A DNA stretch of 64,000 nucleotides from NCBI GenBank assembly GCA_937901925.1, contig CALGTS010000056.1, forward strand, positions 5,102 to 69,101. Direction: 5' to 3'. The first letter of the stretch is position 1. The number at the start of each line of letters is the position of its first letter. The position numbers and the translations under genes were made by a program. Of the stretch, positions 1 to 64,000 are shown piece by piece. The notes beneath the pieces are model-generated. The model was not told the DNA's origin and ran no database searches. It was given only the letters and a program-made list of their open reading frames with translations. Source of the DNA: an uncultured Bacteroidales bacterium (GTDB lineage: Bacteria > Bacteroidota > Bacteroidia > Bacteroidales > WCHB1-69).

Positions 1-2389
1 CAAAAGACACTAACGTTGGAGGAACGTGTTTGTCTTTAAAAGTTCCGCTCATCGAATCTTTACCACCAATTGAAGGTAGGTGGAAGGCATTTTGCAAATA
101 AACAGCACCCAAAAGTGCGGAGAATGGTTTGCCCCAACGCAACTCATCTTTACCCAATTTTTCAAAATATTCTTGGAAGGTAAAACGGATTTTCTTGTAA
201 TCGCCACCCGTAGCTACAATTTTTGCAATAGATTCAAGGATAGCAAATTGTGAGCCATGGAAGGGTGATTTTTCTGAGATGAAAGGATTGTATCCGAAAG
301 TCAAGATGGAAGCGGTGTCAGTGGTTCCGTAGCGTACAGGAAGTTTTTGAACGCCAGCTTGTGATTCGGTAAGTTGATATTTTCCGCCGAAAGGCATCAT
401 CACAGTTGTAGCACCAATGGTAGAATCGAACATCTCAATCATACCTTTTTGTGATGCGACATTACGGTTACTCATCAAGTTGCAAACTTTCTCTTCCATT
501 GTTTTGCCATTTACAGCTAATGGCTCGAGAATATTATCAGGAATAGAATCAACCTTTACATTGGTTTTTTGGCGAACGCCAGAAGTGTTGATAAAATTGC
601 GGCTTAGGTTTACTATATATTCTCCATTCCATTTGATTTTCAGACGATTATCATCAGTAATATAGGCAATAATTGTGGCTTCAATATTTTCTAACCGGCA
701 AAAATCGAAGAATTTGTCCACATCGTTTTTATCCACAACCACGCTCATTCTCTCTTGAGATTCGCTGATAGCGAGTTCTGATCCGTTCAAGCCTTTATAT
801 TTGGTTTTTACGGCGTTTAGGTCGATGTCGAGGCCGTCAGCAAGTTCTCCGATAGCCACGCTTACGCCGCCAGCGCCAAAGTCGTTGGATTTCTTCACCA
901 AGCGGGTAACTTCTGGATTGCGGAAAAGGTGTTGAATTTTGCGTTCTTCAGGAGCGTTTCCTTTTTGAACTTCTGCTGCACAGATTTCGAGAGAACTTTC
1001 CGTATGCTCTTTTGATGAACCAGTGGCACCTCCAATACCATCGCGACCCGTTCTTCCACCAAACATAATTACAACATCGCCAGGTTCTGGTTGTTCGCGG
1101 CGTACAGCATCAGCAGGTACAGCGCCTACAACAGCCCCGATTTCAAGACGTTTTGCCTTGTACCCGTCGTGATAAATTTCGCGAACGTGTGTACATGCCA
1201 ATCCAATCTGGTTTCCGTAAGAGGAATAGCCGTGCGCTGCTGTTTTGGAAATTACACGCTGAGGTAGCTTGCCTTCCATTGTTTGGTCTAAAGATTCGGT
1301 AATGTTACCAGCTCCCGTAACGCGCATTGCTTGATAAACGTAGCTACGACCGCTCAACGGATCGCGGATAGCTCCGCCCACACAGGTTGATGCACCTCCA
1401 AAAGGCTCAATTTCTGTTGGGTGGTTGTGGGTTTCGTTTTTAAACATCAACAACCACTTTTCTAATTTTCCGTCCACATCTACATCCACATAAACGCTGC
1501 ACGCGTTGATTTCGTCCGAAACCTCCATATCATCAAGGTTGCCCAACTTGCGCTCGCTCTTGCCGCACAAGGTTGCCATATCCATCAAGGTCATCGGCTT
1601 TCTGCCGTTATGAACATAATTTCTTAATTCAAGATATTGGTTGTATGCATTTTGAAGCTGTTCACTGAACGTTGAAGGTTCAAAAGTAATATTGGAAAGT
1701 TCTGTTTCAAAAGTGGTATGTCGGCAGTGGTCGCTCCAATAGGTATCCAAAACTTTAATCTCTGTTTCTGTCGGATTACGATGCTCCTCATTTTTGAAAT
1801 AATCTTGGATAAAAAGTAGGTCTTCAAGCGACATTGCTAAAGACATCTTTTGGAGAAAATCGGCAATTTCTTCTTTAGAATAGTTTATAAATCCCTCAAA
1901 AACGGGAATTTTTGCGATGTTAATAGTTTCAGAAGCATCTAAAACAGACAAATCTTTTTCGCGAGCTTCTACTTCGTTAATGCAATATTTTTTTATACGT
2001 TTCAAGTCTGGCTCGGTAACATTATCCACAATGATAAGTTTTGCACTTTTGATGGTTACGTTACTTTGTGGGTCAAGAAGAGATACGCACTGCATTGCAC
2101 TATCGGCGCGTTGGTCAAACTGGCCAGGAAGAAATTCAGTTGCAAAGTAGATTTTGTCTTGTAAATCAATGGTATCAAAAATATCATCGGTTACAGGCTC
2201 TGAAAAGACCGATTTTTTTGCTTTCTCAAAAAGTTCTTCGTTAATATTGAAAATATCGTATAAATTAATCAACCTAAGTTGTTGAATGTTAAGGTTTAAA
2301 TTATTGTTTAAATCGTTGCGCAACTGTTCTGCTTCAACGCGGAAATTTTCCTTTTTTTCAACAAAAATTCTAATTTTCTGAATATTCAT
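1..2389 (-). CDS. purL: phosphoribosylformylglycinamidine (FGAM) synthase, single-chain large form; N-terminal ~796 codons, 3' end lies beyond position 1
   Basis: Absent from the ORF track because there is no in-window stop. My reverse-strand translation from the ATG at 2389 stays open to position 1: MNIQKIRIFVEKKENFRVEAEQL...DTYWSDHCRHTTFETEL...FKNETHNHPTEIEPFGGASTCVGGAIRDP...MFGGRTGRDGIGGATGSS...NDFGAGGVSVAIGELADG. These are PurL hallmark motifs. Confidence 0.9.
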   Translation of the reverse strand, partial: MNIQKIRIFVEKKENFRVEAEQLRNDLNNNLNLNIQQLRLINLYDIFNINEELFEKAKKSVFSEPVTDDIFDTIDLQDKIYFATEFLPGQFDQRADSAMQCVSLLDPQSNVTIKSAKLIIVDNVTEPDLKRIKKYCINEVEAREKDLSVLDASETINIAKIPVFEGFINYSKEEIADFLQKMSLAMSLEDLLFIQDYFKNEEHRNPTETEIKVLDTYWSDHCRHTTFETELSNITFEPSTFSEQLQNAYNQYLELRNYVHNGRKPMTLMDMATLCGKSERKLGNLDDMEVSDEINACSVYVDVDVDGKLEKWLLMFKNETHNHPTEIEPFGGASTCVGGAIRDPLSGRSYVYQAMRVTGAGNITESLDQTMEGKLPQRVISKTAAHGYSSYGNQIGLACTHVREIYHDGYKAKRLEIGAVVGAVPADAVRREQPEPGDVVIMFGGRTGRDGIGGATGSSKEHTESSLEICAAEVQKGNAPEERKIQHLFRNPEVTRLVKKSNDFGAGGVSVAIGELADGLDIDLNAVKTKYKGLNGSELAISESQERMSVVVDKNDVDKFFDFCRLENIEATIIAYITDDNRLKIKWNGEYIVNLSRNFINTSGVRQKTNVKVDSIPDNILEPLAVNGKTMEEKVCNLMSNRNVASQKGMIEMFDSTIGATTVMMPFGGKYQLTESQAGVQKLPVRYGTTDTASILTFGYNPFISEKSPFHGSQFAILESIAKIVATGGDYKKIRFTFQEYFEKLGKDELRWGKPFSALLGAVYLQNAFHLPSIGGKDSMSGTFKDKHVPPTLVSF

Positions 2390-2409
2390 TTTTATAGTTT
2401 TTTAACGTG

Positions 2410-2417
2410 CAAAGATA
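2410..2417 (-). promoter_or_regulatory. putative Bacteroidota -7 promoter box for purL
   Basis: Minus strand reads TATCTTTG, matching the TAnnTTTG consensus, about 21 nt upstream of the purL ATG. Confidence 0.4.
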
Positions 2418-2471
2418 ATAAAAAACATTGTTATCTTACCATTTTAAAATCAAATTTATTTGATGAAAGAT

Positions 2472-2502
2472 AAAAAAAGCTGAACCCTTTCAAGTCCAGC
2501 TT
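2472..2502 (-). terminator. rho-independent terminator downstream of recQ
   Basis: Minus strand has AAGCTGGAC-(8-nt loop)-GTTCAGCTT, a 9-bp stem with one G-U pair, followed by a T7 run. It lies 16 nt after the recQ stop. Confidence 0.55.
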
Positions 2503-2517
2503 TGTCTATTTTTCTTA

Positions 2518-4719
2518 TTAATTTCCTACGTCAGAGAGATATTTAATTCTCATAATGCGAATCTCTTCCAAAGAGTATTCATCTTCACCTAACTCATTGA
2601 CTGCAGCATCAATAGAATCGCTATCTGCTTCAGAGAAATATTCTAAAATCTCCTCTTGGTGATAAATATCAATATATTCTTCAATATAATAATTGATGTC
2701 CAATTTGGTTCCTGAAGCGACAATGCTTTCAATTTCTGTAATCAAATCCTCCATCTCAATACCTTTTGCCATAGCAATGTTCTCGAAACTCAATTTTCTA
2801 TCAATGCTTTGAATAATAAAGAGTTTGATATCTGATTTTTTAGCAACAGATTTAACGATAAAATCCTGAGGACGAACAATTTCATTCTCTTCTACATATT
2901 TTTTGATAAGGTCGATGAAAGGTTGTCCATATTTTTGAGCTTTTCCTGCGCCTACTCCGCTGATGTGGTTCATCTCCTCCATTGTGGTTGGATATTGGAT
3001 ACACATATCCTCGAGTGATGGGTCTTGGAAGATGATATAGGGTGGAAGATTTTCTTTGTTAGAGATGGTTTTTCGTAAATCTTTTAGCAACGAGAAGAGC
3101 ACTTTATCGGAGGCACCGCCTTTTTCTGGAGTAATATCTTCCATATCGTCAACGTCATCATCGCTATCCTCTTTTTTAGGTTTTACCACGTTGATGGCGT
3201 AAGGGTTTGCCAAATATTTTTCACCTTTTGCAGATATTTTTAATAATCCGTAATTTTCAATATCTTTATAGATAAGTTCTTCAAAGATAGCAACGCGAAT
3301 TACATTTGCCCAGAATTTCTCATCAAACTCTTCTCCTTCTCCAAACTGTTTGAGCTTTTGGTGTTTAAATTTTTGGATCGAAGTGGTTGAATTTCCTCTT
3401 ACAATATCAATAATGTGTGAATCTTGGAATTGTTGTTTTACGGTTTGGATAACCTCAATAATTAGTTGAATCTGTTCTGAAGCGTTCATTTTAGGTTTTG
3501 GGTGGATGCAGACATCGCAATTTTGACAATTTTCATTTTCATAATTTTCACCAAAATAGTGTAGTAGATGTTTTCTACGGCAGCTTGTTGTTTCGGCGTA
3601 AGCAGCGGTTTCTGCCAACAACTGTTTTACAATCTCTTGTTCTGCTACGGCTTTTTTTGTAGAGAATTTTTCAAGTTTATGCAGATCTTTGATGTCATAG
3701 AAAGCAATACAAATTCCTTCGCCATCATCACGACCAGCGCGGCCTGTTTCTTGATAATAGCCTTCCAAACTCTTAGGCATATCGTAGTGAATTACGAAAC
3801 GCACATCTGGTTTGTCGATTCCCATTCCAAAAGCGATAGTGGCTACAATAATTTCTATCTTTTCCATCAAGAAAGCATCTTGGTTGGCAACCCGGGTATG
3901 AGAATCTAAGCCTGCATGATAAGGAAGTGCTCGAATTTTGTTAGCTTGTAAAAATTCAGCTAATTCTTCTACCTTTTTCCGGCTCAAACAATAGATAATT
4001 CCCGATTTATTGGGATGACTTTTTATAAACTTAACAATCTCTTTGTCAACATCTTTTGTTTTCTCTCGTACTTCATAGTATAAGTTAGAGCGGTTGAAAG
4101 AGGAGATGAAAACATCAGCTTTTTCAATAGCCAAATTCTTTTGGATATCGCTTTGTACTTTGGGCGTTGCGGTTGCAGTAAGTGCAATAATGGGAACTTT
4201 CTTTCCGATGTTGTCAATAATAGTTCTAATTCTACGATATTCTGGGCGGAAATCGTGTCCCCATTCAGAAATACAATGCGCCTCATCAATAGCAAAGAAT
4301 GAGATATTTATATCTTGAAAGAATTCCACATTTTCATCTTTCGTCAAGGTTTCGGGGGCTACATAAAGAAGTTTGGTTTTCCCTGCAAGCAGGTCCTCTT
4401 TTACTTCTCTGATTTCAGCTTTTGTCAACGAAGAATTGAGGAAATGTGCAACTCCTAATTCAGTTCCGAAATTGCGAATTGCATCTACTTGATTTTTCAT
4501 CAAAGCGATAAGTGGTGAGATGACAATCGCAGTACCTTTTGTCAGAAGTGCTGGCAGTTGGTAGCATAATGATTTCCCACCGCCAGTTGGCATAATTACA
4601 AAACAATCTTTTCCTTTCAGTAAGGATTGGATAATTTTTAATTGATCACCTTTAAAACTTGAAAATCCAAAAAATTTCTTCAGTTTTTTTTGAATTTCGC
4701 TATCCGAAATATTTTGCAT
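2518..4719 (-). CDS. recQ: ATP-dependent DNA helicase RecQ
   Basis: 733-aa ORF with MPTGGGKSLCYQLPA (Walker A), DEAHCISEWGHDFRPEY (DEAH box) and a Zn-binding CxxC region (CQNCDVC). It has an HRDC-like region and a long acidic C-terminal extension. Confidence 0.95.
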   Translation of the reverse strand: MQNISDSEIQKKLKKFFGFSSFKGDQLKIIQSLLKGKDCFVIMPTGGGKSLCYQLPALLTKGTAIVISPLIALMKNQVDAIRNFGTELGVAHFLNSSLTKAEIREVKEDLLAGKTKLLYVAPETLTKDENVEFFQDINISFFAIDEAHCISEWGHDFRPEYRRIRTIIDNIGKKVPIIALTATATPKVQSDIQKNLAIEKADVFISSFNRSNLYYEVREKTKDVDKEIVKFIKSHPNKSGIIYCLSRKKVEELAEFLQANKIRALPYHAGLDSHTRVANQDAFLMEKIEIIVATIAFGMGIDKPDVRFVIHYDMPKSLEGYYQETGRAGRDDGEGICIAFYDIKDLHKLEKFSTKKAVAEQEIVKQLLAETAAYAETTSCRRKHLLHYFGENYENENCQNCDVCIHPKPKMNASEQIQLIIEVIQTVKQQFQDSHIIDIVRGNSTTSIQKFKHQKLKQFGEGEEFDEKFWANVIRVAIFEELIYKDIENYGLLKISAKGEKYLANPYAINVVKPKKEDSDDDVDDMEDITPEKGGASDKVLFSLLKDLRKTISNKENLPPYIIFQDPSLEDMCIQYPTTMEEMNHISGVGAGKAQKYGQPFIDLIKKYVEENEIVRPQDFIVKSVAKKSDIKLFIIQSIDRKLSFENIAMAKGIEMEDLITEIESIVASGTKLDINYYIEEYIDIYHQEEILEYFSEADSDSIDAAVNELGEDEYSLEEIRIMRIKYLSDVGN

Positions 4720-4867
4720 AACTACAACTTTTATCTATATTGATTAATGCTGATATTTGCTTTGAAAATTGAAAAAACAAAAGTATAAAAAATGTATTAT
4801 CTTTTACCCTTAGAAATAATTTTATTTTGAATTTTTGTGTAAAGTATTGATTATTAGATAAATATTT

Positions 4868-5833
4868 TTACCACGTTCTGTTTTTTGCTAAATATTGTTG
4901 TACATAATCGCGTACTGATATTTCTAAAGATCGAAAAGCTTTGGCTTTTCCAACTCTTTTCAACCTCCGAATGTCGGCTTGTGTGTAATATTGATATTTC
5001 TCCCGAATATCTTGCGGCATATCTACAAATTCGATATTAGGTTCTATTTTTAAAGCCTTGAAAGTTGCTTGCGCCAATGCAATAAATGGGCGGGCATAGC
5101 CAGTACCTAAATTGTAAATTCCACTTTGAGGTTTGTGATTCATAAACCACGCAATGGTGTTAACCACATCTTTTACATATATGAAATCTCGGGTTTGTTC
5201 GCCATCTTTAAAATCGGGACGATGTGATTTGAATAGTTTGGTCTGTTGATTTTCTTGAATTTGATTAAAAGAGTGAAAAACTACCGAAGCCATTCTTCCT
5301 TTATGATATTCATTGGGCCCGAAAACGTTGAAAAATTTGAAACCCGTCCAGAAAGGTGGTTGATTAGATTGTTTTAGTACCCATTTATCAAACTCATTTT
5401 TCGATTTTCCGTAGGGATTGAGCGGTTGTAATTTGGGAATGAGGATTGGGTCGTCGCTGTAGCCAAATTCTCCGTTTCCGTATGTGGCTGCCGAAGATGC
5501 ATAAATTAGCGGAATTTGATGTTTTGCTGCCAATTCCCATATCCGGCGAGAGTAGGAAACGTTTAATTCTTCAAAGATGGAGTAGTCGAATTCGGTTGTG
5601 TCGGTGCGTGCTCCAAGATGTACGATAAATTCTATCTGTTGCGCATTCTTCTCTGCCCACGCAAAAAAGTCATTGCGATGAATTTTATCAATATACTTTT
5701 TACTCTCCCAATTTCTCCGTTTTTTCTCATTCGAGAAATCGTCAACCATAATAATATTTTCAAAACCACGATTGTTAAGCCTTGCAACTAAACAACTCCC
5801 AATAAAGCCTGCAGCCCCTGTAATGACTATCAT
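4868..5833 (-). CDS. hldD: ADP-L-glycero-D-manno-heptose 6-epimerase
   Basis: Start trimmed to MIVITGAAGFIGS (Rossmann motif). YASSAATYG, NPYGKSK (YxxxK), FNVFGPNEYHKGRMASV and YYTQADIRRL align colinearly with my memory of E. coli HldD. Confidence 0.85.
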   Translation of the reverse strand: MIVITGAAGFIGSCLVARLNNRGFENIIMVDDFSNEKKRRNWESKKYIDKIHRNDFFAWAEKNAQQIEFIVHLGARTDTTEFDYSIFEELNVSYSRRIWELAAKHQIPLIYASSAATYGNGEFGYSDDPILIPKLQPLNPYGKSKNEFDKWVLKQSNQPPFWTGFKFFNVFGPNEYHKGRMASVVFHSFNQIQENQQTKLFKSHRPDFKDGEQTRDFIYVKDVVNTIAWFMNHKPQSGIYNLGTGYARPFIALAQATFKALKIEPNIEFVDMPQDIREKYQYYTQADIRRLKRVGKAKAFRSLEISVRDYVQQYLAKNRTW

Positions 5834-5855
5834 AAAAGCACAATTAAATTTTGTG

Positions 5856-5863
5856 CAAATATA
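5856..5863 (-). promoter_or_regulatory. putative -7 box for hldD
   Basis: Minus strand reads TATATTTG, 23 nt upstream of the trimmed hldD ATG. Confidence 0.4.
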
Positions 5864-5920
5864 GTGAACTTTTTCCAAAAAAGTGAGATTATTCTATAGT
5901 TCAAATAAAAAAAGTTTCGG

Positions 5921-5928
5921 TATTTTTG
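5921..5928 (+). promoter_or_regulatory. putative -7 box for tadA
   Basis: TATTTTTG ends 5 nt before the tadA ATG at 5933. This implies a leaderless or near-leaderless mRNA, or use of the internal Met at 5957. Confidence 0.35.
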
Positions 5929-5932
5929 CAGA

Positions 5933-6376
5933 ATGATTTTTACGGAAGAATATTTCATGCAGCAAGCCTATTTAGAGGCAGAAAAAGCATACGAGGCTGG
6001 AGAGATTCCCGTAGGCGCAGTGGTAGTACTACAAGACAAAATTATTGGTAGGGGATATAACCTAACGCAACGCCTGCAAGATGTAACCGCTCACGCCGAA
6101 ATTCAAGCGATAACAGCAGCATCTAATTATTTGGGAGCTAAATACTTAAATGATTGTACACTCTACGTTACTTTGGAACCTTGTGTGATGTGCGCAGGCG
6201 CTATTTTTTGGGCACAATTGGGTGGACTAATCTATGCTAGCTCCGATCCCAAACGTGGATTTTCTACCATAAATCAACAAATTCTTCATCCTAAAACAGT
6301 GGTGAAAAAGGGAATTCTGGAGCCTCAATGCACAGAAATTTTACTTCATTTTTTTAACCAAGTGCGTAAAAAATAA
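5933..6376 (+). CDS. tadA: tRNA adenosine(34) deaminase
   Basis: Shows the CDA-fold zinc motifs HAEIQAI and LEPCVMCAGAI and is 147 aa. Its substrate tRNA-Arg(ACG) is encoded at 29479-29552. Confidence 0.9.
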   Translation: MIFTEEYFMQQAYLEAEKAYEAGEIPVGAVVVLQDKIIGRGYNLTQRLQDVTAHAEIQAITAASNYLGAKYLNDCTLYVTLEPCVMCAGAIFWAQLGGLIYASSDPKRGFSTINQQILHPKTVVKKGILEPQCTEILLHFFNQVRKK

Positions 6377-6393
6377 ACTGAAATCGGAATAAA

Positions 6394-6993
6394 ATGAAAA
6401 AAAATCTTCTAACCCTTCTTCTAATTTTTGTAATTTCTCCGCTATTTTCGCAGGTTTTTGAAATTTTTTTCGACAAAGATTTCAGTACTTATAAGCCTGC
6501 CAATCAATCAATGGGTGTGCGCGCTTCCATAGGTTTTGATGGTTGGGCTGACAACTTAATAGTAAAGGCAAATTTTGGTTGGGCAAAGGCAAGTCCAACA
6601 CCAAAATTAAATGTGAAAAATATATATCAGAAGTTCGAATATCGAATTTCCGCTCATTATCAACTCCCCTTTAAAGAAAATTGGTTGTTCCAAGTAGGCG
6701 GCGGATTGTCATTCGTGAACCTGAAAAATAATAAAACTTTTTCAGAAGATTCTGTCAATACAATTGGCTTTTCAACGCTGGTGGATAATGGATATTTTAT
6801 CGGAGTTTCTGTTCCAATTTCTTTACATTATTATATAGGTCGAAAAGTGGGTTTAGGAATTTCTGCTACACCCATGTACAATTTTTTAGTAGCCAATCGT
6901 TGTAGTAATAGTGAATATGCTGCATTGTTTGATAAAAATCTTATCTTTGTGCAGTTGGAAGCAGGGCTAATTTTTAAATTTTCAGCAGAATAA
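6394..6993 (+). CDS. hypothetical small outer-membrane beta-barrel protein
   Basis: Signal peptide MKKNLLTLLLIFVISPLFSQ, alternating hydrophobic beta-strand pattern, and C-terminal LIFKF segment. Confidence 0.55.
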   Translation: MKKNLLTLLLIFVISPLFSQVFEIFFDKDFSTYKPANQSMGVRASIGFDGWADNLIVKANFGWAKASPTPKLNVKNIYQKFEYRISAHYQLPFKENWLFQVGGGLSFVNLKNNKTFSEDSVNTIGFSTLVDNGYFIGVSVPISLHYYIGRKVGLGISATPMYNFLVANRCSNSEYAALFDKNLIFVQLEAGLIFKFSAE

Positions 6994-7011
6994 GAATAAA
7001 ATACTATAAAT

Positions 7012-8406
7012 ATGTCATTAATATCTTCAATTTCAGGAATTAGAGGAACGATTGGTGGAAAAGTTGGTGAAAATCTTACCCCTATCGATATTGTGAAATA
7101 TGTGTCAGCATTTATTACACTTTTGAAAGAAAATGAACCAAACAAAACTTTGCGTATTGTGGTGGGGCGTGATGCGCGTATATCTGGCGAAATGGTTAGC
7201 TCTATCGTTTGCGGAACAATCCAAAGTATGGGTGCTGATGTAATTGATGTCGGCTTATCCACGACGCCTACCGTAGAAATGTCTGTTGTAAGTCATAAGG
7301 CAGATGGTGGAATTATCATTACAGCAAGTCATAACCCGATGCAATGGAATGCGTTGAAGTTGCTCCGTAGCAATGGTGAGTTTGTCTCTGGCGCTGATGG
7401 TGTACGCATTCAACAATGGGTGAAAGAGGCTAACTTTACCTATGCAGAGGCTAAGAAATTGGGTCATTATAGTTTTTACGAAAATGCTATTGCTGATCAT
7501 ATAGAGAAAATTCTAGCTCTAGAATGGGTAGATGTTGACGCCATTAGTCGTGCAAACTTTAACGTAGCTGTTGACGCAGTAAATTCTACAGGCGGAATTG
7601 CTATCGCTCAGTTGTTGAAAAAGTTGGGCGTGAAAAGAAGCACAATTCTCAACGGAGAACCTACAGGTGTTTTTGCGCACAATCCAGAACCACTTCCTGA
7701 GCATTTAGCAGAAATCTCTAACCTTATTGATAAAAATAGTTTTCACGTAGGTTTCGTGGTGGACCCCGACGTGGATCGCTTGGCAATTGTAATGGAAAAT
7801 GGTGAAATGTTTGGTGAAGAGTACTCTTTGGTGGCAATTGCTGATTATATTTTGCAAAATCAAAAAGGAAATACCGTTTCTAATCTCTCTTCTACCAGAG
7901 CTTTGCGCGATATTAGCGAAAAGTATGGTGTTTCGTATGCTGCCGCTGCTGTAGGAGAGGTAAACGTAGTGGAAAAGATGAAAGAAACCAACGCTATCAT
8001 TGGAGGCGAAGGAAATGGCGGAATTATCCTGCCTGCTTTACATTACGGAAGAGATGCGTTGGTGGGAATCGCTCTCTTTTTGACCTATATGGCTAAAACA
8101 AAGAAATCACCCGTACAGATTAAAAGCCAATTTCCATCCTATTTTATCTCTAAAAATAAAATCGAACTTAAACCCGAAACAAATGTGCCTCACATTTTAG
8201 ATTGTGTGGCTGAAAAATATAAAGCGTATAGTGTTAATAGAATAGACGGAGTGAAAGTAGATTTTGAAGATAATTGGATCCACCTTCGCGCTTCCAATAC
8301 CGAACCCATTATTCGTATCTATGCCGAAGCCGCAAATATGTCAATTGCCGAAAATTTGGCAAAAAAGATTTTGAATGATATTAAGGAAATTATTAACGAA
8401 CAATAA
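7012..8406 (+). CDS. glmM: phosphoglucosamine mutase (alpha-D-phosphohexomutase family)
   Basis: ISGIRGTIGG N-terminus, phosphoserine loop TASHNP, Mg site DPDVDR and sugar loop GGEGNGG. Length is 464 aa. Confidence 0.85.
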   Translation: MSLISSISGIRGTIGGKVGENLTPIDIVKYVSAFITLLKENEPNKTLRIVVGRDARISGEMVSSIVCGTIQSMGADVIDVGLSTTPTVEMSVVSHKADGGIIITASHNPMQWNALKLLRSNGEFVSGADGVRIQQWVKEANFTYAEAKKLGHYSFYENAIADHIEKILALEWVDVDAISRANFNVAVDAVNSTGGIAIAQLLKKLGVKRSTILNGEPTGVFAHNPEPLPEHLAEISNLIDKNSFHVGFVVDPDVDRLAIVMENGEMFGEEYSLVAIADYILQNQKGNTVSNLSSTRALRDISEKYGVSYAAAAVGEVNVVEKMKETNAIIGGEGNGGIILPALHYGRDALVGIALFLTYMAKTKKSPVQIKSQFPSYFISKNKIELKPETNVPHILDCVAEKYKAYSVNRIDGVKVDFEDNWIHLRASNTEPIIRIYAEAANMSIAENLAKKILNDIKEIINEQ

Positions 8407-8407
8407 T

Positions 8408-9697
8408 ATGAGATATAAACCCCTAAGTGCAGATTTTTACATCAGAAATCGCCAAAATGTAATCAATGAAATTGAAGAGGGTTCTTTGGTGTTGTTAACC
8501 TCGCACGATGAATATCCTCGTTGCGGAGATACCACTTTCCCATTTCGTCAAAATTCAGAATTGCTTTATCTTACAGGTATTGACCAAGAGGAAACTCTTT
8601 TGGCAATGGCACCTTGGCACCCTAATCCTGCTTATCGCGAAATTTTGTTTATTAAAAATCCATCTCCCGAGATGGTAATCTGGTTCGGACATCGCTTGAG
8701 TAAGGAGGATGCTACCCAAATTTCTGGTATTAAACAGGTGATTTTTACAGAAAATTTTGAATCCGTACTTCAAGATTTAATGGTGAATACAAAGCGTGTG
8801 TATATGCACCTCCCCGAAAGCCCTAGAATGAAAATGGTGCATCCAACCCAAGAGTTCCGTCTTGCTGAGCGATTGCGCAAAGAGTATCCTTTGCACGAAT
8901 TCAGACGATTGGCACCAATTTTGTATCCTCTTCGCAGTGTGAAACATCGTGAAGAGTTGGATGCCATGAAACACGCTTGCCAAATTACGGAGAAAGCGTT
9001 TGCGCGCGCCCTAAAAGCAGTAAAACCAGGAAAATATGAGTATGAAATCGAAGCGGAAATGACCTATGAAATGATAAAAAATGGCGCCTCCGGACACTCT
9101 TTCGCTCCAATTATCGCTTCAGGAAATGATACCTGCATTTTGCACTATATCAAAAATGATAAGGTAATGAAAGATGGGGATCTGTTGCTGATGGATTTCG
9201 GTGCTGAGTATGCTAATTATGCAGGCGATGCTTCTCGAACAATTCCCGTAAATGGGAAATTCTCACCACGCCAAAAACAGGTTTACAATGCCGTACTCTC
9301 AATCTATAAAGAAACGATTCCTCTTTTTAAACCTGGAATGAATATCCATAAAATCAATGATTTCGTTTTTAAAAGAATGGACGAAGAGTTGATAAAATTA
9401 GGCCTTTATACTGCAGAAGATGTGGCAAAACAAAATCCAGAGATGCCTCTGTTCAAAAAATATTATATGCATAATACTAGCCACTTTATAGGTTTAGATG
9501 TTCACGATGTAGGACAAAGAGATTGGACCTTTGAACCTGGAATGGTTTTGAGTTGTGAACCCGGAATCTACATAGCAGAAGAGGGAATTGGGGTGAGAAT
9601 TGAAACCGATGTTGTGGTAGCCGAAAATCCTATTGACTTAATGGCTGATATGCCTGTAGAAGTAGAAGAAATTGAAGAATTGATGAGTAAAAACTAA
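8408..9697 (+). CDS. pepP: Xaa-Pro aminopeptidase (M24B)
   Basis: Start trimmed to MRYKPL, 1 nt after the glmM stop. Has an AMP_N-type N-terminal domain (FRQNSELLYLTG) and M24 metal-ligand context (DFGAEYANYAGDASRT, HFIGLDVHD, EPGIY). Confidence 0.85.
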   Translation: MRYKPLSADFYIRNRQNVINEIEEGSLVLLTSHDEYPRCGDTTFPFRQNSELLYLTGIDQEETLLAMAPWHPNPAYREILFIKNPSPEMVIWFGHRLSKEDATQISGIKQVIFTENFESVLQDLMVNTKRVYMHLPESPRMKMVHPTQEFRLAERLRKEYPLHEFRRLAPILYPLRSVKHREELDAMKHACQITEKAFARALKAVKPGKYEYEIEAEMTYEMIKNGASGHSFAPIIASGNDTCILHYIKNDKVMKDGDLLLMDFGAEYANYAGDASRTIPVNGKFSPRQKQVYNAVLSIYKETIPLFKPGMNIHKINDFVFKRMDEELIKLGLYTAEDVAKQNPEMPLFKKYYMHNTSHFIGLDVHDVGQRDWTFEPGMVLSCEPGIYIAEEGIGVRIETDVVVAENPIDLMADMPVEVEEIEELMSKN

Positions 9698-11001
9698 CGA
9701 CAAATTCGGAAATATTCCGTAGTCGTTTGATCAATTTTGAAACGATTATCACTTCGGTAGCCTACCACCCAAACAATGTTATCCTGTGATGTTAAGATAA
9801 ATGCCCGCTGTTTTTGCTGGCGATCCACCTTTAGGTCAGTGAACAAATCGCTGACCTTTTTCTTTCCTTTCATTCCCAAAGGAAAAAGAAAATCTCCAAA
9901 TTTCCAATGTCGTAAAGTTAATGGGAAAATCAGTTTTTTTACATCTACATAAAGAATATTGGAATCTTTTTCAAATTTGGGCTGGTGATGAATGGGAAAA
10001 CGCTCAATTTTGAAACCTAATTTTTGGAAATCATCTTCACTTTTAATTATAAATTCCTCATCATTAATATTTTCCAAAGGATATATTCTCAACTCTCCCT
10101 GATGTTGAGTCAGCATAAAATCATTAGAAAAAAACAGTTTCCCATTCTCTCGATGAGGTTTCTCAAAAATCTGTTCCACTATGGTTGATGAAAATCCGAA
10201 ATCACTAATAATTTCATACAGAATAAGTTGGGAATCTTCATGTGATAATAGCTGTTCAAATTTTATTTTGATACAATCTTGCAGATGCTCTACAAATTCA
10301 GATTTTACCTTTTCTATCTGTTTTTGATAAAAATTGTATTGAGAATGGAAGATTTTGATATTTCGAGCTGTAGTTTTAATAAATTCGGGATTAATCTCTT
10401 CCAAAATGGGAATCAACTGATGACGAATCTTATTTCGGTGATAAATCAGTGAAAAATTGGAGGCGTCCACACGATAGGAAATTTTGTTTTCTTGCGCATA
10501 ATTTTCAATTTGTTGTGATGAAATGTGGAGCAAAGGACGCAAAATTTTCCCATTTTTTTGCGGGATTGCATTCAATCCACGATATCCTGTTCCCCGTGTA
10601 ATATTTAACAATAGCGTTTCGGCATTGTCGTTGGCGTGGTGTGCCGTACACAAAAAATCGTAGTCTAGCAGTAGTTCATTAAACCATTTGTAACGCAAAT
10701 CGCGTGCCACCATCTCAATCGATTTTCCCGAGTTTTCTTGAAGTTTATAGGTGTCGAATTCTTTTATAAAAATCTTTCTATCTTTAAGAAAATCAATGTT
10801 TTGAACGAAATTCATATCCTCATTCGACTCCTTGCCTCTCAAATGAAAATTGCAATGGGCAACATCAAAATGAAGATGGCATGAGTGGAAAAGGTGTGCC
10901 ATTACAACGGAATCAACGCCTCCGCTTACCGCAAGCAAAAAACGGGCATTTTCCACGTTGGGAACTAGTTTTTGAATATTTCTAAAAAAAACTTCTCTCA
11001 T
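9694..11001 (-). CDS. tilS: tRNA(Ile)-lysidine synthase
   Basis: PP-loop SGGVDS, with the C-terminal TilS substrate-binding domain present. The track start at 11013 is a TTG, so I prefer the ATG at 11001 (MREVFF). Confidence 0.9.
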   Translation of the reverse strand: MREVFFRNIQKLVPNVENARFLLAVSGGVDSVVMAHLFHSCHLHFDVAHCNFHLRGKESNEDMNFVQNIDFLKDRKIFIKEFDTYKLQENSGKSIEMVARDLRYKWFNELLLDYDFLCTAHHANDNAETLLLNITRGTGYRGLNAIPQKNGKILRPLLHISSQQIENYAQENKISYRVDASNFSLIYHRNKIRHQLIPILEEINPEFIKTTARNIKIFHSQYNFYQKQIEKVKSEFVEHLQDCIKIKFEQLLSHEDSQLILYEIISDFGFSSTIVEQIFEKPHRENGKLFFSNDFMLTQHQGELRIYPLENINDEEFIIKSEDDFQKLGFKIERFPIHHQPKFEKDSNILYVDVKKLIFPLTLRHWKFGDFLFPLGMKGKKKVSDLFTDLKVDRQQKQRAFILTSQDNIVWVVGYRSDNRFKIDQTTTEYFRICR

Positions 11002-11010
11002 AGATGGGTG

Positions 11011-11018
11011 CAAAAGTA
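11011..11018 (-). promoter_or_regulatory. putative -7 box for tilS
   Basis: Minus strand reads TACTTTTG, 9 nt upstream of the preferred tilS ATG. Confidence 0.35.
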
Positions 11019-11027
11019 ATATTTTTT

Positions 11028-11035
11028 TATCTTTG
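11028..11035 (+). promoter_or_regulatory. putative -7 box for guaB
   Basis: TATCTTTG lies 24 nt upstream of the guaB ATG, divergent from the tilS box. Confidence 0.4.
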
Positions 11036-11059
11036 CACGCAAATTCAAAATTAACATAG

Positions 11060-12532
11060 ATGTCATTTTACGAAGATAGAGTTTGCTTAGAGGGATTGAC
11101 TTTCGACGATTTATTGTTGATTCCCTCCTATTCAGAAATCATTCCAAGAGATGTAAATTTATCGTCTCGTTTTACCAAAAACATAACCTTGAACGTTCCT
11201 TTTGTATCGGCAGCGATGGATACTGTAACCGAAGCACAATTGGCAATTGCAATTGCTCGCGAAGGAGGTATCGGCGTAATTCACAAAAATATGACGATTC
11301 AAGAGCAAGCAAAACAGGTTTCCTACGTTAAGAGAGCGGAAAATGGTATGATTAACGAACCTGTAACTATTCATCCACAACAATGTGTAGGCGATGCCCT
11401 GAAGTTGATGTCGGAATTCCATATCGGAGGTATTCCTGTTGTAGATGAACAGAATAAATTGGTGGGTATTGTTACCAATCGCGACCTTCGTTTCGAACGT
11501 GATTACAATAAACGTATCGAATTGGTGATGACTCGCGAACTGATTACTACCAACAACGCTACCGACTTAAAACGAGCAAGTGAAATCTTGCAACAACATA
11601 AAATTGAAAAATTGCCTGTTGTTGATGATAATGGCTGCTTATTAGGTTTGATAACCTACAAAGATATTACTAAAGTGAAAGATAAACCTTTTGCATGCAA
11701 GGACTCTCGCGGTCGTTTGCGCGTGGCAGCAGGGGTAGGTATTACGAATGATGCTTTGGAACGTACTGAAGCGTTGGTGGCTGCTGGCGTTGATGCTATC
11801 GTGTTAGATTGCGCACATGGTCACTCTCTCAATGTGGTTACAAAATTGAAAGAGGTAAAAGCAAAATTTCCAAGCATCGATGTTGTTGTGGGTAATATCG
11901 CAACCGCAGAAGCTGGAATTATGTTGGCAGAGGCTGGCGCAGATGCTATTAAAGTGGGTATAGGTCCTGGTTCTATCTGTACAACTCGCGTAGTCGCTGG
12001 TGTTGGCGTACCTCAAGTAAGCGCTATCTATAACGTATTTAAAGCAACTCAAAAATATAACGTTCCAATTATTGCTGATGGAGGCGTTCGCTATTCTGGT
12101 GATATTGTTAAGGCCTTGGCAGCAGGTGGAAGTTCTGTAATGCTGGGTAGCCTTTTGGCTGGCGTTGAAGAGTCTCCAGGGCAAACAATCCTCTTCAATG
12201 GTCGTAAGTTTAAAACTTACCGCGGAATGGGATCTCTCGAAGCAATGCAGTGCGGATCTAAAGATCGTTATATGCAAGGTGATGTTGATGATGCTCGTAA
12301 GTTAGTTCCTGAAGGAATATCTGGTCGCGTACCTTATAAAGGTGGACTCTACGAGGTGATATACCAAATGGCTGGTGGCCTTCGTTCAGGAATGGGCTAC
12401 TGCGGCGCAAGAACTGTGGAAGAACTTCATAATGCAAAATTCTGTCGCATTACCAATGCTGGTGTTGCAGAAAGTCATCCTCATGATGTTACCATCACAA
12501 GCGAAGCCCCTAACTATAGCTCAGGAATTTAA
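11060..12532 (+). CDS. guaB: IMP dehydrogenase
   Basis: 490 aa with [14 protein letters not shown], a CBS pair insert, catalytic loop [11 protein letters not shown], and [16 protein letters not shown]. Confidence 0.95.
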
Positions 12533-12582
12533 TCTTACAGATATCAAACTTTTAAAAGATTCTTATTGTTATCCCTAAATAG

Positions 12583-12634
12583 AAAATCTTACATGTTATT
12601 CATTCTTGAACAATGTGTAAGATTTTTTTCGTTT
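12583..12634 (+). terminator. probable rho-independent terminator of guaB
   Basis: AAAATCTTACA ... TGTAAGATTTT is an 11-bp perfect stem followed by TTTCGTTTT. The loop is large at ~22 nt but partly self-pairing. Confidence 0.5.
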
Positions 12635-12653
12635 TAAAATAAAGTTTACTATA

Positions 12654-13406
12654 ATGACCCAGGTTTGGATTAGTGCTGCAGGATTAAGTCTTGCAACTTT
12701 AATAGGTTCCTTTATAGGATTTGGTATCAAGGAGTTACCACATAAATGGAACGACGCAATTTTAGGTTTTTGTGCTGGTATAATGTTGGCTGCTGCAACG
12801 TTGGGCCTGATTGTTCCTGCTGCAGAACAAGCAGGAAGCTCCCAATGGTGGCTTGTGGCAATTGGAGTGCTGGTAGGGGCACTTTTTCTCAATCTTTTGG
12901 ATTTTGTTACGCCGCACATGCACAAAGTTACAGGATTAGATCCAGAAGAACATAAAACTAACGCTTCTCTGAATCGTATAATGTTGTTCGTACTTTCTAT
13001 CGCTCTTCATAAACTTCCAGAAGGTATTGCGGCAGGTGTAGGCTTCAACTCTGCAGATACAAGTAACGCTTGGACGGTAACACTCGGAATTGCAATTCAA
13101 AATATTCCTGAGGGTATGGTGGTAATTGCCCCTTTGCTAATTGCGGGAATTTCAAAATTCAGAACCCTTGCAATCTCAATGTTCATTGCCCTTTTAGAAG
13201 TTGTTGGTGTTTGGATTGGCTACGGAATGGGTGCAATTTCAACGTTCTTCCTGCCCATTATGTTGGCGTTTGCTGGTGGCGCAATGCTCTATGTGGTTAG
13301 TGATGAAATGATTCCTGAAACCCACGCTCACGGGTTCCAAAAAATTGCTACTTACGGACTGCTTATCGGATTTATGACATTACTATTTATCGAAAATTTC
13401 TTGTAA
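12654..13406 (+). CDS. ZIP-family divalent metal transporter
   Basis: 250-aa polytopic membrane protein. HKLPEGIAAG and QNIPEGM are the ZIP/ZupT signature helices. Confidence 0.85.
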   Translation: MTQVWISAAGLSLATLIGSFIGFGIKELPHKWNDAILGFCAGIMLAAATLGLIVPAAEQAGSSQWWLVAIGVLVGALFLNLLDFVTPHMHKVTGLDPEEHKTNASLNRIMLFVLSIALHKLPEGIAAGVGFNSADTSNAWTVTLGIAIQNIPEGMVVIAPLLIAGISKFRTLAISMFIALLEVVGVWIGYGMGAISTFFLPIMLAFAGGAMLYVVSDEMIPETHAHGFQKIATYGLLIGFMTLLFIENFL

Positions 13407-13456
13407 TACAAGGATATTATATCATATTGTTAATTGTGTAATTAAAACTATTTTTT

Positions 13457-13858
13457 GTGCTGAAATTACGACAAAATGGTGAAAATTATGAGGTTTTCGA
13501 TCCAATTCGGAAGATTTGGGTACTCCTTACTGAAGAGGAAAAAGTACGTCAGTTTTTTCTCCTTTACTTGATGAATAACCTGAATGTGCCAGATACGCAT
13601 ATCTCTGTAGAACGCAAAATTTTAGTGAATGGAACTGAAAAACGATATGATATTCTGGTCTTCAAACCCGACGGAAACCCTTGGATGGTGGTGGAATGCA
13701 AAGCTCCGCATGTAAAACTTACACAAAAAGTGCTCGAACAGGCGGGAAGATATAACAAAGCAATTCACGCCGATATTATCTGTGTAACAAATGGAAAAAA
13801 TCACAGATTCTTCAATATAGATTTCCATTCAGAACAGATTACAGAAATCCAACTTTAA
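13457..13858 (+). CDS. stand-alone HsdR-N-like (PD-(D/E)xK fold) domain protein
   Basis: GTG start, 133 aa. RYDILVF...WMVVECK fits a D...E-x-K nuclease-fold core, as in type I restriction HsdR N-terminal domain proteins. Confidence 0.65.
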   Translation: MLKLRQNGENYEVFDPIRKIWVLLTEEEKVRQFFLLYLMNNLNVPDTHISVERKILVNGTEKRYDILVFKPDGNPWMVVECKAPHVKLTQKVLEQAGRYNKAIHADIICVTNGKNHRFFNIDFHSEQITEIQL

Positions 13859-13926
13859 AGTTTTTTGTTATAAATGATTGTAAATCTGTATTTTACAAAC
13901 TAAATTTTATAAACATACTTTCTATA

Positions 13927-13934
13927 TATTTTTG
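13927..13934 (+). promoter_or_regulatory. putative -7 box for the M20 amidohydrolase gene
   Basis: TATTTTTG lies 37 nt upstream of the ATG at 13971. Confidence 0.35.
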
Positions 13935-13970
13935 TAAATTTGTTAGTTTGAAATCAAACGAAAACTCCAG

Positions 13971-15176
13971 ATGGAAAAGATAAGCGTAATCCGAGAAAAG
14001 ATTTTGCAAAACGCTGCTGTTCATTTCCCTAAAATGGTACAGTTGCGGCACGAATTTCACCGATTTCCAGAACTTTCTGGACAAGAAAAAGAAACTGCAC
14101 GCCGAATTTGTAAGGTGTTAGACGCATTGGAAATTCCTTACCAAAAGGAGATGGCTGGTTATGGAATTGTGGCGCATTTAGTAGGAGAGAAGTGTGAAAG
14201 TTCACGCGTTATTGCATTTCGTGCGGATATGGACGCCTTGCCCATTCAAGAGGATAACCATTTTGATTATCATTCTATAAACGAAAAGGTTATGCACGCT
14301 TGTGGTCATGATTTTCACATTGCAACACTGTTGGGTACGCTGATGATTTTGCACGCAATGAAGTCAGAATGGTCGGGTTGCGTGAAAGCAATTTTCCAGC
14401 CTTCGGAAGAGGAGTATAGCGGAGGAGCACCTTTTATGATTGCCGCTGGTGCATTAGAAAATCCAAAACCAAACCTGATTTTTGGAATTCATGCTGACCC
14501 AAATGTTAAAACGGGTCAAATCGGTTTCCATAGCGCTGCATTTATGGCTTCTACCGATGAACTGCATTTTGAAGTTTTGGGCAAAGGTGGGCACGCCGCA
14601 CGCCCTCACGAAACCATTAATCCAGTAATGGTTGGAGCAAAAATTCTCGTGACATTAGAGGCTGAAATTGCAAAACTGAAACCTGAAAATTCCCCTTTCG
14701 TACTCAATTTTGGTAAATTTATTGGCGATGGAGCTACTAATATTGTTCCCGATAAGGTCTCCATTTCTGGTACACTGCGAATGTTTGATGAGGAAAAACG
14801 GAAAATTATTCTTGAGAAAATCCAAGAAATTGCCCAAAGTGTTGCAAATGAACATAATGCAACTTGTCAGATAGATATTCGCCATGGGTATCCTATGCTA
14901 TTTAACTCGCCTGAAGTGACGGCAAAAACGGAGGAGTTGGCAAGAGAATTTTTAGGTAGAGAAAATGCAATTCAGGTTCCAAAACGCTGTACTGCTGAGG
15001 ATTTTAGCTACTATTTACAGCAGATTCCAGGCACTTTTATGCGCGTGGGCGTTCGCAATGAGGCATTGGGTAAAGTCCATAATCTTCATTCTGCACGTTT
15101 CGATGCTGATGATGAGGCTTTACTAACCGCAGCAGGATTTCTGTCCTATCTCGTTTGTAACTATACAATCAATTAG
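13971..15176 (+). CDS. M20-family amidohydrolase (N-acyl-L-amino-acid amidohydrolase / hippurate hydrolase type)
   Basis: 401 aa with LRHEFHRFPELSGQE, RADMDALP, ACGHDFH and GGHAARPHE, which are typical M20D motifs. Confidence 0.85.
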   Translation: MEKISVIREKILQNAAVHFPKMVQLRHEFHRFPELSGQEKETARRICKVLDALEIPYQKEMAGYGIVAHLVGEKCESSRVIAFRADMDALPIQEDNHFDYHSINEKVMHACGHDFHIATLLGTLMILHAMKSEWSGCVKAIFQPSEEEYSGGAPFMIAAGALENPKPNLIFGIHADPNVKTGQIGFHSAAFMASTDELHFEVLGKGGHAARPHETINPVMVGAKILVTLEAEIAKLKPENSPFVLNFGKFIGDGATNIVPDKVSISGTLRMFDEEKRKIILEKIQEIAQSVANEHNATCQIDIRHGYPMLFNSPEVTAKTEELAREFLGRENAIQVPKRCTAEDFSYYLQQIPGTFMRVGVRNEALGKVHNLHSARFDADDEALLTAAGFLSYLVCNYTIN

Positions 15177-15201
15177 CATTCAGTAGATTAAGATTGTTAT
15201 T

Positions 15202-15385
15202 TGGGCGTTCCGGCTTCCGCGCACGGGCCGCTGCTCGCCGTCGGGCTATCCGCTCAAATTTCGCGCCTCTTTCCTTCGCGTCAACTTTCCCAAACTCAAT
15301 TTCTAAGTTCTACACTTTAAATTCAAAGCACTAAATTCAGTCCGGCGCTCATAACCGCTTCTATCCCTAACGCAAGCCGGATAGC
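15202..15385. repeat. non-coding GC-rich island (possible REP/MITE-like element or structured RNA) between convergent genes
   Basis: GGGCGTTCCGGCTTCCGCGCACGGGCCGCTGCTCGCCGTCGGGCTATCCGCTC is roughly three-quarters G+C by hand count. An AT-rich core follows, then a second GC-rich arm, GTCCGGCGCTCATAACCGCTTCTATCCCTAACGCAAGCCGGATAGC. There is no ORF. CCGGCTT/AAGCCGG and GCGTT/AACGC are complementary between the arms. Confidence 0.4.
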
Positions 15386-15397
15386 AAATTTCAACCG

Positions 15398-16261
15398 CTA
15401 TTCGCCAATTTGTAGCCAGAAACTTCCACCATGTCGCTCTACATTTTGTAAGTTAGGATGTAACCAAATAGGAGCAAGAATTTGCGAAAGTTCACCATCT
15501 TCACTTATAAAGTAGTTGGGTAGAAGTGTGCAATATTTTGTAGGATTTGCCATCAAAAATGCCGCTAGAAAGTATTGCTCGTTGTAAAAACGGTCGCACA
15601 TAAATTGAGGGTAATCGTAAGGTAAATAGATGTCGTGAATATGCACAACCACACCTTTTCTTAATCGAGGAAGCAACTCCATAAAGGTTACCATTGCGTC
15701 AGAATTGGGAAAAACTCGATGTGAGTTGTCGATAAACAAAATATCATTCTCTTGCAAAGTGTCAATTATCGATTCTAAATTTTCAAATTGCTCAAATGGC
15801 TTACGGATTACGTTATCTGAAAGATGGTCAATTTGCGCACGTGGGAAAGGGTCAATCGAGGTAATTTTGGTTTGTAAATGGTTGTCGATAATAGATTTTC
15901 TTGCTATTTTGGTAGAGTTTCCCGATCCAATTTCAATGTAGTTTTTGGGTTGATAGTACGCAATCATTCCATAAATTGAAATCATATCCAATCCAGGTAG
16001 AAAACCATTATTCCATGCGGGCAGGTTCTCCTCCTTTTCTACTGCAGCGTCTTTAATGCTGAAGAAGTAATCGGAATGTTTGAGAAAAGTTTCTAAAAGC
16101 CCACGATAAGTTGCTCGATTCTCATTTATAACTTTATAAAGAATTTGATGTGCAGGCTTTTTCTCCCCATATCGAGGAAGAAATCTTACGGGATATTCAA
16201 GAAACAAAGTTTGAAATTTAGGAGAAAGGAAATGGTAAAGTTGCTTTATTTTTTGTTTCAT
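15398..16261 (-). CDS. class I SAM-dependent methyltransferase-like protein
   Basis: 287 aa with a motif I-like IEIGSGNSTKIA followed by ILFIDNSH. No DNA-methyltransferase (D/N/S)PP(Y/F) motif is seen. Confidence 0.55.
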   Translation of the reverse strand: MKQKIKQLYHFLSPKFQTLFLEYPVRFLPRYGEKKPAHQILYKVINENRATYRGLLETFLKHSDYFFSIKDAAVEKEENLPAWNNGFLPGLDMISIYGMIAYYQPKNYIEIGSGNSTKIARKSIIDNHLQTKITSIDPFPRAQIDHLSDNVIRKPFEQFENLESIIDTLQENDILFIDNSHRVFPNSDAMVTFMELLPRLRKGVVVHIHDIYLPYDYPQFMCDRFYNEQYFLAAFLMANPTKYCTLLPNYFISEDGELSQILAPIWLHPNLQNVERHGGSFWLQIGE

Positions 16262-16291
16262 TAGATATTGGTTTAATATTATGGATTTACA

Positions 16292-17533
16292 CTAATTTGC
16301 TTCATACAAAAGAGTGCTTTCCTTTTCGGGAGTGATATATTGCTCCATTACCTTCATTATTTGAGCTTCAGTAACGGCAAAATAGCGGTCGCGGTCGTTA
16401 TTGAAAGCTTCTGCAGAGTCTATAATTTCAGAACTTGCCAATGCTGCAGCGCAATCTTCAGCCTTCATCTCATTGCTCAATATCACCGATTCAACACGAT
16501 TTTTCACTTTTTGCAAGTGAAAAGCGAAATCTTCAGGCTCGTAATGGAAGTTGTAAAGCGCCTCCGACAGCAAATCGTTGGCTTTCCGTAGGTCAACATC
16601 TGTTTGTGGTCTGCCAACAAAAATAAACATTCCAGGCTCAATATTGGCAGTAATATAAACATTTATATCTGTAAAAATCTTATTTTTCAGGACTAATTCT
16701 CGGTTCAGGTATGAGGAGTAACCGCTGCCTAAAAGGTCGGAGAGTAGGTCGCAAGCATAGAAAAGGTTATCTTTTCGTTCACACATCTTCCAACCCTTTA
16801 CCAACATATCATTAGGCGCATCTCGTTTTACTTCAAGTAGTCGTGCTTCGGTTTGTAAGGGCTCTTGGGGATAATTATTTACGGGAATTACTCCTGCAGG
16901 AATATCAGAAAACCATTTCTCTCCCAAGCGAACCATCTCTTCAAATTTTACATTCCCAGAAATTGCAACTACTGCATTGTTAGGAATATAATATTTGTTG
17001 TAAAAATTGCGCACATCATCCATCGTAGCATTTTCGATGTGCGATAGTTCTTTCCCAATTACTAACCAACGATAAGGGTGCTTTTTGTACACCATTTCGT
17101 GAAATAAACTCCACAAATCACTATAAGGACGGTTCAGTTGCATCTCTTTGAACTCCTTCATCACTACCGATTTTTGAATCTCCAAAGATTTGTTATCGAA
17201 AGCTAACGACAACATTCTATCAGACTCTAACCAAAAAGCTGTTTCTATATTATTGGCAGGGAGATTAATATAGTAGCAAGTAAGGTCTGATGAGGTGTAA
17301 GCATTGTTAATGGCACCAATTTTTTGTAGGGGCTCGTCATATTTGGGCACATTTATAGATCCGCAAAACATATAATGTTCAAGAAGATGAGCCAATCCTG
17401 TGCGTTCAGGATTTTCACAACGTGCTCCTACATTATAGGTTACGTGGAAAGTTGCCATCGGCGTATTGTTGTTCTCGTGAACAATCAGTCGTAAGCCGTT
17501 AGCAAACTGATGTTTTTTGAAGGTAAGAGCCAT
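16292..17533 (-). CDS. M16 (pitrilysin/insulinase) family zinc peptidase
   Basis: Inverted zinc motif HLLEH (HxxEH) near the N-terminus. Length is 413 aa. Confidence 0.85.
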   Translation of the reverse strand: MALTFKKHQFANGLRLIVHENNNTPMATFHVTYNVGARCENPERTGLAHLLEHYMFCGSINVPKYDEPLQKIGAINNAYTSSDLTCYYINLPANNIETAFWLESDRMLSLAFDNKSLEIQKSVVMKEFKEMQLNRPYSDLWSLFHEMVYKKHPYRWLVIGKELSHIENATMDDVRNFYNKYYIPNNAVVAISGNVKFEEMVRLGEKWFSDIPAGVIPVNNYPQEPLQTEARLLEVKRDAPNDMLVKGWKMCERKDNLFYACDLLSDLLGSGYSSYLNRELVLKNKIFTDINVYITANIEPGMFIFVGRPQTDVDLRKANDLLSEALYNFHYEPEDFAFHLQKVKNRVESVILSNEMKAEDCAAALASSEIIDSAEAFNNDRDRYFAVTEAQIMKVMEQYITPEKESTLLYEAN

Positions 17534-17535
17534 AA

Positions 17536-18729
17536 CTAATTTTCTTCTAATGCTTTAATTCCAGGAAGTTCTGTTCCTTCCAAATATTCGAGCATTGCTC
17601 CACCGCCAGTGCTGATGTAGGAGATGAAAGGGGAAAATCCATATTTTCCAATAGCGGAAATTGTATCACCGCCTCCCACTAATGAGTAGGCTCCAGAGAG
17701 AGTTGCACTAGCAACGGAAATGGCCAATGCCTGCGTTCCTTTTCCGAAGTTATCAAACTCGAAAACACCAACAGGTCCATTCCAAAGTATTGTTCGTGAA
17801 GCATTTATTATTTTTGTGAACTTCTTGATAGTGCGTGGCCCGATATCCAAACCTTCCCAACCATCAGGAATATTGTTGTGTTGCGTAACCATTGTATTGG
17901 CATCGTTAGAAAATGAATCCCCGCAGATGTTATCAATAGGTAAATAGAGGTCGATGCCTTTTCTGTGCGCTTGGCGGATAACCTCGCGTGCTACGGGAAT
18001 CATCTCCTCTTCGTATGGTGAGGAACCAACGGTAACGCCCATCGCCGCCAAGAATGTGTACGCCATTCCTCCTCCGATAATCAAATTATCTACTTTATCC
18101 AATAAGTTGTTCAAAATCTTAATCTTAGTGGATATTTTAGACCCACCAATAATTGCCGTAAAAGGTGGGTGCCCTGCACCAAAAACAGTTTTTAAACTCT
18201 GCACTTCTTGGAATAAAAGATACCCAGCATACGCATTGTTCGGGAAGAATTTTACGATAGTTGCTGTAGATGCATGTTCTCTGTGCGCTGTCCCAAATGC
18301 ATCATTCACATAAATATCTCCCAATTGGGCAAGCGTTTGGGCAAAGTTTTCATCGCCTTTTTCCTCCTCTTTATGAAATCTCAAATTCTCTAACATAGCA
18401 ACGTCACCAGGCTTTAATTTTGCCACTTTTTCTGCAATATCCACATCGCATGCATCTCCTAAAAAGTGAACCTCTTTCCCTAAAACTTCTGATACTGCAT
18501 AAATAATATGGCGCAATGACATACTATCCTTCACCTCTCCTTTCGGCCTTCCTAAATGTGACATCAATATGGCAATTCCACCATCCTCAGTAATTTTTTT
18601 GATGGTAGGAACAGTTCTTTCGATTCTAGTTCTATTGGTAACTTCCAAATTTTCGTTCTGAGGTACGTTATAATCCACGCGAACTAACACTTTCTTCCCT
18701 TTTAAAAGAGCTTGATCAATTGATTTCAT
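17536..18729 (-). CDS. pgk: phosphoglycerate kinase
   Basis: 397 aa with RVDYNVP, SHLGRPKG, AFGTAHR and GGGDT. Confidence 0.95.
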   Translation of the reverse strand: MKSIDQALLKGKKVLVRVDYNVPQNENLEVTNRTRIERTVPTIKKITEDGGIAILMSHLGRPKGEVKDSMSLRHIIYAVSEVLGKEVHFLGDACDVDIAEKVAKLKPGDVAMLENLRFHKEEEKGDENFAQTLAQLGDIYVNDAFGTAHREHASTATIVKFFPNNAYAGYLLFQEVQSLKTVFGAGHPPFTAIIGGSKISTKIKILNNLLDKVDNLIIGGGMAYTFLAAMGVTVGSSPYEEEMIPVAREVIRQAHRKGIDLYLPIDNICGDSFSNDANTMVTQHNNIPDGWEGLDIGPRTIKKFTKIINASRTILWNGPVGVFEFDNFGKGTQALAISVASATLSGAYSLVGGGDTISAIGKYGFSPFISYISTGGGAMLEYLEGTELPGIKALEEN

Positions 18730-18760
18730 AAGAGACTTATTTTATGATAAATATTACGGG

Positions 18761-18768
18761 CAAAGATA
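18761..18768 (-). promoter_or_regulatory. putative -7 box for pgk
   Basis: Minus strand reads TATCTTTG, 32 nt upstream of the pgk ATG. Confidence 0.4.
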
Positions 18769-18902
18769 CAATTTATTTGTATATGATGCAAATAATAAAC
18801 ACTTTTTCAGATTTTTTGTTTCTTAACATTTTTGATAAAAAAGTTATAGATTAGATTAGATATAAATTACTATAAAAATGTTAAACATATTTTAATTTTA
18901 TT

Positions 18903-18910
18903 TATATTTG
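18903..18910 (+). promoter_or_regulatory. putative -7 box for the 19039-23016 secreted-protein operon
   Basis: TATATTTG lies 128 nt upstream of the ATG at 19039, which is a long leader for this window. Confidence 0.35.
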
Positions 18911-19038
18911 CAGCGTGGATCCACAATAAACCTAAACGCTATAACTATGAAAAAATATATTATCAAAAAGCCAATCTTGTCTGTCCGTTAGGGCAGGCGT
19001 TTAGTAGAAATAATAATAAACTCTAAAATTGTAATAAT

Positions 19039-20124
19039 ATGAAAACACTAACAAAACTAATTATTATCTCATCAATACTCATTTTAAATATATTGGAAAC
19101 GAGAGCCCAGCAATATAAACGAGAGGTAGGTTATTTGACCTCTACGACTACAACTTATTCAATTCCTGAAAAAACGGACATTCATGTTTTGGGAGATTTG
19201 GATTTGATTCAAATGCAAAAAGAGCCTGCAAAGGAGGAGTGTAAGATTCTTGTAGATCATAACAATAAGATAACAACAATCAATACTTACTTAAATGCAC
19301 CAAGGTTTCAGAACGATTTTACCAATGAAGTTGGAAAAAGAATCTGTGACGAACAAGGAATGACACTTTTAGATCATCATGGAAATATTCTTCGCCATCC
19401 TACAGATACTGATAATGTGAATGTTTTCCCACTCAGTGATCGTGAAATTGAACAATTGGGCATTTATAACGAACTTTTTGATCAAAATCCTCGAGATATT
19501 TTTAATAGGTTTCTACAAGATGGGTTTCGAGCTAATTTTGATTCACGTAGAGGTGTTATCAAAGCAGAAATGCAAAATATCCTTACTATTATAGATTTTA
19601 GAAATTATATTGTAGAGATAATTGCCTATGATGGTAGAGTTGTTGATAATTCAATATCAACATTCTATAAAAGAGTAAATGGTTATTATATTCCCACAAT
19701 GCGCATTAGGACAAATTACAAGGAAATAAATGGAATTCGTGTAGAGAGGGTTGAAAATTGTGTCTATCAAAATTACTATGTAATTGACAAAAGAGGTAAA
19801 AAAATGGTGGATTTTTCTCAAAAAGTTATCAATCCTAATACAAAAGAATTGATAATGCAGGAATATAATGAATCAGAAAATCCATTTATGTTATCCATTT
19901 ATCCCAATCCAGTAGATCATCAAATTACAATAACGGTTATGGATGGAGAGAAAGAAATGGCAGAAATTACACTCTTTGATATGTCATATAAAAAGTTGAT
20001 TACAAGAAAGATAGAAACAGGAATTCCTGTAGAAATTGACGTATCATTTCTCCCTTCAGGTAATTATATTTTATATTGCCGAAGTGGGAAAAATGAGGAA
20101 TCTCAAAAAATTATCAAAAAATAA
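19039..20124 (+). CDS. hypothetical secreted protein with T9SS C-terminal sorting domain
   Basis: Signal peptide MKTLTKLIIISSILILNILETRAQ. The last ~80 aa (LSIYPNPVDHQITITV...LPSGNYILYCRSG) match the type A T9SS CTD pattern. The N-terminal ~270 aa are unrecognised. Confidence 0.7.
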   Translation: MKTLTKLIIISSILILNILETRAQQYKREVGYLTSTTTTYSIPEKTDIHVLGDLDLIQMQKEPAKEECKILVDHNNKITTINTYLNAPRFQNDFTNEVGKRICDEQGMTLLDHHGNILRHPTDTDNVNVFPLSDREIEQLGIYNELFDQNPRDIFNRFLQDGFRANFDSRRGVIKAEMQNILTIIDFRNYIVEIIAYDGRVVDNSISTFYKRVNGYYIPTMRIRTNYKEINGIRVERVENCVYQNYYVIDKRGKKMVDFSQKVINPNTKELIMQEYNESENPFMLSIYPNPVDHQITITVMDGEKEMAEITLFDMSYKKLITRKIETGIPVEIDVSFLPSGNYILYCRSGKNEESQKIIKK

Positions 20125-20144
20125 ATCTTAAAAAACTGAGGATT

Positions 20145-21716
20145 ATGAAAAAAATTATATTTTTATGCTCTCTTTTAATTTGTGGTATGAGCAACGCATG
20201 GTGTCAAATAGATTCTTTGAATGGACATATACCCATTGGGTTTGGCCCCTCTTTTACTACACCTTTTAACCCAGATGATTTTGTTAGCCAACCCCTTCCA
20301 GAACCAGAGACTACAGGTGATTTTCGAAGACTATACTTTATACATGGTTTAGGAGGAGATCGCTCTTCGTGGACAGTTGCTTCTGATGCTTGTTGGGATG
20401 AGGAATTGCATATCCCAGGATTTCTTGCGCGTAACTGTTTTGTTACACGTTTAGATTATACGCATAGCGTCAATGGAACCCTAAATACAGCAGCTTATCA
20501 AATCCGCGATGATATACGTTTACAAGCACAACAAGATATTCTCAATTATGGACTAGATCCAGCGCGAGCAATCATTTTCGGTCATAGTCAAGGTGGTGTG
20601 GTTGGTCGTACCATTTTACACCTTGACGCAACAGGAGATGACCCCTATCCTTGGTACGGATTAGGTTATGGCGGTTTTGTTAATGTAGCAGGCCCCCTTC
20701 AAGGTGCAAAAATTTTGAACAATCGCCATAAAATTCAAGATATGGCTGAAGATGCTTGCCGCTCTTTAATCAAAGGTCCTGAAAGTAGTAATTTCTGGAT
20801 TGATAAAATTCTGCAAGTTTTAGATAAAGATTATACCATTACAAACGGAGTTTGCAATGTAGTCAGTCAGCAATTGTTGCCAACCTTTTTTAGCGATTAC
20901 TATCAATCTATTACTGCCGACTATTGTGTAGATGCACCTTTTATTGATGAACTAAATCGAGATAGTATCTATCCTATTTACAATAATTTGCAAAAGATTT
21001 CTGCGTATGCTGTAGAGGACCAAAACAACCTTTTCTGGAGAACGGCCAATTGGTTAATACATAATCCGAATGACGCAGCTCCTTTCGAAGCCAATGATGA
21101 CTGGGAATTTTACAACACTTTCATCCATCCTGCGTACCAATATTACAAAAGTAACTACCTCGTTAATGAAGCTCGTTATGAAAATAGTATGAATGTCGCA
21201 AATTGCACTTGGTGGATACCTTTGGTTGGGTTAGGTGCATATCTTCATGCCCAGATGTTCTATAACAGAATGTTAAATTGGCAAGAAGGTGTGGAATGGT
21301 TCGATAATGCTGATGATTGTTGGAAAAATGTAATTGGTGCCAAAGAGGTCCATATTAATCGTATCGCACATGGTGTAAGTCGTATTCTATGGCCTGAATA
21401 TGGCTTTACTCAAGATGCTGTCACCTCCATCTATAACTATTTGAATGGAACGCCGGTTGTGCACAATTCTTGGCAAATTGTTTTCGAAGATAAACTCAAC
21501 GATGGTATCGTTCTTGCAGAAAGCGCTGCCGACCTTACCTCTGCAACGCATACTCCTATTAAAATTTATGGTAGTTGTGATGCTGGAACAGGGTCTCAAG
21601 GCTCTTCTCATATGCAAGTTCGTAACGATTGTGGATTTAAAGAGTTCTTGAACAATTTGTTTAATGGCAATTATGGTACATTCTTCCAGACAAGTCCTAA
21701 ACAACAAGGAAATTAA
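20145..21716 (+). CDS. secreted alpha/beta-hydrolase (lipase/esterase-like)
   Basis: Has a signal peptide, FIHGLGGDRSSW (oxyanion HG), nucleophile elbow GHSQGG, and a C-terminal SSHMQV candidate catalytic His. Confidence 0.6.
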   Translation: MKKIIFLCSLLICGMSNAWCQIDSLNGHIPIGFGPSFTTPFNPDDFVSQPLPEPETTGDFRRLYFIHGLGGDRSSWTVASDACWDEELHIPGFLARNCFVTRLDYTHSVNGTLNTAAYQIRDDIRLQAQQDILNYGLDPARAIIFGHSQGGVVGRTILHLDATGDDPYPWYGLGYGGFVNVAGPLQGAKILNNRHKIQDMAEDACRSLIKGPESSNFWIDKILQVLDKDYTITNGVCNVVSQQLLPTFFSDYYQSITADYCVDAPFIDELNRDSIYPIYNNLQKISAYAVEDQNNLFWRTANWLIHNPNDAAPFEANDDWEFYNTFIHPAYQYYKSNYLVNEARYENSMNVANCTWWIPLVGLGAYLHAQMFYNRMLNWQEGVEWFDNADDCWKNVIGAKEVHINRIAHGVSRILWPEYGFTQDAVTSIYNYLNGTPVVHNSWQIVFEDKLNDGIVLAESAADLTSATHTPIKIYGSCDAGTGSQGSSHMQVRNDCGFKEFLNNLFNGNYGTFFQTSPKQQGN

Positions 21717-21741
21717 TTAAACCAATAAAATCCATAATATT

Positions 21742-23016
21742 ATGAAACCAAAAACTATCTTTTTCTTAGCTTTATTTATCTTAAGTGCGTTAACCTATTC
21801 ATGCAAAGACCCAAATGGAGGAGACGATACAACTCCTACATACACAGATGAGGATGTAGCTATTCTATGGCAGAGAAATATCGTAACAGATAGCCTTTTT
21901 GTATCTTCGCTCCCCCTAAAAATTTCAGGCGATAAGCTGATTTATGCTTCTGCTTTAGATTTTGAATACGTGTCAACCCCTCGACATGGAATTGCAGTCT
22001 ATGACAAGCTTACAGGTGATTTTGCACAAGATTGGCCCGTTAGTGAATGTGGATTGGCTACGCTTACATCGGAACCTATTAACGATTTTACAATCGCCGG
22101 AAATAATAATGATCTACTCGTTTTTGTAGATGAGGAAAAATATCAGGCTTACACGCTGTCAGGACAGCAACATCTTTGGACCTATAGCGAAGCAAGCACT
22201 TGGCCAATGAATTTTGTTAACCCAATAGGAAAAGATGTTTTGGTTGGTATTGCTATGGAAGGATACAATAGTTACGGTTCTATCGGAAGATTGTTTTCAG
22301 AAAATGGACAATTCGAAATGTTTCAAACATTTGATGGTGTGTCTGGACACGATATGAATTGTCTGCCAATGTCTGTTGCTTATACCGTAAACTCAAATCT
22401 TGATACACTTCTGTTATATACATTCCTCTATTGGGATTATACGGCTATGGATTTTTGGCTAGTTGCCAATTGCTATAACCTTACTCAAAGAAAAGTCGAA
22501 TGGCAAAAAGAGAATTTTACAACTAACGAAGATCCTAAAAATTTCCTTCCTATTATCCATAACAATCTTGTAATTTTCTGTTGTACACACTCAATGCATT
22601 GCCTTGATATTAATACGGGTGAAGTGGTGTGGCAGAAATATTTCTCTAATGATAATCTTACTTATACTCCTCCTCTGCTGGATAATGGCAGACTCTACAT
22701 TCAAACCTACACTGGAAAATATTATTGCCTCAATATAGAAAATGGTGCAGAAATCTGGAAAAAGGTATATTATTATTGTCCTGCAAGTGTTAGTCAAATG
22801 GCGATATACAATGGATTGATTTTCTGTACAGGAAATAAAGTTTATGACCACGATTTGTTAGCAATTTCTACAACAACAGGTGAGATAGTTTGGAAATTTT
22901 CATCTCCTAATTATGATTTCAAAGGTGGTGTAACCATTGACCCTGCAACAGGTTTGCTCTATTGTACCACTTTCAATAAAATTCTTTGTATTGATATAAA
23001 AAACATTGTAGGTTAG
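21742..23016 (+). CDS. PQQ-like beta-propeller repeat lipoprotein
   Basis: Lipobox ALTYSC followed by KD. Repeated motifs G(E/A)xxW(Q/K)K...G.(L/I)Y are typical of PQQ/BamB-like propeller blades. Confidence 0.6.
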   Translation: MKPKTIFFLALFILSALTYSCKDPNGGDDTTPTYTDEDVAILWQRNIVTDSLFVSSLPLKISGDKLIYASALDFEYVSTPRHGIAVYDKLTGDFAQDWPVSECGLATLTSEPINDFTIAGNNNDLLVFVDEEKYQAYTLSGQQHLWTYSEASTWPMNFVNPIGKDVLVGIAMEGYNSYGSIGRLFSENGQFEMFQTFDGVSGHDMNCLPMSVAYTVNSNLDTLLLYTFLYWDYTAMDFWLVANCYNLTQRKVEWQKENFTTNEDPKNFLPIIHNNLVIFCCTHSMHCLDINTGEVVWQKYFSNDNLTYTPPLLDNGRLYIQTYTGKYYCLNIENGAEIWKKVYYYCPASVSQMAIYNGLIFCTGNKVYDHDLLAISTTTGEIVWKFSSPNYDFKGGVTIDPATGLLYCTTFNKILCIDIKNIVG

Positions 23017-23027
23017 ATGCTTAAACC

Positions 23028-23053
23028 AAGGCGGCCTTATTAAGGTCGCCTTT
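23028..23053 (+). terminator. rho-independent terminator after the propeller gene
   Basis: AAGGCGGCC-TTATT-AAGGTCGCCTT hairpin with one G-U pair, then TTT. It lies 12 nt after the stop. Confidence 0.5.
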
Positions 23054-23193
23054 TAAAAAGCTTAATGTCAATTGGTTAATAGATTGTCCTGCCATAAATC
23101 TATTCCCAAAGATTTATGATTCTCGTAAAAAACGTCTATCTACAAGTCTGATTTTGTAACATCGGTTTTTGCTTCAGAAATAGGTTCCTATAT

Positions 23194-23463
23194 CTATCTG
23201 AGAAACAAATATATCCATAAACATATTTGTATTACCATTATAATAGGAATGCCCAATTTAAATTTTTGATGTTTAGTTTTATGGCGCCAGGTTTTTATTC
23301 CAATCCACGCTCCAATGCTGCCGCCAAGAATGGCAAGAGTAATCAGAATTTTTTCTGAAACTCTCCATTTGCTTTTCTTCGCTTTATATTTATCTATCCC
23401 ATATATAAAAAATGTAACTATATTAATAATAATGAGATAGTTGATGAATATAGAACTTTCCAT
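23194..23463 (-). CDS. DUF1294-family small membrane protein
   Basis: 89 aa with YGIDKYKAKKSKWRVSE...LGGSIGAWIG...RHKTKHQKF, which is the DUF1294 signature. Confidence 0.75.
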   Translation of the reverse strand: MESSIFINYLIIINIVTFFIYGIDKYKAKKSKWRVSEKILITLAILGGSIGAWIGIKTWRHKTKHQKFKLGIPIIMVIQICLWIYLFLR

Positions 23464-23472
23464 GCGAATCTC

Positions 23473-23850
23473 CTACACTATTTTTACAATCCAATATCCT
23501 AATGCAATCAAAAGAAGTCCCAAGATAATGCTTATAACGATATAACTGGCAAATCCCAAAAGATTTCCGTTCTGAAGCATTTGTACGCTTTCATGAGCAA
23601 ATGCAGAGAAAGTGGTAAATCCTCCGCATACCCCAGTAGTAAGCAGTAAACACCATGTATTGGTAGGCGAACTTGCTCTGTTGAAAGTTGCAAAAACTAC
23701 GCCAAACAGAAAGCATCCGATGAGGTTCACAAGTAATGTGCCCCAAGGAAAATCTTGATTACAAACAGTTTTCATTAGAGAAGATAAATAGTACCTCAGT
23801 GCGCCTCCGAAAAAGCTACCAATGCCAACAATCAATAATGACTTTATCAT
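23473..23850 (-). CDS. crcB: fluoride efflux channel CrcB/Fluc
   Basis: 125 aa, four TM segments, GSFFGGALRY and CGGFTTFSAF motifs. Confidence 0.9.
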   Translation of the reverse strand: MIKSLLIVGIGSFFGGALRYYLSSLMKTVCNQDFPWGTLLVNLIGCFLFGVVFATFNRASSPTNTWCLLLTTGVCGGFTTFSAFAHESVQMLQNGNLLGFASYIVISIILGLLLIALGYWIVKIV

Positions 23851-23892
23851 AAATGGATAATTGCTTCTTTCTATTTCACTTTATTTATTCTG

Positions 23893-23900
23893 CAAAATTA
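23893..23900 (-). promoter_or_regulatory. putative -7 box for crcB
   Basis: Minus strand reads TAATTTTG, 43 nt upstream of the crcB ATG. Confidence 0.35.
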
Positions 23901-24051
23901 TCAATTTTATCGAAATTTGAGATGAATTTTGGGTGAAAGATTACTTTTCAATAAATCAAAGTTTGAAGAATGGACGATTTTTATGTTGAGAAAGCATACT
24001 AACGCCAAAGGATTTTTCGTTATAGGCAAAAATTAAAACAAAATCAGAATT

Positions 24052-24231
24052 ATGGAAACTAAAGAGAAAGTATTAGAAACAATGAAAGGTGCAGGAGAAC
24101 CTTTAAATGCTGGTAAAATTGCAGAACTTAGTGGCTTAGACCGCAAAGAAGTTGATAAAGCTATGAAACAACTCAAGGATGAAGGCGCCATTATTTCGCC
24201 TGTCCGTTGCAAATGGGAACCCGCAAAATAA
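24052..24231 (+). CDS. 59-aa winged-helix (MarR-like) mini-protein
   Basis: Below the ORF-track size cutoff; found by eye. [59 protein letters not shown] has a helix-turn-helix plus wing pattern (AGxIAExxGxDKKEVxKxxKxLKxEGxI). Confidence 0.6.
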
Positions 24232-24284
24232 GATTGGATTTAGTCCCGAAAAGTATCTAAAATTATTTTCGCAGATAATTTTTT

Positions 24285-24342
24285 TAGCTTTGAAGTGTGC
24301 TTTCACTTCGGCCCGCTTCCGTTTCAACACACTTCAAAGCTA
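24285..24342. repeat. 15-bp perfect inverted repeat with 28-nt GC-rich loop
   Basis: TAGCTTTGAAGTGTG (24285-24299) and CACACTTCAAAGCTA (24328-24342) flank the loop CTTTCACTTCGGCCCGCTTCCGTTTCAA. It sits exactly where transposase homology ends. Confidence 0.7.
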
Positions 24343-24740
24343 ATCCTACCGAAGGTGTTGTTGCTCGAGAACGAAAGTAGTAATTGGGTAGTTGCTGCAG
24401 CTGTCACCTCTACGCGTAGAGGCATAGAGCGCATCAATATAGAGAATGGGATAATAACTTTCCAAGGGCCGGACCAACCATTCTTCCGCCTCCTTCGGGC
24501 ATAATCGAACATACGGCTTACTTGGCTGGTGCTGTACTTCTTGCCGTATAACTCCTCAAGTACTACCGTAAATTTTTCGGTAACGACAGCCGTTGCTGTA
24601 ATCCGAGTAATTCTCATTGTGGATTTCGCGTTCCGATTTCATTAAAATTTCGAGACATTTCTTCAAAATCTCTTCCAATCCTGCTCCGTTGAGCAATTCG
24701 TGTTCTAAAATTTCGTACTTTTACGCTTGTGTAATTTCCA
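24343..24740 (-). pseudogene. IS256-family (mutator-type) transposase remnant, frameshifted and internally deleted
   Basis: Three minus-strand frames together give MEITQA*, then EILEHELLNGAGLEEILKKCLEILMKSEREIHNENYSDYSNGCRYRKIYGSG, then TEKFTVVLEELYGKKYSTSQVSRM, then AEEWLVRPLESYYPILYIDALYASTRRG. These are colinear with the IS256 transposase N-terminal half, and the C-terminal half is absent. Confidence 0.75.
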
Positions 24741-24829
24741 TTTTTTTATTTTTTTAGTTTTGCAAATATATCATATTTGCCGGAAATTACACATTCTGGG
24801 ATACTACCATAAACACGGTACCACACAAC

Positions 24830-24857
24830 AAAAAAAGAGACAACCCTTGTTTGCCTC
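24830..24857 (-). terminator. secondary rho-independent terminator (minus strand)
   Basis: Minus strand has GAGGCAA-ACAAGGG-TTGTCTC (G-U in the minus-strand RNA, A-C mismatch in the plus-strand RNA) followed by T7. Confidence 0.45.
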
Positions 24858-24868
24858 TTTTATCGTGA

Positions 24869-24894
24869 CCCGCCATAGGCGGGATTTTTTTTTT
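24869..24894 (+). terminator. rho-independent terminator (plus strand)
   Basis: CCCGCC-ATA-GGCGGG followed by A and T10. Confidence 0.55.
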
Positions 24895-24936
24895 GCTGCC
24901 CGCCTGCGCTCCGCGGGGGCGGGCTTGCCCTATTCG

Positions 24937-24973
24937 GTAAAATTATCTCCCTGCCCTGCGGGACAGGAGATAA
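24937..24973 (-). terminator. rho-independent terminator of the mosaic adhesin gene
   Basis: Minus strand has TTATCTCC TGTCCCGCAGGGCAGG GAGATAA: an 8-bp outer stem plus GC-rich inner pairs, then TTTT. It starts ~15 nt after the stop. Confidence 0.6.
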
Positions 24974-24988
24974 TTTTGTCATTTTTGA

Positions 24989-27900
24989 TTAATTGCGAAC
25001 ACAGCGAACTGAGTAGCCGATGTTCTCGTTGTAGAAGTTACTGTTCACGACGGCGAAGTTGTAGTACAAGTAGCGGTTGTAGGCGTAGTTGCTATTGCTC
25101 TGCGTAGCACTCCAGAAGCCAGCGCGGTTGCCGAAGTAGTAGTAGTAGCCGGTGTAGGTGCCAGCGGGACGGGCAGAAAAACCTGTAGCGTTGTTAGTAA
25201 TGGGATTGTACCCAACGGCACAATTATCTGTACTGCTATTCCATCCTTCTTCGCTTGCTAATGCTTTGGCAATATTGTCTTCATCACCACCGCACACATA
25301 TTGGCTTTGGCTGCTTACGTAGTTCGTCAACTCTGTCCACTCAGCATCGCTCGGAACGTGCCAACCATCGGGGCAGATCCCTTGCACGCCGCTCGGGTTA
25401 GCTTCACTGCTGGCAGAACCATTCATCACTGCTGCCCAGTTGTATAGGTAACCATAATCGGAAACATTAGCGCTGCTGCCATTAGGATAGTATCGGTAAG
25501 CAACCTCGTAACTTTCTTCTGTTCCTAATGGAATATTAGTTCCGTTGGCGTATTTTGTTGTTTTTAGGTTCTCGCGCATCCAGCATTGGTCGCCAATTTG
25601 CACGGTGTTATAAACATTACCGTCAACGTCGGTAACGGTAGGTACACCTGGGCAAGCTTGTGCGGAAGTAGGAGTATCCTCTCCTGAGTCTCTCTTAATA
25701 CATCTTACGCTGAATCCCATTCCTTTGGGTTGTTCTTCATTTAACATCTCGTTACAATAGTATCCAATAGATGCTGATTGAGCAGTGTGGATGTTTTGAT
25801 CGTATGACCAGAACCAAGTCTTACCTAATAAAGACTCAAATCCAAGACCAGCATTGTAGAAACCAGCTCCTACAGCGCTGAATCCGCTTTCATCTGTTCC
25901 AGCGTGTTCTGGTAACCATTTGTTGATATCGGTAGATTTCATACCATCAATATTAGCAACTGTTGAAACAGCATTGTAATATTGTGCCATTGATGGAATT
26001 GCCCAGCCTTCAGGACAAACACCTTGAACGTATGGGTAACCACTACCTGAAGCAGTTTTTACTTCTGGTTCTGCAGTGTCGTTTCCTTCTGCTACATTAA
26101 CTGCGGAGTACCAAGTATAAAGTAAACCAAAGTTAGCTTTATTGGCAGTTGTATCGGGATAAGCTTGGCTGCTGTAAGCTCTTGCAAATGCAACGTCTGA
26201 ACCATCACTATAAGTTGTAGTTCTTAAGTTGCTCTTTGTCCAACATTCACAACCAATACGTACAGTTTGATAGGTGTTGTTATCGGTATCAATTGCAGTT
26301 AAATCTGTTCCACATGGTGGATAGTTTACGATATAGTTTTTAGTATAATTTCGTGAATTTCCGCATTCGTCAGTAAGTTTCCAAACGATAGCATATGTGC
26401 CAGGAGCAATACGTCCCAAGATTGTACCGCTATTTACAGAAGAAGCATTATTACTAAGGGTAAGAGTTCCTTCGTAATTTGTAGTATAAGTAGGAGTAGG
26501 TACATTATATAATGTGTCACACGCACCATAATAGAGGGTTATATTAACATCAGCAATGTCGAAAGATGTGGTTGCGTTCGTTATGCTTGGTTTAACATTA
26601 ATAGTTACGGTAAATGGAGTTCCAGAGCAGCTACCTTCCCAAGGAGTAACTTCGTAAACTACGGTTTGAATTTCATTGCTGTTGTTTACCAAATTGCTTC
26701 CAGTAATAGGAGCAGTAGTAGGTGTGGATTGTGATGCTACACCTGTTACGCCTTCGTTGCTATCGATAGTCCAAGTATATGTAAGAGATGTGCTGGAAAC
26801 GCTTGGAGTATAGTTGAAACCTTGGCCAGAGCAGATATCGTAAGATGTGCCAGAAACAGTTTCAACAGCAGCGTGGGTGGTAACGGTAATATCATCAGTT
26901 GCAGTACAGCCAGAGTTGTTCGTGATAGTAACGGAGTATGTTTGGTCACCAACTACTTGAGCAGGGGTTGTGATACTATTAGTTGTTGCACCTGTTGACC
27001 ATTCGTAAGATGAGATGTTCGCTCCATTTGCGGTAAGAGTTGTGGTTTCACCGTAGCAAAGATCAGCATCTGTGGTAGTGATTTCCACTTGTGCAGTGCC
27101 AATGGCAATTGTTTTTGTAGCTGTTTTCGTACAACCAGCTGCATTTGTTGCGGTAACACTATAATTAAATGTAGTGTTAGTACCCAAATTAGAAATGGTC
27201 ATTATGTTATTGCCTGTTCCGCTTTCTTGCGTATTAACGGCAGGATCAACTGCCCAAGTATAACTGTATCCAGTTTCGCCAGAAGCGGTCATTTTAATTT
27301 CAGTTATGTTGGTTCCGCAAAGGTCAGTATTTGTGGTTAAGGTTACGGCAGTCATTTCTGCAGGTTGTTCAATGGTAATTTGAGCAGGAGTTGCAGGAAC
27401 TTCCTTACCCGAATTATCTTTTACAGTGATGTTGTAAGAACCAGCTGCCAAGTTTTCTACAGCATTATCGCCTAACAAAGCAGCAATATCATTGCGGGTT
27501 TCAGCGCCTGTAAGTGTATAAGTGAAAGGAGCTACACCATCAGAGATATTGATATTGATTTTGCCATCATTTCCACCGTAGCAGGTTACATCTTTTACTT
27601 TATCGAAAGTAGCTGCCAATGTACTTTCCCATTTTGCGTAGAGGGTGAAATCTGTAGTTGCTGTGCAATTGTCGCTCCAAACTACAGCATTGGTAAGCGC
27701 TTCATCATAGAACCAACCTACAAAGTTATAACCAGTACGAGTTGGGTTTGTTGCTGGCTGTACGGTACTCATAGCAGCACCAATTATGATTTGTTCATCT
27801 GATAGAGTAGGAGTTCCTCCGTTAGTATTGAAATGAACGGTTATTTGGTTAAGTGTCCATTTTGCGTAGAGAATAAAATTGCTTGTTTGTGTACAATTGG

Positions 27901-28936
27901 CGCTCCAATCTACAGCTTGTGTGCAAGCATTGTCGTAGAACCAGCCTTCAAAGGTATAACCAGTACGAGTTGGATCATTTGATGGTTTTACACTGCTCAT
28001 AGGATCACCAGGGTTAATCATACCTTCTGGAATAGAAGTTGGATTTGTAGCACCATTCAAAACATAAGAAACTTGCAATGCTTCCTCATAAGAGATACGG
28101 ATATAACCATCGCCACCTTTACCGCCAGCATGGTTATTATTAAGGAATACTCTATAACCTGTAGAACCACCTCCGCCTCCGCCATAATTTCCACCTGTTG
28201 CTCCTGAACCAGTACTAGCAATACCATAATAACCCTTTCCTCCGTCTCCTGCGATACCACTCATCTCATCACCTGCTCCTGCACTGCCGCCATCGCCGCC
28301 TTTACCTTGTAGAAGTGTCAAAAAAGTAGCTCCTTCACCATTTCCGCCATTTCCGCCATCACCTTCGGTTCCAGCTGCGCCGCCGCCACCGCCGCCTGCA
28401 GAATATGCGCCATTTTCGTCACCCAGATCTCCATTTCCACCATTTCCACCGCTATATTTGGTTGTTCCGATAGAGTTGGCTGCTTGTCCACCTTGTGCGC
28501 CTTGTGCGTTATTCTTTCCATCAACCGATTTTCCGCCTTCTGCGCTCACAAGAGTAGTGGAACCATTTTTAACAGTTGAATTTTCGCCATCTCTTGCGGT
28601 GCCATTGGGGTTTTCACCGCCTCTTCCCACAGTAACATTAAGAATAGAGCCTGGAATAACGTTAACGGTAGATTTTGCGTATGCACCACCGCCACCGCCA
28701 CCAGTAGGACGTTCTCTATCATGGTCGCCTGCGAATCCGCCTGCGCCGCCTGCGCCCCAAGCCTCAATGGTAATTTGGGTTACGCCAGTAGGTACAGTCC
28801 ATTCTACTGTTGTACCAGCAGCATTAAATTCTGTTACGGTCTGTGCTTGCGCAGTGCCCAAGAACACACAAGAAAAGAAGGTGCAGATTACTACTGCCCA
28901 CGTCTTTTTTGTCAAAAGTCTAAAATTTTTCTTCAT
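24989..28936 (-). CDS. 1315-aa mosaic cell-surface adhesin-like protein (Gly-rich head; 2 Listeria-Bacteroides repeats; SprB-type repeat; Ig/PKD-like and HYR-like modules; 2 C-terminal FISUMP domains)
   Basis: Start trimmed to MKKNFRLLTKKTWAVVICTFFSCVFLGTAQA. Shows ITIEAWGAGGAGG plus ~250 aa of GG-rich sequence. GYTFEGWFYD...ILYAKW occurs twice. VTCYGGNDGKININ is present, with repeated C..G....L.A.G...Y.W modules. DGNVYNTVQIGDQCWMRENL...YGYLYNW...CPDGWHVPS...GYSVRCV occurs twice (TIGR02145-type). No T9SS CTD is present. Confidence 0.8.
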   Translation of the reverse strand: MKKNFRLLTKKTWAVVICTFFSCVFLGTAQAQTVTEFNAAGTTVEWTVPTGVTQITIEAWGAGGAGGFAGDHDRERPTGGGGGGAYAKSTVNVIPGSILNVTVGRGGENPNGTARDGENSTVKNGSTTLVSAEGGKSVDGKNNAQGAQGGQAANSIGTTKYSGGNGGNGDLGDENGAYSAGGGGGGAAGTEGDGGNGGNGEGATFLTLLQGKGGDGGSAGAGDEMSGIAGDGGKGYYGIASTGSGATGGNYGGGGGGSTGYRVFLNNNHAGGKGGDGYIRISYEEALQVSYVLNGATNPTSIPEGMINPGDPMSSVKPSNDPTRTGYTFEGWFYDNACTQAVDWSANCTQTSNFILYAKWTLNQITVHFNTNGGTPTLSDEQIIIGAAMSTVQPATNPTRTGYNFVGWFYDEALTNAVVWSDNCTATTDFTLYAKWESTLAATFDKVKDVTCYGGNDGKININISDGVAPFTYTLTGAETRNDIAALLGDNAVENLAAGSYNITVKDNSGKEVPATPAQITIEQPAEMTAVTLTTNTDLCGTNITEIKMTASGETGYSYTWAVDPAVNTQESGTGNNIMTISNLGTNTTFNYSVTATNAAGCTKTATKTIAIGTAQVEITTTDADLCYGETTTLTANGANISSYEWSTGATTNSITTPAQVVGDQTYSVTITNNSGCTATDDITVTTHAAVETVSGTSYDICSGQGFNYTPSVSSTSLTYTWTIDSNEGVTGVASQSTPTTAPITGSNLVNNSNEIQTVVYEVTPWEGSCSGTPFTVTINVKPSITNATTSFDIADVNITLYYGACDTLYNVPTPTYTTNYEGTLTLSNNASSVNSGTILGRIAPGTYAIVWKLTDECGNSRNYTKNYIVNYPPCGTDLTAIDTDNNTYQTVRIGCECWTKSNLRTTTYSDGSDVAFARAYSSQAYPDTTANKANFGLLYTWYSAVNVAEGNDTAEPEVKTASGSGYPYVQGVCPEGWAIPSMAQYYNAVSTVANIDGMKSTDINKWLPEHAGTDESGFSAVGAGFYNAGLGFESLLGKTWFWSYDQNIHTAQSASIGYYCNEMLNEEQPKGMGFSVRCIKRDSGEDTPTSAQACPGVPTVTDVDGNVYNTVQIGDQCWMRENLKTTKYANGTNIPLGTEESYEVAYRYYPNGSSANVSDYGYLYNWAAVMNGSASSEANPSGVQGICPDGWHVPSDAEWTELTNYVSSQSQYVCGGDEDNIAKALASEEGWNSSTDNCAVGYNPITNNATGFSARPAGTYTGYYYYFGNRAGFWSATQSNSNYAYNRYLYYNFAVVNSNFYNENIGYSVRCVRN

Positions 28937-29006
28937 AATTAGGTTTATTTTTATTTTTAATTCTTTCAATTTGTTCAATTATGTGAATAATTTAGGTTTA
29001 AACCCG

Positions 29007-29014
29007 CAAAAATA
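29007..29014 (-). promoter_or_regulatory. putative -7 box for the adhesin gene
   Basis: Minus strand reads TATTTTTG, 71 nt upstream of the ATG at 28936. Confidence 0.35.
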
Positions 29015-29430
29015 CACAAAATTTCTTTATGAATGAATATGTAGAGAACAAATCTACAAAAAATATTAGAAAATGCTTTTTTCTCTTAATCTAATCTTAA
29101 AAACAGAGGTATAAAAATCTATTTATCTGTCAAATAAAATTAATAAAAAAAGATTTTTCAAGAGATGAATGTTTGTTTTTTTTTAGTTTTGTAGATAGCC
29201 TTTTACTTTGTTTTAATGCGTTTACTGAGGTCGGTCGCGTCAGATTTGATAAATTTTCTTCAATGATATTTTATGTAATTCAATAGAGGGAGGTTGAAAA
29301 TGTTGTTTGTAATCTCGTTGGCTATCGTTATGAGATGTTGTTTCTCTTTCCCTTGGAAGCCGTTTTTTATCAGCCATTCAAAGATAAATTTTTTATGGAT
29401 AGTTTTGAAGAAAAGGTTGAGTTTCTGGAA

Positions 29431-29466
29431 AAAAGAAAAAGGGAGCAAAACTGCTCCCTTTTTTTC
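29431..29466. terminator. bidirectional rho-independent terminator
   Basis: GGGAGCA-AAAC-TGCTCCC is a 7-bp perfect stem flanked by an A-rich run upstream and T7 downstream. On the minus strand it lies 13 nt after tRNA-Arg(ACG). Confidence 0.7.
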
Positions 29467-29478
29467 GACCCATTTTTG

Positions 29479-29552
29479 TGACCCATGCAGGATTCAAACC
29501 TACAACCTTTTGATCCGTAGTCAAATGCTCTATTCAGTTGAGCTAATGGGCC
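29479..29552 (-). tRNA. tRNA-Arg (anticodon ACG)
   Basis: 74 nt, folded by hand: acceptor GGCCCAT/ATGGGTC, anticodon stem TTTGA/TCAAA, loop CTACGGA, T-arm GTAGG-TTTGAAT-CCTGC. CCA is not encoded. Confidence 0.9.
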
Positions 29553-29560
29553 ATCAGTTG

Positions 29561-29633
<73 letters not shown>

Positions 29634-29651
29634 GTTGTTTTTTGACGACTG

Positions 29652-29659
29652 CAAAAATA
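29652..29659 (-). promoter_or_regulatory. putative -7 box for the tRNA-Phe/tRNA-Arg operon
   Basis: Minus strand reads TATTTTTG, 19 nt upstream of the tRNA-Phe 5' end. Confidence 0.45.
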
Positions 29660-29845
29660 CAACTTTTTTTCAAAAAAACACGATTCGAAATTATTTTTTC
29701 AAAAAATAATGCAACTAATTGATTTTTAGATTTATAAAATTGTGTTTTTATAACAAAAGAACTGTTTTTAATTTCAAATTCTGCTTTTCTGTTATTTTTT
29801 TAGGAAGAAAATCGCAAAAATATTTGCTATTATGGATTTTTTTTT

Positions 29846-29853
29846 TAGTTTTG
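29846..29853 (+). promoter_or_regulatory. putative -7 box for the ClC channel gene
   Basis: TAGTTTTG lies 22 nt upstream of the TTG start at 29875. Confidence 0.4.
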
Positions 29854-29874
29854 CAAAACCAATATTGATATGTT

Positions 29875-31662
29875 TTGAAAGAAAAATTTGAGCGATATAT
29901 AGATATAGCCAGAGAATATCTTTTAGATAAACTTGGCGGTAATAACACCCTTATAGTTTTAAGTGTGTTTACGGGTATTTTTGGCGCAACAGCGGCCATT
30001 GTGATAAAAAATATTATTCACTTTACAATTTCTATATTAGATAGAACTTGTCCTGGACCCATGCACAAGTATATCTATTTAGCTTTTCCTTTGGTGGGAA
30101 TTCTTCTGACAATTCTTTTCCTTCAAAAGGTTGTAAAGGATAAAATTAGTCATGGGGTTAGCATTGCTATGAAAGCAATTGGTAAAAGTAAGGGAAAACT
30201 TCGTCGGCACAATATATACTCCTCTATTGTGGCGAGTTCACTTACGGTTGGCTTTGGCGGTTCTGTGGGTTTGGAAGCTCCGATGGTACTAACAGGATCA
30301 GGTATAGGGTCCAATTTGGCGCAGCTTTTTAAACTTAATAGCAAGCAAACAACCTTGCTTTTAGCATGCGGTTCAACGGCAACAATTGCAGCCGTTTTCA
30401 AAGCTCCTGTAGCCGCAATTATTTTTGCCATAGAGGTGCTAATGATCGATTTTACAGCAACGGCAGTGGTCCCTTTGCTTATTTCTGCAGGTACAGGAAC
30501 CGTGTTGTCCCTTCTGTTTTTAGGAAAAGATGTGATGTTTTCTATTCCGAATATTGAATATGGAATGAAAAATATTCCACTTTACATTGTTTTGGGACTT
30601 CTATGTGGTGCAGTTTCTATCTATTTTTTTAGAGTTTTACGTTTCGTAGAACAGATTTTTTCAAAAATCAAAAAAATCTATTTACGAGGTATTGTCGGTG
30701 GAATCTGTTTGGGAATATTGATTTTTCTATTTCCCGTTTTTTATGGTGAGGGTTACGAAAATCTTTCCTTACTGATGCAAAATGATTTTGATGTAGTATA
30801 TCGAAATTCACCTTTGGCAGTTTTTCAACACAATAACCTATTTATGATTGTTATATTGTTGTTGATTATTCTTCTGAAAGTTTTTGCTACAGGAATCACA
30901 ACCTCTGCAGGTGGAATTGGCGGTGTTTTTGCTCCATCACTTTTTGTAGGTGCATTTACTGGACTATTTATGGCCATTATCTGTAATAATATTATTGGTT
31001 TTTCTGTTGTTCCTGTTAATTTTATGTTGGCAGGTATGGCAGGTGTGATGGGGGGTGTAATGCACGCTCCTGTTACAGCTATCTTTCTTATTGCAGAGCT
31101 TTCAAGTGGCTATTCTCTTCTTATTCCTCTGATGATGACTGCGGCGTTCTCCTATTTAACTGTAAAACCTATCGAAAAACACTCTATTTATAGTCGTAAT
31201 TTGGCAGAAAAAGGAGTTCTAAAAACCCATAATAAAGATAAATTTGCTATGAAACAACTTGATTGGAAAAATCTAGTTGATAATAATATCCTTACAATCA
31301 ATATTTCTGCTACACTTCGCGAATATACACAAGTAATTGCTAAGTCAAAACGTAATATCTTTGTGGTTTTAGATGATAATCAGTTGTTTGCTGGTTTGTT
31401 GATTATGGATGATCATCGAGAGATGATTTTTAAACAAGAACTTTATGATACAACTTTTGTACGAAATCTAATGATTACCCCTGATACTTTTATTTTTGTT
31501 TATGATACAGATTCGGGTGAAGAGGTAATTCAAAAATTTAAAGAATCAGGTAACTTTAATTTGCCAGTTATTACAAAAGAGCGTCATTATTTAGGCTTTC
31601 TCTCAAAAGCAAAAGTTCTTACAGCATACAAGGAGGTTGTGGCAGAAGAATCTGAAGATTAA
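29875..31662 (+). CDS. ClC-family chloride channel/antiporter with C-terminal CBS pair
   Basis: 595 aa with GSVGLEAP (selectivity filter GSGIP-type context), GGIGGVFAPSLFVGA and a C-terminal CBS-like region. It has a TTG start, and the nearest upstream ATG (29869) hits a stop after two codons. Confidence 0.85.
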   Translation: MKEKFERYIDIAREYLLDKLGGNNTLIVLSVFTGIFGATAAIVIKNIIHFTISILDRTCPGPMHKYIYLAFPLVGILLTILFLQKVVKDKISHGVSIAMKAIGKSKGKLRRHNIYSSIVASSLTVGFGGSVGLEAPMVLTGSGIGSNLAQLFKLNSKQTTLLLACGSTATIAAVFKAPVAAIIFAIEVLMIDFTATAVVPLLISAGTGTVLSLLFLGKDVMFSIPNIEYGMKNIPLYIVLGLLCGAVSIYFFRVLRFVEQIFSKIKKIYLRGIVGGICLGILIFLFPVFYGEGYENLSLLMQNDFDVVYRNSPLAVFQHNNLFMIVILLLIILLKVFATGITTSAGGIGGVFAPSLFVGAFTGLFMAIICNNIIGFSVVPVNFMLAGMAGVMGGVMHAPVTAIFLIAELSSGYSLLIPLMMTAAFSYLTVKPIEKHSIYSRNLAEKGVLKTHNKDKFAMKQLDWKNLVDNNILTINISATLREYTQVIAKSKRNIFVVLDDNQLFAGLLIMDDHREMIFKQELYDTTFVRNLMITPDTFIFVYDTDSGEEVIQKFKESGNFNLPVITKERHYLGFLSKAKVLTAYKEVVAEESED

Positions 31663-31663
31663 T

Positions 31664-32386
31664 ATGAATTTGGTAATAGATATTGGAAATACTTTGCAAA
31701 AAATTGCCCTTTTCTCAGAGGGTTGTTCAGCACCTATCGTTTATAGTTTCCCAAAAATTGATCTAATAATTTTAGAAAAACTCTTTTCTCAATATAAGAT
31801 TGAGAAATCCATAATATCTTCTGTTGCTTCGTGTGATCCACAAGTAGAAGCTTATCTTGCAGAACATAGTCATTGGGTTGCCTTTTCTGTGAAAAGTAAT
31901 CTTCCGATAAAGATCGATTACGAAACACCCGAAACATTAGGTTTAGATAGAATTGCTAATGCTGTTGGTGCAGCAACGCTATTTCCAAATGAAAATGTAT
32001 TGTCAATACAAGCAGGAACTTGTTTGGTTGCAGATTTTGTGTCTGCTGATGGTACTTATAAAGGTGGTTCTATCTCTCCAGGTTTATTTATGCGATTTCG
32101 GGCACTTCATCATTTTACCCAACGCTTACCCCAAGAATCGTTCTCAGAATTGGAAGACAATATAGGAAGAAATACTCAAACATCAATACAAATAGGTGTA
32201 ATTAAGGGAGTTATATATGAAATAGAGGGAATAATAAATTCATACGAAAATCGTTATAAGGGGTTGAAAACCATACTGACAGGAGGCGATTTGGAGCACT
32301 TGCAGAAGTCAATAAAAAATACGATATTTGCAGCCCCAAATTTAGTCCTTTGGGGTCTGAATAAAATTTTAGAAATTAATGGATAA
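31664..32386 (+). CDS. coaX: type III pantothenate kinase
   Basis: Start trimmed to MNLVIDIGNT (ASKHA phosphate-1 motif). Also shows GLDRIANAVGA and SIQAGTCLVADF. Confidence 0.85.
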   Translation: MNLVIDIGNTLQKIALFSEGCSAPIVYSFPKIDLIILEKLFSQYKIEKSIISSVASCDPQVEAYLAEHSHWVAFSVKSNLPIKIDYETPETLGLDRIANAVGAATLFPNENVLSIQAGTCLVADFVSADGTYKGGSISPGLFMRFRALHHFTQRLPQESFSELEDNIGRNTQTSIQIGVIKGVIYEIEGIINSYENRYKGLKTILTGGDLEHLQKSIKNTIFAAPNLVLWGLNKILEING

Positions 32387-33674
32387 TAAAGTAAATATCA
32401 CGACTTTGTGGATTGTAATTCTGATGCTGTTTTGTGTTACTTTATCAGCGCAAAATGAGATTCAATCTCCCTATTCGAACTTTGGAATTGGTGTGCCAAC
32501 AAATCGTACAAATGGTATGCTAAATTCTATGGGTGGAGTTGCGTATGCAATACAAAGTCCATATTTTGTCAACTTTAAGAATCCTGCTTCTTATGCAGTT
32601 TTTGATTCATTATCTTTTGTTGCGGATGCTAGTATGAGTATCTACTCTACTCACTTGGAAACAGATGAGTTGAGGCAAAAAGGTTCCTTCGCACGCGCCG
32701 ATTATTTGGCTATAGGTTTGCCAATAACTCGTCATTGGCGTACAAGTGTTGGAATTCTTCCTTTTAGTGATTTAGGTTACGATATCACTACGACAAGAAA
32801 TATCGAAAATATTGGTGAAGTAAGGTACGACTATTCAGGTACGGGTGGTCTTGTACAATTTTATTGGGGTAATGCTTTCAAAATTTGCAAAGGGTTATCT
32901 ATAGGATTAAATATCTCTTATCTTTTTGGTAATTTAAATACATTGAATTATGCCTATTTTTCAGGTCAGAATTTTCTAAACTCTCGCGTAGCCAATATTA
33001 ATTATGTGGATGGAATCTATTTAACAGGTGGAATTCAGTACGTAACCAAAATTCAAGAGAAACATACCTTAGGTTTTGGTTTGGTTTACGAAAATTCAGC
33101 CTACGTTTGGACGCGTGAGAACTTGCTTATAAATACCTTTACTGGTAGCGGCTTTAGTGCTTCTACTGCAGTAGATACAGTTGTTTGTCGTTTCGATGAT
33201 GATGCTATTCGGGGTACAGCAAAACTTCCTCAAACTATTGGTGGAGGAATCTCTTATAGCTATAAAGATATTTTGAAAGTAGGAGCTGATGTAACGTGGG
33301 AAAATTGGTCCCGTTTTTCAATGAATAACACTGATTCTAAAATGTTTAAAGACGCCATTATTTCGGCAGTAGGTCTTCAATATATTCCTAATCCAACATC
33401 ACCTAAATATATGAAGCGGATTAATTTTAGAGCAGGAGCTCGATATTCAACAGGATATTTGAATATCAGGAATCAACCGATTCAGGAGTTTTCTGTTGCT
33501 TGTGGAATAGGTTTCCCTATCAGAACTTTCAACTTTAACTCCTCTTTTAATGTGATGTTTGAATATATTCATACCGGAACTACCAAAGAGCAGTTGATAC
33601 AGCAAAACTATTATCGCTTCTCATTTAGTTTTACTCTTTACGAAAAATGGTACCAACGAGTAAAATTAGATTAA
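32379..33674 (+). CDS. putative outer-membrane beta-barrel protein (FadL/PorV-like N-terminal motif)
   Basis: Has a signal peptide, NSMGGVAYAIQSPYFVNFKNPAS near the N-terminus, an amphipathic beta-strand pattern and aromatic-rich strands near the C-terminus. It overlaps coaX by 8 nt. Confidence 0.55.
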   Translation: MDNKVNITTLWIVILMLFCVTLSAQNEIQSPYSNFGIGVPTNRTNGMLNSMGGVAYAIQSPYFVNFKNPASYAVFDSLSFVADASMSIYSTHLETDELRQKGSFARADYLAIGLPITRHWRTSVGILPFSDLGYDITTTRNIENIGEVRYDYSGTGGLVQFYWGNAFKICKGLSIGLNISYLFGNLNTLNYAYFSGQNFLNSRVANINYVDGIYLTGGIQYVTKIQEKHTLGFGLVYENSAYVWTRENLLINTFTGSGFSASTAVDTVVCRFDDDAIRGTAKLPQTIGGGISYSYKDILKVGADVTWENWSRFSMNNTDSKMFKDAIISAVGLQYIPNPTSPKYMKRINFRAGARYSTGYLNIRNQPIQEFSVACGIGFPIRTFNFNSSFNVMFEYIHTGTTKEQLIQQNYYRFSFSFTLYEKWYQRVKLD

Positions 33675-33729
33675 ACGTTTAAGATACTTTACAATCAGAG
33701 ATAATCAATAATCAAAATAATTTATCCAA

Positions 33730-35178
33730 ATGAAAAAAATCGTATTATTATTTACTTTTTTTGCGTTGAGCTTCGGCGCATTTTCTCAAAATAGCATTTG
33801 TAATGGTTACGGAGCCACGGAAGATGACTCATTGCAATGTCTTGAGCAAATAACACTTTTCCGTCAATTTACCAAACAAAAAGATTATCCGAAAGCTTAC
33901 GAACATTGGCGTAACGTTATTGCACAATGTCCTTGTTCATGGAATGGTATCTATACCAATTCATCCATTCAAAACATTTTTGAAGCATTAATTAAGCAAT
34001 CAAAAGCAGATGGAGATACGGCAAGAGCAGAAGTTTTAGTCGATTCTTTAATTTGGGTTTATACTGTAAGAAGTACCTATTTCCCTGATAAATATTCTGC
34101 AGGTGAGGATAAAGGTTGGATTGCTTACAATATGACGCGTTTCAGACAGAAAGAGTTTGAAACGGCTTATCCACTCTTTATTGAAGCTATCGAAAGTTCA
34201 AAAGAGGAAACACAACCTATCATCTTTAATGTGTTCTTCGGTGTATCTCAACTTATGACCAAGGCGAAAAAAGATACAACCTACGTTATTGATGCGTATG
34301 AAAGAGCAACTACTTATCTTGAACAAGCTATTGATAACTATAACAAGCAATTGGATAAGATAATGCCAAGTTTATATGCTTTGGATTCAAATTTAGCAGC
34401 AGGTACAATTGATTCTAATGCTTATAAAGTACAAACAGGAAAAATTGGAAAAGATACAGCTAAAGTTAATAAATATATCAGCAACTATGCTAAGACTTTG
34501 GGCAATATTGAAAGTAAATTTACTCCGTATGCACCTTGCCATGTTTTAGACCAAATTTATGGCAAAAAATTGGCTGAAAATCGTGATAATTTGACAGTTT
34601 TGAAGAAAATCATTCACACTATGCAAAAATCAGATTGTAGTAAATCAGATATTTTCGTAGAAGCATTGGAGATTGTTCACAAAGCTGAACCAAGTGCAAA
34701 CTCAGCATACCAAATGGGTTTACGTTCATTAGGAAGAGCCGACTATGATGCTGCAGTAGCTTATTTCAAAGAAGCAATTTCTATGTTTGAAACCAATGAA
34801 AAGAAAGCAAACGCATATTTCTTCTTGGCAACAACATTGCAAGCAAAAGAAAATTATTCTGAATCTCGTGCAGCTGCTTTAGAAGCTATTAAATTGAAAC
34901 CTAATATGGGTAAAGCTTATATGTTGATTGGTGACCTTTATCACTATTCTGGTAGAAGATGTTCTGGTGAAGGTTCTCTTCCAAATGCAAACAATTGGGC
35001 AGCAGCTGATAAATATAGCAGAGCTTTAGCTGTTGATCCTTCTTTGGAACAAACTATTAGAGAAAAGAGATCTAAACTTGCTTTTCCAAGTGATCAAGAT
35101 AAATTTGTCAGAGGTTTGCAAAATGGCAGCTCTTATCGCGTAGGTTGTTGGATTAATGAAACAACAACTGTTCGTTAG
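33730..35178 (+). CDS. tetratricopeptide-repeat protein, secreted
   Basis: Has a signal peptide and TPR-like A/Y/L periodicity in the C-terminal half (AYQMGLRSLGRADYDAAVAYFKEAI...). Confidence 0.6.
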   Translation: MKKIVLLFTFFALSFGAFSQNSICNGYGATEDDSLQCLEQITLFRQFTKQKDYPKAYEHWRNVIAQCPCSWNGIYTNSSIQNIFEALIKQSKADGDTARAEVLVDSLIWVYTVRSTYFPDKYSAGEDKGWIAYNMTRFRQKEFETAYPLFIEAIESSKEETQPIIFNVFFGVSQLMTKAKKDTTYVIDAYERATTYLEQAIDNYNKQLDKIMPSLYALDSNLAAGTIDSNAYKVQTGKIGKDTAKVNKYISNYAKTLGNIESKFTPYAPCHVLDQIYGKKLAENRDNLTVLKKIIHTMQKSDCSKSDIFVEALEIVHKAEPSANSAYQMGLRSLGRADYDAAVAYFKEAISMFETNEKKANAYFFLATTLQAKENYSESRAAALEAIKLKPNMGKAYMLIGDLYHYSGRRCSGEGSLPNANNWAAADKYSRALAVDPSLEQTIREKRSKLAFPSDQDKFVRGLQNGSSYRVGCWINETTTVR

Positions 35179-35200
35179 TGATATATCATATTTTAGTATT

Positions 35201-35752
35201 ATGATAAGAATTATCAAAAACGCCATCCCTTTTCTTTGTGGGGTGGCGTTTTGTTTCTCTTGTAACTCGAAATCAGAATTTCTTACGCCAGTTTGTTTCG
35301 ATGGAAAATATCCTGATGAATCGGCACAGGATATTGAAATTGTTGTAAGTGATTCAGGAGAGGTTAACTTTAAAATTTTTGCACCTGTGATGAACAAATA
35401 TGAAGGGGCAAACTCCTATATGGATTTTCCGGAAGGAATTATAGTGACCTCCTATAGCAATGGGGAAAAGCATTCTGTTCTAACAGCAGATTATGCCATA
35501 AGTGAGGATAGGATTCAGCGTATGGAGGCATCTAAAAATGTTGTTATCACAGATCTCCAGAAAAAGGAATCAATACGAACAGAACAAATAATTTGGGATA
35601 AACGCAATAAGATTATCTACTCTAATGTAGAAGTAGTACAAATAAAAGCCGACGGAACGACAAATCGTGGCGACGGCTTTGAGGCGGACGAGAGATTTAC
35701 TAAATATTCGATTAGAAATCCTCGTGGCGAAATGTTAGCAAATGAATTTTAA
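35201..35752 (+). CDS. lptC: LPS export system protein LptC (Bacteroidota lipoprotein-type)
   Basis: Start trimmed to MIRIIKNAIPFLCGVAFCFSC. SDSGEVNFKIFAP...LTADYAI...ASKNVVI...TEQIIWDK...GDGFEADERF matches the LptC/OstA-like fold pattern, in a conserved coaX-proximal context. Confidence 0.7.
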   Translation: MIRIIKNAIPFLCGVAFCFSCNSKSEFLTPVCFDGKYPDESAQDIEIVVSDSGEVNFKIFAPVMNKYEGANSYMDFPEGIIVTSYSNGEKHSVLTADYAISEDRIQRMEASKNVVITDLQKKESIRTEQIIWDKRNKIIYSNVEVVQIKADGTTNRGDGFEADERFTKYSIRNPRGEMLANEF

Positions 35753-36777
35753 TTTGTTGCAGGACCAAACTGCTCAATGAAACGCACATCATTTTCAAAA
35801 TAGAGGCGGATATCATTGGTCTTGTATTTTAGCATAGTCATTCTTTCGATACCTAAGCCAAAAGCGTATCCTGTGTATTTTGTGCTATCAATACCACAAC
35901 TTTCCAACACATTTGGATCGACCATACCGCAGCCCAAAATCTCTACCCAGCCGGAGTGTTTACATACATTGCAGCCCTTTCCACCACAGATTTTGCATTC
36001 GATATCCATTTCTGCAGAAGGTTCTGTAAATGGGAAAAATGAAGGACGCAAGCGGATTTTAGTATCCTCCCCGAACATCTCTTTGGCGAAGTGTAGTAGC
36101 ACTTGTTTCATTTCGGCAAAAGAAACTTCTTCAGCAATATAAAGACCTTCGATTTGGTGGAATATGCAGTGTGAGCGAGCAGTAATTGTTTCGTTACGGA
36201 ATACGCGACCTGGACAGATTACGCGAATAGGGGGTTGCGTAGTTTCCATTGTTCTTACTTGCAGTGAAGAGGTGTGCGTACGGAGCAGAATATCGGGACG
36301 AAGTTCGATAAAGAATGTATCTTGCATATCGCGTGCAGGGTGCTCTGGAGGAAAATTTAGTGCAGAAAAAACGTGCCAATCATCCTCAATATCAGGCCCA
36401 TTTACGGAAACAAATCCAATTTTTTCGAAGATTTCGCAAACATTATTCATCATAATGGAAACGGGATGCATAGAGCCTTTGGGCAATGATGCAACGGGGC
36501 GTGTAAGATCAATAATTTCGCATTGTGAAAGCGCAGCTTCTTCAAGCCTTTCTTTATGACTTTCAAAAATATTTTGAGCCTCCTGTTTCAAAAGATTTAC
36601 TTGTTGTCCGAAATCTTTACGTAATTCAGGTGCAATGTTTTTAATTTCGCTTAATAACTGTTGAAGTTCACTTTTTTTACTTAAAAAGTGCAAACGAAAC
36701 TGTTCCAATTGTTCTTGGTTTTCAACAACAAATTGGTTAAGTTCATTTTTAATATCTTCAATTTTGCTCATTTTCAA
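35749..36777 (-). CDS. pheS: phenylalanine--tRNA ligase alpha subunit
   Basis: 342 aa with class II motifs FPPEHPARDMQDTFF, RTHTSSLQVR, GRVFRNE, and GLGIERM at the C-terminus. Confidence 0.95.
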   Translation of the reverse strand: MKMSKIEDIKNELNQFVVENQEQLEQFRLHFLSKKSELQQLLSEIKNIAPELRKDFGQQVNLLKQEAQNIFESHKERLEEAALSQCEIIDLTRPVASLPKGSMHPVSIMMNNVCEIFEKIGFVSVNGPDIEDDWHVFSALNFPPEHPARDMQDTFFIELRPDILLRTHTSSLQVRTMETTQPPIRVICPGRVFRNETITARSHCIFHQIEGLYIAEEVSFAEMKQVLLHFAKEMFGEDTKIRLRPSFFPFTEPSAEMDIECKICGGKGCNVCKHSGWVEILGCGMVDPNVLESCGIDSTKYTGYAFGLGIERMTMLKYKTNDIRLYFENDVRFIEQFGPATN

Positions 36778-36781
36778 TCAA

Positions 36782-37537
36782 TTATTTATTTTCAACTACT
36801 TCTACTGATATGATTTTAATATCATTTATAGGACGGTCAAATCTATCTTTTTGTTGTGCGGCAATATTATCCACAACATCCATACCAGTAACTACTTCAC
36901 CAAAAACAGTATAGTTATTATCGAGGAAAGGTGCACCTCCTTGGGTTTTGTAAACCTCTTTTTGTTCTTCTGTAAATTGAATGCCGTATTGACGAGAAAT
37001 ATTCATCAAATCCATATCTGTAAACTTTTGACCATCAACAATATAGAATTGAGAGCCAGAAGATGCTTTTTGTGGATTTACATTGTCGCCCATTCTTGCT
37101 GCAGCTACGGCACCGCGTTTATGGTAACAACCTTGAACAAATTCTGCAGGGATAGTGTATCCAGGACCGCCATTACCCAGTTGTTGACCTGCTTTAGCTG
37201 TTTTGGAATTAGGGTCACCAGTTTGAATCATAAAGCCTTGGATAATGCGGTGGAAAAGTACATTATCATAATATTTTTCGTCAACGAGTTTTAAGAAATT
37301 CTTTTTGTGTTCTGGAGTAGCATCGTAAAGGGCGATGGTAATATCTCCTAATGAGGTTTTGATTAAAACTTTAGTCATATCTTCGATTTTTTGTTTTTTT
37401 GTCGTAGGTTCTGTGTTTTCGGGAGTTTCTCGAATAACCACATCTTTATTTTCAACAGGTTTTTCTGTTTTAGAAGTACAGCAACCAGAAAGAATCATAA
37501 TAGTCACTAAGGTGATAACGTAACCAATTTTCTTCAT
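36782..37537 (-). CDS. cyclophilin-type peptidyl-prolyl cis-trans isomerase, lipoprotein
   Basis: Start trimmed to MKKIGYVITLVTIMILSGC, because the longer track ORF would overlap the tRNA. Shows FHRIIQGFMIQTGDP, SSGSQFYI and YTVFGEVVTGMDVV. Confidence 0.85.
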   Translation of the reverse strand: MKKIGYVITLVTIMILSGCCTSKTEKPVENKDVVIRETPENTEPTTKKQKIEDMTKVLIKTSLGDITIALYDATPEHKKNFLKLVDEKYYDNVLFHRIIQGFMIQTGDPNSKTAKAGQQLGNGGPGYTIPAEFVQGCYHKRGAVAAARMGDNVNPQKASSGSQFYIVDGQKFTDMDLMNISRQYGIQFTEEQKEVYKTQGGAPFLDNNYTVFGEVVTGMDVVDNIAAQQKDRFDRPINDIKIISVEVVENK

Positions 37538-37563
37538 AACCATAATTTTAATTTTACATTTTG

Positions 37564-37637
37564 TGATCCCGGCGGGATTCAAACCCACGACCTTCAGAAC
37601 CGGAATCTGACGTTCTATTCAGCTGAACTACGGGACC
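37564..37637 (-). tRNA. tRNA-Arg (anticodon CCG)
   Basis: 74 nt: acceptor GGTCCCG/CGGGATC, anticodon stem TCAGA/TCTGA, loop TTCCGGT, T-arm GTGGG-TTTGAAT-CCCGC. Confidence 0.9.
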
Positions 37638-37650
37638 AAATTTCAACCTG

Positions 37651-37658
37651 CAAAAGTA
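37651..37658 (-). promoter_or_regulatory. putative -7 box for tRNA-Arg(CCG)
   Basis: Minus strand reads TACTTTTG, 14 nt upstream of the tRNA 5' end. Confidence 0.45.
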
Positions 37659-37838
37659 CATCATTTTTTCGAATTTTTAACCGATTTTGGAGCATTCCCA
37701 ATAAGAATTTAATTTTTTTAGTAATGATAAAACATTTTAAAAGAGAATGTGCAATTCTAAATAGATGCGAACTCATAAAATATGCTGAATTTTGTTTCAC
37801 ACTATACTTTTTACTCTAATTTTACGTTACAATAATTT

Positions 37839-38252
37839 ATGAAGAAGTTTTTTATATTAGCCTTGTTACCTCTTTTTTTATGGGGTTGCAGAATTGAACA
37901 TAGTACAATACCCGAAACTTACGTTGATTTTGTAGTTTATCCTAACAGTATGGAATATGCTGATTTAAACTATTATGGAGGCTACGTTTACGTTACGGGA
38001 GGTGTAAATGGAATTGTGATATATAGAATTAATGAATATACTTTTGTTGCTTACGATCGTGCTTGTTCATTAGATTGGCAAGAGCAAGGTGCGTGGTTAT
38101 GGATGGACGAATCAGGGTTGTTATTAGAGTGCACGGGGTGTCATTCAAAATTTAATATTATCAATGGTGGAGTTGTTAGCGGAGATGCTCATTATCCACT
38201 AAAACAATACAAAACTCATTATAATGGTGAGAGATTACGAATTTATAACTGA
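37839..38252 (+). CDS. small lipoprotein with degenerate Rieske-like motif
   Basis: Lipobox LFLWGC. YDRACSLD ... ECTGCHSKFNIINGG resembles the two Rieske cluster-binding boxes, but the first His is absent. Confidence 0.5.
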   Translation: MKKFFILALLPLFLWGCRIEHSTIPETYVDFVVYPNSMEYADLNYYGGYVYVTGGVNGIVIYRINEYTFVAYDRACSLDWQEQGAWLWMDESGLLLECTGCHSKFNIINGGVVSGDAHYPLKQYKTHYNGERLRIYN

Positions 38253-39055
38253 GGAATCATTTCGTAAACAAGGTTAACCATTACGGGTTCAGCAGCCTGA
38301 GCAGCTTTAAGCACTTCATCATGAGATGCTTTTTCAACTACGCCTACAACACCTAAGTCTGTAATTACGGACAAGGCAAAAACTTCCATTCCACGATGAC
38401 GTGCAGCAATTGTTTCGGGTACTGTTGACATTCCTACGGCATCTCCTCCTATGATATGAAACATCTTGTATTCAGCAGGAGTTTCAAAACAAGGCCCCGT
38501 AACACCCACATAAACGCCTTTTTGCAAGTGAATATTCAATCTCTTTGCTGTATCAAAAGCAATTTTTATCATTCTTTTAGAATATGCCTCGCTCATATCG
38601 GGAAAACGAGGGCCTAAATTATCATCATTTGGGCCTAAAAGTGGGTTGTTGCCAAAAAGATTGATATGGTCTCTAATTACCATAATATCACCAATTTGGA
38701 AAGTTGGGTTCATTCCACCAGCAGCATTAGAAAGAATCAATTTTTCAATTCCTAATTCTCTCATCACCTGAATAGGGAAAGTAACCTCTTTCATAGTGTA
38801 GCCTTCGTAATAGTGAAATCTTCCACTGAGGACTACAATATCTATACCATTTAATTTTCCAAAAATCCATGTTCCCTTATGACCTTTTACTGTAGATTGA
38901 GGAAAGTTTGGAATTTCTGAGTAGGAAATCTCTTTTAGAATTTCTAATCGATTTACTAATCCTCCTAAACCTGAACCTAAAATAATGGCGATAGAAGGTT
39001 GATTAGGCATAAACTTGTGTAGGAACGCAGCGCTTTCTTTAACTCTTTCTAACAT
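38243..39055 (-). CDS. purine nucleoside phosphorylase (trimeric PNP/PunA type)
   Basis: 270 aa with ILGSGLGG, GRFHYYEG, SNAAGG, GPRFPDMS, GPCFETPAE and GMSTVPE. Confidence 0.85.
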   Translation of the reverse strand: MLERVKESAAFLHKFMPNQPSIAIILGSGLGGLVNRLEILKEISYSEIPNFPQSTVKGHKGTWIFGKLNGIDIVVLSGRFHYYEGYTMKEVTFPIQVMRELGIEKLILSNAAGGMNPTFQIGDIMVIRDHINLFGNNPLLGPNDDNLGPRFPDMSEAYSKRMIKIAFDTAKRLNIHLQKGVYVGVTGPCFETPAEYKMFHIIGGDAVGMSTVPETIAARHRGMEVFALSVITDLGVVGVVEKASHDEVLKAAQAAEPVMVNLVYEMIPQL

Positions 39056-40085
39056 AACTCTTTATTATGGAATAAAATTGATCTTCATTAAATAGAAATC
39101 GTACCTCGATAGGAGCTACAAAAACAGGAAGCAAAGATATAATATTTTTTGAAGCACACTCTAAACGAGGAATATCTTTTTCTGTAGTAATAACAATTTT
39201 GTTAGGGTTATTAGTTTGATAAAATTGAGAAATAATTTTATCAATATCAGATTCTGAAAAAATATGATGGTCTTGAAAAGTAATTGTTTGAATATTAGTG
39301 AATTGTGTTTTTAAGTATTGAAGTAAGGGTGTGTGATTGGCGATAGCAGTAACTAGTAAAACTTCAGTTTTAGAGGATAATTTTATCGATTGATTAGGTG
39401 AAAAGGGAAGAAGCTTCTTGTACGCAATTTTAGTGAAGAATAGATATTGGCAATTATTTATTTGTAATCTTTGTTTGATTGAAGAAATTTCGTTATCAGT
39501 AAGATTATCAGGAGATTTTGTAACGATAATGATGTCAGCGTGTTTTGCTGCAGATGGAAATTCTCGTAGCCTTCCTGCGGGGAAGGGACAATCGTCAACA
39601 TATAGGTGATTAAATGGGGTAAGAAGAATTTTGCAGTTATAGTTGACTGCTAAATGTTGGTAAGCGTCATCTAATACAATAAGATCGAGGTTGGGATAAT
39701 TTTTCTGAAGAAGTTCCATACCTTCTGCTCTTTTTTCGGCGACAGCAAGGGGAATATTGGGAAATTTTCTAAGGTATTGTGTCGGTTCATCGCCTAAATT
39801 TTGCGCATTTTTTTCTTTTTCAGTAAGTTGACAAGTACAGAGGGCACCACGAGTATTTCTTTTATAGCCTCTACTAAGAATAGCGAGGTTAAAATCTTGA
39901 AGTTTATTTATAATATATTCTGTATGAGGAGTTTTTCCTGTTCCTCCAACTGCTAAATTCCCGATACAGATGGTAGGCGTAGAGAAAGTTTTTGAAGGGA
40001 AAATGCCCTTTTTATAGCATTTTCTTCTTAACCAAAGAATAGTTCCGTAGATTAGGGAAAAAGGGTAAAGAAGAAACCTTATCAT
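39039..40085 (-). CDS. lpxK: tetraacyldisaccharide 4'-kinase
   Basis: GNLAVGGTGKTP P-loop at the expected position, ILSRGYKR and DDAYQH. Length is 348 aa. Confidence 0.85.
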   Translation of the reverse strand: MIRFLLYPFSLIYGTILWLRRKCYKKGIFPSKTFSTPTICIGNLAVGGTGKTPHTEYIINKLQDFNLAILSRGYKRNTRGALCTCQLTEKEKNAQNLGDEPTQYLRKFPNIPLAVAEKRAEGMELLQKNYPNLDLIVLDDAYQHLAVNYNCKILLTPFNHLYVDDCPFPAGRLREFPSAAKHADIIIVTKSPDNLTDNEISSIKQRLQINNCQYLFFTKIAYKKLLPFSPNQSIKLSSKTEVLLVTAIANHTPLLQYLKTQFTNIQTITFQDHHIFSESDIDKIISQFYQTNNPNKIVITTEKDIPRLECASKNIISLLPVFVAPIEVRFLFNEDQFYSIIKSYVRKS

Positions 40086-41098
40086 TGTGGTGTTGTTTGC
40101 TCGTCACTTTTTTGTTCGGTTATTTTTTGCTCTTTGACAGCAGCTTTTTCCAAACTCCATTTTTCGTATGATTCGATAATTTTTGTCACCAATGAGTGTC
40201 TTACCACGTCGGATTGATCCATATACACAAAATCGATACCTTTAATATCTTTTAAGATTTTAGAAGCATGAATCAAACCTGAGTGTTGGTGACGTGGAAG
40301 GTCAACTTGTGTTAAGTCTCCGGTAATAAAGAATTTAGCATTTTTCCCCATACGAGTCAAGAACATTTTCATTTGACTTTCGGTAGCATTTTGTGCTTCA
40401 TCTAAAATGACGTATGCGTTATCGAGCGTTCTACCGCGCATAAAGGCGAGAGGTGCAATTTCAATGGTTTTATCTTCAATATAGCTTAGTAATTTTGCCA
40501 TAGGCATCATATCCCACAGCGCATCGTATAGCGGTTGCAAATAAGGATCTAATTTATCGCGTAAGTCACCAGGTAGGAATCCCAAATTTTCTCCTGCTTC
40601 AACGGCAGGTCTCGTGAGTATGATTCGGCGTACTTGTTTGTTTTTAAGAGCTCTAACCGCTAATGCAACAGCAGTATATGTTTTTCCTGTTCCAGCAGGA
40701 CCAATTGCAAAAACCATATCATTAACAGCAGCACTTTTTACCATTTTCTTTTGGTTTGGCGTTATGGCTTTGATAGGACGCCCCTCCTTACCATGTACAA
40801 TTACTTCCATATCCATTCCACCTTTTTCTAATCGATAGAAGGAATCATCTTCTGCTGCCGTGATGTTCAGAATGTCGTCTTCCGAAAGTTTTCCAAAGCG
40901 TTCATAATGAGTGATTAATAATTGAAAACGTTCAGCAAATAGTTCTACAGAAAAATCCTCACCAATCACTTTTACTTCGTTTCCTCGTGCAACAATTTTT
41001 AAAGTAGGGTATATATGGCGAAGGAGATCTACGTTACAATTGTTTTTTCCATAAATACCTACAAGGTCTGTATTTTCAATAGTGATAATTTTTTCCAT
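40082..41098 (-). CDS. phoH: PhoH-family ATPase
   Basis: GPAGTGKTYTAVA Walker A, ILDEAQN Walker B, and ITGDLTQVDLP. The stop overlaps the lpxK start (ATGA). Confidence 0.9.
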   Translation of the reverse strand: MEKIITIENTDLVGIYGKNNCNVDLLRHIYPTLKIVARGNEVKVIGEDFSVELFAERFQLLITHYERFGKLSEDDILNITAAEDDSFYRLEKGGMDMEVIVHGKEGRPIKAITPNQKKMVKSAAVNDMVFAIGPAGTGKTYTAVALAVRALKNKQVRRIILTRPAVEAGENLGFLPGDLRDKLDPYLQPLYDALWDMMPMAKLLSYIEDKTIEIAPLAFMRGRTLDNAYVILDEAQNATESQMKMFLTRMGKNAKFFITGDLTQVDLPRHQHSGLIHASKILKDIKGIDFVYMDQSDVVRHSLVTKIIESYEKWSLEKAAVKEQKITEQKSDEQTTPQ

Positions 41099-41104
41099 AA
41101 ATAA

Positions 41105-42010
41105 CTAGTTGATAGATATATAAGAGGTTGGATTAAGTGGATGTCCATTATACCAAATTTCAAAATGAAGATGGGATTTTCTATTATTTTTATCAGCATT
41201 TCCCATTAAGGCAATATGTTCGTTGGCTTTCACTGTGTTACCTGTTTTCTTGAGAATTTTTCCGTTATTCTTGTAAACAGAGATTATATCACCAGTATGT
41301 TGTAAAATGATTACGTTACCCTCGTCAGGTGTTAATCCTGCAAATAGTACAACTCCGTCAGCAATAGCAGAGATAGGAGTTTCTTTTTTATTTTCTATAT
41401 CAATACCATAGTGCTTTTCTGAGATATTGAATGGGGTGCTAATCAAACCGACAGTAGGAGGTGTGAATGTAAAAGAATAAAATGTGGCTCGTTGTGTAAG
41501 AGGAATGGTGTATTTGCTGTTTTGGTCGTTGATTTGTTGGATAATTGATTCCTCTTGATTCCATAAAAATTCCCGACCCGAAAGAAATTCTTCATCAGAA
41601 TATTTGGTTAAAGTAGAGTCGGTTTCATTTTTTTGATTTTCACCTTCAGTGCTCACAATTTCGTTGACAATATTTTGAAAATTCTGCATGTAATTGGTAT
41701 TCTGAGCGCTCATCATCTCTAAAGAATCTAGTTTAATGGCCAATTCACGATATTTATGATATTCGTCCGAACTTGTGTATCCAGGAACATATACGCGTAA
41801 AGGAGTAAATGCAATTAAAAAAGCAGTAAAAGTAATGAGCACAAAAGCAGAAACTGTAACTCCTACAAAAATATTTCGAGGGCTTAACCTAAATACAAAT
41901 TTATCTTCGTGTGTGTTCTCGTTTTTAATAACCAACTTATATTTGGTTTTCCAATTGTTGCGGACACCTTTCCAAAGTTTTTTTATGAATTGTAAATTGA
42001 TTTTTATCAT
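41105..42010 (-). CDS. M23-family peptidoglycan metalloendopeptidase (membrane-anchored)
   Basis: N-terminal TM helix, HYGIDI (HxxxD) and HLHFEIW (HxH) zinc motifs. Confidence 0.8.
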   Translation of the reverse strand: MIKINLQFIKKLWKGVRNNWKTKYKLVIKNENTHEDKFVFRLSPRNIFVGVTVSAFVLITFTAFLIAFTPLRVYVPGYTSSDEYHKYRELAIKLDSLEMMSAQNTNYMQNFQNIVNEIVSTEGENQKNETDSTLTKYSDEEFLSGREFLWNQEESIIQQINDQNSKYTIPLTQRATFYSFTFTPPTVGLISTPFNISEKHYGIDIENKKETPISAIADGVVLFAGLTPDEGNVIILQHTGDIISVYKNNGKILKKTGNTVKANEHIALMGNADKNNRKSHLHFEIWYNGHPLNPTSYISIN

Positions 42011-42025
42011 AGATAGCTTTGGTTT

Positions 42026-42988
42026 TTAAGATAATGCTTGGTTAATATCTTTAGAAGATTCTAAAATTTGGTTATACTCTTCAGGAGTGATGTCAGAGAA
42101 GAAAAAGTGTACAGGATTAACAGGCGTTCCATTCTTTCTTACTTCATAATGGAGGTGAGTTCCCATAGAGAGTCCTGTATTTCCAACGTAACCAATTAGT
42201 TGTCCTCTTTTTACACGTTGTCCAGATTTTACAATTTTTTTTGAGAGGTGGGCATAAACGGTTGAGTATGAGTAGCCGTGTCGGATTATAACAGTAATTC
42301 CGTAGCCAGAACCTCCTTGTTCATTAGAAATCGTTCCATCTGCCGTAGCGTAAACAGGCGTACCTTTAGGTGCAGAAATGTCGATGCCAGTATGAGGGCG
42401 AAGTGTTTTCAAAATTGGGTGATATCGTCTGCCAAATCCAGAGGTAATATGATACATATTTTTGATAGGACGAATTGCGGGAATTGCAGAGAGCATTTCT
42501 GCTTTATGAACGGCCATCTCTTTCACGGAATCTAAAGAGCGCATTTCGGTTGCCATTCGTAAGATAAGTTTATCACTTCTTAAATCTAAATTCTCAAGAA
42601 ATTTCTTGGATTCAGAAGCGGTAATATTATCATATTTTGAGTTGTATGTAAAAGAGGGATTTCTAGCTTCGTATGGAATAGGTTCCGCTTCAAAAATAGT
42701 ACGATAAACGTTGTCGTCACGGTTTTGAATGTCAGTAAGAATAATATCCATTTTGTTCAACTTATGGTCAAGTTGAGAAATCTGTTTTTTGAGTTCGTTA
42801 TTTTCTTTCTGAAGCATCTTCTCTTTGGGCGAGTCAATAGCATAGAAAAATATCCATACAAATGCTAAGGCGAAAGAGAGGGCTGTAAGAAGAAGCCATA
42901 GTAAACGTTTTATAATTTCCTTAACACTAAGCTTTGCTTTCTCGAAAGAAAGTGTCTCAGAATTAAATATATAAAACGTTCTTTTCAT
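42026..42988 (-). CDS. M23-family peptidoglycan metalloendopeptidase, coiled-coil type
   Basis: Start trimmed to MKRTFYIF. Has a TM helix, a coiled-coil (ENNELKKQISQLDHKLNK), HTGIDI and HLHYEV. Confidence 0.8.
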   Translation of the reverse strand: MKRTFYIFNSETLSFEKAKLSVKEIIKRLLWLLLTALSFALAFVWIFFYAIDSPKEKMLQKENNELKKQISQLDHKLNKMDIILTDIQNRDDNVYRTIFEAEPIPYEARNPSFTYNSKYDNITASESKKFLENLDLRSDKLILRMATEMRSLDSVKEMAVHKAEMLSAIPAIRPIKNMYHITSGFGRRYHPILKTLRPHTGIDISAPKGTPVYATADGTISNEQGGSGYGITVIIRHGYSYSTVYAHLSKKIVKSGQRVKRGQLIGYVGNTGLSMGTHLHYEVRKNGTPVNPVHFFFSDITPEEYNQILESSKDINQALS

Positions 42989-42996
42989 AATTTCTA

Positions 42997-44187
42997 TTAG
43001 TGGCAGGAGATGCAAATCTCTTCATTGAGACTATAGCCGCTTTCTCCATTGTTTTTTAAAATGACAATGAGTTGAATTGCATATTTTTGTGCAATATAAC
43101 GCAGGGTTTCACCATATTTTATAGTGTGAAAATCTACGTTACATTTTCTATTTTTCATTTCAAGGTAAACCACTTCGCCTGCTTGTATTTCCGTTTCAGA
43201 ATCATAAACATCGTTGTATTCTCTGAGGCGATTTTCTGTAAATTGGAGCTCTTTTGCTAAATTAGAAAAAGTGTCTCCTGCTTTGGCGATAATAAATTTA
43301 ACGCCTTCTCTTTCATACACATTTCTGTCGGAAAGTGGATAACGGACCAGTTTCTGTTCAGCCTCATTAACAGAGAAGAATAATATCTCGTTTTTTTGTG
43401 CAGGAGTCTCTTCTGTTTTTTCAGGAGCGGGAGCAACGGATAATTCTTCTGCTTGTTTGGATTTTTCTTTCTGAACGATTTGTGAATATGCGAAAATTGG
43501 TTTCTCTAAAAGATTCTCTTCTGAATCTTCTTCAGTAAAATATGTTTCTACCGTATCTACTTCTTGTTCAAGAATAACAGTTTCTTGAATTTCTGTTGTG
43601 TTATTTTCAGCAGGAGAGGTTGCGGGTTCGGTTACAGCAGAATTTTGTGGTTCTACTTCAGCAGGAGTTTGTTCAGGATGGTCGTATTGAGTTAAGTTAT
43701 ATGTTTCGATAATGTTGATAAGATTTTGAGCATAGTTTTTAGTGATGGAGTAGCCTAATTTATGAAGTTCTGTTGCCCAAGCTTTATAGTCGTATATATC
43801 TAAAGAAAATAGAGATTTGTAATGAGCTTTAGTAGAAAGATAAACGCCGTGGTCGATATAGGAATCACGTACTGTTGCATATTTGCGAAAGCAAAGGTTT
43901 TGCATGTTATTATCTTGGTGGTAGCGATTGTCAACGTCAGTTTTTGCGCAAGTAATACTGAAGTGGTTATTCGCAAATTTTGCTAAGTGATTGGTTGCTA
44001 ATTTTGTATGAAAAATACCTTGTGCAAGGGTAATACTTGCAGGTACTTTGTGAAGTTGCATACTTTCTATGGCGTACGCTTTGTTTTCATCAACATATTT
44101 TTTTATTGCAACTGGATCGTAATTTTGTGCATTTAATGAAAAAATGATACAAAAAATATTCACTAAAAAGAAAAATGTGGATTTCAT
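42997..44187 (-). CDS. glucosaminidase-domain (FlgJ-like muramidase) protein with acidic linker and C-terminal LysM
   Basis: Has a signal peptide, ASITLAQGIFHTKLATNHLAKFANNHFSITC (glucosaminidase domain), an E/T/P-rich linker, and LysM-like repeats (AKAGDTFSNLAKELQ, HTIKYGETLRYIAQKY). Confidence 0.75.
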   Translation of the reverse strand: MKSTFFFLVNIFCIIFSLNAQNYDPVAIKKYVDENKAYAIESMQLHKVPASITLAQGIFHTKLATNHLAKFANNHFSITCAKTDVDNRYHQDNNMQNLCFRKYATVRDSYIDHGVYLSTKAHYKSLFSLDIYDYKAWATELHKLGYSITKNYAQNLINIIETYNLTQYDHPEQTPAEVEPQNSAVTEPATSPAENNTTEIQETVILEQEVDTVETYFTEEDSEENLLEKPIFAYSQIVQKEKSKQAEELSVAPAPEKTEETPAQKNEILFFSVNEAEQKLVRYPLSDRNVYEREGVKFIIAKAGDTFSNLAKELQFTENRLREYNDVYDSETEIQAGEVVYLEMKNRKCNVDFHTIKYGETLRYIAQKYAIQLIVILKNNGESGYSLNEEICISCH

Positions 44188-44192
44188 AGGAA

Positions 44193-45212
44193 CTATTTTG
44201 TAGATAACTTGATAATGTCGTTAGGTTTGATTATTGAGGTTTCTGTTAGATGATTCATACTCAATAAAGAAGATAGACGAATGCCATATTTCTGAGAAAT
44301 AAATCGTAGGGTTTCACCTTTTTGAACGATATGTTCTTTTATTGGATTTACATACTCTTTTTTTTCAATGTAGATGGCTTCTCCTTCTTGCAATTTTCTC
44401 TGTTTTCCTAATGCGTCGTTATATTGAATTAACTTTTTCTCTTTTAATTGTACGTCTTGGGCAATTTTTGCATAGGAGTCGTCTTTGGTAGCTATTACAA
44501 AAAGTGTACGATTGTTTTCGTAAACAGTGCGGTAAGTAAAAGGATATTCCACAGGTTTATATTTACTAATATCTGGAACAAAAACAGCGTACGAGGTTAT
44601 GTTATTGTTATTAGGAGTGACTTTTTGATTTTCATTAGGTTTTTTATCGACAACTTCGGGTTGTGTTTGTGGTTTTGTAAAATATCCACTTTCCAAACGT
44701 TGTTGATAAACAGTGTCCCATTGCGCAATATTAAAGCGTTGAATTAGACTGATAAGTCGTTCTGGATATTTTGGGTTTGTAGCATATCCTGCAGCTTTTA
44801 ATCCTTTTGCCCATGAACGATAGTCCATGATATCTAAAGTAAATAGATCGCTGTATCGTTTCCGAGAGGTTAGAAATAGCGAGTGATCGTTGTATGAGTC
44901 TTCTACGGTTTCATAAACGCGAAAACATTCTCCTAATGCATCATCATCAACGTGAATGGTATCGCCAACCCATTCGTTATGGCATTTAATGCCGAAGTGG
45001 TTTTTGGCAACAGTTGCTAATCGGCTAGTTCCGCATGCACTTTCGAAAATTCCTTGTGCAAGTGTGATACTTGCAGGAATTTTATATTCATACATCTTTC
45101 TGATAGCCAATTCTTTATATTGATCTATATATGCATAAATATCCTTTTCTGTATATTGTGCAAAAAGATTAGTAATGATAAATAATGGAAGAATTGCAAT
45201 TATTTTTCTCAT
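44193..45212 (-). CDS. glucosaminidase-domain protein with C-terminal LysM (paralogue of 42997-44187)
   Basis: Start trimmed to MRKIIAILPLF. Shows ASITLAQGIFESACGTSRLATVAKNHFGIKC and LysM-like HIVQKGETLRFISQKYGI. Confidence 0.75.
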   Translation of the reverse strand: MRKIIAILPLFIITNLFAQYTEKDIYAYIDQYKELAIRKMYEYKIPASITLAQGIFESACGTSRLATVAKNHFGIKCHNEWVGDTIHVDDDALGECFRVYETVEDSYNDHSLFLTSRKRYSDLFTLDIMDYRSWAKGLKAAGYATNPKYPERLISLIQRFNIAQWDTVYQQRLESGYFTKPQTQPEVVDKKPNENQKVTPNNNNITSYAVFVPDISKYKPVEYPFTYRTVYENNRTLFVIATKDDSYAKIAQDVQLKEKKLIQYNDALGKQRKLQEGEAIYIEKKEYVNPIKEHIVQKGETLRFISQKYGIRLSSLLSMNHLTETSIIKPNDIIKLSTK

Positions 45213-45216
45213 ATCT

Positions 45217-46197
45217 CTATTTCTCCAAAATTTCATAGATTAAACCTGCATAGAAATCGCTAAGCTCTATGTTATTCATTTTTACTTGTTTAGGGATTAA
45301 ACTCATAGCGGTTTGTCCTGGAATGGTATTGATTTCTAAAAGGAAAGGTTCCTCTTTTTCTGTAACAATGAAATCGAAACGGATTACGCCTTTGCAACCA
45401 AGTCCTTGGTATAGCTTTTCAGAATAGTGTTTGATTGTTTCTTCAATATTTTTATTGATTTGTGCAGGAGTAACTTTTTCTAAAAATCCTTCCGTGTATT
45501 TCGCTTCAAAATCGTAAAACTCTTTTTTGCTAAGAATTTCTGTAATTGCTAATGCTTTCGGCTTTCCATTAATGGTGGCAACACCGCAGGTGAGTTCTCG
45601 TCCTGGAACAAATTTTTCTACCATAATCTGGTTATCCACTTGGAACGCCATATCAATGGCCTCTTGTAGCTCTTTTGTATTATGAGCTTTGGTAACTCCA
45701 ATGCTCGAGCCTGAATTGCAGGGTTTTACAAAGCAAGGTAAACCGCAAACGTTAACAATTTGCTGTAGATTTATTGGGTCATTAGCATAGAAATGTAGTG
45801 CTTTAGAAATTGGAACACCCAATTTTTCCGCTACAACATTACAGAAAAATTTATTGAAGGTTAGTGCTGAACAAAAGCAGTCACAGCCCGTATATGGAAT
45901 TTCCATCATCTCGAAATATCCTTGTAGCAAACCATTTTCTCCAGGAGTTCCGTGGATGGCAATAAAAACAGCGTCAAAAAAAAGTTTTCCATTAGGAAGA
46001 GGTAATGAAAAATCATTTTTATCAATTAAAAATTTTTCGTTTCTCTCATTCAGATAGAACCATTCTTTTCCTTTAACATAAATAAAATAGGTGTCAAAAA
46101 TGTTTTTATCCAATAAGTTATAGATGTTTTGTGCGGTTTGGATGGAGATTTCGTATTCTCCAGAGTTACCACCAGCAAAAAGAGCAATTTTTTTCAT
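45217..46197 (-). CDS. ddl: D-alanine--D-alanine ligase
   Basis: Start trimmed to MKKIALFAGGNSGEYEIS. Shows HGTPGENGLLQGYFE, an ATP-grasp region (VKPCNSGSSIGV) and EINTIPG. Confidence 0.9.
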   Translation of the reverse strand: MKKIALFAGGNSGEYEISIQTAQNIYNLLDKNIFDTYFIYVKGKEWFYLNERNEKFLIDKNDFSLPLPNGKLFFDAVFIAIHGTPGENGLLQGYFEMMEIPYTGCDCFCSALTFNKFFCNVVAEKLGVPISKALHFYANDPINLQQIVNVCGLPCFVKPCNSGSSIGVTKAHNTKELQEAIDMAFQVDNQIMVEKFVPGRELTCGVATINGKPKALAITEILSKKEFYDFEAKYTEGFLEKVTPAQINKNIEETIKHYSEKLYQGLGCKGVIRFDFIVTEKEEPFLLEINTIPGQTAMSLIPKQVKMNNIELSDFYAGLIYEILEK

Positions 46198-46216
46198 AAA
46201 AAGAAGTTTTAACGAG

Positions 46217-46224
46217 CAAAAATA
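46217..46224 (-). promoter_or_regulatory. putative -7 box for the ddl operon
   Basis: Minus strand reads TATTTTTG, 20 nt upstream of the ddl ATG. Confidence 0.4.
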
Positions 46225-46318
46225 CATCAAAAAGTTATCATACAATATTAATATATGTCATTTTTCAAACATTATAATGTTAATATTGAATGATATAATA
46301 AAACGAAAAAATAGAAAT

Positions 46319-47236
46319 TTATATTATCCTTTGCATGATAAAATCGATTTTTTGCTCTTCACTCCAAGCTACATCTAACCAATTGATTTCAAATCCCTCT
46401 CGCTCCATTTTTCGGAACCATGTCATCTGTCGTTTTGAAAATTGATGAATAGCAATATTCAGTTTTTCAAACATAAAATCATACGAAATTTCATTTTGAA
46501 TATATAATGTAATGAATTTATACTCAAGCCCGTATCTAATAAGTTGTTGAGGGTCAACGCCAGAATCGATTAGAGATTTAACCTCTTCAATCATGCCATT
46601 TTCTAATCGTTCTTTTAATCGTAATGTGATTCGGTTTCTAATCAAGTCTCGATCTCCTTTTATACCGAAAAGGAGAGATGGATGTGCCGTAGAAATTTCT
46701 TGTAATTCAGGGTGTTCTGCATAATACTTTTCTAAAATAATGGCGTGAACCAATCGATTGTGCTCGCAGGTGTCGGTGTGATTGTGGAGTGGTCGATATG
46801 AGGCAAGCATCTGGATAAGTTTCTCTTCAGGAGTATTGTCAAGTTCCGCTTTAAGTTGCGGATTTTCAGGTACAGGAAATAGTTTATACCCTTTGACAAT
46901 CGCTTCGATATACATTCCGCTGCCACCGCACATAATGATAGGTTTTCCCTTTTTTCGAATTTCATCTATAGCAGCGTGTGCAGCTTGCTGAAACTTAAAT
47001 AGGTTGTACTCTTTTCCAGGGTCTTCAATATCAATGAGATGGTATGGAATCTGTGTACCATTGTACGTGTAATCTTCAAGGTCTTTGCCTGTTCCAATAT
47101 CCATACGACGATATACTTGCCGCGAATCAGCACTTAATATTTCACCACCTAACTCGTATGCTAATCGCGTGGCAATACGAGTTTTTCCTGTAGCAGTAGG
47201 ACCTAGTATTGTAATCAGTTTTTGTTTCCTATTCAT
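46319..47236 (-). CDS. miaA: tRNA dimethylallyltransferase
   Basis: Start trimmed to MNRKQKLITILGPTATGKT (P-loop). Shows ILSADSRQVYRRMDIGTGK, and the start lies 1 nt after the polA stop. Confidence 0.9.
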   Translation of the reverse strand: MNRKQKLITILGPTATGKTRIATRLAYELGGEILSADSRQVYRRMDIGTGKDLEDYTYNGTQIPYHLIDIEDPGKEYNLFKFQQAAHAAIDEIRKKGKPIIMCGGSGMYIEAIVKGYKLFPVPENPQLKAELDNTPEEKLIQMLASYRPLHNHTDTCEHNRLVHAIILEKYYAEHPELQEISTAHPSLLFGIKGDRDLIRNRITLRLKERLENGMIEEVKSLIDSGVDPQQLIRYGLEYKFITLYIQNEISYDFMFEKLNIAIHQFSKRQMTWFRKMEREGFEINWLDVAWSEEQKIDFIMQRII

Positions 47237-47237
47237 G

Positions 47238-49925
47238 TTAATGTGCTTCGTACCAACTATTTCCAAAATTCATACTTACTTCAAGATTTACCTCTAAATG
47301 CATAGCATTTTCCATCAAGTTTTTTACAATGTCTTGTACTTCGCTCATTTCATCTTTATAAACTTCAAATACCAATTCATCATGAACTTGTAGAATCATC
47401 TTGCTTTTGAGATTTCGTTTCTTAAATTCACGATGGATATTAATCATTGCAATTTTAATGAGGTCAGCAGCTGTTCCTTGTATCGGAGCATTAATGGCGT
47501 TTCGTTCTGCCGCTTTACGAAGTAAACCATTCGATGAGTCAATGTCTCTAATATAGCGTCGTCTGCCCAAAAGGGTTTCAACATATCCATTGGCGCGGGC
47601 GTCTTCCATCAATTGATTCATAAATTGGCGAATTTTAGGAAAACTTTGGTTATAGTTTTCAATCAAGGCGCGCGCTTCTGCTTGTGAAATGTGTAGCCGG
47701 TCAGCTAACCCGAATGCAGAAATTCCATATAAAATACCGAAATTCACGGTTTTTGCGTGTCGTCGTTGTTCAGAAGTTACTTCTGCAGCAGGCACTTTAT
47801 ATACCAATGCGGCTGTTGCTGTGTGAATATCTTCGTGTCCACGAAATGCGGAAATCATATTTTCGTCTTTAGAGATCGATGCCGCAATGCGTAACTCTAC
47901 TTGTGAATAATCAGCAGCCATAATAAGGGCGTCCGATGTTGAGGCTACAAATGCTTTGCGTACCTCTCGTCCCTGCTCGGTCCGAATCGGAATGTTTTGC
48001 AAGTTGGGATTTGTGGAACTTAGTCGCCCAGTTGAAGTTACAGTTTGCTGAAAGGTTGTGTGAATTCTGCCCGTTTGAGCATTGATAAGTAATGGTAAAG
48101 CATCAATATAGGTGGATTTTAATTTGGATAAGGTGCGCCATTCCAAAATTAATGAAATAATAGGGTGCTTGTTGATAAGTTTGACCAAAATTTCTTCCCC
48201 AGTTTGATATTGTTTGCTTTTTGTAAGTTTTGCATTTTCAATAATTTGCATTTTCCCAAATAGAATTTCCCCTAATTGTTTGGGAGAGCCTACATTAAAT
48301 TTTTCTCCTGCAAGTTCATATATTTGTTCTTCTAGGTTCCGTATGTAGTTTTCGATGCGTTGAGAATTTTTTGTCAACTCCTCTGGATCAACTCTTACGC
48401 CTGTCAGCTCCATTTCTGCTAAAACTTCTGATAACGGCATCTCTAAATCACGGAAAAGAGCATCTATTTTTACTTTCTGCATCTCCTTTTCAAAAATAGG
48501 GTAGAGTTCTCTGAAGATTTCAATCTTTTCGCAGGTAATCTGTGTAGAGTGTTCAATGGTTGCCTCTTTGCTATTAGGTAGAAGTTCATATTGTAAGTAT
48601 CCTTCGGAAAGGTTTTCTAAGTTGTGCGCATTTTCTGGTTGAATAAGATAGTGCGCAATTTGTAAGTCAAAAAATGAGGCTAATGAATTTATTTTTAGTA
48701 TTTTAAGGTATTTATGCGTTTGCTTTACTTGGTAGGTCACCAACGTGCGCTCTTTGCCAAAAATAGCAGGTAAAATTTCACGAAAATATTCATGTTCTTT
48801 TTCTAAAAGATGATAATAGATTGCTGAAGACTCTGTTGCGAAAGCAAAACCACCAATTTTCTGGTTCAAGATAATCCATTCAAAGAAAAGCGTTTGAGTG
48901 TTTGCTATAGGAGAAAGTTCTGCTAAAGAGTTGATTTTTACTAAGTTGTGTTTGATATCCTGAAAACGACGAAATGCTGTTGTAGTTTCGGGTTGGGGAA
49001 GATTGACTTGCGGTGTAAAAAGGTCTGGTGCGCTACTTGCTTGTGGCGCTATGTCGTTAAATATACGTTGAGATAATGCTTTGAACTCAAGTTCACTAAA
49101 AATCAACTTTAATTTTTCAATGTTGAATTTTCCTATTTTCATATCATCGAAATTGACTTCGATAGGAACATCTAACATTATAGTAGCTAGATTCTTAGAT
49201 AACATTGCAATATCTTGATTGTCAATCAAAGTTTGACGTAATTTGGCATTATCAACTTCGTCAATATGTGCATATATGTTTTCTATGGAATGAAATTGAC
49301 CAATTAATTTTTTGGCTTTTACTTCGCCAATAGTTGGTACGCCAGGAATATTGTCGGAAGCATCACCCCAAAGCCCAAGTATGTCAATCAGTTCTTCTGG
49401 TTGCGCAATATTATACTTTTCGCAAATTTCTTTTACGCCTACAACCTCTGCTTTTTGACCAAATTTTCCAGGTTTATACATAAAAATATTCTCCGAAACC
49501 AATTGGCCATAATCTTTGTCAGAAGTCATCATATAAACCTCAAATCCTTCAATTTCAGCACGTTTAGATAGAGTTCCAATGATGTCGTCTGCTTCATATC
49601 CTTCCATACTAATAATCGGAATATTAAATCCTTCCAATATTCTTTTGATGTAGGGTATGGAGGTGATAATTTCGTCGGGAGTGGCTTCTCGATTGGCTTT
49701 GTAATCCTGAAATTCTGCGTGACGTAAGGTAGGTCCTCCCGTATCAAATGATACCGCAAGGTGAGTGGGCTTCTCATTTTTGATAATTTCGTACAAAGTG
49801 TTGGTAAATCCAAGTATAGCAGATGTATTAATCCCCTTTGATGTGAATCTTGGAGAACGTTGCATTGCATAATAGGCTCTGTAAATGAGAGCCATCGCAT
49901 CTAAAAGAAAGAGTTTTTTTTCCAT
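47238..49925 (-). CDS. polA: DNA polymerase I
   Basis: Start trimmed to MEKKLFLLDAMALIYRAYY (5'-nuclease domain). Polymerase motifs are DYSQVELRI (A), RRHAKTVNFGILYG (B) and QVHDELVFE (C). Confidence 0.95.
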   Translation of the reverse strand: MEKKLFLLDAMALIYRAYYAMQRSPRFTSKGINTSAILGFTNTLYEIIKNEKPTHLAVSFDTGGPTLRHAEFQDYKANREATPDEIITSIPYIKRILEGFNIPIISMEGYEADDIIGTLSKRAEIEGFEVYMMTSDKDYGQLVSENIFMYKPGKFGQKAEVVGVKEICEKYNIAQPEELIDILGLWGDASDNIPGVPTIGEVKAKKLIGQFHSIENIYAHIDEVDNAKLRQTLIDNQDIAMLSKNLATIMLDVPIEVNFDDMKIGKFNIEKLKLIFSELEFKALSQRIFNDIAPQASSAPDLFTPQVNLPQPETTTAFRRFQDIKHNLVKINSLAELSPIANTQTLFFEWIILNQKIGGFAFATESSAIYYHLLEKEHEYFREILPAIFGKERTLVTYQVKQTHKYLKILKINSLASFFDLQIAHYLIQPENAHNLENLSEGYLQYELLPNSKEATIEHSTQITCEKIEIFRELYPIFEKEMQKVKIDALFRDLEMPLSEVLAEMELTGVRVDPEELTKNSQRIENYIRNLEEQIYELAGEKFNVGSPKQLGEILFGKMQIIENAKLTKSKQYQTGEEILVKLINKHPIISLILEWRTLSKLKSTYIDALPLLINAQTGRIHTTFQQTVTSTGRLSSTNPNLQNIPIRTEQGREVRKAFVASTSDALIMAADYSQVELRIAASISKDENMISAFRGHEDIHTATAALVYKVPAAEVTSEQRRHAKTVNFGILYGISAFGLADRLHISQAEARALIENYNQSFPKIRQFMNQLMEDARANGYVETLLGRRRYIRDIDSSNGLLRKAAERNAINAPIQGTAADLIKIAMINIHREFKKRNLKSKMILQVHDELVFEVYKDEMSEVQDIVKNLMENAMHLEVNLEVSMNFGNSWYEAH

Positions 49926-49935
49926 AATTGTCAAT

Positions 49936-51150
49936 TTAATCAAAGCGAATAGCATTGATTGGGGTGATTTTTTGAGAAATATATAGTGCAGGAATAGATA
50001 GTGTGCCTAAACAAAGGAGTAATATTCCAAGGTTTATCAATAAAATGTTGCCAATAGGAAAAGCAATTGGAACGTAGGAGAGATAGTACGTGGCAGCATC
50101 TAGTTTTATAAAGTGAAAGTGGTATTGTAATAAGCATAAAGATAAAGCGATAGCATTTCCGTAAAGAACTCCTTTCCCAATTAGTTTTAGGGCAATCATT
50201 AGAAAAAGGTGGAAGATTTGTTTTGTTCCCATTCCTAAAGTTTTCAAAATTCCAATGGTTTTAGTTTCTTCTAATACGATGATAAAAAAGGTGGAAGTTA
50301 TAGTGATTAAACAAACCACAATGATAATCACCATTAGTACAATTACATTGGTATCGAAAAGCGCAATCCATTGGAAGATGTTGGGATATAATTGTTTAAT
50401 AGTTTCTGCCTTTAAGTTATATCCAATATTTTGATGGACCCTTATTCCCATCTCATCAATATTCTGATAATCAGAGATTCTAATTTCCATACCTCCCACT
50501 TGCGATGGTTCCCAACCATTAATCTCTTGTAGCATTTTAAGGTCCACAAGAGCTACGTGATTGTCGTAATCTGGTAGCCCCGTTTCGTAAATGGCACAAA
50601 CGGTTAATTTTCTTTGCCGTGGTGGGTCTTGCACAAAATACGTGATAAGGTTATCTCCCAATTTGAGATTAAGTTTGTTGGCTAAACGTGTAGAGATAAT
50701 AATCTGCCTGCTGGTAGAATCTTCCGAAAAGGTGAGGGGTTCTCCTTCTATAAGGTAGTTGCTGAAGTTGTTCCAAGCAAAATGGTTATCGATTCCTTTC
50801 AGAATGGTTCCCTCTACGGTTTGGTTCGATTTGACAATAGCTACTTTTGTAGTGAAGTAGTTAATATTCTCTATATTAAAGTCTTCTAATAGTGAACAGC
50901 GTAGATTTTCATCTTTGTTGATAGGAATAGGGTCGAGAGAGGTGTTCCGGTCGTAGTTGGAGATTCTAATATGAGAATCTACGCCAATAACTTTATTACG
51001 AATTGCTTGCTTGTATCCAGATGTTATGGCAACAGCAATTATCATTATAACAATTCCCAACATTACACCTAAAATTGTTAGACGTACAATAGGTTGGGAA
51101 AAGTTCCCTTTTTTCTTATTAAGCAGTAGTAAAGTTTTAAAATGTCCCAA
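49936..51150 (-). CDS. FtsX/LolE-like ABC transporter permease
   Basis: 404 aa with an N-terminal TM helix, a large periplasmic loop, then three TM helices carrying the FtsX-type pattern (TIGILKTLGM). Confidence 0.75.
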   Translation of the reverse strand: MGHFKTLLLLNKKKGNFSQPIVRLTILGVMLGIVIMIIAVAITSGYKQAIRNKVIGVDSHIRISNYDRNTSLDPIPINKDENLRCSLLEDFNIENINYFTTKVAIVKSNQTVEGTILKGIDNHFAWNNFSNYLIEGEPLTFSEDSTSRQIIISTRLANKLNLKLGDNLITYFVQDPPRQRKLTVCAIYETGLPDYDNHVALVDLKMLQEINGWEPSQVGGMEIRISDYQNIDEMGIRVHQNIGYNLKAETIKQLYPNIFQWIALFDTNVIVLMVIIIVVCLITITSTFFIIVLEETKTIGILKTLGMGTKQIFHLFLMIALKLIGKGVLYGNAIALSLCLLQYHFHFIKLDAATYYLSYVPIAFPIGNILLINLGILLLCLGTLSIPALYISQKITPINAIRFD

Positions 51151-51162
51151 ATTGATAGAGAA

Positions 51163-52188
51163 CTATTTCTTTAAGAAGGAACTAAATTTATCAAAGTTCT
51201 TCAGTGCAATACTTGTACCACGAGCAACAGCTTTCAATGGGTCTTCAGTAACGTGAACCTGAAGTTGTGTCTTTTTTGAGATACGTTTATCCAAACCTCT
51301 TAGCAGAGAACCGCCACCTGCCATATAGATACCGGTTTTGTAGATATCTGAAGAGAGTTCGGGAGGTGTGTTTTCTAATGTGTTGATTACTGCAGCCTCA
51401 ATCTTTGCAATAGAACGATCAAGAGCTTGTGCAATTTCAGTATATGAAACTTTTACGGCACGTGGAATTCCATCGAGAAGATTTCTGCCATAAACTTCGT
51501 AATCTTCAGGTGGATTTTCAAGACTATCCACAGCAGCACCTACATTGATTTTTACCTGCTCTGCCGTAGCTTCACCAATAGCCAAATTATGATGCTTTCT
51601 CATATATTCTATAATATCATCATTGAATTCGTCACCAGCAACTTTAATAGATTTACTAGTGACAATACCACCTAATGCTAATACAGCGATTTCGCTAGTT
51701 CCACCACCGATATCAATAATCATATTTCCACTGGCATCCAAAACGTCAATACCAATTCCAATAGCGGCAGCCATTGGCTCATGAATCATTCTAACCTCTT
51801 TTGCGCCGGCTTGTTCTGCAGAGTCTCTAACAGCACGCTCCTCAACATTGGTAATTCCAGATGGAATACATATTACCATTCTCATGGCTGGAGGAAAAAG
51901 ATAATTTTTTGTGCCTGTCATCTTAATAAATTCTCGCAACATCAACTCAGTCGCTTGATAGTCTGCAATAACTCCATCTTTCAACGGACGAACAGTGAGA
52001 ATATTCTCGTGTGTTCTTCCGTGCATCATTAAAGCCTTTTTACCAACAGCCATCACAGCTCCCGAATTCCTTTCTAAAGCTATAATGGATGGCTCGTCAA
52101 CCACAATTTTATCATTATGCAAAATAACAGTGTTTGCTGTCCCTAAGTCAATTGCAACTTCTTTCGAAAAGATTGAAAATAAACCCAT
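51163..52188 (-). CDS. mreB: rod-shape-determining actin homologue MreB
   Basis: 341 aa with AIDLGTANT, EPMAAAIG, DIGGGTSE and GGGSLLRGLD. Confidence 0.95.
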   Translation of the reverse strand: MGLFSIFSKEVAIDLGTANTVILHNDKIVVDEPSIIALERNSGAVMAVGKKALMMHGRTHENILTVRPLKDGVIADYQATELMLREFIKMTGTKNYLFPPAMRMVICIPSGITNVEERAVRDSAEQAGAKEVRMIHEPMAAAIGIGIDVLDASGNMIIDIGGGTSEIAVLALGGIVTSKSIKVAGDEFNDDIIEYMRKHHNLAIGEATAEQVKINVGAAVDSLENPPEDYEVYGRNLLDGIPRAVKVSYTEIAQALDRSIAKIEAAVINTLENTPPELSSDIYKTGIYMAGGGSLLRGLDKRISKKTQLQVHVTEDPLKAVARGTSIALKNFDKFSSFLKK

Positions 52189-52213
52189 CTTTAACCTCCT
52201 TTTTTTAAGCCTG

Positions 52214-52221
52214 CAAATATA
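52214..52221 (-). promoter_or_regulatory. putative -7 box for mreB
   Basis: Minus strand reads TATATTTG, 26 nt upstream of the mreB ATG. Confidence 0.4.
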
Positions 52222-52538
52222 TAATTTTTTTCGTTTTAATTTGATTCTAAAATCAAAAAAATATGAGAAAATGAATTTTATTTGTGATTTTGTAAAATGT
52301 AGATTTAAGTTTCTTGATATTAATGTTTTGTCCCTTCTGTTAGTCAGTGAAATATTTTCTCTGTTAAAATCTTGATAGGTGGAGATAAAACTGCAATCTT
52401 GTGTCCTAGGGAAGTTTCATAAGCGAAAGTAAACCTTTGTCATTCGTTTTTGTTGTCAATATATAATAAACTTTGTAAAATTAACGTTTTTTAATTTGCA
52501 AACCAATGTTTTTAAGTGTTTATGTAAAGAAAGAATTG

Positions 52539-52546
52539 TATTTTTG
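52539..52546 (+). promoter_or_regulatory. putative -7 box for the 52618-55810 operon
   Basis: TATTTTTG lies 72 nt upstream of the ATG at 52618. Confidence 0.4.
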
Positions 52547-52617
52547 CACCCTTAAAAATGAAAGGCTTTAGTGTAAAAGAAATTTAGATTAAAATAATAA
52601 CAACAAACAAAAAAATT

Positions 52618-54474
52618 ATGAGAAACTTGAAAAATTTATTGATTTTTGCTCTCGTTGGGCTGATTTTTGCAGGTTGTGGATTCGGAAAGATGATTCCTCG
52701 TTATCCTGATATTACTATGCAATTAGAAAACCCAGATTTGGAAAACAAAGGCGGAAAAGTGGAATATACAGTGAAAGGAACCGTTCCACCTAAATATTTG
52801 AAAAAGAAGGCAAGTATGTTAATTGAGGTGCCTGTTGTAGCTCAAGATAATATGCAAAATCCTGTTTCTTTTAATACCATTAAATTAGTAGGTGAAAAAT
52901 CTAAAGAACAAGGAACAAGAATCTCTTGGAAAAATGGAGGAAAATTCTCAACTTCTGGTTCATTTGATTTTAACCCCAATTACGAAGATCAAAATATTTA
53001 TGCAAAGTCAACCGCTACTTTAGGTAAGAAAACTCACGAATTTCCTGCAGTTTTGTTAGGTGTTGGTATTGCAAATACAAGTTCTCGCGTGGGTATTAAC
53101 CCAACTTTGAGCGATGCTGCTGACAAAAATAAAATTGGTGAAAGCAACGGAACTTTACTACTTTTTGCTCCTCATGATTATAAAGATGAGTCTATTTCTC
53201 AAGTAGCAGATATCTATTTCGAAGTAAATACTTCTACTTTGAATTGGGGATTGAAATTGAATAGAGATAAAGCAGCAAAACAAGTAATTACTGATTTTAA
53301 TAACTTCTTGATGCAAGTACTCGAAGAGGGACGTGGAGTGAAAAAAGTGGCTATTTCTGGTTGGGCTTCTCCAGAAGGTGAAGAGTCTTTGAACCAAGGT
53401 CTTTCTGAAAAGAGATATGAACAAGGTAAAAAATGGTTTGAGCAACAACTAACTACTACAGTTAAAAATTATGCAAGAAAACACAAAATGAAAGTGAAAG
53501 ATGTTGTAGTTCCTGAAATCGTTTTCGATAATCAAGCTAAAGGAGAAGATTGGCAAGGTTTTGAAACAGCAGTTGAAAACTCAACAATCGCTGAAAAGAA
53601 TAAAATTTTAAACGTTGTTCGTTCTCAACCTAATGATAATTTGAGAGAACAAAGAATTAGAGAGATGACCGATATCTATCAAGAAATTGCTGATATTATT
53701 CTTCCTCCATTGAGAAGAGTTGAAATAGACCTTGTATGTAACAAACATTTATATACAGATGCTCAATTAAAAGAGTTGGTAAAAGGTGATTCTGTAAAGC
53801 TTTCTCTTAATGAAAGATTATATGCTGCTTCTCTATATTCAGATTTAACTGACAAAGAAGTTATATACACTGCAATTGTAAATGATGCAGAGTTGCAAAA
53901 TGATTGGAGAGCTTATAACAATTTGGCAATCTTAGCACTTAACAAATATATCGCTGCTGGTGATGCTGCACAATTATCTGTTGCTGCTAACAATCTCGAA
54001 AAAGCACAAGCTATTTCTCCTAATAATGGTATTATTTTCAATAATTTGGCAATCCTCAATTTCTTGAATAACAATATCACAGAAGCACGTGCTAATTTTG
54101 AAAAATCTATAACCGCTTCTTCATATCCTGTAAATCAAGATTATAATATGGGAATGTTCAAAATTTTAGATGGAGATTATGTTGGTGCTGATGCTTTGAT
54201 GAAAAATAGAAGTTGCGAGTATTCAGTAGCTCTTCTTCAATTACTAAATAAAGATTATGCTGCTGCAAAAAATACTTTAGCTTGTACACCAAAGGATGCA
54301 AAAGCTTACTATTTGATGGCAATTCTTGCTGCAAGAACACAGAACGAAGCTGAAGTTTATACGTATCTCGAAAAAGCAGTTTCTTTAGATGCTTCTTATA
54401 AAGCTGCAGCTAAAAAAGATGCTGAATTCAAAAAATATAAAAAATCTGAACAATTTAAAAATATCGTGAAATAA
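52618..54474 (+). CDS. lipoprotein with OmpA-like segment and C-terminal TPR-like repeats
   Basis: Lipobox LIFAGC. ISGWASPEGEESLNQGLSEKRYEQG resembles the OmpA_C peptidoglycan-binding core (SPEG..N..LS..R). The C-terminal ~200 aa show A/Y/L TPR-like periodicity. Confidence 0.55.
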   Translation: MRNLKNLLIFALVGLIFAGCGFGKMIPRYPDITMQLENPDLENKGGKVEYTVKGTVPPKYLKKKASMLIEVPVVAQDNMQNPVSFNTIKLVGEKSKEQGTRISWKNGGKFSTSGSFDFNPNYEDQNIYAKSTATLGKKTHEFPAVLLGVGIANTSSRVGINPTLSDAADKNKIGESNGTLLLFAPHDYKDESISQVADIYFEVNTSTLNWGLKLNRDKAAKQVITDFNNFLMQVLEEGRGVKKVAISGWASPEGEESLNQGLSEKRYEQGKKWFEQQLTTTVKNYARKHKMKVKDVVVPEIVFDNQAKGEDWQGFETAVENSTIAEKNKILNVVRSQPNDNLREQRIREMTDIYQEIADIILPPLRRVEIDLVCNKHLYTDAQLKELVKGDSVKLSLNERLYAASLYSDLTDKEVIYTAIVNDAELQNDWRAYNNLAILALNKYIAAGDAAQLSVAANNLEKAQAISPNNGIIFNNLAILNFLNNNITEARANFEKSITASSYPVNQDYNMGMFKILDGDYVGADALMKNRSCEYSVALLQLLNKDYAAAKNTLACTPKDAKAYYLMAILAARTQNEAEVYTYLEKAVSLDASYKAAAKKDAEFKKYKKSEQFKNIVK

Positions 54475-55259
54475 TGAGCGCTGATCTTTTAAAGAAGCTC
54501 AGCCGCCATCAAGAGTGGGATGAAGCTCCCGTTTTCTGCTTCACCACCGATATTGATTGGGCATCAGAAGCTGTCATTTCTCAATTCTTGAAATCCTTAC
54601 CGATACAAGAGCTGAAAATGACAGCTTTTGTTACTCATTTTTCCCCTATTATCGAAGAATTATATGCCACAAAAGTTTGGGATAGAGGTATTCACCCTTT
54701 TTTCTTAAAAGGATCTTCACATGGAGATAATTTTAAAGAGATAATCGAAAATTGTATAGCATTTGCCCCAGAAGCTGAGTCCGTACGTTCGCATCGCCTT
54801 TATAATGTTTCTGATACTGCCCATCTACTATTTAACGAATTTGGTTTTCGATATTGTTCTAATACTATTATGACATTGTCAAGCCATATTCGACCCTATC
54901 TGCACGAATCTAAAATGATTGATATCCCTATATTTTGGGAAGAGGGAACGGCTCTCTATAATCAGTTGGGACTTTCTATAGAACCTTATTTAGGTTATTT
55001 TACTTCTCCAGGATTGAAAGTGATTAGTTTTCATCCCATAAATGTTGTTTTTAATACACCAGAAATTGCATGGATGCGTAAAATAAAAGATTCTATGAGC
55101 AGAGAGGAGTATAACCAAATCTCTTCTGAATCTATTCTAAAAAATAGAAATAATGCTATAGGAATCTACCATACAATTATGGAAATTGTAAATCTTGTAA
55201 AACAGAAAAATTATAAAATATTGTCTCTAAAGGAGATTTATAACAATATAGTAAATTAA
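54474..55259 (+). CDS. hypothetical protein, possibly deacetylase-fold (WbmS-like)
   Basis: The ATG overlaps the upstream TAA (TAATG). There is no signal peptide. FTTDIDWASE resembles a NodB/glycoside-hydrolase-deacetylase-type N-terminal Asp motif. The assignment is from memory only. Confidence 0.35.
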   Translation: MSADLLKKLSRHQEWDEAPVFCFTTDIDWASEAVISQFLKSLPIQELKMTAFVTHFSPIIEELYATKVWDRGIHPFFLKGSSHGDNFKEIIENCIAFAPEAESVRSHRLYNVSDTAHLLFNEFGFRYCSNTIMTLSSHIRPYLHESKMIDIPIFWEEGTALYNQLGLSIEPYLGYFTSPGLKVISFHPINVVFNTPEIAWMRKIKDSMSREEYNQISSESILKNRNNAIGIYHTIMEIVNLVKQKNYKILSLKEIYNNIVN

Positions 55260-55261
55260 TT

Positions 55262-55810
55262 ATGAGAGTTTTAGAGAGTGATAGAATAGTGCTAAAACCA
55301 ATTGAAGAAGAGGATTTGCCACTCCTATTAGAATTGCGTTGGGACGAAACACTGACTGATTATCTGATTCATAACCCTATTTCAATGGTACATCAAAAAA
55401 AATGGTTCGAAAAGGTGTATAAAAATGGAGATTTGGCGCTTTCTATATTCTATAAAGAGAATGAGCAATTGAGACATATTGGACTGATAGGTCTTTATGA
55501 TTTCAATCAAAGACATCGTCGTGCAACTTGGAAATCGTTACGGATTATTCCTGAATATCAAGGAAAAGGTATTGCTATGGAAGCATCGTTGATGTTATTG
55601 GACTATGGTTTTAATACCTTAAATCTACATAAGATAACATCAGATTCTTTTGAAGAAAATAGTTCAATTCTCAAACTTTTGGAAAAATTGGGCTTTAAGA
55701 GAGAAGGAGTACTTATAGAACACTATTTTCATCAGGGAAAATATAAGAATGCAGTGATTCATAGTGTTCTGAGAGAGGAATTTAATGAGAAATTTAAATG
55801 CAATAAGTAA
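55262..55810 (+). CDS. GNAT-family N-acetyltransferase (RimJ/RimL-like)
   Basis: 182 aa with an acetyl-CoA motif A-like RIIPEYQGKGIAMEA. It starts 3 nt after the upstream stop. Confidence 0.75.
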   Translation: MRVLESDRIVLKPIEEEDLPLLLELRWDETLTDYLIHNPISMVHQKKWFEKVYKNGDLALSIFYKENEQLRHIGLIGLYDFNQRHRRATWKSLRIIPEYQGKGIAMEASLMLLDYGFNTLNLHKITSDSFEENSSILKLLEKLGFKREGVLIEHYFHQGKYKNAVIHSVLREEFNEKFKCNK

Positions 55811-55887
55811 AAAAGATATTCGTTATTTAACCTTTGGAAGAATTTGTTGTCATACAATTATGAATTCAAAATAAAAGGAGGTTCATT

Positions 55888-57705
55888 ATGAAAAAGTTAA
55901 TGTTATTATTCGCAGTTGTATTATTTTCCTCTTGTCAAATAGGTACTTTTGTTTATTATGATGACATTTATACCTCAACAAGGGATGAACAATACAGAAG
56001 ACCAATACCAGAAGAAAATACTAATACATACACGGAAGCACAAAATTATAATTCGTATCCAAATGATACGCAAAATAATTACAATGATAATAGTTCAGAA
56101 TATTATTACGAAGGTAATTCTGGTTATAATGATGAGGGATATTCCGAAAGTTACTATGATGAAAATGGTAATACGTATGTAACCAACAATTATTACTATG
56201 ATTCTGATGATTACTACGACTATTACTATACAAGTCGTATCCGTCGTTTCCATACCAATGTTTATGATGGTTGGTCGTATTATGACCCCTATTTCACAAA
56301 TATGTATTGGTATGATTATAGTCCAGCAAGTTGGGGTTGCAGTATCTATTTAGGTTACAATTGGTGGTGGCCAACCTATTACTATCGTCCTTATTACTAC
56401 GATTGGGGCTATTATAACTATGGTTTCTGCTACGGATGGGGCTGGGATTGCCACCGTCCATATCACCATCATCACCACCACCACTATTACTCAGGCTATA
56501 ACCATGGTTATTATCACGGTTTTAATGATGGATATTATGCAGGCTTTAATGCGGGTTATTATCATAATAATTTCGATAGTAATCACTCCTTCTATTATGG
56601 CCATCGTAATAATGTTATTGCATCGAATAGTGTTCGCAGACCATTAATCACTGAAGATAAAGAGAATGACGGAAGAGAGAATGGTGCATCTTCTTCTCGT
56701 TCTGTTCTTCCTACAACCTTCAATGAAAATTATGCTACCCTTGTTGCTAACACACCTAATATGACTACCTCGTCAGGAAGAACAAATAAGATAGAAAATA
56801 CAACGTCAACTTTAGACAGAATTCCTAATACCTCCAATAATGTAGGAGTAAAGGAACCTACCAATAGTGTAAATAATAATGCAGCTAACAAACAACCTGC
56901 AAATACCAATACTCGCCCTGCTTACAATACAAATTCTAGTAATACAAGTAATAAGCAACCTGTAAATACAGGAAATCGAGTAAATCCGAATAGCACTAGT
57001 AATAAGCAACCTGCTACTCCAACTTATAACAATAATACGGGTGGTAAACAACCTGCAAATACCAATACTCGTCCTACTTACAATACTAATTCTAGTAATA
57101 CAAGTAATAAGCAACCTGCAAATGCAGGAAATCGAGTAAATCCGAATAGTACTAGTAATAAGCAACCTGCTACTCCAACTTATAACAACAATACGGGTGG
57201 TAAACAACCTGCAAATACCAATACTCGCCCTACTTACAATACTAATAGTAATAAGCGACCTGCAAATACTACCACAACACGACCTTCTAACACTAGTAAA
57301 CCATCAAGCACATCAGGATCTTATACTCGTCCGACAAATCAAAATAGTTCAAATAGACCTACAAATAGTAACAATAGTCGTCCTACTTATAACAATAGTA
57401 CTAGTAATAAGCAACCGGCTAGCACGCGACCATCTAATAATTCGTACAATAATCGACCCTCTAATAGTAGTGCGCGACCTGCCAATACCAATTCGTACAA
57501 CAATAAGCCATCAGGAACAAGTAGAGGTAGTTCATACAATAGCAGTTCAAGACCTTCTAGTAATAGTAGTTCTTATAGCCGTTCTTCAGGCAGTTCTTCA
57601 AATCGTAGCAGTTATTCATCATCATCCAATCGCAGTTCCTCTTCTAGTAGCACAAGAGGCAGTAGTTCGTCAAGTTCAAGAAGTAGTTCACATAGTAGAA
57701 GATAG
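55888..57705 (+). CDS. extreme low-complexity lipoprotein (Tyr/Trp/Gly/Asp/Asn-rich, His7 run, N/T/S/P tandem repeats, poly-Ser basic tail)
   Basis: Lipobox VLFSSC. Contains YYYDSDDYYDYYY, NWWWPTYYYRPYYYDWGYYNYG and HHHHHHH, then repeats of KQPANTNTRPTYNTNSSNTSNKQPANAGNRVNPNSTSNKQPATPTYNNNTGG. It ends in SSSSRSSSHSRR. Confidence 0.65.
   Translation: MKKLMLLFAVVLFSSCQIGTFVYYDDIYTSTRDEQYRRPIPEENTNTYTEAQNYNSYPNDTQNNYNDNSSEYYYEGNSGYNDEGYSESYYDENGNTYVTNNYYYDSDDYYDYYYTSRIRRFHTNVYDGWSYYDPYFTNMYWYDYSPASWGCSIYLGYNWWWPTYYYRPYYYDWGYYNYGFCYGWGWDCHRPYHHHHHHHYYSGYNHGYYHGFNDGYYAGFNAGYYHNNFDSNHSFYYGHRNNVIASNSVRRPLITEDKENDGRENGASSSRSVLPTTFNENYATLVANTPNMTTSSGRTNKIENTTSTLDRIPNTSNNVGVKEPTNSVNNNAANKQPANTNTRPAYNTNSSNTSNKQPVNTGNRVNPNSTSNKQPATPTYNNNTGGKQPANTNTRPTYNTNSSNTSNKQPANAGNRVNPNSTSNKQPATPTYNNNTGGKQPANTNTRPTYNTNSNKRPANTTTTRPSNTSKPSSTSGSYTRPTNQNSSNRPTNSNNSRPTYNNSTSNKQPASTRPSNNSYNNRPSNSSARPANTNSYNNKPSGTSRGSSYNSSSRPSSNSSSYSRSSGSSSNRSSYSSSSNRSSSSSSTRGSSSSSSRSSSHSRR
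56890..57250 (+). repeat. 156-bp in-frame tandem repeat, ~2.3 copies
   Basis: Unit starts (AAA CAA CCT GCA AAT ACC) lie at 56890, 57046 and 57202, giving a period of exactly 156 nt (52 codons). I counted ~8 mismatches between copies 1 and 2. Confidence 0.85.
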
Positions 57706-57719
57706 TTAAAAGAAATGCT

Positions 57720-59165
57720 ATGAAAAAGATAATATTAATAGTTTGTTTGACAATAAGTTCGCTATTCATTTTTGCGCAGAGTGAAATGGATGCGTTCCGT
57801 TTTTCCAATTTGGATTGGCAAGGGAGTGCACGTTTTATGGGCGCAGGAGGTGCTTTTGGTGCCGTTGGAGGTGATTTTTCAGCAGTGAGCACTAATCCAG
57901 CTTCACTAGGTGTTTTTAAGAAATCTTCTTTCTCTGTTACTCCCATTCAACTCTCTTTTAATAATGTAGCTTCTCGTTTTATGGATAATACCAATCTCTA
58001 TACAACAACTAAATACACGATGTCAAGTGCGGGATTTGTTTGGGTATTGGGAAATATAGACAATACGCGTTGGGAGCAGTTTCAATTTGCGTTTGGTTAC
58101 AATAGAATAGCCGATTTTAATCAAAGAAAATTTATAGTAGATGGTGAAAGTAATAGTTCGATTGGAATGCATTTCGCTGATTTAGCAAATGGTTACGCAC
58201 CCAAAGATATGATTGATGAGGCTTTGTTTGCTTGGGAATCCTATTTGATTGACCCAACGGATGTTTCAAATCTTCAATATGGCTATCTGCATAATGATGC
58301 CGTTATGAATCAACGTTATTCCGTAACAACAAATGGTGGAATTGACGAGATGACAATTTCAGTAGGCTCTAATTGGGATAACAAACTCTATTTAGGCGCA
58401 ACTATGGGAGTGCCCTTTATCAGCTACTCAGAATATTCCAGATATGTAGAGAAAGATGAGTATAATCAAATTCCTATCTTTCAAGAATTAACAGTAAAAG
58501 ATAATTTGAAAATTAATGGAATAGGAATTAATTTAAAATTAGGGTTATTGTATCAGCCTGCCAAATTTGTAAGATTTGGCATAGCATTCCATACGCCGAC
58601 ATACTACGGAAAATTAAAGTATAATCTTACTCGTGATATGAGTTCGATAGGGGATAGTGCCTCTGTTGAAAAAGACTTTACTAACTTTAATTATTTCAAA
58701 TTGGTTACACCAATGCGGGCGATGTTTAATACTGCCTTTTTAATTAAAAAGCGTGCGTTTATTAGTGCAGAATATGAAATTGCAAATTATGGAGCAGCGC
58801 GACTATCACCCTATATTTATTTTGATGATTATACATATTCTGCTGAAAATCAGCAAATCCGTGAGGCGTTAAAAGTGTCGCACATAGCAAGAGTTGGTGC
58901 AGAAGTTAATTTGACGGAGAAATTTCTAATCCGTGCTGGGTATAAATTTCAGTCATCACCCTATAAGGATAAAAGTTTAAGAGCTTCGTGTCAAAGCATC
59001 TCTGCAGGATTAGGTTATAGAGGTAAACATTTTGCTTTTGATGTAGCATATATTTATGCCACTTCAGGCGAAAAATTCTGGTTCTATAATCCTCAGTATG
59101 TTGAGGAATCAATATTGAAGTACTCCTCCCATAGAATTGCACTTTCTTGCGAATTTAAATTCTAA
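57720..59165 (+). CDS. outer-membrane beta-barrel protein, FadL/PorV-like
   Basis: Signal peptide ...SLFIFAQS, N-terminal ARFMGAGGAFGAVGGDFSAVSTNPASLG motif, alternating beta-strand pattern and C-terminal CEFKF. It starts 14 nt after the upstream stop. Confidence 0.6.
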   Translation: MKKIILIVCLTISSLFIFAQSEMDAFRFSNLDWQGSARFMGAGGAFGAVGGDFSAVSTNPASLGVFKKSSFSVTPIQLSFNNVASRFMDNTNLYTTTKYTMSSAGFVWVLGNIDNTRWEQFQFAFGYNRIADFNQRKFIVDGESNSSIGMHFADLANGYAPKDMIDEALFAWESYLIDPTDVSNLQYGYLHNDAVMNQRYSVTTNGGIDEMTISVGSNWDNKLYLGATMGVPFISYSEYSRYVEKDEYNQIPIFQELTVKDNLKINGIGINLKLGLLYQPAKFVRFGIAFHTPTYYGKLKYNLTRDMSSIGDSASVEKDFTNFNYFKLVTPMRAMFNTAFLIKKRAFISAEYEIANYGAARLSPYIYFDDYTYSAENQQIREALKVSHIARVGAEVNLTEKFLIRAGYKFQSSPYKDKSLRASCQSISAGLGYRGKHFAFDVAYIYATSGEKFWFYNPQYVEESILKYSSHRIALSCEFKF

Positions 59166-59185
59166 AAGTGTAATAATAAAGATGA

Positions 59186-59218
59186 AGAGATTTGGCAGTT
59201 GTCAAGTCTCTTTTTTTT
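59186..59218 (+). terminator. rho-independent terminator
   Basis: AGAGATTTG-GCAGTTGT-CAAGTCTCT is a 9-bp stem with one G-U pair, followed by T8. It lies 20 nt after the stop at 59165. Confidence 0.65.
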
Positions 59219-59253
59219 GTTCATTTTGAAATGAAAACATCGATTTTATAATA

Positions 59254-59261
59254 TATCTTTG
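59254..59261 (+). promoter_or_regulatory. putative -7 box for the giant surface-protein gene
   Basis: TATCTTTG lies 75 nt upstream of the ATG at 59337. Confidence 0.4.
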
Positions 59262-59336
59262 CTTGCTGTTAAAAATATAAAGTTGTATTATTAAACTATT
59301 GAAAATTAGTTGTTTGTAAAAATAAAAGATATTGTA

Positions 59337-62300
59337 ATGATGAAAAAAATTCAAATTTTCTGCACCTTTCTATTTGTTATAATGTTAGCTTGGAATTTGC
59401 AGGCTCAAACGTGTTTCTATACTATTAACATGCGAGACTTGTATGGTGACGGCTGGGGAGACCTTTATTTGGAAATTAAGCAAGGAGGAACCCCTATAGG
59501 GACTTTTACTTTTGAAAATGGATATAGTTCTACGCAAACACTTCCTATTACCCATGGTTTACAATACACAATTCATTGGCATCAAGCAGCGTATGCTAGT
59601 GAGGCAAGTTTTGAAATACTAGATGTTTTAGGAAATATTGTTTACATTTGTTCCGATGCACAGAATTTAGGTAATGGCCAAATTTTCTCGTTTTATGGTA
59701 ACTGCTCAGGATGTGTTCCGACAACCACCAATTTTGTTTCAGTAAATCAGAACTCAGCAACTATTAGCTGGAATTCGACAGAAGCTTCTCAGTACCAGAT
59801 AGCTATTGGTACGTCAGAGCCAGATACTCTAAATCCATATTTAGTGCAAGATACATTTTACATTTTTACGGGATTAATGTCTGAAACGACTTATAATGTA
59901 AGTTTGCGTGCGGTTTGTGATGTTTCTACAAATGATTATAGTGAATGGACAACATTCTCTTTTACAACATCACAAGCACCAGCATCAATGCCATTTATAT
60001 GCGATTTTGAAAATGCTGTTGAGGCAGCGCAATGGGAATTGGCAAATGGAACGGAAACCAATCAGTGGAGAATTGGAACAGCGGTGAATCACACAGAAGA
60101 TGGTCAAAATGCACTATATATTTCGAAAGATAATGGATTAACGAATAGTTATGATACAACAGCAGTAAGTTCAGTATATGCCTATCGTGACATCAATTTT
60201 CCTACTACTACAAATGATTTCCTCTTTTCGTTTTATTGGAAAAACCAAGGAGAATCTGTTTATTGTGAGCCTATAAAAGTGTATGTTGGTGATGTTTCTC
60301 CAGTTCAGGCAGGAGAAGGTGACTATTATTTGGAAATTCCAGGTACAACATTATTAGGAACTTTCTATGGAAATGGTGCAGAATGGACTCACGAAACCTT
60401 TGTTTTGGATGCCGAAGAGTATGCAGGCTCTGTGCGTAGAATCTATTTCTTCTTTTATAGTGATGCTGCTAATGGTAGAAATCCAGCGCCAGCCATTGAC
60501 GATATTATATTGAAGGAGATTATCTGCCCTGAGGTGGATTCTGTTCAAATTTCTGAAATAAGCAATAACTCAGTGCGTATTACTCCTTATTCAGATCCTT
60601 CGGTTACTGCTTATATGCTTTATTACAAAACATTATCAGATGTTACCTATTCTGTTGTAAGCATTCCAAGTGAGGGTTATACACTAACAGGTTTAACTCC
60701 AGGGACAAGATATCAATATTATTTAACTACTGATTGTGGTAACGAAGAATATGGTTTACCAACGCCAGATTCCTATTTTTATACACTTTGTGATGTTGTT
60801 TATACCTTCCCTTGGATAGAGAATTTTGAGGGAGAATGGTTTCCCGCAACAAGTACGGCAGGAAATGAAAGTGCGCCAATGTGTTGGTTAAACTTTAACT
60901 ATGGGACAACACCAGGTCAATGGGAATTAAAACATTACGAATCTGTATCTGGTAATAGTTGTGCAAGTATGTTTGGAACAATGAGTAATGATAATGAAGA
61001 TGTGAATAATGATTGGCTTCTTACACCCATTCTTTCATTAACAGGAAATGAACGTTTGAATTTCTTTGTGAAGAAATCGCATTTGAGTTATACAGATGAT
61101 TTCAGCATATATTCAGTTTTTGTAGGAAATGGTGATGTAACCAATTTCGATGATGTATTAGCAAATGCTTATTGTATTAAACCTTCGACAATTGCTACAG
61201 ACGAGTGGGTAGCTTATGAGTTATCTTTGGGTGCTTGTATAGGCGATTATCGACTAGCATTTGTAAGAGATGCGTTACCAGGTGGTTCCCAACTCTTTAT
61301 CGATTCTGTTGTCGTTTCTACAATGCCGACATGTCCTGATGTTTATCATGTGGAGGTAAATCCTGCTAGTGAAACAAGTATTGCTGTCAATTTTTCGGTA
61401 GATAATGCAACGGGACAAGGTTGGGAAATTGCGTATGCACCTACAGGAGATGAACCTTTCGATGAGGTAACAGCAACGGTTGTGTCTGTTGATTATTCTT
61501 CATCATTTCCAATCATTATTGAAAATTTGCAACCCAATATCTCTTATACTTTTGCTGTAAGACAAGCATGTAATGGAGATTGGAGTGATACTATTGTTTG
61601 TACGATTCCTTTTATGAATCTCCAACAATTGCCATTTGAATGTGATTTTGAAAGTGAAGATGAGAATAGCACTTGGGTAATGGCGCAAGATAGTAATTTG
61701 ACGAATAGATGGTACATTGGAACCGCAGCTGCTAGCCAAGGTGTTAAATCTTTATATATCTCTAAAAACGATGGACTTACTAACGAATATGTAACCAATG
61801 AGTCTAGTTTGGTTGTTGCATACGTGGATCTTGCGATGACTGAAGCAGAACAATATTTATTTTCTTTCGATTGGAAATGTGTGGGAGAAGGATATTATGA
61901 TGATTTGAGCGTTTGCTTGCTACCCTTAAGTATTTCACTTGATAACTTGAATCCTAATGGAGCACTTCCTGCTTGGGTGGAGAGGTATAAATTAGCTAAC
62001 AATAGTTATAAGTTATCTACTTCTGATACTTATCGTACAGTTACTGCTATTATTGATGCAGAGAATATTAAGGGAACCGTAAGAAGATTGGCGTTCATTT
62101 GGAAAAATGATGGTTTTAGCGGAAGTGGCTACGCTGCATCAGTTGATAATATCAGTGTAACCCCTATTACTTGTCATATTCCTTCAAATGTTGTCGTAGC
62201 GCCTGGTGCCACCGATGCCATTGTATCGTGGGCAAGTACAGCAAGAGAGTGGCTTATTAGTTATCGTATAGGATCGGAAGATTGGACAGAAGTTCAAGTA

Positions 62301-64000
62301 AGTGAAAATCAAATTGTTTTGGATGGTTTGCAGGCAGAAACAGACTATCAGTTATTTGTACGCACACTTTGCGATGCAGATACAAGTTTTGCAAGTGAAT
62401 TGATAGAATTTACAACATTATGTATGCCAGATAGTATTCCTTATTTTGAAGATTTTAATGACCTTCCAGCTCCTGATTTTTCTGTAAATGTACTACCAAA
62501 CTCCTGCTGGAAAGTAGCAAATGGCTCTTTAGATGCTTATTCATTACTATCATACGATGTTGCTTTCTCTTTCTGGATGCCACAAAATTCAGAAATGGTA
62601 GCGGGAATGGAAGAACATTTTGGAGGTTCTATTTCTAGTACTAACAAACAATGGCTTATTACGCCACTAATTAATTTGGGTGACGGAAGTCAACTTTATC
62701 AGTTGGAATTGGATTTGATGTTGACAGGATATAACTTAAATGATGCTATTTCTACCAACAATTATGATGATGAATTTGCAATTGTAATTTCTACAGATAA
62801 TGGAGCTACTTGGTCAAGAGATAATGCTTTTATTTGGAGTAATGCACCGCAAAGCGATCGAGTGTTGAATGATTTGGCTGGAAGTGTAAATCATATTATT
62901 ATTCCTCTAGAAAATCAGAATAATGAGCCTTATATGAATAATATAATGATAGCTTTTTATATCGGTTCTTCAACTTACAATGCAACAAATACCATTAGAA
63001 TTGACAATTTTGCTATCAATCCATATACAGTTTGTACTCGTCCTGAGAATTTAATGGTTACAGATGTTCAAAACAATGAGATCTCCATTTCTTGGCAGGC
63101 AGGTGCTGACGAGATGGCTTGGCAAGCTATTATTGTTCCAGAAGGTGCTTCCATTGAGAATGAAATTCCTGTTGATATTTATGATACGACCTATACCTTC
63201 TTTAATCTGGAACCTAATACAGAATATACAATCTATTTGCGTTCTGATTGTGGTTATGATCAAAGTTTGTATATCACTACATCAGCCGTTACAGAGTGTG
63301 CAACAGTAAATACAATGCCATTTATAGAAAATTTTGAGGAATATGAAACAGAAGAATATCCGATTTGTTGGCAGAGAATTTCTGCAACGACAACACTTAC
63401 AACCTCGCCTTCTGTAACCACTTTCGGAGGTGTATCTGGAAGCAATGCTTTGCGGTTCTATTCCTCTACAACTCCTATTTATGCTTTGTTGCCAGAATTG
63501 GATTTTACACTACCCGTTAATACACTACAAGTCACGTTCAAGGCAAAATCTTCAAATAATTCAGTTACTCCAATTCTTGTAGGAGTAATGGATTCTGTAA
63601 GTGGAAGTTCCTTTGTTGCTGTAGATACAATTGAACTTACTGCGCAATATTCAGCATATCATGTAAGTTTTGAAAACTATACAGGTACAGGTAAATATAT
63701 TGCATTCAAACATCACGATACAAGTTTTGGTTATGATGAAACCTATATTGATGAGGTTTTTGTAGATTTTCTCCCTAATTGTAATACGCCTCAATCGTTG
63801 GCCGTTTCTGGAATAAGAGCTGATAGGGCTACTATGTCTTGGACAGATGCAGAAGATATTACGACTTGGAATATTATCGTGGTTGAAGGAACAGAAGTTG
63901 CAGATTTCTCCGATTATACCATAGTGAATACCAATAGTTATGAGTTGGAAGAACTTCAATCTAACACCTCTTATGTAATTTATTTGCGTAGTGTTTGTCC
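59337..64000 (+). CDS. giant modular surface protein, 5' part (>1550 codons, runs off the window): signal peptide, GDGW module, then at least 5 alternating choice-of-anchor-J/cleaved-adhesin-like and Fn3-like modules
   Basis: Absent from the ORF track because there is no in-window stop. My translation from ATGATGAAAAAAATT is open to 64000. It begins with MMKKIQIFCTFLFVIMLAWNLQAQ. Recurrent motifs are P(F/Y)xE(N/D)FE, (N/K)xxWLxTPxxxL, IDx(I/V/F)xV and Fn3-like blocks (SISWQAG...TEYTIYLRSDC, ATMSWTD...TSYVIYLRSVC). Confidence 0.8.
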   Translation, partial: MMKKIQIFCTFLFVIMLAWNLQAQTCFYTINMRDLYGDGWGDLYLEIKQGGTPIGTFTFENGYSSTQTLPITHGLQYTIHWHQAAYASEASFEILDVLGNIVYICSDAQNLGNGQIFSFYGNCSGCVPTTTNFVSVNQNSATISWNSTEASQYQIAIGTSEPDTLNPYLVQDTFYIFTGLMSETTYNVSLRAVCDVSTNDYSEWTTFSFTTSQAPASMPFICDFENAVEAAQWELANGTETNQWRIGTAVNHTEDGQNALYISKDNGLTNSYDTTAVSSVYAYRDINFPTTTNDFLFSFYWKNQGESVYCEPIKVYVGDVSPVQAGEGDYYLEIPGTTLLGTFYGNGAEWTHETFVLDAEEYAGSVRRIYFFFYSDAANGRNPAPAIDDIILKEIICPEVDSVQISEISNNSVRITPYSDPSVTAYMLYYKTLSDVTYSVVSIPSEGYTLTGLTPGTRYQYYLTTDCGNEEYGLPTPDSYFYTLCDVVYTFPWIENFEGEWFPATSTAGNESAPMCWLNFNYGTTPGQWELKHYESVSGNSCASMFGTMSNDNEDVNNDWLLTPILSLTGNERLNFFVKKSHLSYTDDFSIYSVFVGNGDVTNFDDVLANAYCIKPSTIATDEWVAYELSLGACIGDYRLAFVRDALPGGSQLFIDSVVVSTMPTCPDVYHVEVNPASETSIAVNFSVDNATGQGWEIAYAPTGDEPFDEVTATVVSVDYSSSFPIIIENLQPNISYTFAVRQACNGDWSDTIVCTIPFMNLQQLPFECDFESEDENSTWVMAQDSNLTNRWYIGTAAASQGVKSLYISKNDGLTNEYVTNESSLVVAYVDLAMTEAEQYLFSFDWKCVGEGYYDDLSVCLLPLSISLDNLNPNGALPAWVERYKLANNSYKLSTSDTYRTVTAIIDAENIKGTVRRLAFIWKNDGFSGSGYAASVDNISVTPITCHIPSNVVVAPGATDAIVSWASTAREWLISYRIGSEDWTEVQVSENQIVLDGLQAETDYQLFVRTLCDADTSFASELIEFTTLCMPDSIPYFEDFNDLPAPDFSVNVLPNSCWKVANGSLDAYSLLSYDVAFSFWMPQNSEMVAGMEEHFGGSISSTNKQWLITPLINLGDGSQLYQLELDLMLTGYNLNDAISTNNYDDEFAIVISTDNGATWSRDNAFIWSNAPQSDRVLNDLAGSVNHIIIPLENQNNEPYMNNIMIAFYIGSSTYNATNTIRIDNFAINPYTVCTRPENLMVTDVQNNEISISWQAGADEMAWQAIIVPEGASIENEIPVDIYDTTYTFFNLEPNTEYTIYLRSDCGYDQSLYITTSAVTECATVNTMPFIENFEEYETEEYPICWQRISATTTLTTSPSVTTFGGVSGSNALRFYSSTTPIYALLPELDFTLPVNTLQVTFKAKSSNNSVTPILVGVMDSVSGSSFVAVDTIELTAQYSAYHVSFENYTGTGKYIAFKHHDTSFGYDETYIDEVFVDFLPNCNTPQSLAVSGIRADRATMSWTDAEDITTWNIIVVEGTEVADFSDYTIVNTNSYELEELQSNTSYVIYLRSVC

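Follow-up and report, generated by a model that had tools for sequence, protein, structure and literature searches.

Two neighbouring open reading frames raise the question of what envelope proteins they encode and whether the two products act together. They lie in the window, by which we mean the whole stretch of DNA analysed here, 64,000 nucleotides of contig CALGTS010000056.1 from an uncultured Bacteroidales bacterium. A preliminary description took the first product for a disordered lipoprotein, possibly an adhesive, matrix-like or metal-binding coat, that a dedicated barrel encoded by the second gene anchors or exports. We refer to the genes as A and B.

Organisation of the locus

The two genes and the signals around them are as follows.

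55876–55881, +: Shine-Dalgarno-like AGGAGG, 6 nt ahead of the ATG of A (read from the sequence)
55888–57705, +: gene A, ORF for a 605-aa bipartite envelope protein of an unnamed family (ORF list, profile searches)
57706–57719, +: A–B spacer of 14 nt (family median 49 nt, interquartile range 31–86)
57720–59165, +: gene B, ORF for a 481-aa FadL-superfamily outer-membrane barrel (ORF, Pfam, AF2, Foldseek)
59184–59223, +: terminator-like hairpin (13 pairs, 59184–59213), then a T-run, closing the A–B pair
59254–59261, +: -7 box TATCTTTG, start of the next gene (sequence motif)

Judged by its length, the spacer is too short for a Bacteroidetes -33/-7 promoter or a terminator, and no terminator was found between A and B in the window. 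The hairpin behind B agrees with the terminator that had been placed at 59186–59218. On this layout, A and B would be co-transcribed. An exact Bacteroidetes -7 box (TAnnTTTG) was not found in the 77-nt spacer 5' of A (55811–55887), and in the window the pair may belong to a longer five-gene transcript.

Gene A defines a new family with a conserved head and a cationic tail

The segments of A are listed from the N-terminus.

55888–55935, +: signal peptide with lipobox LFSS ahead of C16; the mature protein starts CQIGTFV, without an acidic export signal after it
55936–56187, +: acidic Y/N/T/E/D-rich segment, aa 17–100, net charge -13 (alignment, composition)
56188–56622, +: conserved aromatic core, aa 101–245, 38% Y/W/F (AF2 pLDDT <40)
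56464–56484, +: His7 run, aa 193–199, in the variable part of the core; lineage-specific
56623–56787, +: linker, aa 246–300, with the short conserved helix motif TFNENYATL (family consensus SFGxKYExA)
56788–57447, +: cationic N/T/S/P-rich low-complexity region, aa 301–520, net charge +21 (composition)
56890–57246, +: tandem duplication of a 156-nt (52-aa) unit, 2.3 copies, 96% matches (Tandem Repeats Finder)
57448–57702, +: Ser-rich, Arg-punctuated tail, aa 521–605, ending SSSHSRR; 52% Ser, 13% Arg, net charge +12

The translation begins MKKLMLLFAVVLFSSC, and its lipobox with Cys16 bears out the lipoprotein signal reported earlier. The other compositional features reported for this ORF are also present: the YYY (residues 72, 102, 112, 164 and 169), WWW (159) and HHHHHHH runs, the Y/W-rich and N/T/S/P-rich stretches, the 52-aa repeats and the Ser-rich basic tail. 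The claim that A is disordered and has almost no ordinary sequence does not hold, as its first ~250 residues form a strongly conserved family signature. In the acidic segment, the family alignment shows the conserved motif YYDDIY at residues 23–28. An NGNTYVTNNYY hairpin (residues ~89–104) lies mostly in this segment and extends a few residues into the aromatic core. The core itself carries the motifs DDYYDYxYxSRIRRFH and GYYDPYFTNxYWYDYxPxxWGxSIYLGYNWWWP, a G/W/Y-rich variable stretch, (NGYY)n and YHNNFDSNHSFYYGHR; D111, R117, R120, F121, T137, S152, P191, Y237, G238 and R240 are invariant among 31 diverse relatives. Residues 301–520 consist of 25% N, 18% T, 13% S and 11% P, with short repeats containing (K/R)QP and RP. 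The 156-nt duplication within this region is recent.

No match to A was found in Pfam, NCBIfam or the PDB, in keeping with the earlier failure to name a family for it. Profile searches retrieved 2003 library representatives (clusters at 50% identity) at E<=1e-3 and 1049 at E<=1e-10. A is thus a member of a new, unnamed protein family that is Sec-exported and usually lipid-anchored. Its family-wide traits are a conserved aromatic head that is acidic and rich in Tyr, Trp and Gly, a long, positively charged low-complexity tail that varies in length, and a Ser/Gly-rich end closing in RR or, more broadly, in two or three basic residues. Among 133 full-length members, the head is negative in all 133 and the C-terminal part net positive in 131, with a median charge of +18 and a median length of 256 aa; the property is kept, the sequence is not. 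At least two basic residues occupy the last four positions in 110 of the 133, and the final residue is Arg in 90. His runs of at least four occur in only 23 of 225 relatives (one relative, L001, has HHHHNH), therefore metal binding, one of the coat functions suggested earlier, does not characterise the family.

Relative to L001, whose B protein is 92% identical, dN/dS is 0.08 for the A head, 0.18 for the A tail and 0.09 for B. Given these low ratios and intact homologues of both A and B in about 190–200 distinct loci, the two are real genes rather than chance ORFs, and both are under purifying selection.

The AF2 model of A has an overall pLDDT of 46, with the conserved core staying below 40, values that may simply reflect the shallow 31-sequence alignment on which it rested. 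The hairpin is the sole head element modelled at pLDDT ~76, and a linker helix (residues 278–288) reaches ~74. As the head shows no confident fold alone in AF2, it may need a partner.

The composition of the head raises the question of whether A polymerises outside the cell, like curli or Fap, through its Y/G/N-rich imperfect repeats, with B as a secretion or nucleation pore. The N/G/Y-rich head with its NGY(Y/W)xG repeats resembles prion-like and amyloid sequences, some members (e.g. L006) have Q/N-rich oligopeptide repeats, and the two-gene unit does include an outer-membrane barrel. FUS-type proteins with prion-like and RGG domains, which self-associate, likewise combine a Tyr/Gly/Asn-rich and an Arg/Ser/Gly-rich block in one chain, a likeness of composition only; unlike these low-complexity domains, the head of A has fixed, position-specific motifs. 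We consider a fibre very unlikely: conservation in A peaks in a unique block of motifs without repetition, not in a repeat array, A is mostly lipid-anchored, the fold of B is that of a plugged FadL and not a CsgG- or FapF-type channel, and the neighbourhoods hold no recurrent chaperone or nucleator genes.

Gene B encodes a distinct FadL-fold barrel

Two N-terminal features of B were delineated.

57720–57776, +: signal peptide, inferred cleavage between IFA and Q20; the mature N-terminal Gln is invariant
57777–57926, +: N-terminal hatch, aa 20–69, Q(S/N)(E/D)xDAFRFS ... GSARFMGAGGAFGAVG ... NPA (aligns with the TbuX hatch)

B is the signal-peptide barrel recognised earlier 14 nt downstream of A by an ARxMGxGGAxxAxxxDxSAxxxNPA motif; it contains ARFMGAGGAFGAVGGDFSAVSTNPAS, and the NPA codons lie at 57894–57902. 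Q20, A25, S29, G35, R38, F39, A45, F46, G50, S54, N59, P60 and A61 are invariant in 40 relatives. The protein scores 38.1 bits against Pfam Toluene_X (PF03349; cut-off 29.7), and its AF2 model (pLDDT 84.4, pTM 0.80) has 14 strands by our count of DSSP strands. The top Foldseek matches are EcFadL, BtBamG, TodX, TbuX and FjBamG, with target-normalised TM-scores (TMt) of 0.55–0.67. The earlier FadL-like assignment is therefore retained, and B represents a distinct subfamily of FadL-fold outer-membrane barrels with an intact NPA hatch. It shares with FadL, TodX and TbuX the Pfam match above the gathering score, the fold and an N-terminal GxxR...NPA hatch, but identity is only about 12–14%. B also exceeds them in length by some 60 aa, and its model has a helical loop of 50 aa between residues 145 and 195.

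An assignment of B to PorV did not survive. The best NCBIfam matches of B are PorV_fam and PorQ, reached via their C-terminal strands, at 46.5 and 38.1 against cut-offs of 90 and 220, respectively; B was thus rejected as either, and PorV is not among its top 50 Foldseek matches. PorV and PorQ resemble B as FadL-like barrels of Bacteroidota; they are specific to this phylum and bind other proteins. T9SS cargo is also encoded by the organism of the window, e.g. a Por_Secre_tail protein at 19039–20121.

Could B instead be a FadL-type channel for hydrophobic or aromatic compounds, with A capturing, buffering or handing over the substrate and its aromatic head serving as a sponge? Besides the Toluene_X score and the fold, the invariant NPA hatch motif and the many conserved charged residues, most of which face the barrel lumen in our reading of the DSSP topology of the model, are consistent with uptake. 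By the same reading, Y371, E376 and N377 sit in an extracellular loop helix. In our strand count, strand 3 is broken at about residues 133–135, perhaps the equivalent of the FadL kink. Surfaces rich in Tyr and Trp bind glycans as well as hydrophobic ligands. An Aas-like gene (AMP-binding/PP-binding/acyltransferase) and ompH follow B in a minority of loci. Against uptake, this Aas-like cluster occurs in 13 loci, only about 5–10%, and the conserved polycationic tail and terminal RR of A are left unexplained. To our knowledge, no FadL system has an A-like partner or is, as B is, obligately linked to a partner gene. Uptake as the function of the pair is improbable in our judgement, yet B may be a transporter and not just a platform, given the invariant NPA, the strand-3 break and the conserved residues in the putative extracellular loop.

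A and B are linked across Bacteroidota

B is the next gene on the same strand behind 163 of the 174 distinct A genes for which enough downstream sequence was available, and A lies upstream in 168 of 197 distinct B genes. These counts uphold the claim of a single unit, and answer the neighbourhood check proposed with it: homologues of the barrel are recurrently preceded by A, B is no ordinary partnerless FadL, and A has many conserved homologues. The adjacency spans Bacteroidales, Lentimicrobiaceae, Vicingaceae and Flavobacteriales MAGs and persists despite differing flanks (e.g. the window and L002 versus L005–L007). At about 11 distinct A loci, B now lies elsewhere and A is still beside proS, an unrelated housekeeping gene. 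When the pair is split, both genes usually remain in the same MAG; nine such pairs, matched by MAG name, are L010/L098, L024/L106, L017/L119, L018/L126, L031/L108, L015/L115, L045/L089, L027/L105 and L016/L122, although in L016 and L027 the A contig stops before any downstream gene.

Synteny alone is no proof of function, as A and proS, divergent in 100 of 113 loci, are neighbours about as consistently as A and B. This equal strength would be expected if A and B were independent core envelope genes, held side by side by inherited gene order. The 29 B genes without A upstream and the 11 A genes without B downstream point the same way, as does the divergence of B, which follows ProRS (r(B,ProRS|A) = 0.59) more strongly than A (partial Mantel r(A,B|ProRS) = 0.35, p = 0.001). 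On the other side, A and B are read in one direction across short spacers that hold no terminator, whereas proS is divergent; A and B have remained neighbours in the window, L001 and L002, where the proS synteny is gone; and genomes with A and B apart keep both. We therefore regard an absence of coupling as quite unlikely. Both evolve fast, A about as fast as B (mean Kimura distance 1.21 for A and 1.28 for B, against 0.32 for ProRS), and the partial Mantel signal between them is modest. In the reading that we favour, A–B is a vertically inherited two-gene envelope module of Bacteroidota; its genes are co-directional and nearly always adjacent.

A putative outer-membrane complex

The closest known system is BamG–BamH of the Bacteroidota BAM complex, in which BamG2 and BamH2 (Bt1785–Bt1786) are encoded in one putative operon; the BamG barrel is a docking platform at which the conserved N-terminus of BamH is wedged, contacting the conserved N-terminus of the barrel (PMC12578637, PMC12611786). 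As in A–B, the partners are a lipoprotein and its cognate 14-strand barrel of FadL fold, and the mature N-termini of A and B are both highly conserved. The B model scored TMt 0.66 with BtBamG (9hiv_F) and 0.61 with FjBamG (9n2d_B). The similarity does not extend to sequence: identity in the structural alignments is 11–13%, and a B profile searched against the PDB retrieved no BamG chain at E<=10, whereas TbuX was found at 1e-3 and PorV at 0.076. The N-terminus of B is about 5 residues longer than that of TbuX in the alignment, while the BamG extension is described as 10–12 residues. Neither a fold nor a match of the BamH type was found for A, the surface-export signal of BamH–K is missing from it, and in A–B the lipoprotein gene comes first, unlike in BamG–BamH. 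BamG is reported to be universal in the phylum; A–B was retrieved here only from MAG lineages. Bacteroidota BamA also has a flexible Tyr/Gly/Asn-rich loop, EL3, with no known function (PMC12578637); its Y/G/N bias resembles that of A in composition only.

By analogy with BamG–BamH, and with PorV and its T9SS cargo, we tentatively favour, at somewhat less than an even chance, a putative outer-membrane complex in which B would be the membrane docking partner for the head of A and the tail would act as a polycationic tether or spacer. The tail would remain free; in the periplasm, its flexible, cationic chain of about 300 residues could attach to peptidoglycan or to anionic lipids, providing a non-covalent link from the outer membrane to the cell wall. 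Flexible segments of this kind behind an outer-membrane lipid anchor are found in LpoA, LpoB, LpoP, the Pal N-terminus and Lpp-type tethers, where the reach to the cell wall or inner membrane depends on segment length. A shares the anchor and the long flexible segment, and Lpp likewise ends basic, but there is no sequence similarity. LpoA, LpoB, LpoP and Pal place a functional globular domain at the far end of the linker, whereas in A the conserved part is membrane-proximal and the distal part is the Ser/Arg tail. Lpp attaches covalently via a terminal Lys; the last residue in the A family is mostly Arg.

Which side of the membrane the tail occupies is the least secure step. A lipobox is present in 91 of 133 full-length A members and absent in 42. 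The Bacteroidota lipoprotein export signal, of the C-X-K-(D/E)2 type (PMC5080379) and scored as at least two D/E at +1 to +6, was found in 0 of the 91 lipidated members. With no surface-export signal in A and a third of the family unlipidated, we lean towards a periplasmic tail. A surface coat, as proposed in the preliminary description, would have B thread or anchor A and the cationic repeat tail form an exposed brush or adhesive layer on anionic LPS or capsule. BamG and PorV, the two characterised Bacteroidota FadL-like partners, hold surface-exposed proteins, and both the length and the sequence of the repeat region are hypervariable (96% identical copies; 605 aa in the window versus 519 aa in a close relative), which is typical of exposed regions; these two points would fit a surface location equally well. 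A conserved acidic YDDxY motif also lies near the mature N-terminus of A, at +2 to +5 (QDDFY) in non-lipidated members. The export signal is position-critical, however, and A has no Pfam match, so that the T9SS C-terminal domain (Por_Secre_tail) of PorV cargo was not detected. FadL barrels are plugged by a hatch, and we know of none that acts as a protein conduit. The MAGs that carry the family come from rumen, gut, freshwater, groundwater and digester sources and have housekeeping genes beside it, pointing to a core envelope role over a niche adhesin. A coat is thus unsupported, and we think it unlikely.

The A–B pair is present in hundreds of mostly uncultured Bacteroidota and is probably a so far unstudied component of the cell envelope in these bacteria.

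Sequence features and selection of the A-B pair

In the window, the gene for the Tyr-rich putative lipoprotein A is followed directly by that for B, an outer-membrane barrel of the FadL superfamily. The sequence features that the preliminary description gave for the pair (ORFs, composition, repeat and terminator) were all found at this locus:

55888–57705, + strand: ORF A, 605 aa, N-terminus MKKLMLLFAVVLFSSC
56890–57246: tandem repeat inside A, 156-nt unit, 2.3 copies, 96% identity
57720–59165, + strand: ORF B, 481 aa, separated from A by a 14-nt spacer
59184–59213: terminator-like hairpin 3' of B, 13 pairs and a T-run

The closest public relative of the window is L001, a locus of a Bacteroidetes MAG, with 92% identity in the B protein. 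dN/dS between the two rises along A from 0.08 in the head (approximately the first 250 residues) through 0.14 in the linker to 0.18 in the low-complexity tail; for B it is 0.09. Thus, A and B are genuine genes under selection. The A protein has 605 residues in the window and 519 in L001; the difference is in the tail, indicating that the tail changes through gain and loss of repeats.

A and B are genetically linked

Approximately 245 loci were fetched from species-representative genomes with A, B and a divergent A alignment as queries, taking the best 80 loci per query. All ORFs were scored against HMMs of A and B, and duplicate genes were removed. Among 189 distinct A genes, 174 have sufficient downstream sequence, and B follows directly, in the same orientation, in 163 of them (94%). 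Conversely, A lies immediately upstream of B in 168 (85%) of the 197 B genes with sufficient upstream sequence, from 201 distinct B genes. The spacer has a median of 49 nt (interquartile range 31–86). The link spans MAGs labelled Bacteroidales, Lentimicrobiaceae, Vicingaceae, Flavobacteriales and others, and persists in lineages whose flanking genes are unlike those of the window.

A without an adjacent B is found mainly in a rumen and horse-gut clade, where B is usually on another contig of the same MAG. Nine such split pairs were matched through the MAG name; in two of them (L016 and L027), the contig with A stops short of the downstream gene. In this clade B has departed and A still adjoins proS, the prolyl-tRNA synthetase gene. 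Three rumen-clade loci carry another ORF after A (L010, 6672–7136; L017, 6995–7558; L018, 7400–7987). These stop-to-stop ORFs of approximately 155–196 codons appear to code for a small and strongly acidic lipoprotein with the C-terminus DYDEFD(S/A)TR, which might be a replacement partner placed beside the polycationic tail of A. We also observed two A-B pairs, approximately 60% identical, in a single MAG bin, UBA1205 (L035 and L039). They are probably not paralogous pairs, as each has its own upstream proS and exonuclease gene, and the bin therefore probably mixes two organisms.

A divergent proS lies upstream of A in 100 of 113 loci, among L005–L087 and others, and is as faithful a neighbor as B. 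Since this adjacency is equally conserved, adjacency alone is no proof of shared function. In a partial Mantel analysis, r(A,B|ProRS) is 0.35 (p = 0.001) and r(B,ProRS|A) is 0.59; because the second value exceeds the first, mirror-tree support for A-B coupling is weak. Both results would fit two genes that are merely neighbors, with no functional coupling. Weighed together with the persistence of the pair among dissimilar flanking genes, we consider that reading decidedly unlikely.

Gene neighborhood and transcription signals

The following features flank the pair in the window:

52539–52546: Bacteroidetes -7 box TAnnTTTG, upstream of the three-gene block
52618–55810, + strand: three packed co-directional genes upstream of A, in the same order in L001 and in a second relative, L002
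59254–59261: Bacteroidetes -7 box, TATCTTTG, ahead of the next gene after B
59337–63998, + strand: secreted protein of at least 1,554 aa, running past the window end

The upstream block encodes a TPR/OmpA-like lipoprotein of 618 aa, a WbmS-like polysaccharide deacetylase with a 1-nt overlap and, after a 2-nt gap, a GNAT acetyltransferase. The box at 52539 is the only exact match to TAnnTTTG on the + strand just upstream of the block, the next one being inside the first gene, and no exact match is present in the 77-nt spacer before A. We therefore suggest that A and B may belong to a five-gene transcript in the window lineage, in which the proS synteny is lost. A scan for sigma-70-type promoters is uninformative for Bacteroidota. 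The protein encoded directly after the terminator has at least five fibronectin-III domains and a purple-acid-phosphatase-N-like domain, and its gene is not conserved beside A-B among relatives. When the neighbors in approximately 170 loci were clustered for functional clues, only proS and scattered housekeeping genes recurred; an Aas-like gene lies 3' of B in 13 loci.

A has a conserved head and a variable cationic tail

The composition of A changes along the chain:

Residues 17–100: acidic, net charge -13, rich in Y, N, T, E and D
Residues 101–245: 38% Y/W/F, holding three of the YYY runs, the WWW run and the H7 run
Residues 301–520: rich in N, T, S and P, net charge +21
Residues 521–605: 52% Ser and 13% Arg, C-terminal end SRR

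The initial impression of a disordered protein with hardly any ordinary sequence is refuted by the first ~250 residues, in which a large family shares motifs in a set order. A word-indexed search followed by an exhaustive profile search recovered representatives of 2003 clusters (50% identity) at E ≤ 1e-3; 1049 remain at E ≤ 1e-10 and 398 at E ≤ 1e-30. In an alignment of 31 diverse members, the head has YDD(I/V)Y near the mature N-terminus and contains a hairpin motif, (D/E)NGNTY(V/I)TNNYY, the motif DDYYDYxYxSRIRRF(H/Y), and GYYDxYYTNxYWYxYxPxxWGxSIYxGYNWWxP followed by a variable G/W/Y stretch. Repeats of the NGYWNGYYDGYY type and the motif YYNSYDxNSYYYG(H/P)R come next, and then a linker and a short helix motif, SFGxKYExA. 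Ten positions are invariant in all 31 sequences: D111, R117, R120, F121, T137, S152, P191, Y237, G238 and R240.

Past these motifs, the 133 full-length members conserve properties of the sequence and not the sequence itself. All 133 have a net negative head (median -10), and 131 have a net positive C-terminal part (median +18); the latter has a median length of 256 aa and is approximately 61% S/T/N/Q/P/G. At least two of the final four residues are basic in 110 of the 133, and the last is Arg in 90. Runs of four or more His occur in only 23 of 225 relatives. A His run like H7 is thus present in about 10% of relatives; this rules H7 out as a family-defining metal site, and its distribution marks it as a local oddity.

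No match to A was found in Pfam (full protein, E ≤ 0.1), NCBIfam or a PDB profile search, and 31 relatives scanned against Pfam at E ≤ 10 gave no consistent match. An AlphaFold2 model of residues 1–300, computed with the 31-sequence alignment, has a pLDDT of 46.5, with values below 40 across the most conserved core; approximately 75 is reached in two elements only, the NGNTY hairpin and the SFGxKYE helix. As modeled at this alignment depth, the head is conserved yet has no confident stand-alone fold. Its extreme aromaticity, together with strict conservation and the absence of a confident solo fold, would fit a segment that is ordered only against a partner or at a membrane interface.

A 75-aa consensus of the A core used as query returned three matches, all fragments. 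Many public A-family proteins (P0121–P0220) are fragments ending within the repeats, since this is where contigs break. Just one public contig (L247) has the exact B protein of the window, and upstream of it only a partial ORF of 168 residues. The A family is thus likely under-called and mis-called in MAG annotations.

B is a separate subfamily of the FadL superfamily

B matches the Pfam family Toluene_X (FadL/TodX, PF03349) with 38.1 bits against a gathering cut-off of 29.7 (E = 8.6e-10), and PF03349 is precomputed on most relatives. The confident AlphaFold2 model (pLDDT 84.4, pTM 0.80) has DSSP strands that can be counted as a 14-stranded barrel, with an N-terminal hatch and a 50-residue helical loop. 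A kink in strand S3 that creates a lateral opening is a feature of FadL; in the B model, a break is present at residues 133–135, within the strand counted third from DSSP. In a Foldseek search of the PDB, the top 27 matches are all FadL, TodX, TbuX, CymD or BamG, with E values down to 1.7e-16 and TMt of 0.55–0.67. They include E. coli FadL, CymD, TodX, TbuX and the BamG proteins of B. thetaiotaomicron (9hiv_F, TMt 0.66), F. johnsoniae (9n2d_B) and P. gingivalis (9hjm_F), all at 11–14% identity. By sequence profile, B reaches only TbuX and a P. aeruginosa FadL homologue in the PDB (E = 1e-3), and PorV at 0.076.

Which member of the superfamily is B? The NCBIfam scores fall far below the curated cut-offs (46.5 vs 90 for PorV_fam, of the NF033709/NF033711 set; 38.1 vs 220 for PorQ; 17.6 vs 325 for PorV2), and the matches are confined to the C-terminal ~70 residues, so B is neither PorV nor PorQ. 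No homology to the BamG proteins Bt4367, Fjoh_1412 and PgBamG was detected by phmmer (E ≤ 1) or with a 40-sequence profile (E ≤ 10) against the PDB, including the three solved BamG structures, which rules out a BamG orthologue. The mature N-terminus of B is highly conserved (Q20, D24, A25, R27, F28 and S29) and in the alignment only ~5 residues longer than that of TbuX; the conserved BamG extension relative to FadL is ~10–12 residues and threads the lateral opening. From the scores, the profile reach and the invariant hatch, we conclude that B is a separate subfamily of the FadL superfamily.

In the hatch, which aligns with that of TbuX, N59, P60, A61, G35, R38, F39 and G50 are invariant among 40 relatives. 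Q20, the first mature residue, and a set of charged residues are also invariant, and we read the latter as lining the barrel. Judged from these residues, B keeps the hallmarks of a functional hatch. With Toluene_X proteins it shares the gathering-score match, the 14-strand fold and a hatch with an NPA motif, all of which would suit a genuine FadL-type uptake channel for hydrophobic substrates, to which A is an accessory. We find this role improbable. The fold bears on one further proposal, a curli-like fibre system: B has a FadL fold and is not a CsgG- or FapF-type channel, and A has no Pfam match to curlin or Fap families, making a fibre system very unlikely. Elsewhere in the window, a 431-aa secreted protein (32379–33671, + strand; signal peptide ending ...LSAQNEI) has no Pfam match and is not detected by the B-family HMM.

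Predicted location of A

The signal peptide of A in the window has a predicted lipobox, LFSS-C16, so lipidation is predicted from sequence. A lipobox pattern is present in 91 of the 133 full-length relatives; the others have signal-peptidase-I-type signals, and cleavage would leave QDD(F/G)Y as their N-terminus. Surface lipoproteins of Bacteroidota require a position-critical export signal, C-X-K-(D/E)2-X (PMC5080379). Using the criterion of K/Q followed by at least two D/E within +2 to +6 of the Cys (PMC5080379), we searched the 91 lipobox-bearing proteins. None has two or more acidic residues at +1 to +6: 89 have none and two have one. The window protein, with the mature start C-QIGTFV, also lacks the signal. 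Nor did Pfam detect a T9SS C-terminal domain in A (no match to Por_Secre_tail, PF18962), and the same search finds Por_Secre_tail in another window protein; A is therefore ruled out as T9SS cargo. That protein and one further product of the window are:

19039–20121, + strand: T9SS cargo, 361-aa protein with a Por_Secre_tail domain
24992–28936, - strand: 1,315-aa protein with Fib_succ_major, Listeria-Bacteroides repeat, PKD-like and Gly-rich domains

Lacking both signals, A would by known rules be a periplasm-facing outer-membrane lipoprotein, and by the same rules the non-lipobox third of the family would be periplasmic proteins. A novel export route through its partner B is conceivable, and we regard the orientation of A, periplasm or surface, as close to a coin-flip. 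We consider the surface coat or brush envisaged in the preliminary description unlikely.

Comparison with known barrel-partner pairs

Full-text literature searches found no paper describing the A-B pair. FadL-like barrels of Bacteroidota have lately been recognized as protein-docking platforms, beyond lipid channels; the examples are BamG of the BAM complex and PorV, the second such protein binder, of the T9SS. By analogy, the closest precedent for A-B appears to be BamG-BamH, also of Bacteroidota. BamG, a homologue of FadL with no transporter role, holds the conserved N-terminus and lipid anchor of the lipoprotein BamH, and its paralogue BamG2 is in a putative operon with BamH2 (PMC12578637, PMC12611786). 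In contrast to BamH, A has no significant match as a profile in the PDB (best E 0.51, to an unrelated protein) and no export signal. The partners or cargo of PorV and PorQ carry a T9SS C-terminal sorting domain, whereas A does not. What is known, then, is a Bacteroidota FadL-like barrel with a cognate partner; what is new is the partner protein A itself, which lies outside every curated family, with B an unnamed FadL subfamily. A similar richness in Tyr, Gly and Asn is seen in extracellular loop 3 of BamA from Bacteroidota, a flexible loop with 13 Tyr among 38 residues (PMC12578637); this composition may be a recurring theme of the outer membrane in Bacteroidota.

A proposed model for the A-B module

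A-B is a conserved, co-directional pair that joins a FadL-fold barrel with an intact hatch to a partner that has an acidic aromatic head and a polycationic flexible tail and lacks surface-sorting signals. We favor, tentatively and at somewhat less than even confidence, an outer-membrane complex with the head of A docked on the barrel and the tail serving as tether or spacer. Approximately 300 cationic, Pro-containing flexible residues would hang from the inner face of the outer membrane. By our estimate, such a tail could plausibly reach and bind anionic peptidoglycan or inner-membrane lipids, which is why we propose a tether or spacer role. We know of no report of Lpp from Bacteroidota. A more far-reaching version, which we consider quite unlikely in its entirety, would make A an envelope protein of a new kind, with a fixed Tyr/Trp-rich acidic head clamped to a dedicated FadL-like barrel and a long Arg/Lys/Ser-rich disordered tail forming a non-covalent, length-tunable link between outer membrane and cell wall, or a Tyr-Arg-driven gel-like layer.

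All of the ~245 retrieved loci (best 80 per query) come from metagenome-assembled or uncultured-organism genomes from rumen, gut, digesters and freshwater; the module may therefore have been missed, perhaps because model Bacteroidota lack A-B. The locus suggests a third barrel-partner pair after BamG and PorV, one that is widespread and under strong purifying selection. The design of A is very unusual, a conserved head with 38% aromatic residues followed by ~300 cationic disordered ones. Its definition would give the annotation of these genomes a further family, at least 1,000 clusters in size and absent from Pfam, and could show how these Bacteroidota connect or space their outer membrane. 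If the clamped head and the tail link or gel were real, many mostly uncultured Bacteroidota would organize their periplasm or surface by an undescribed principle.
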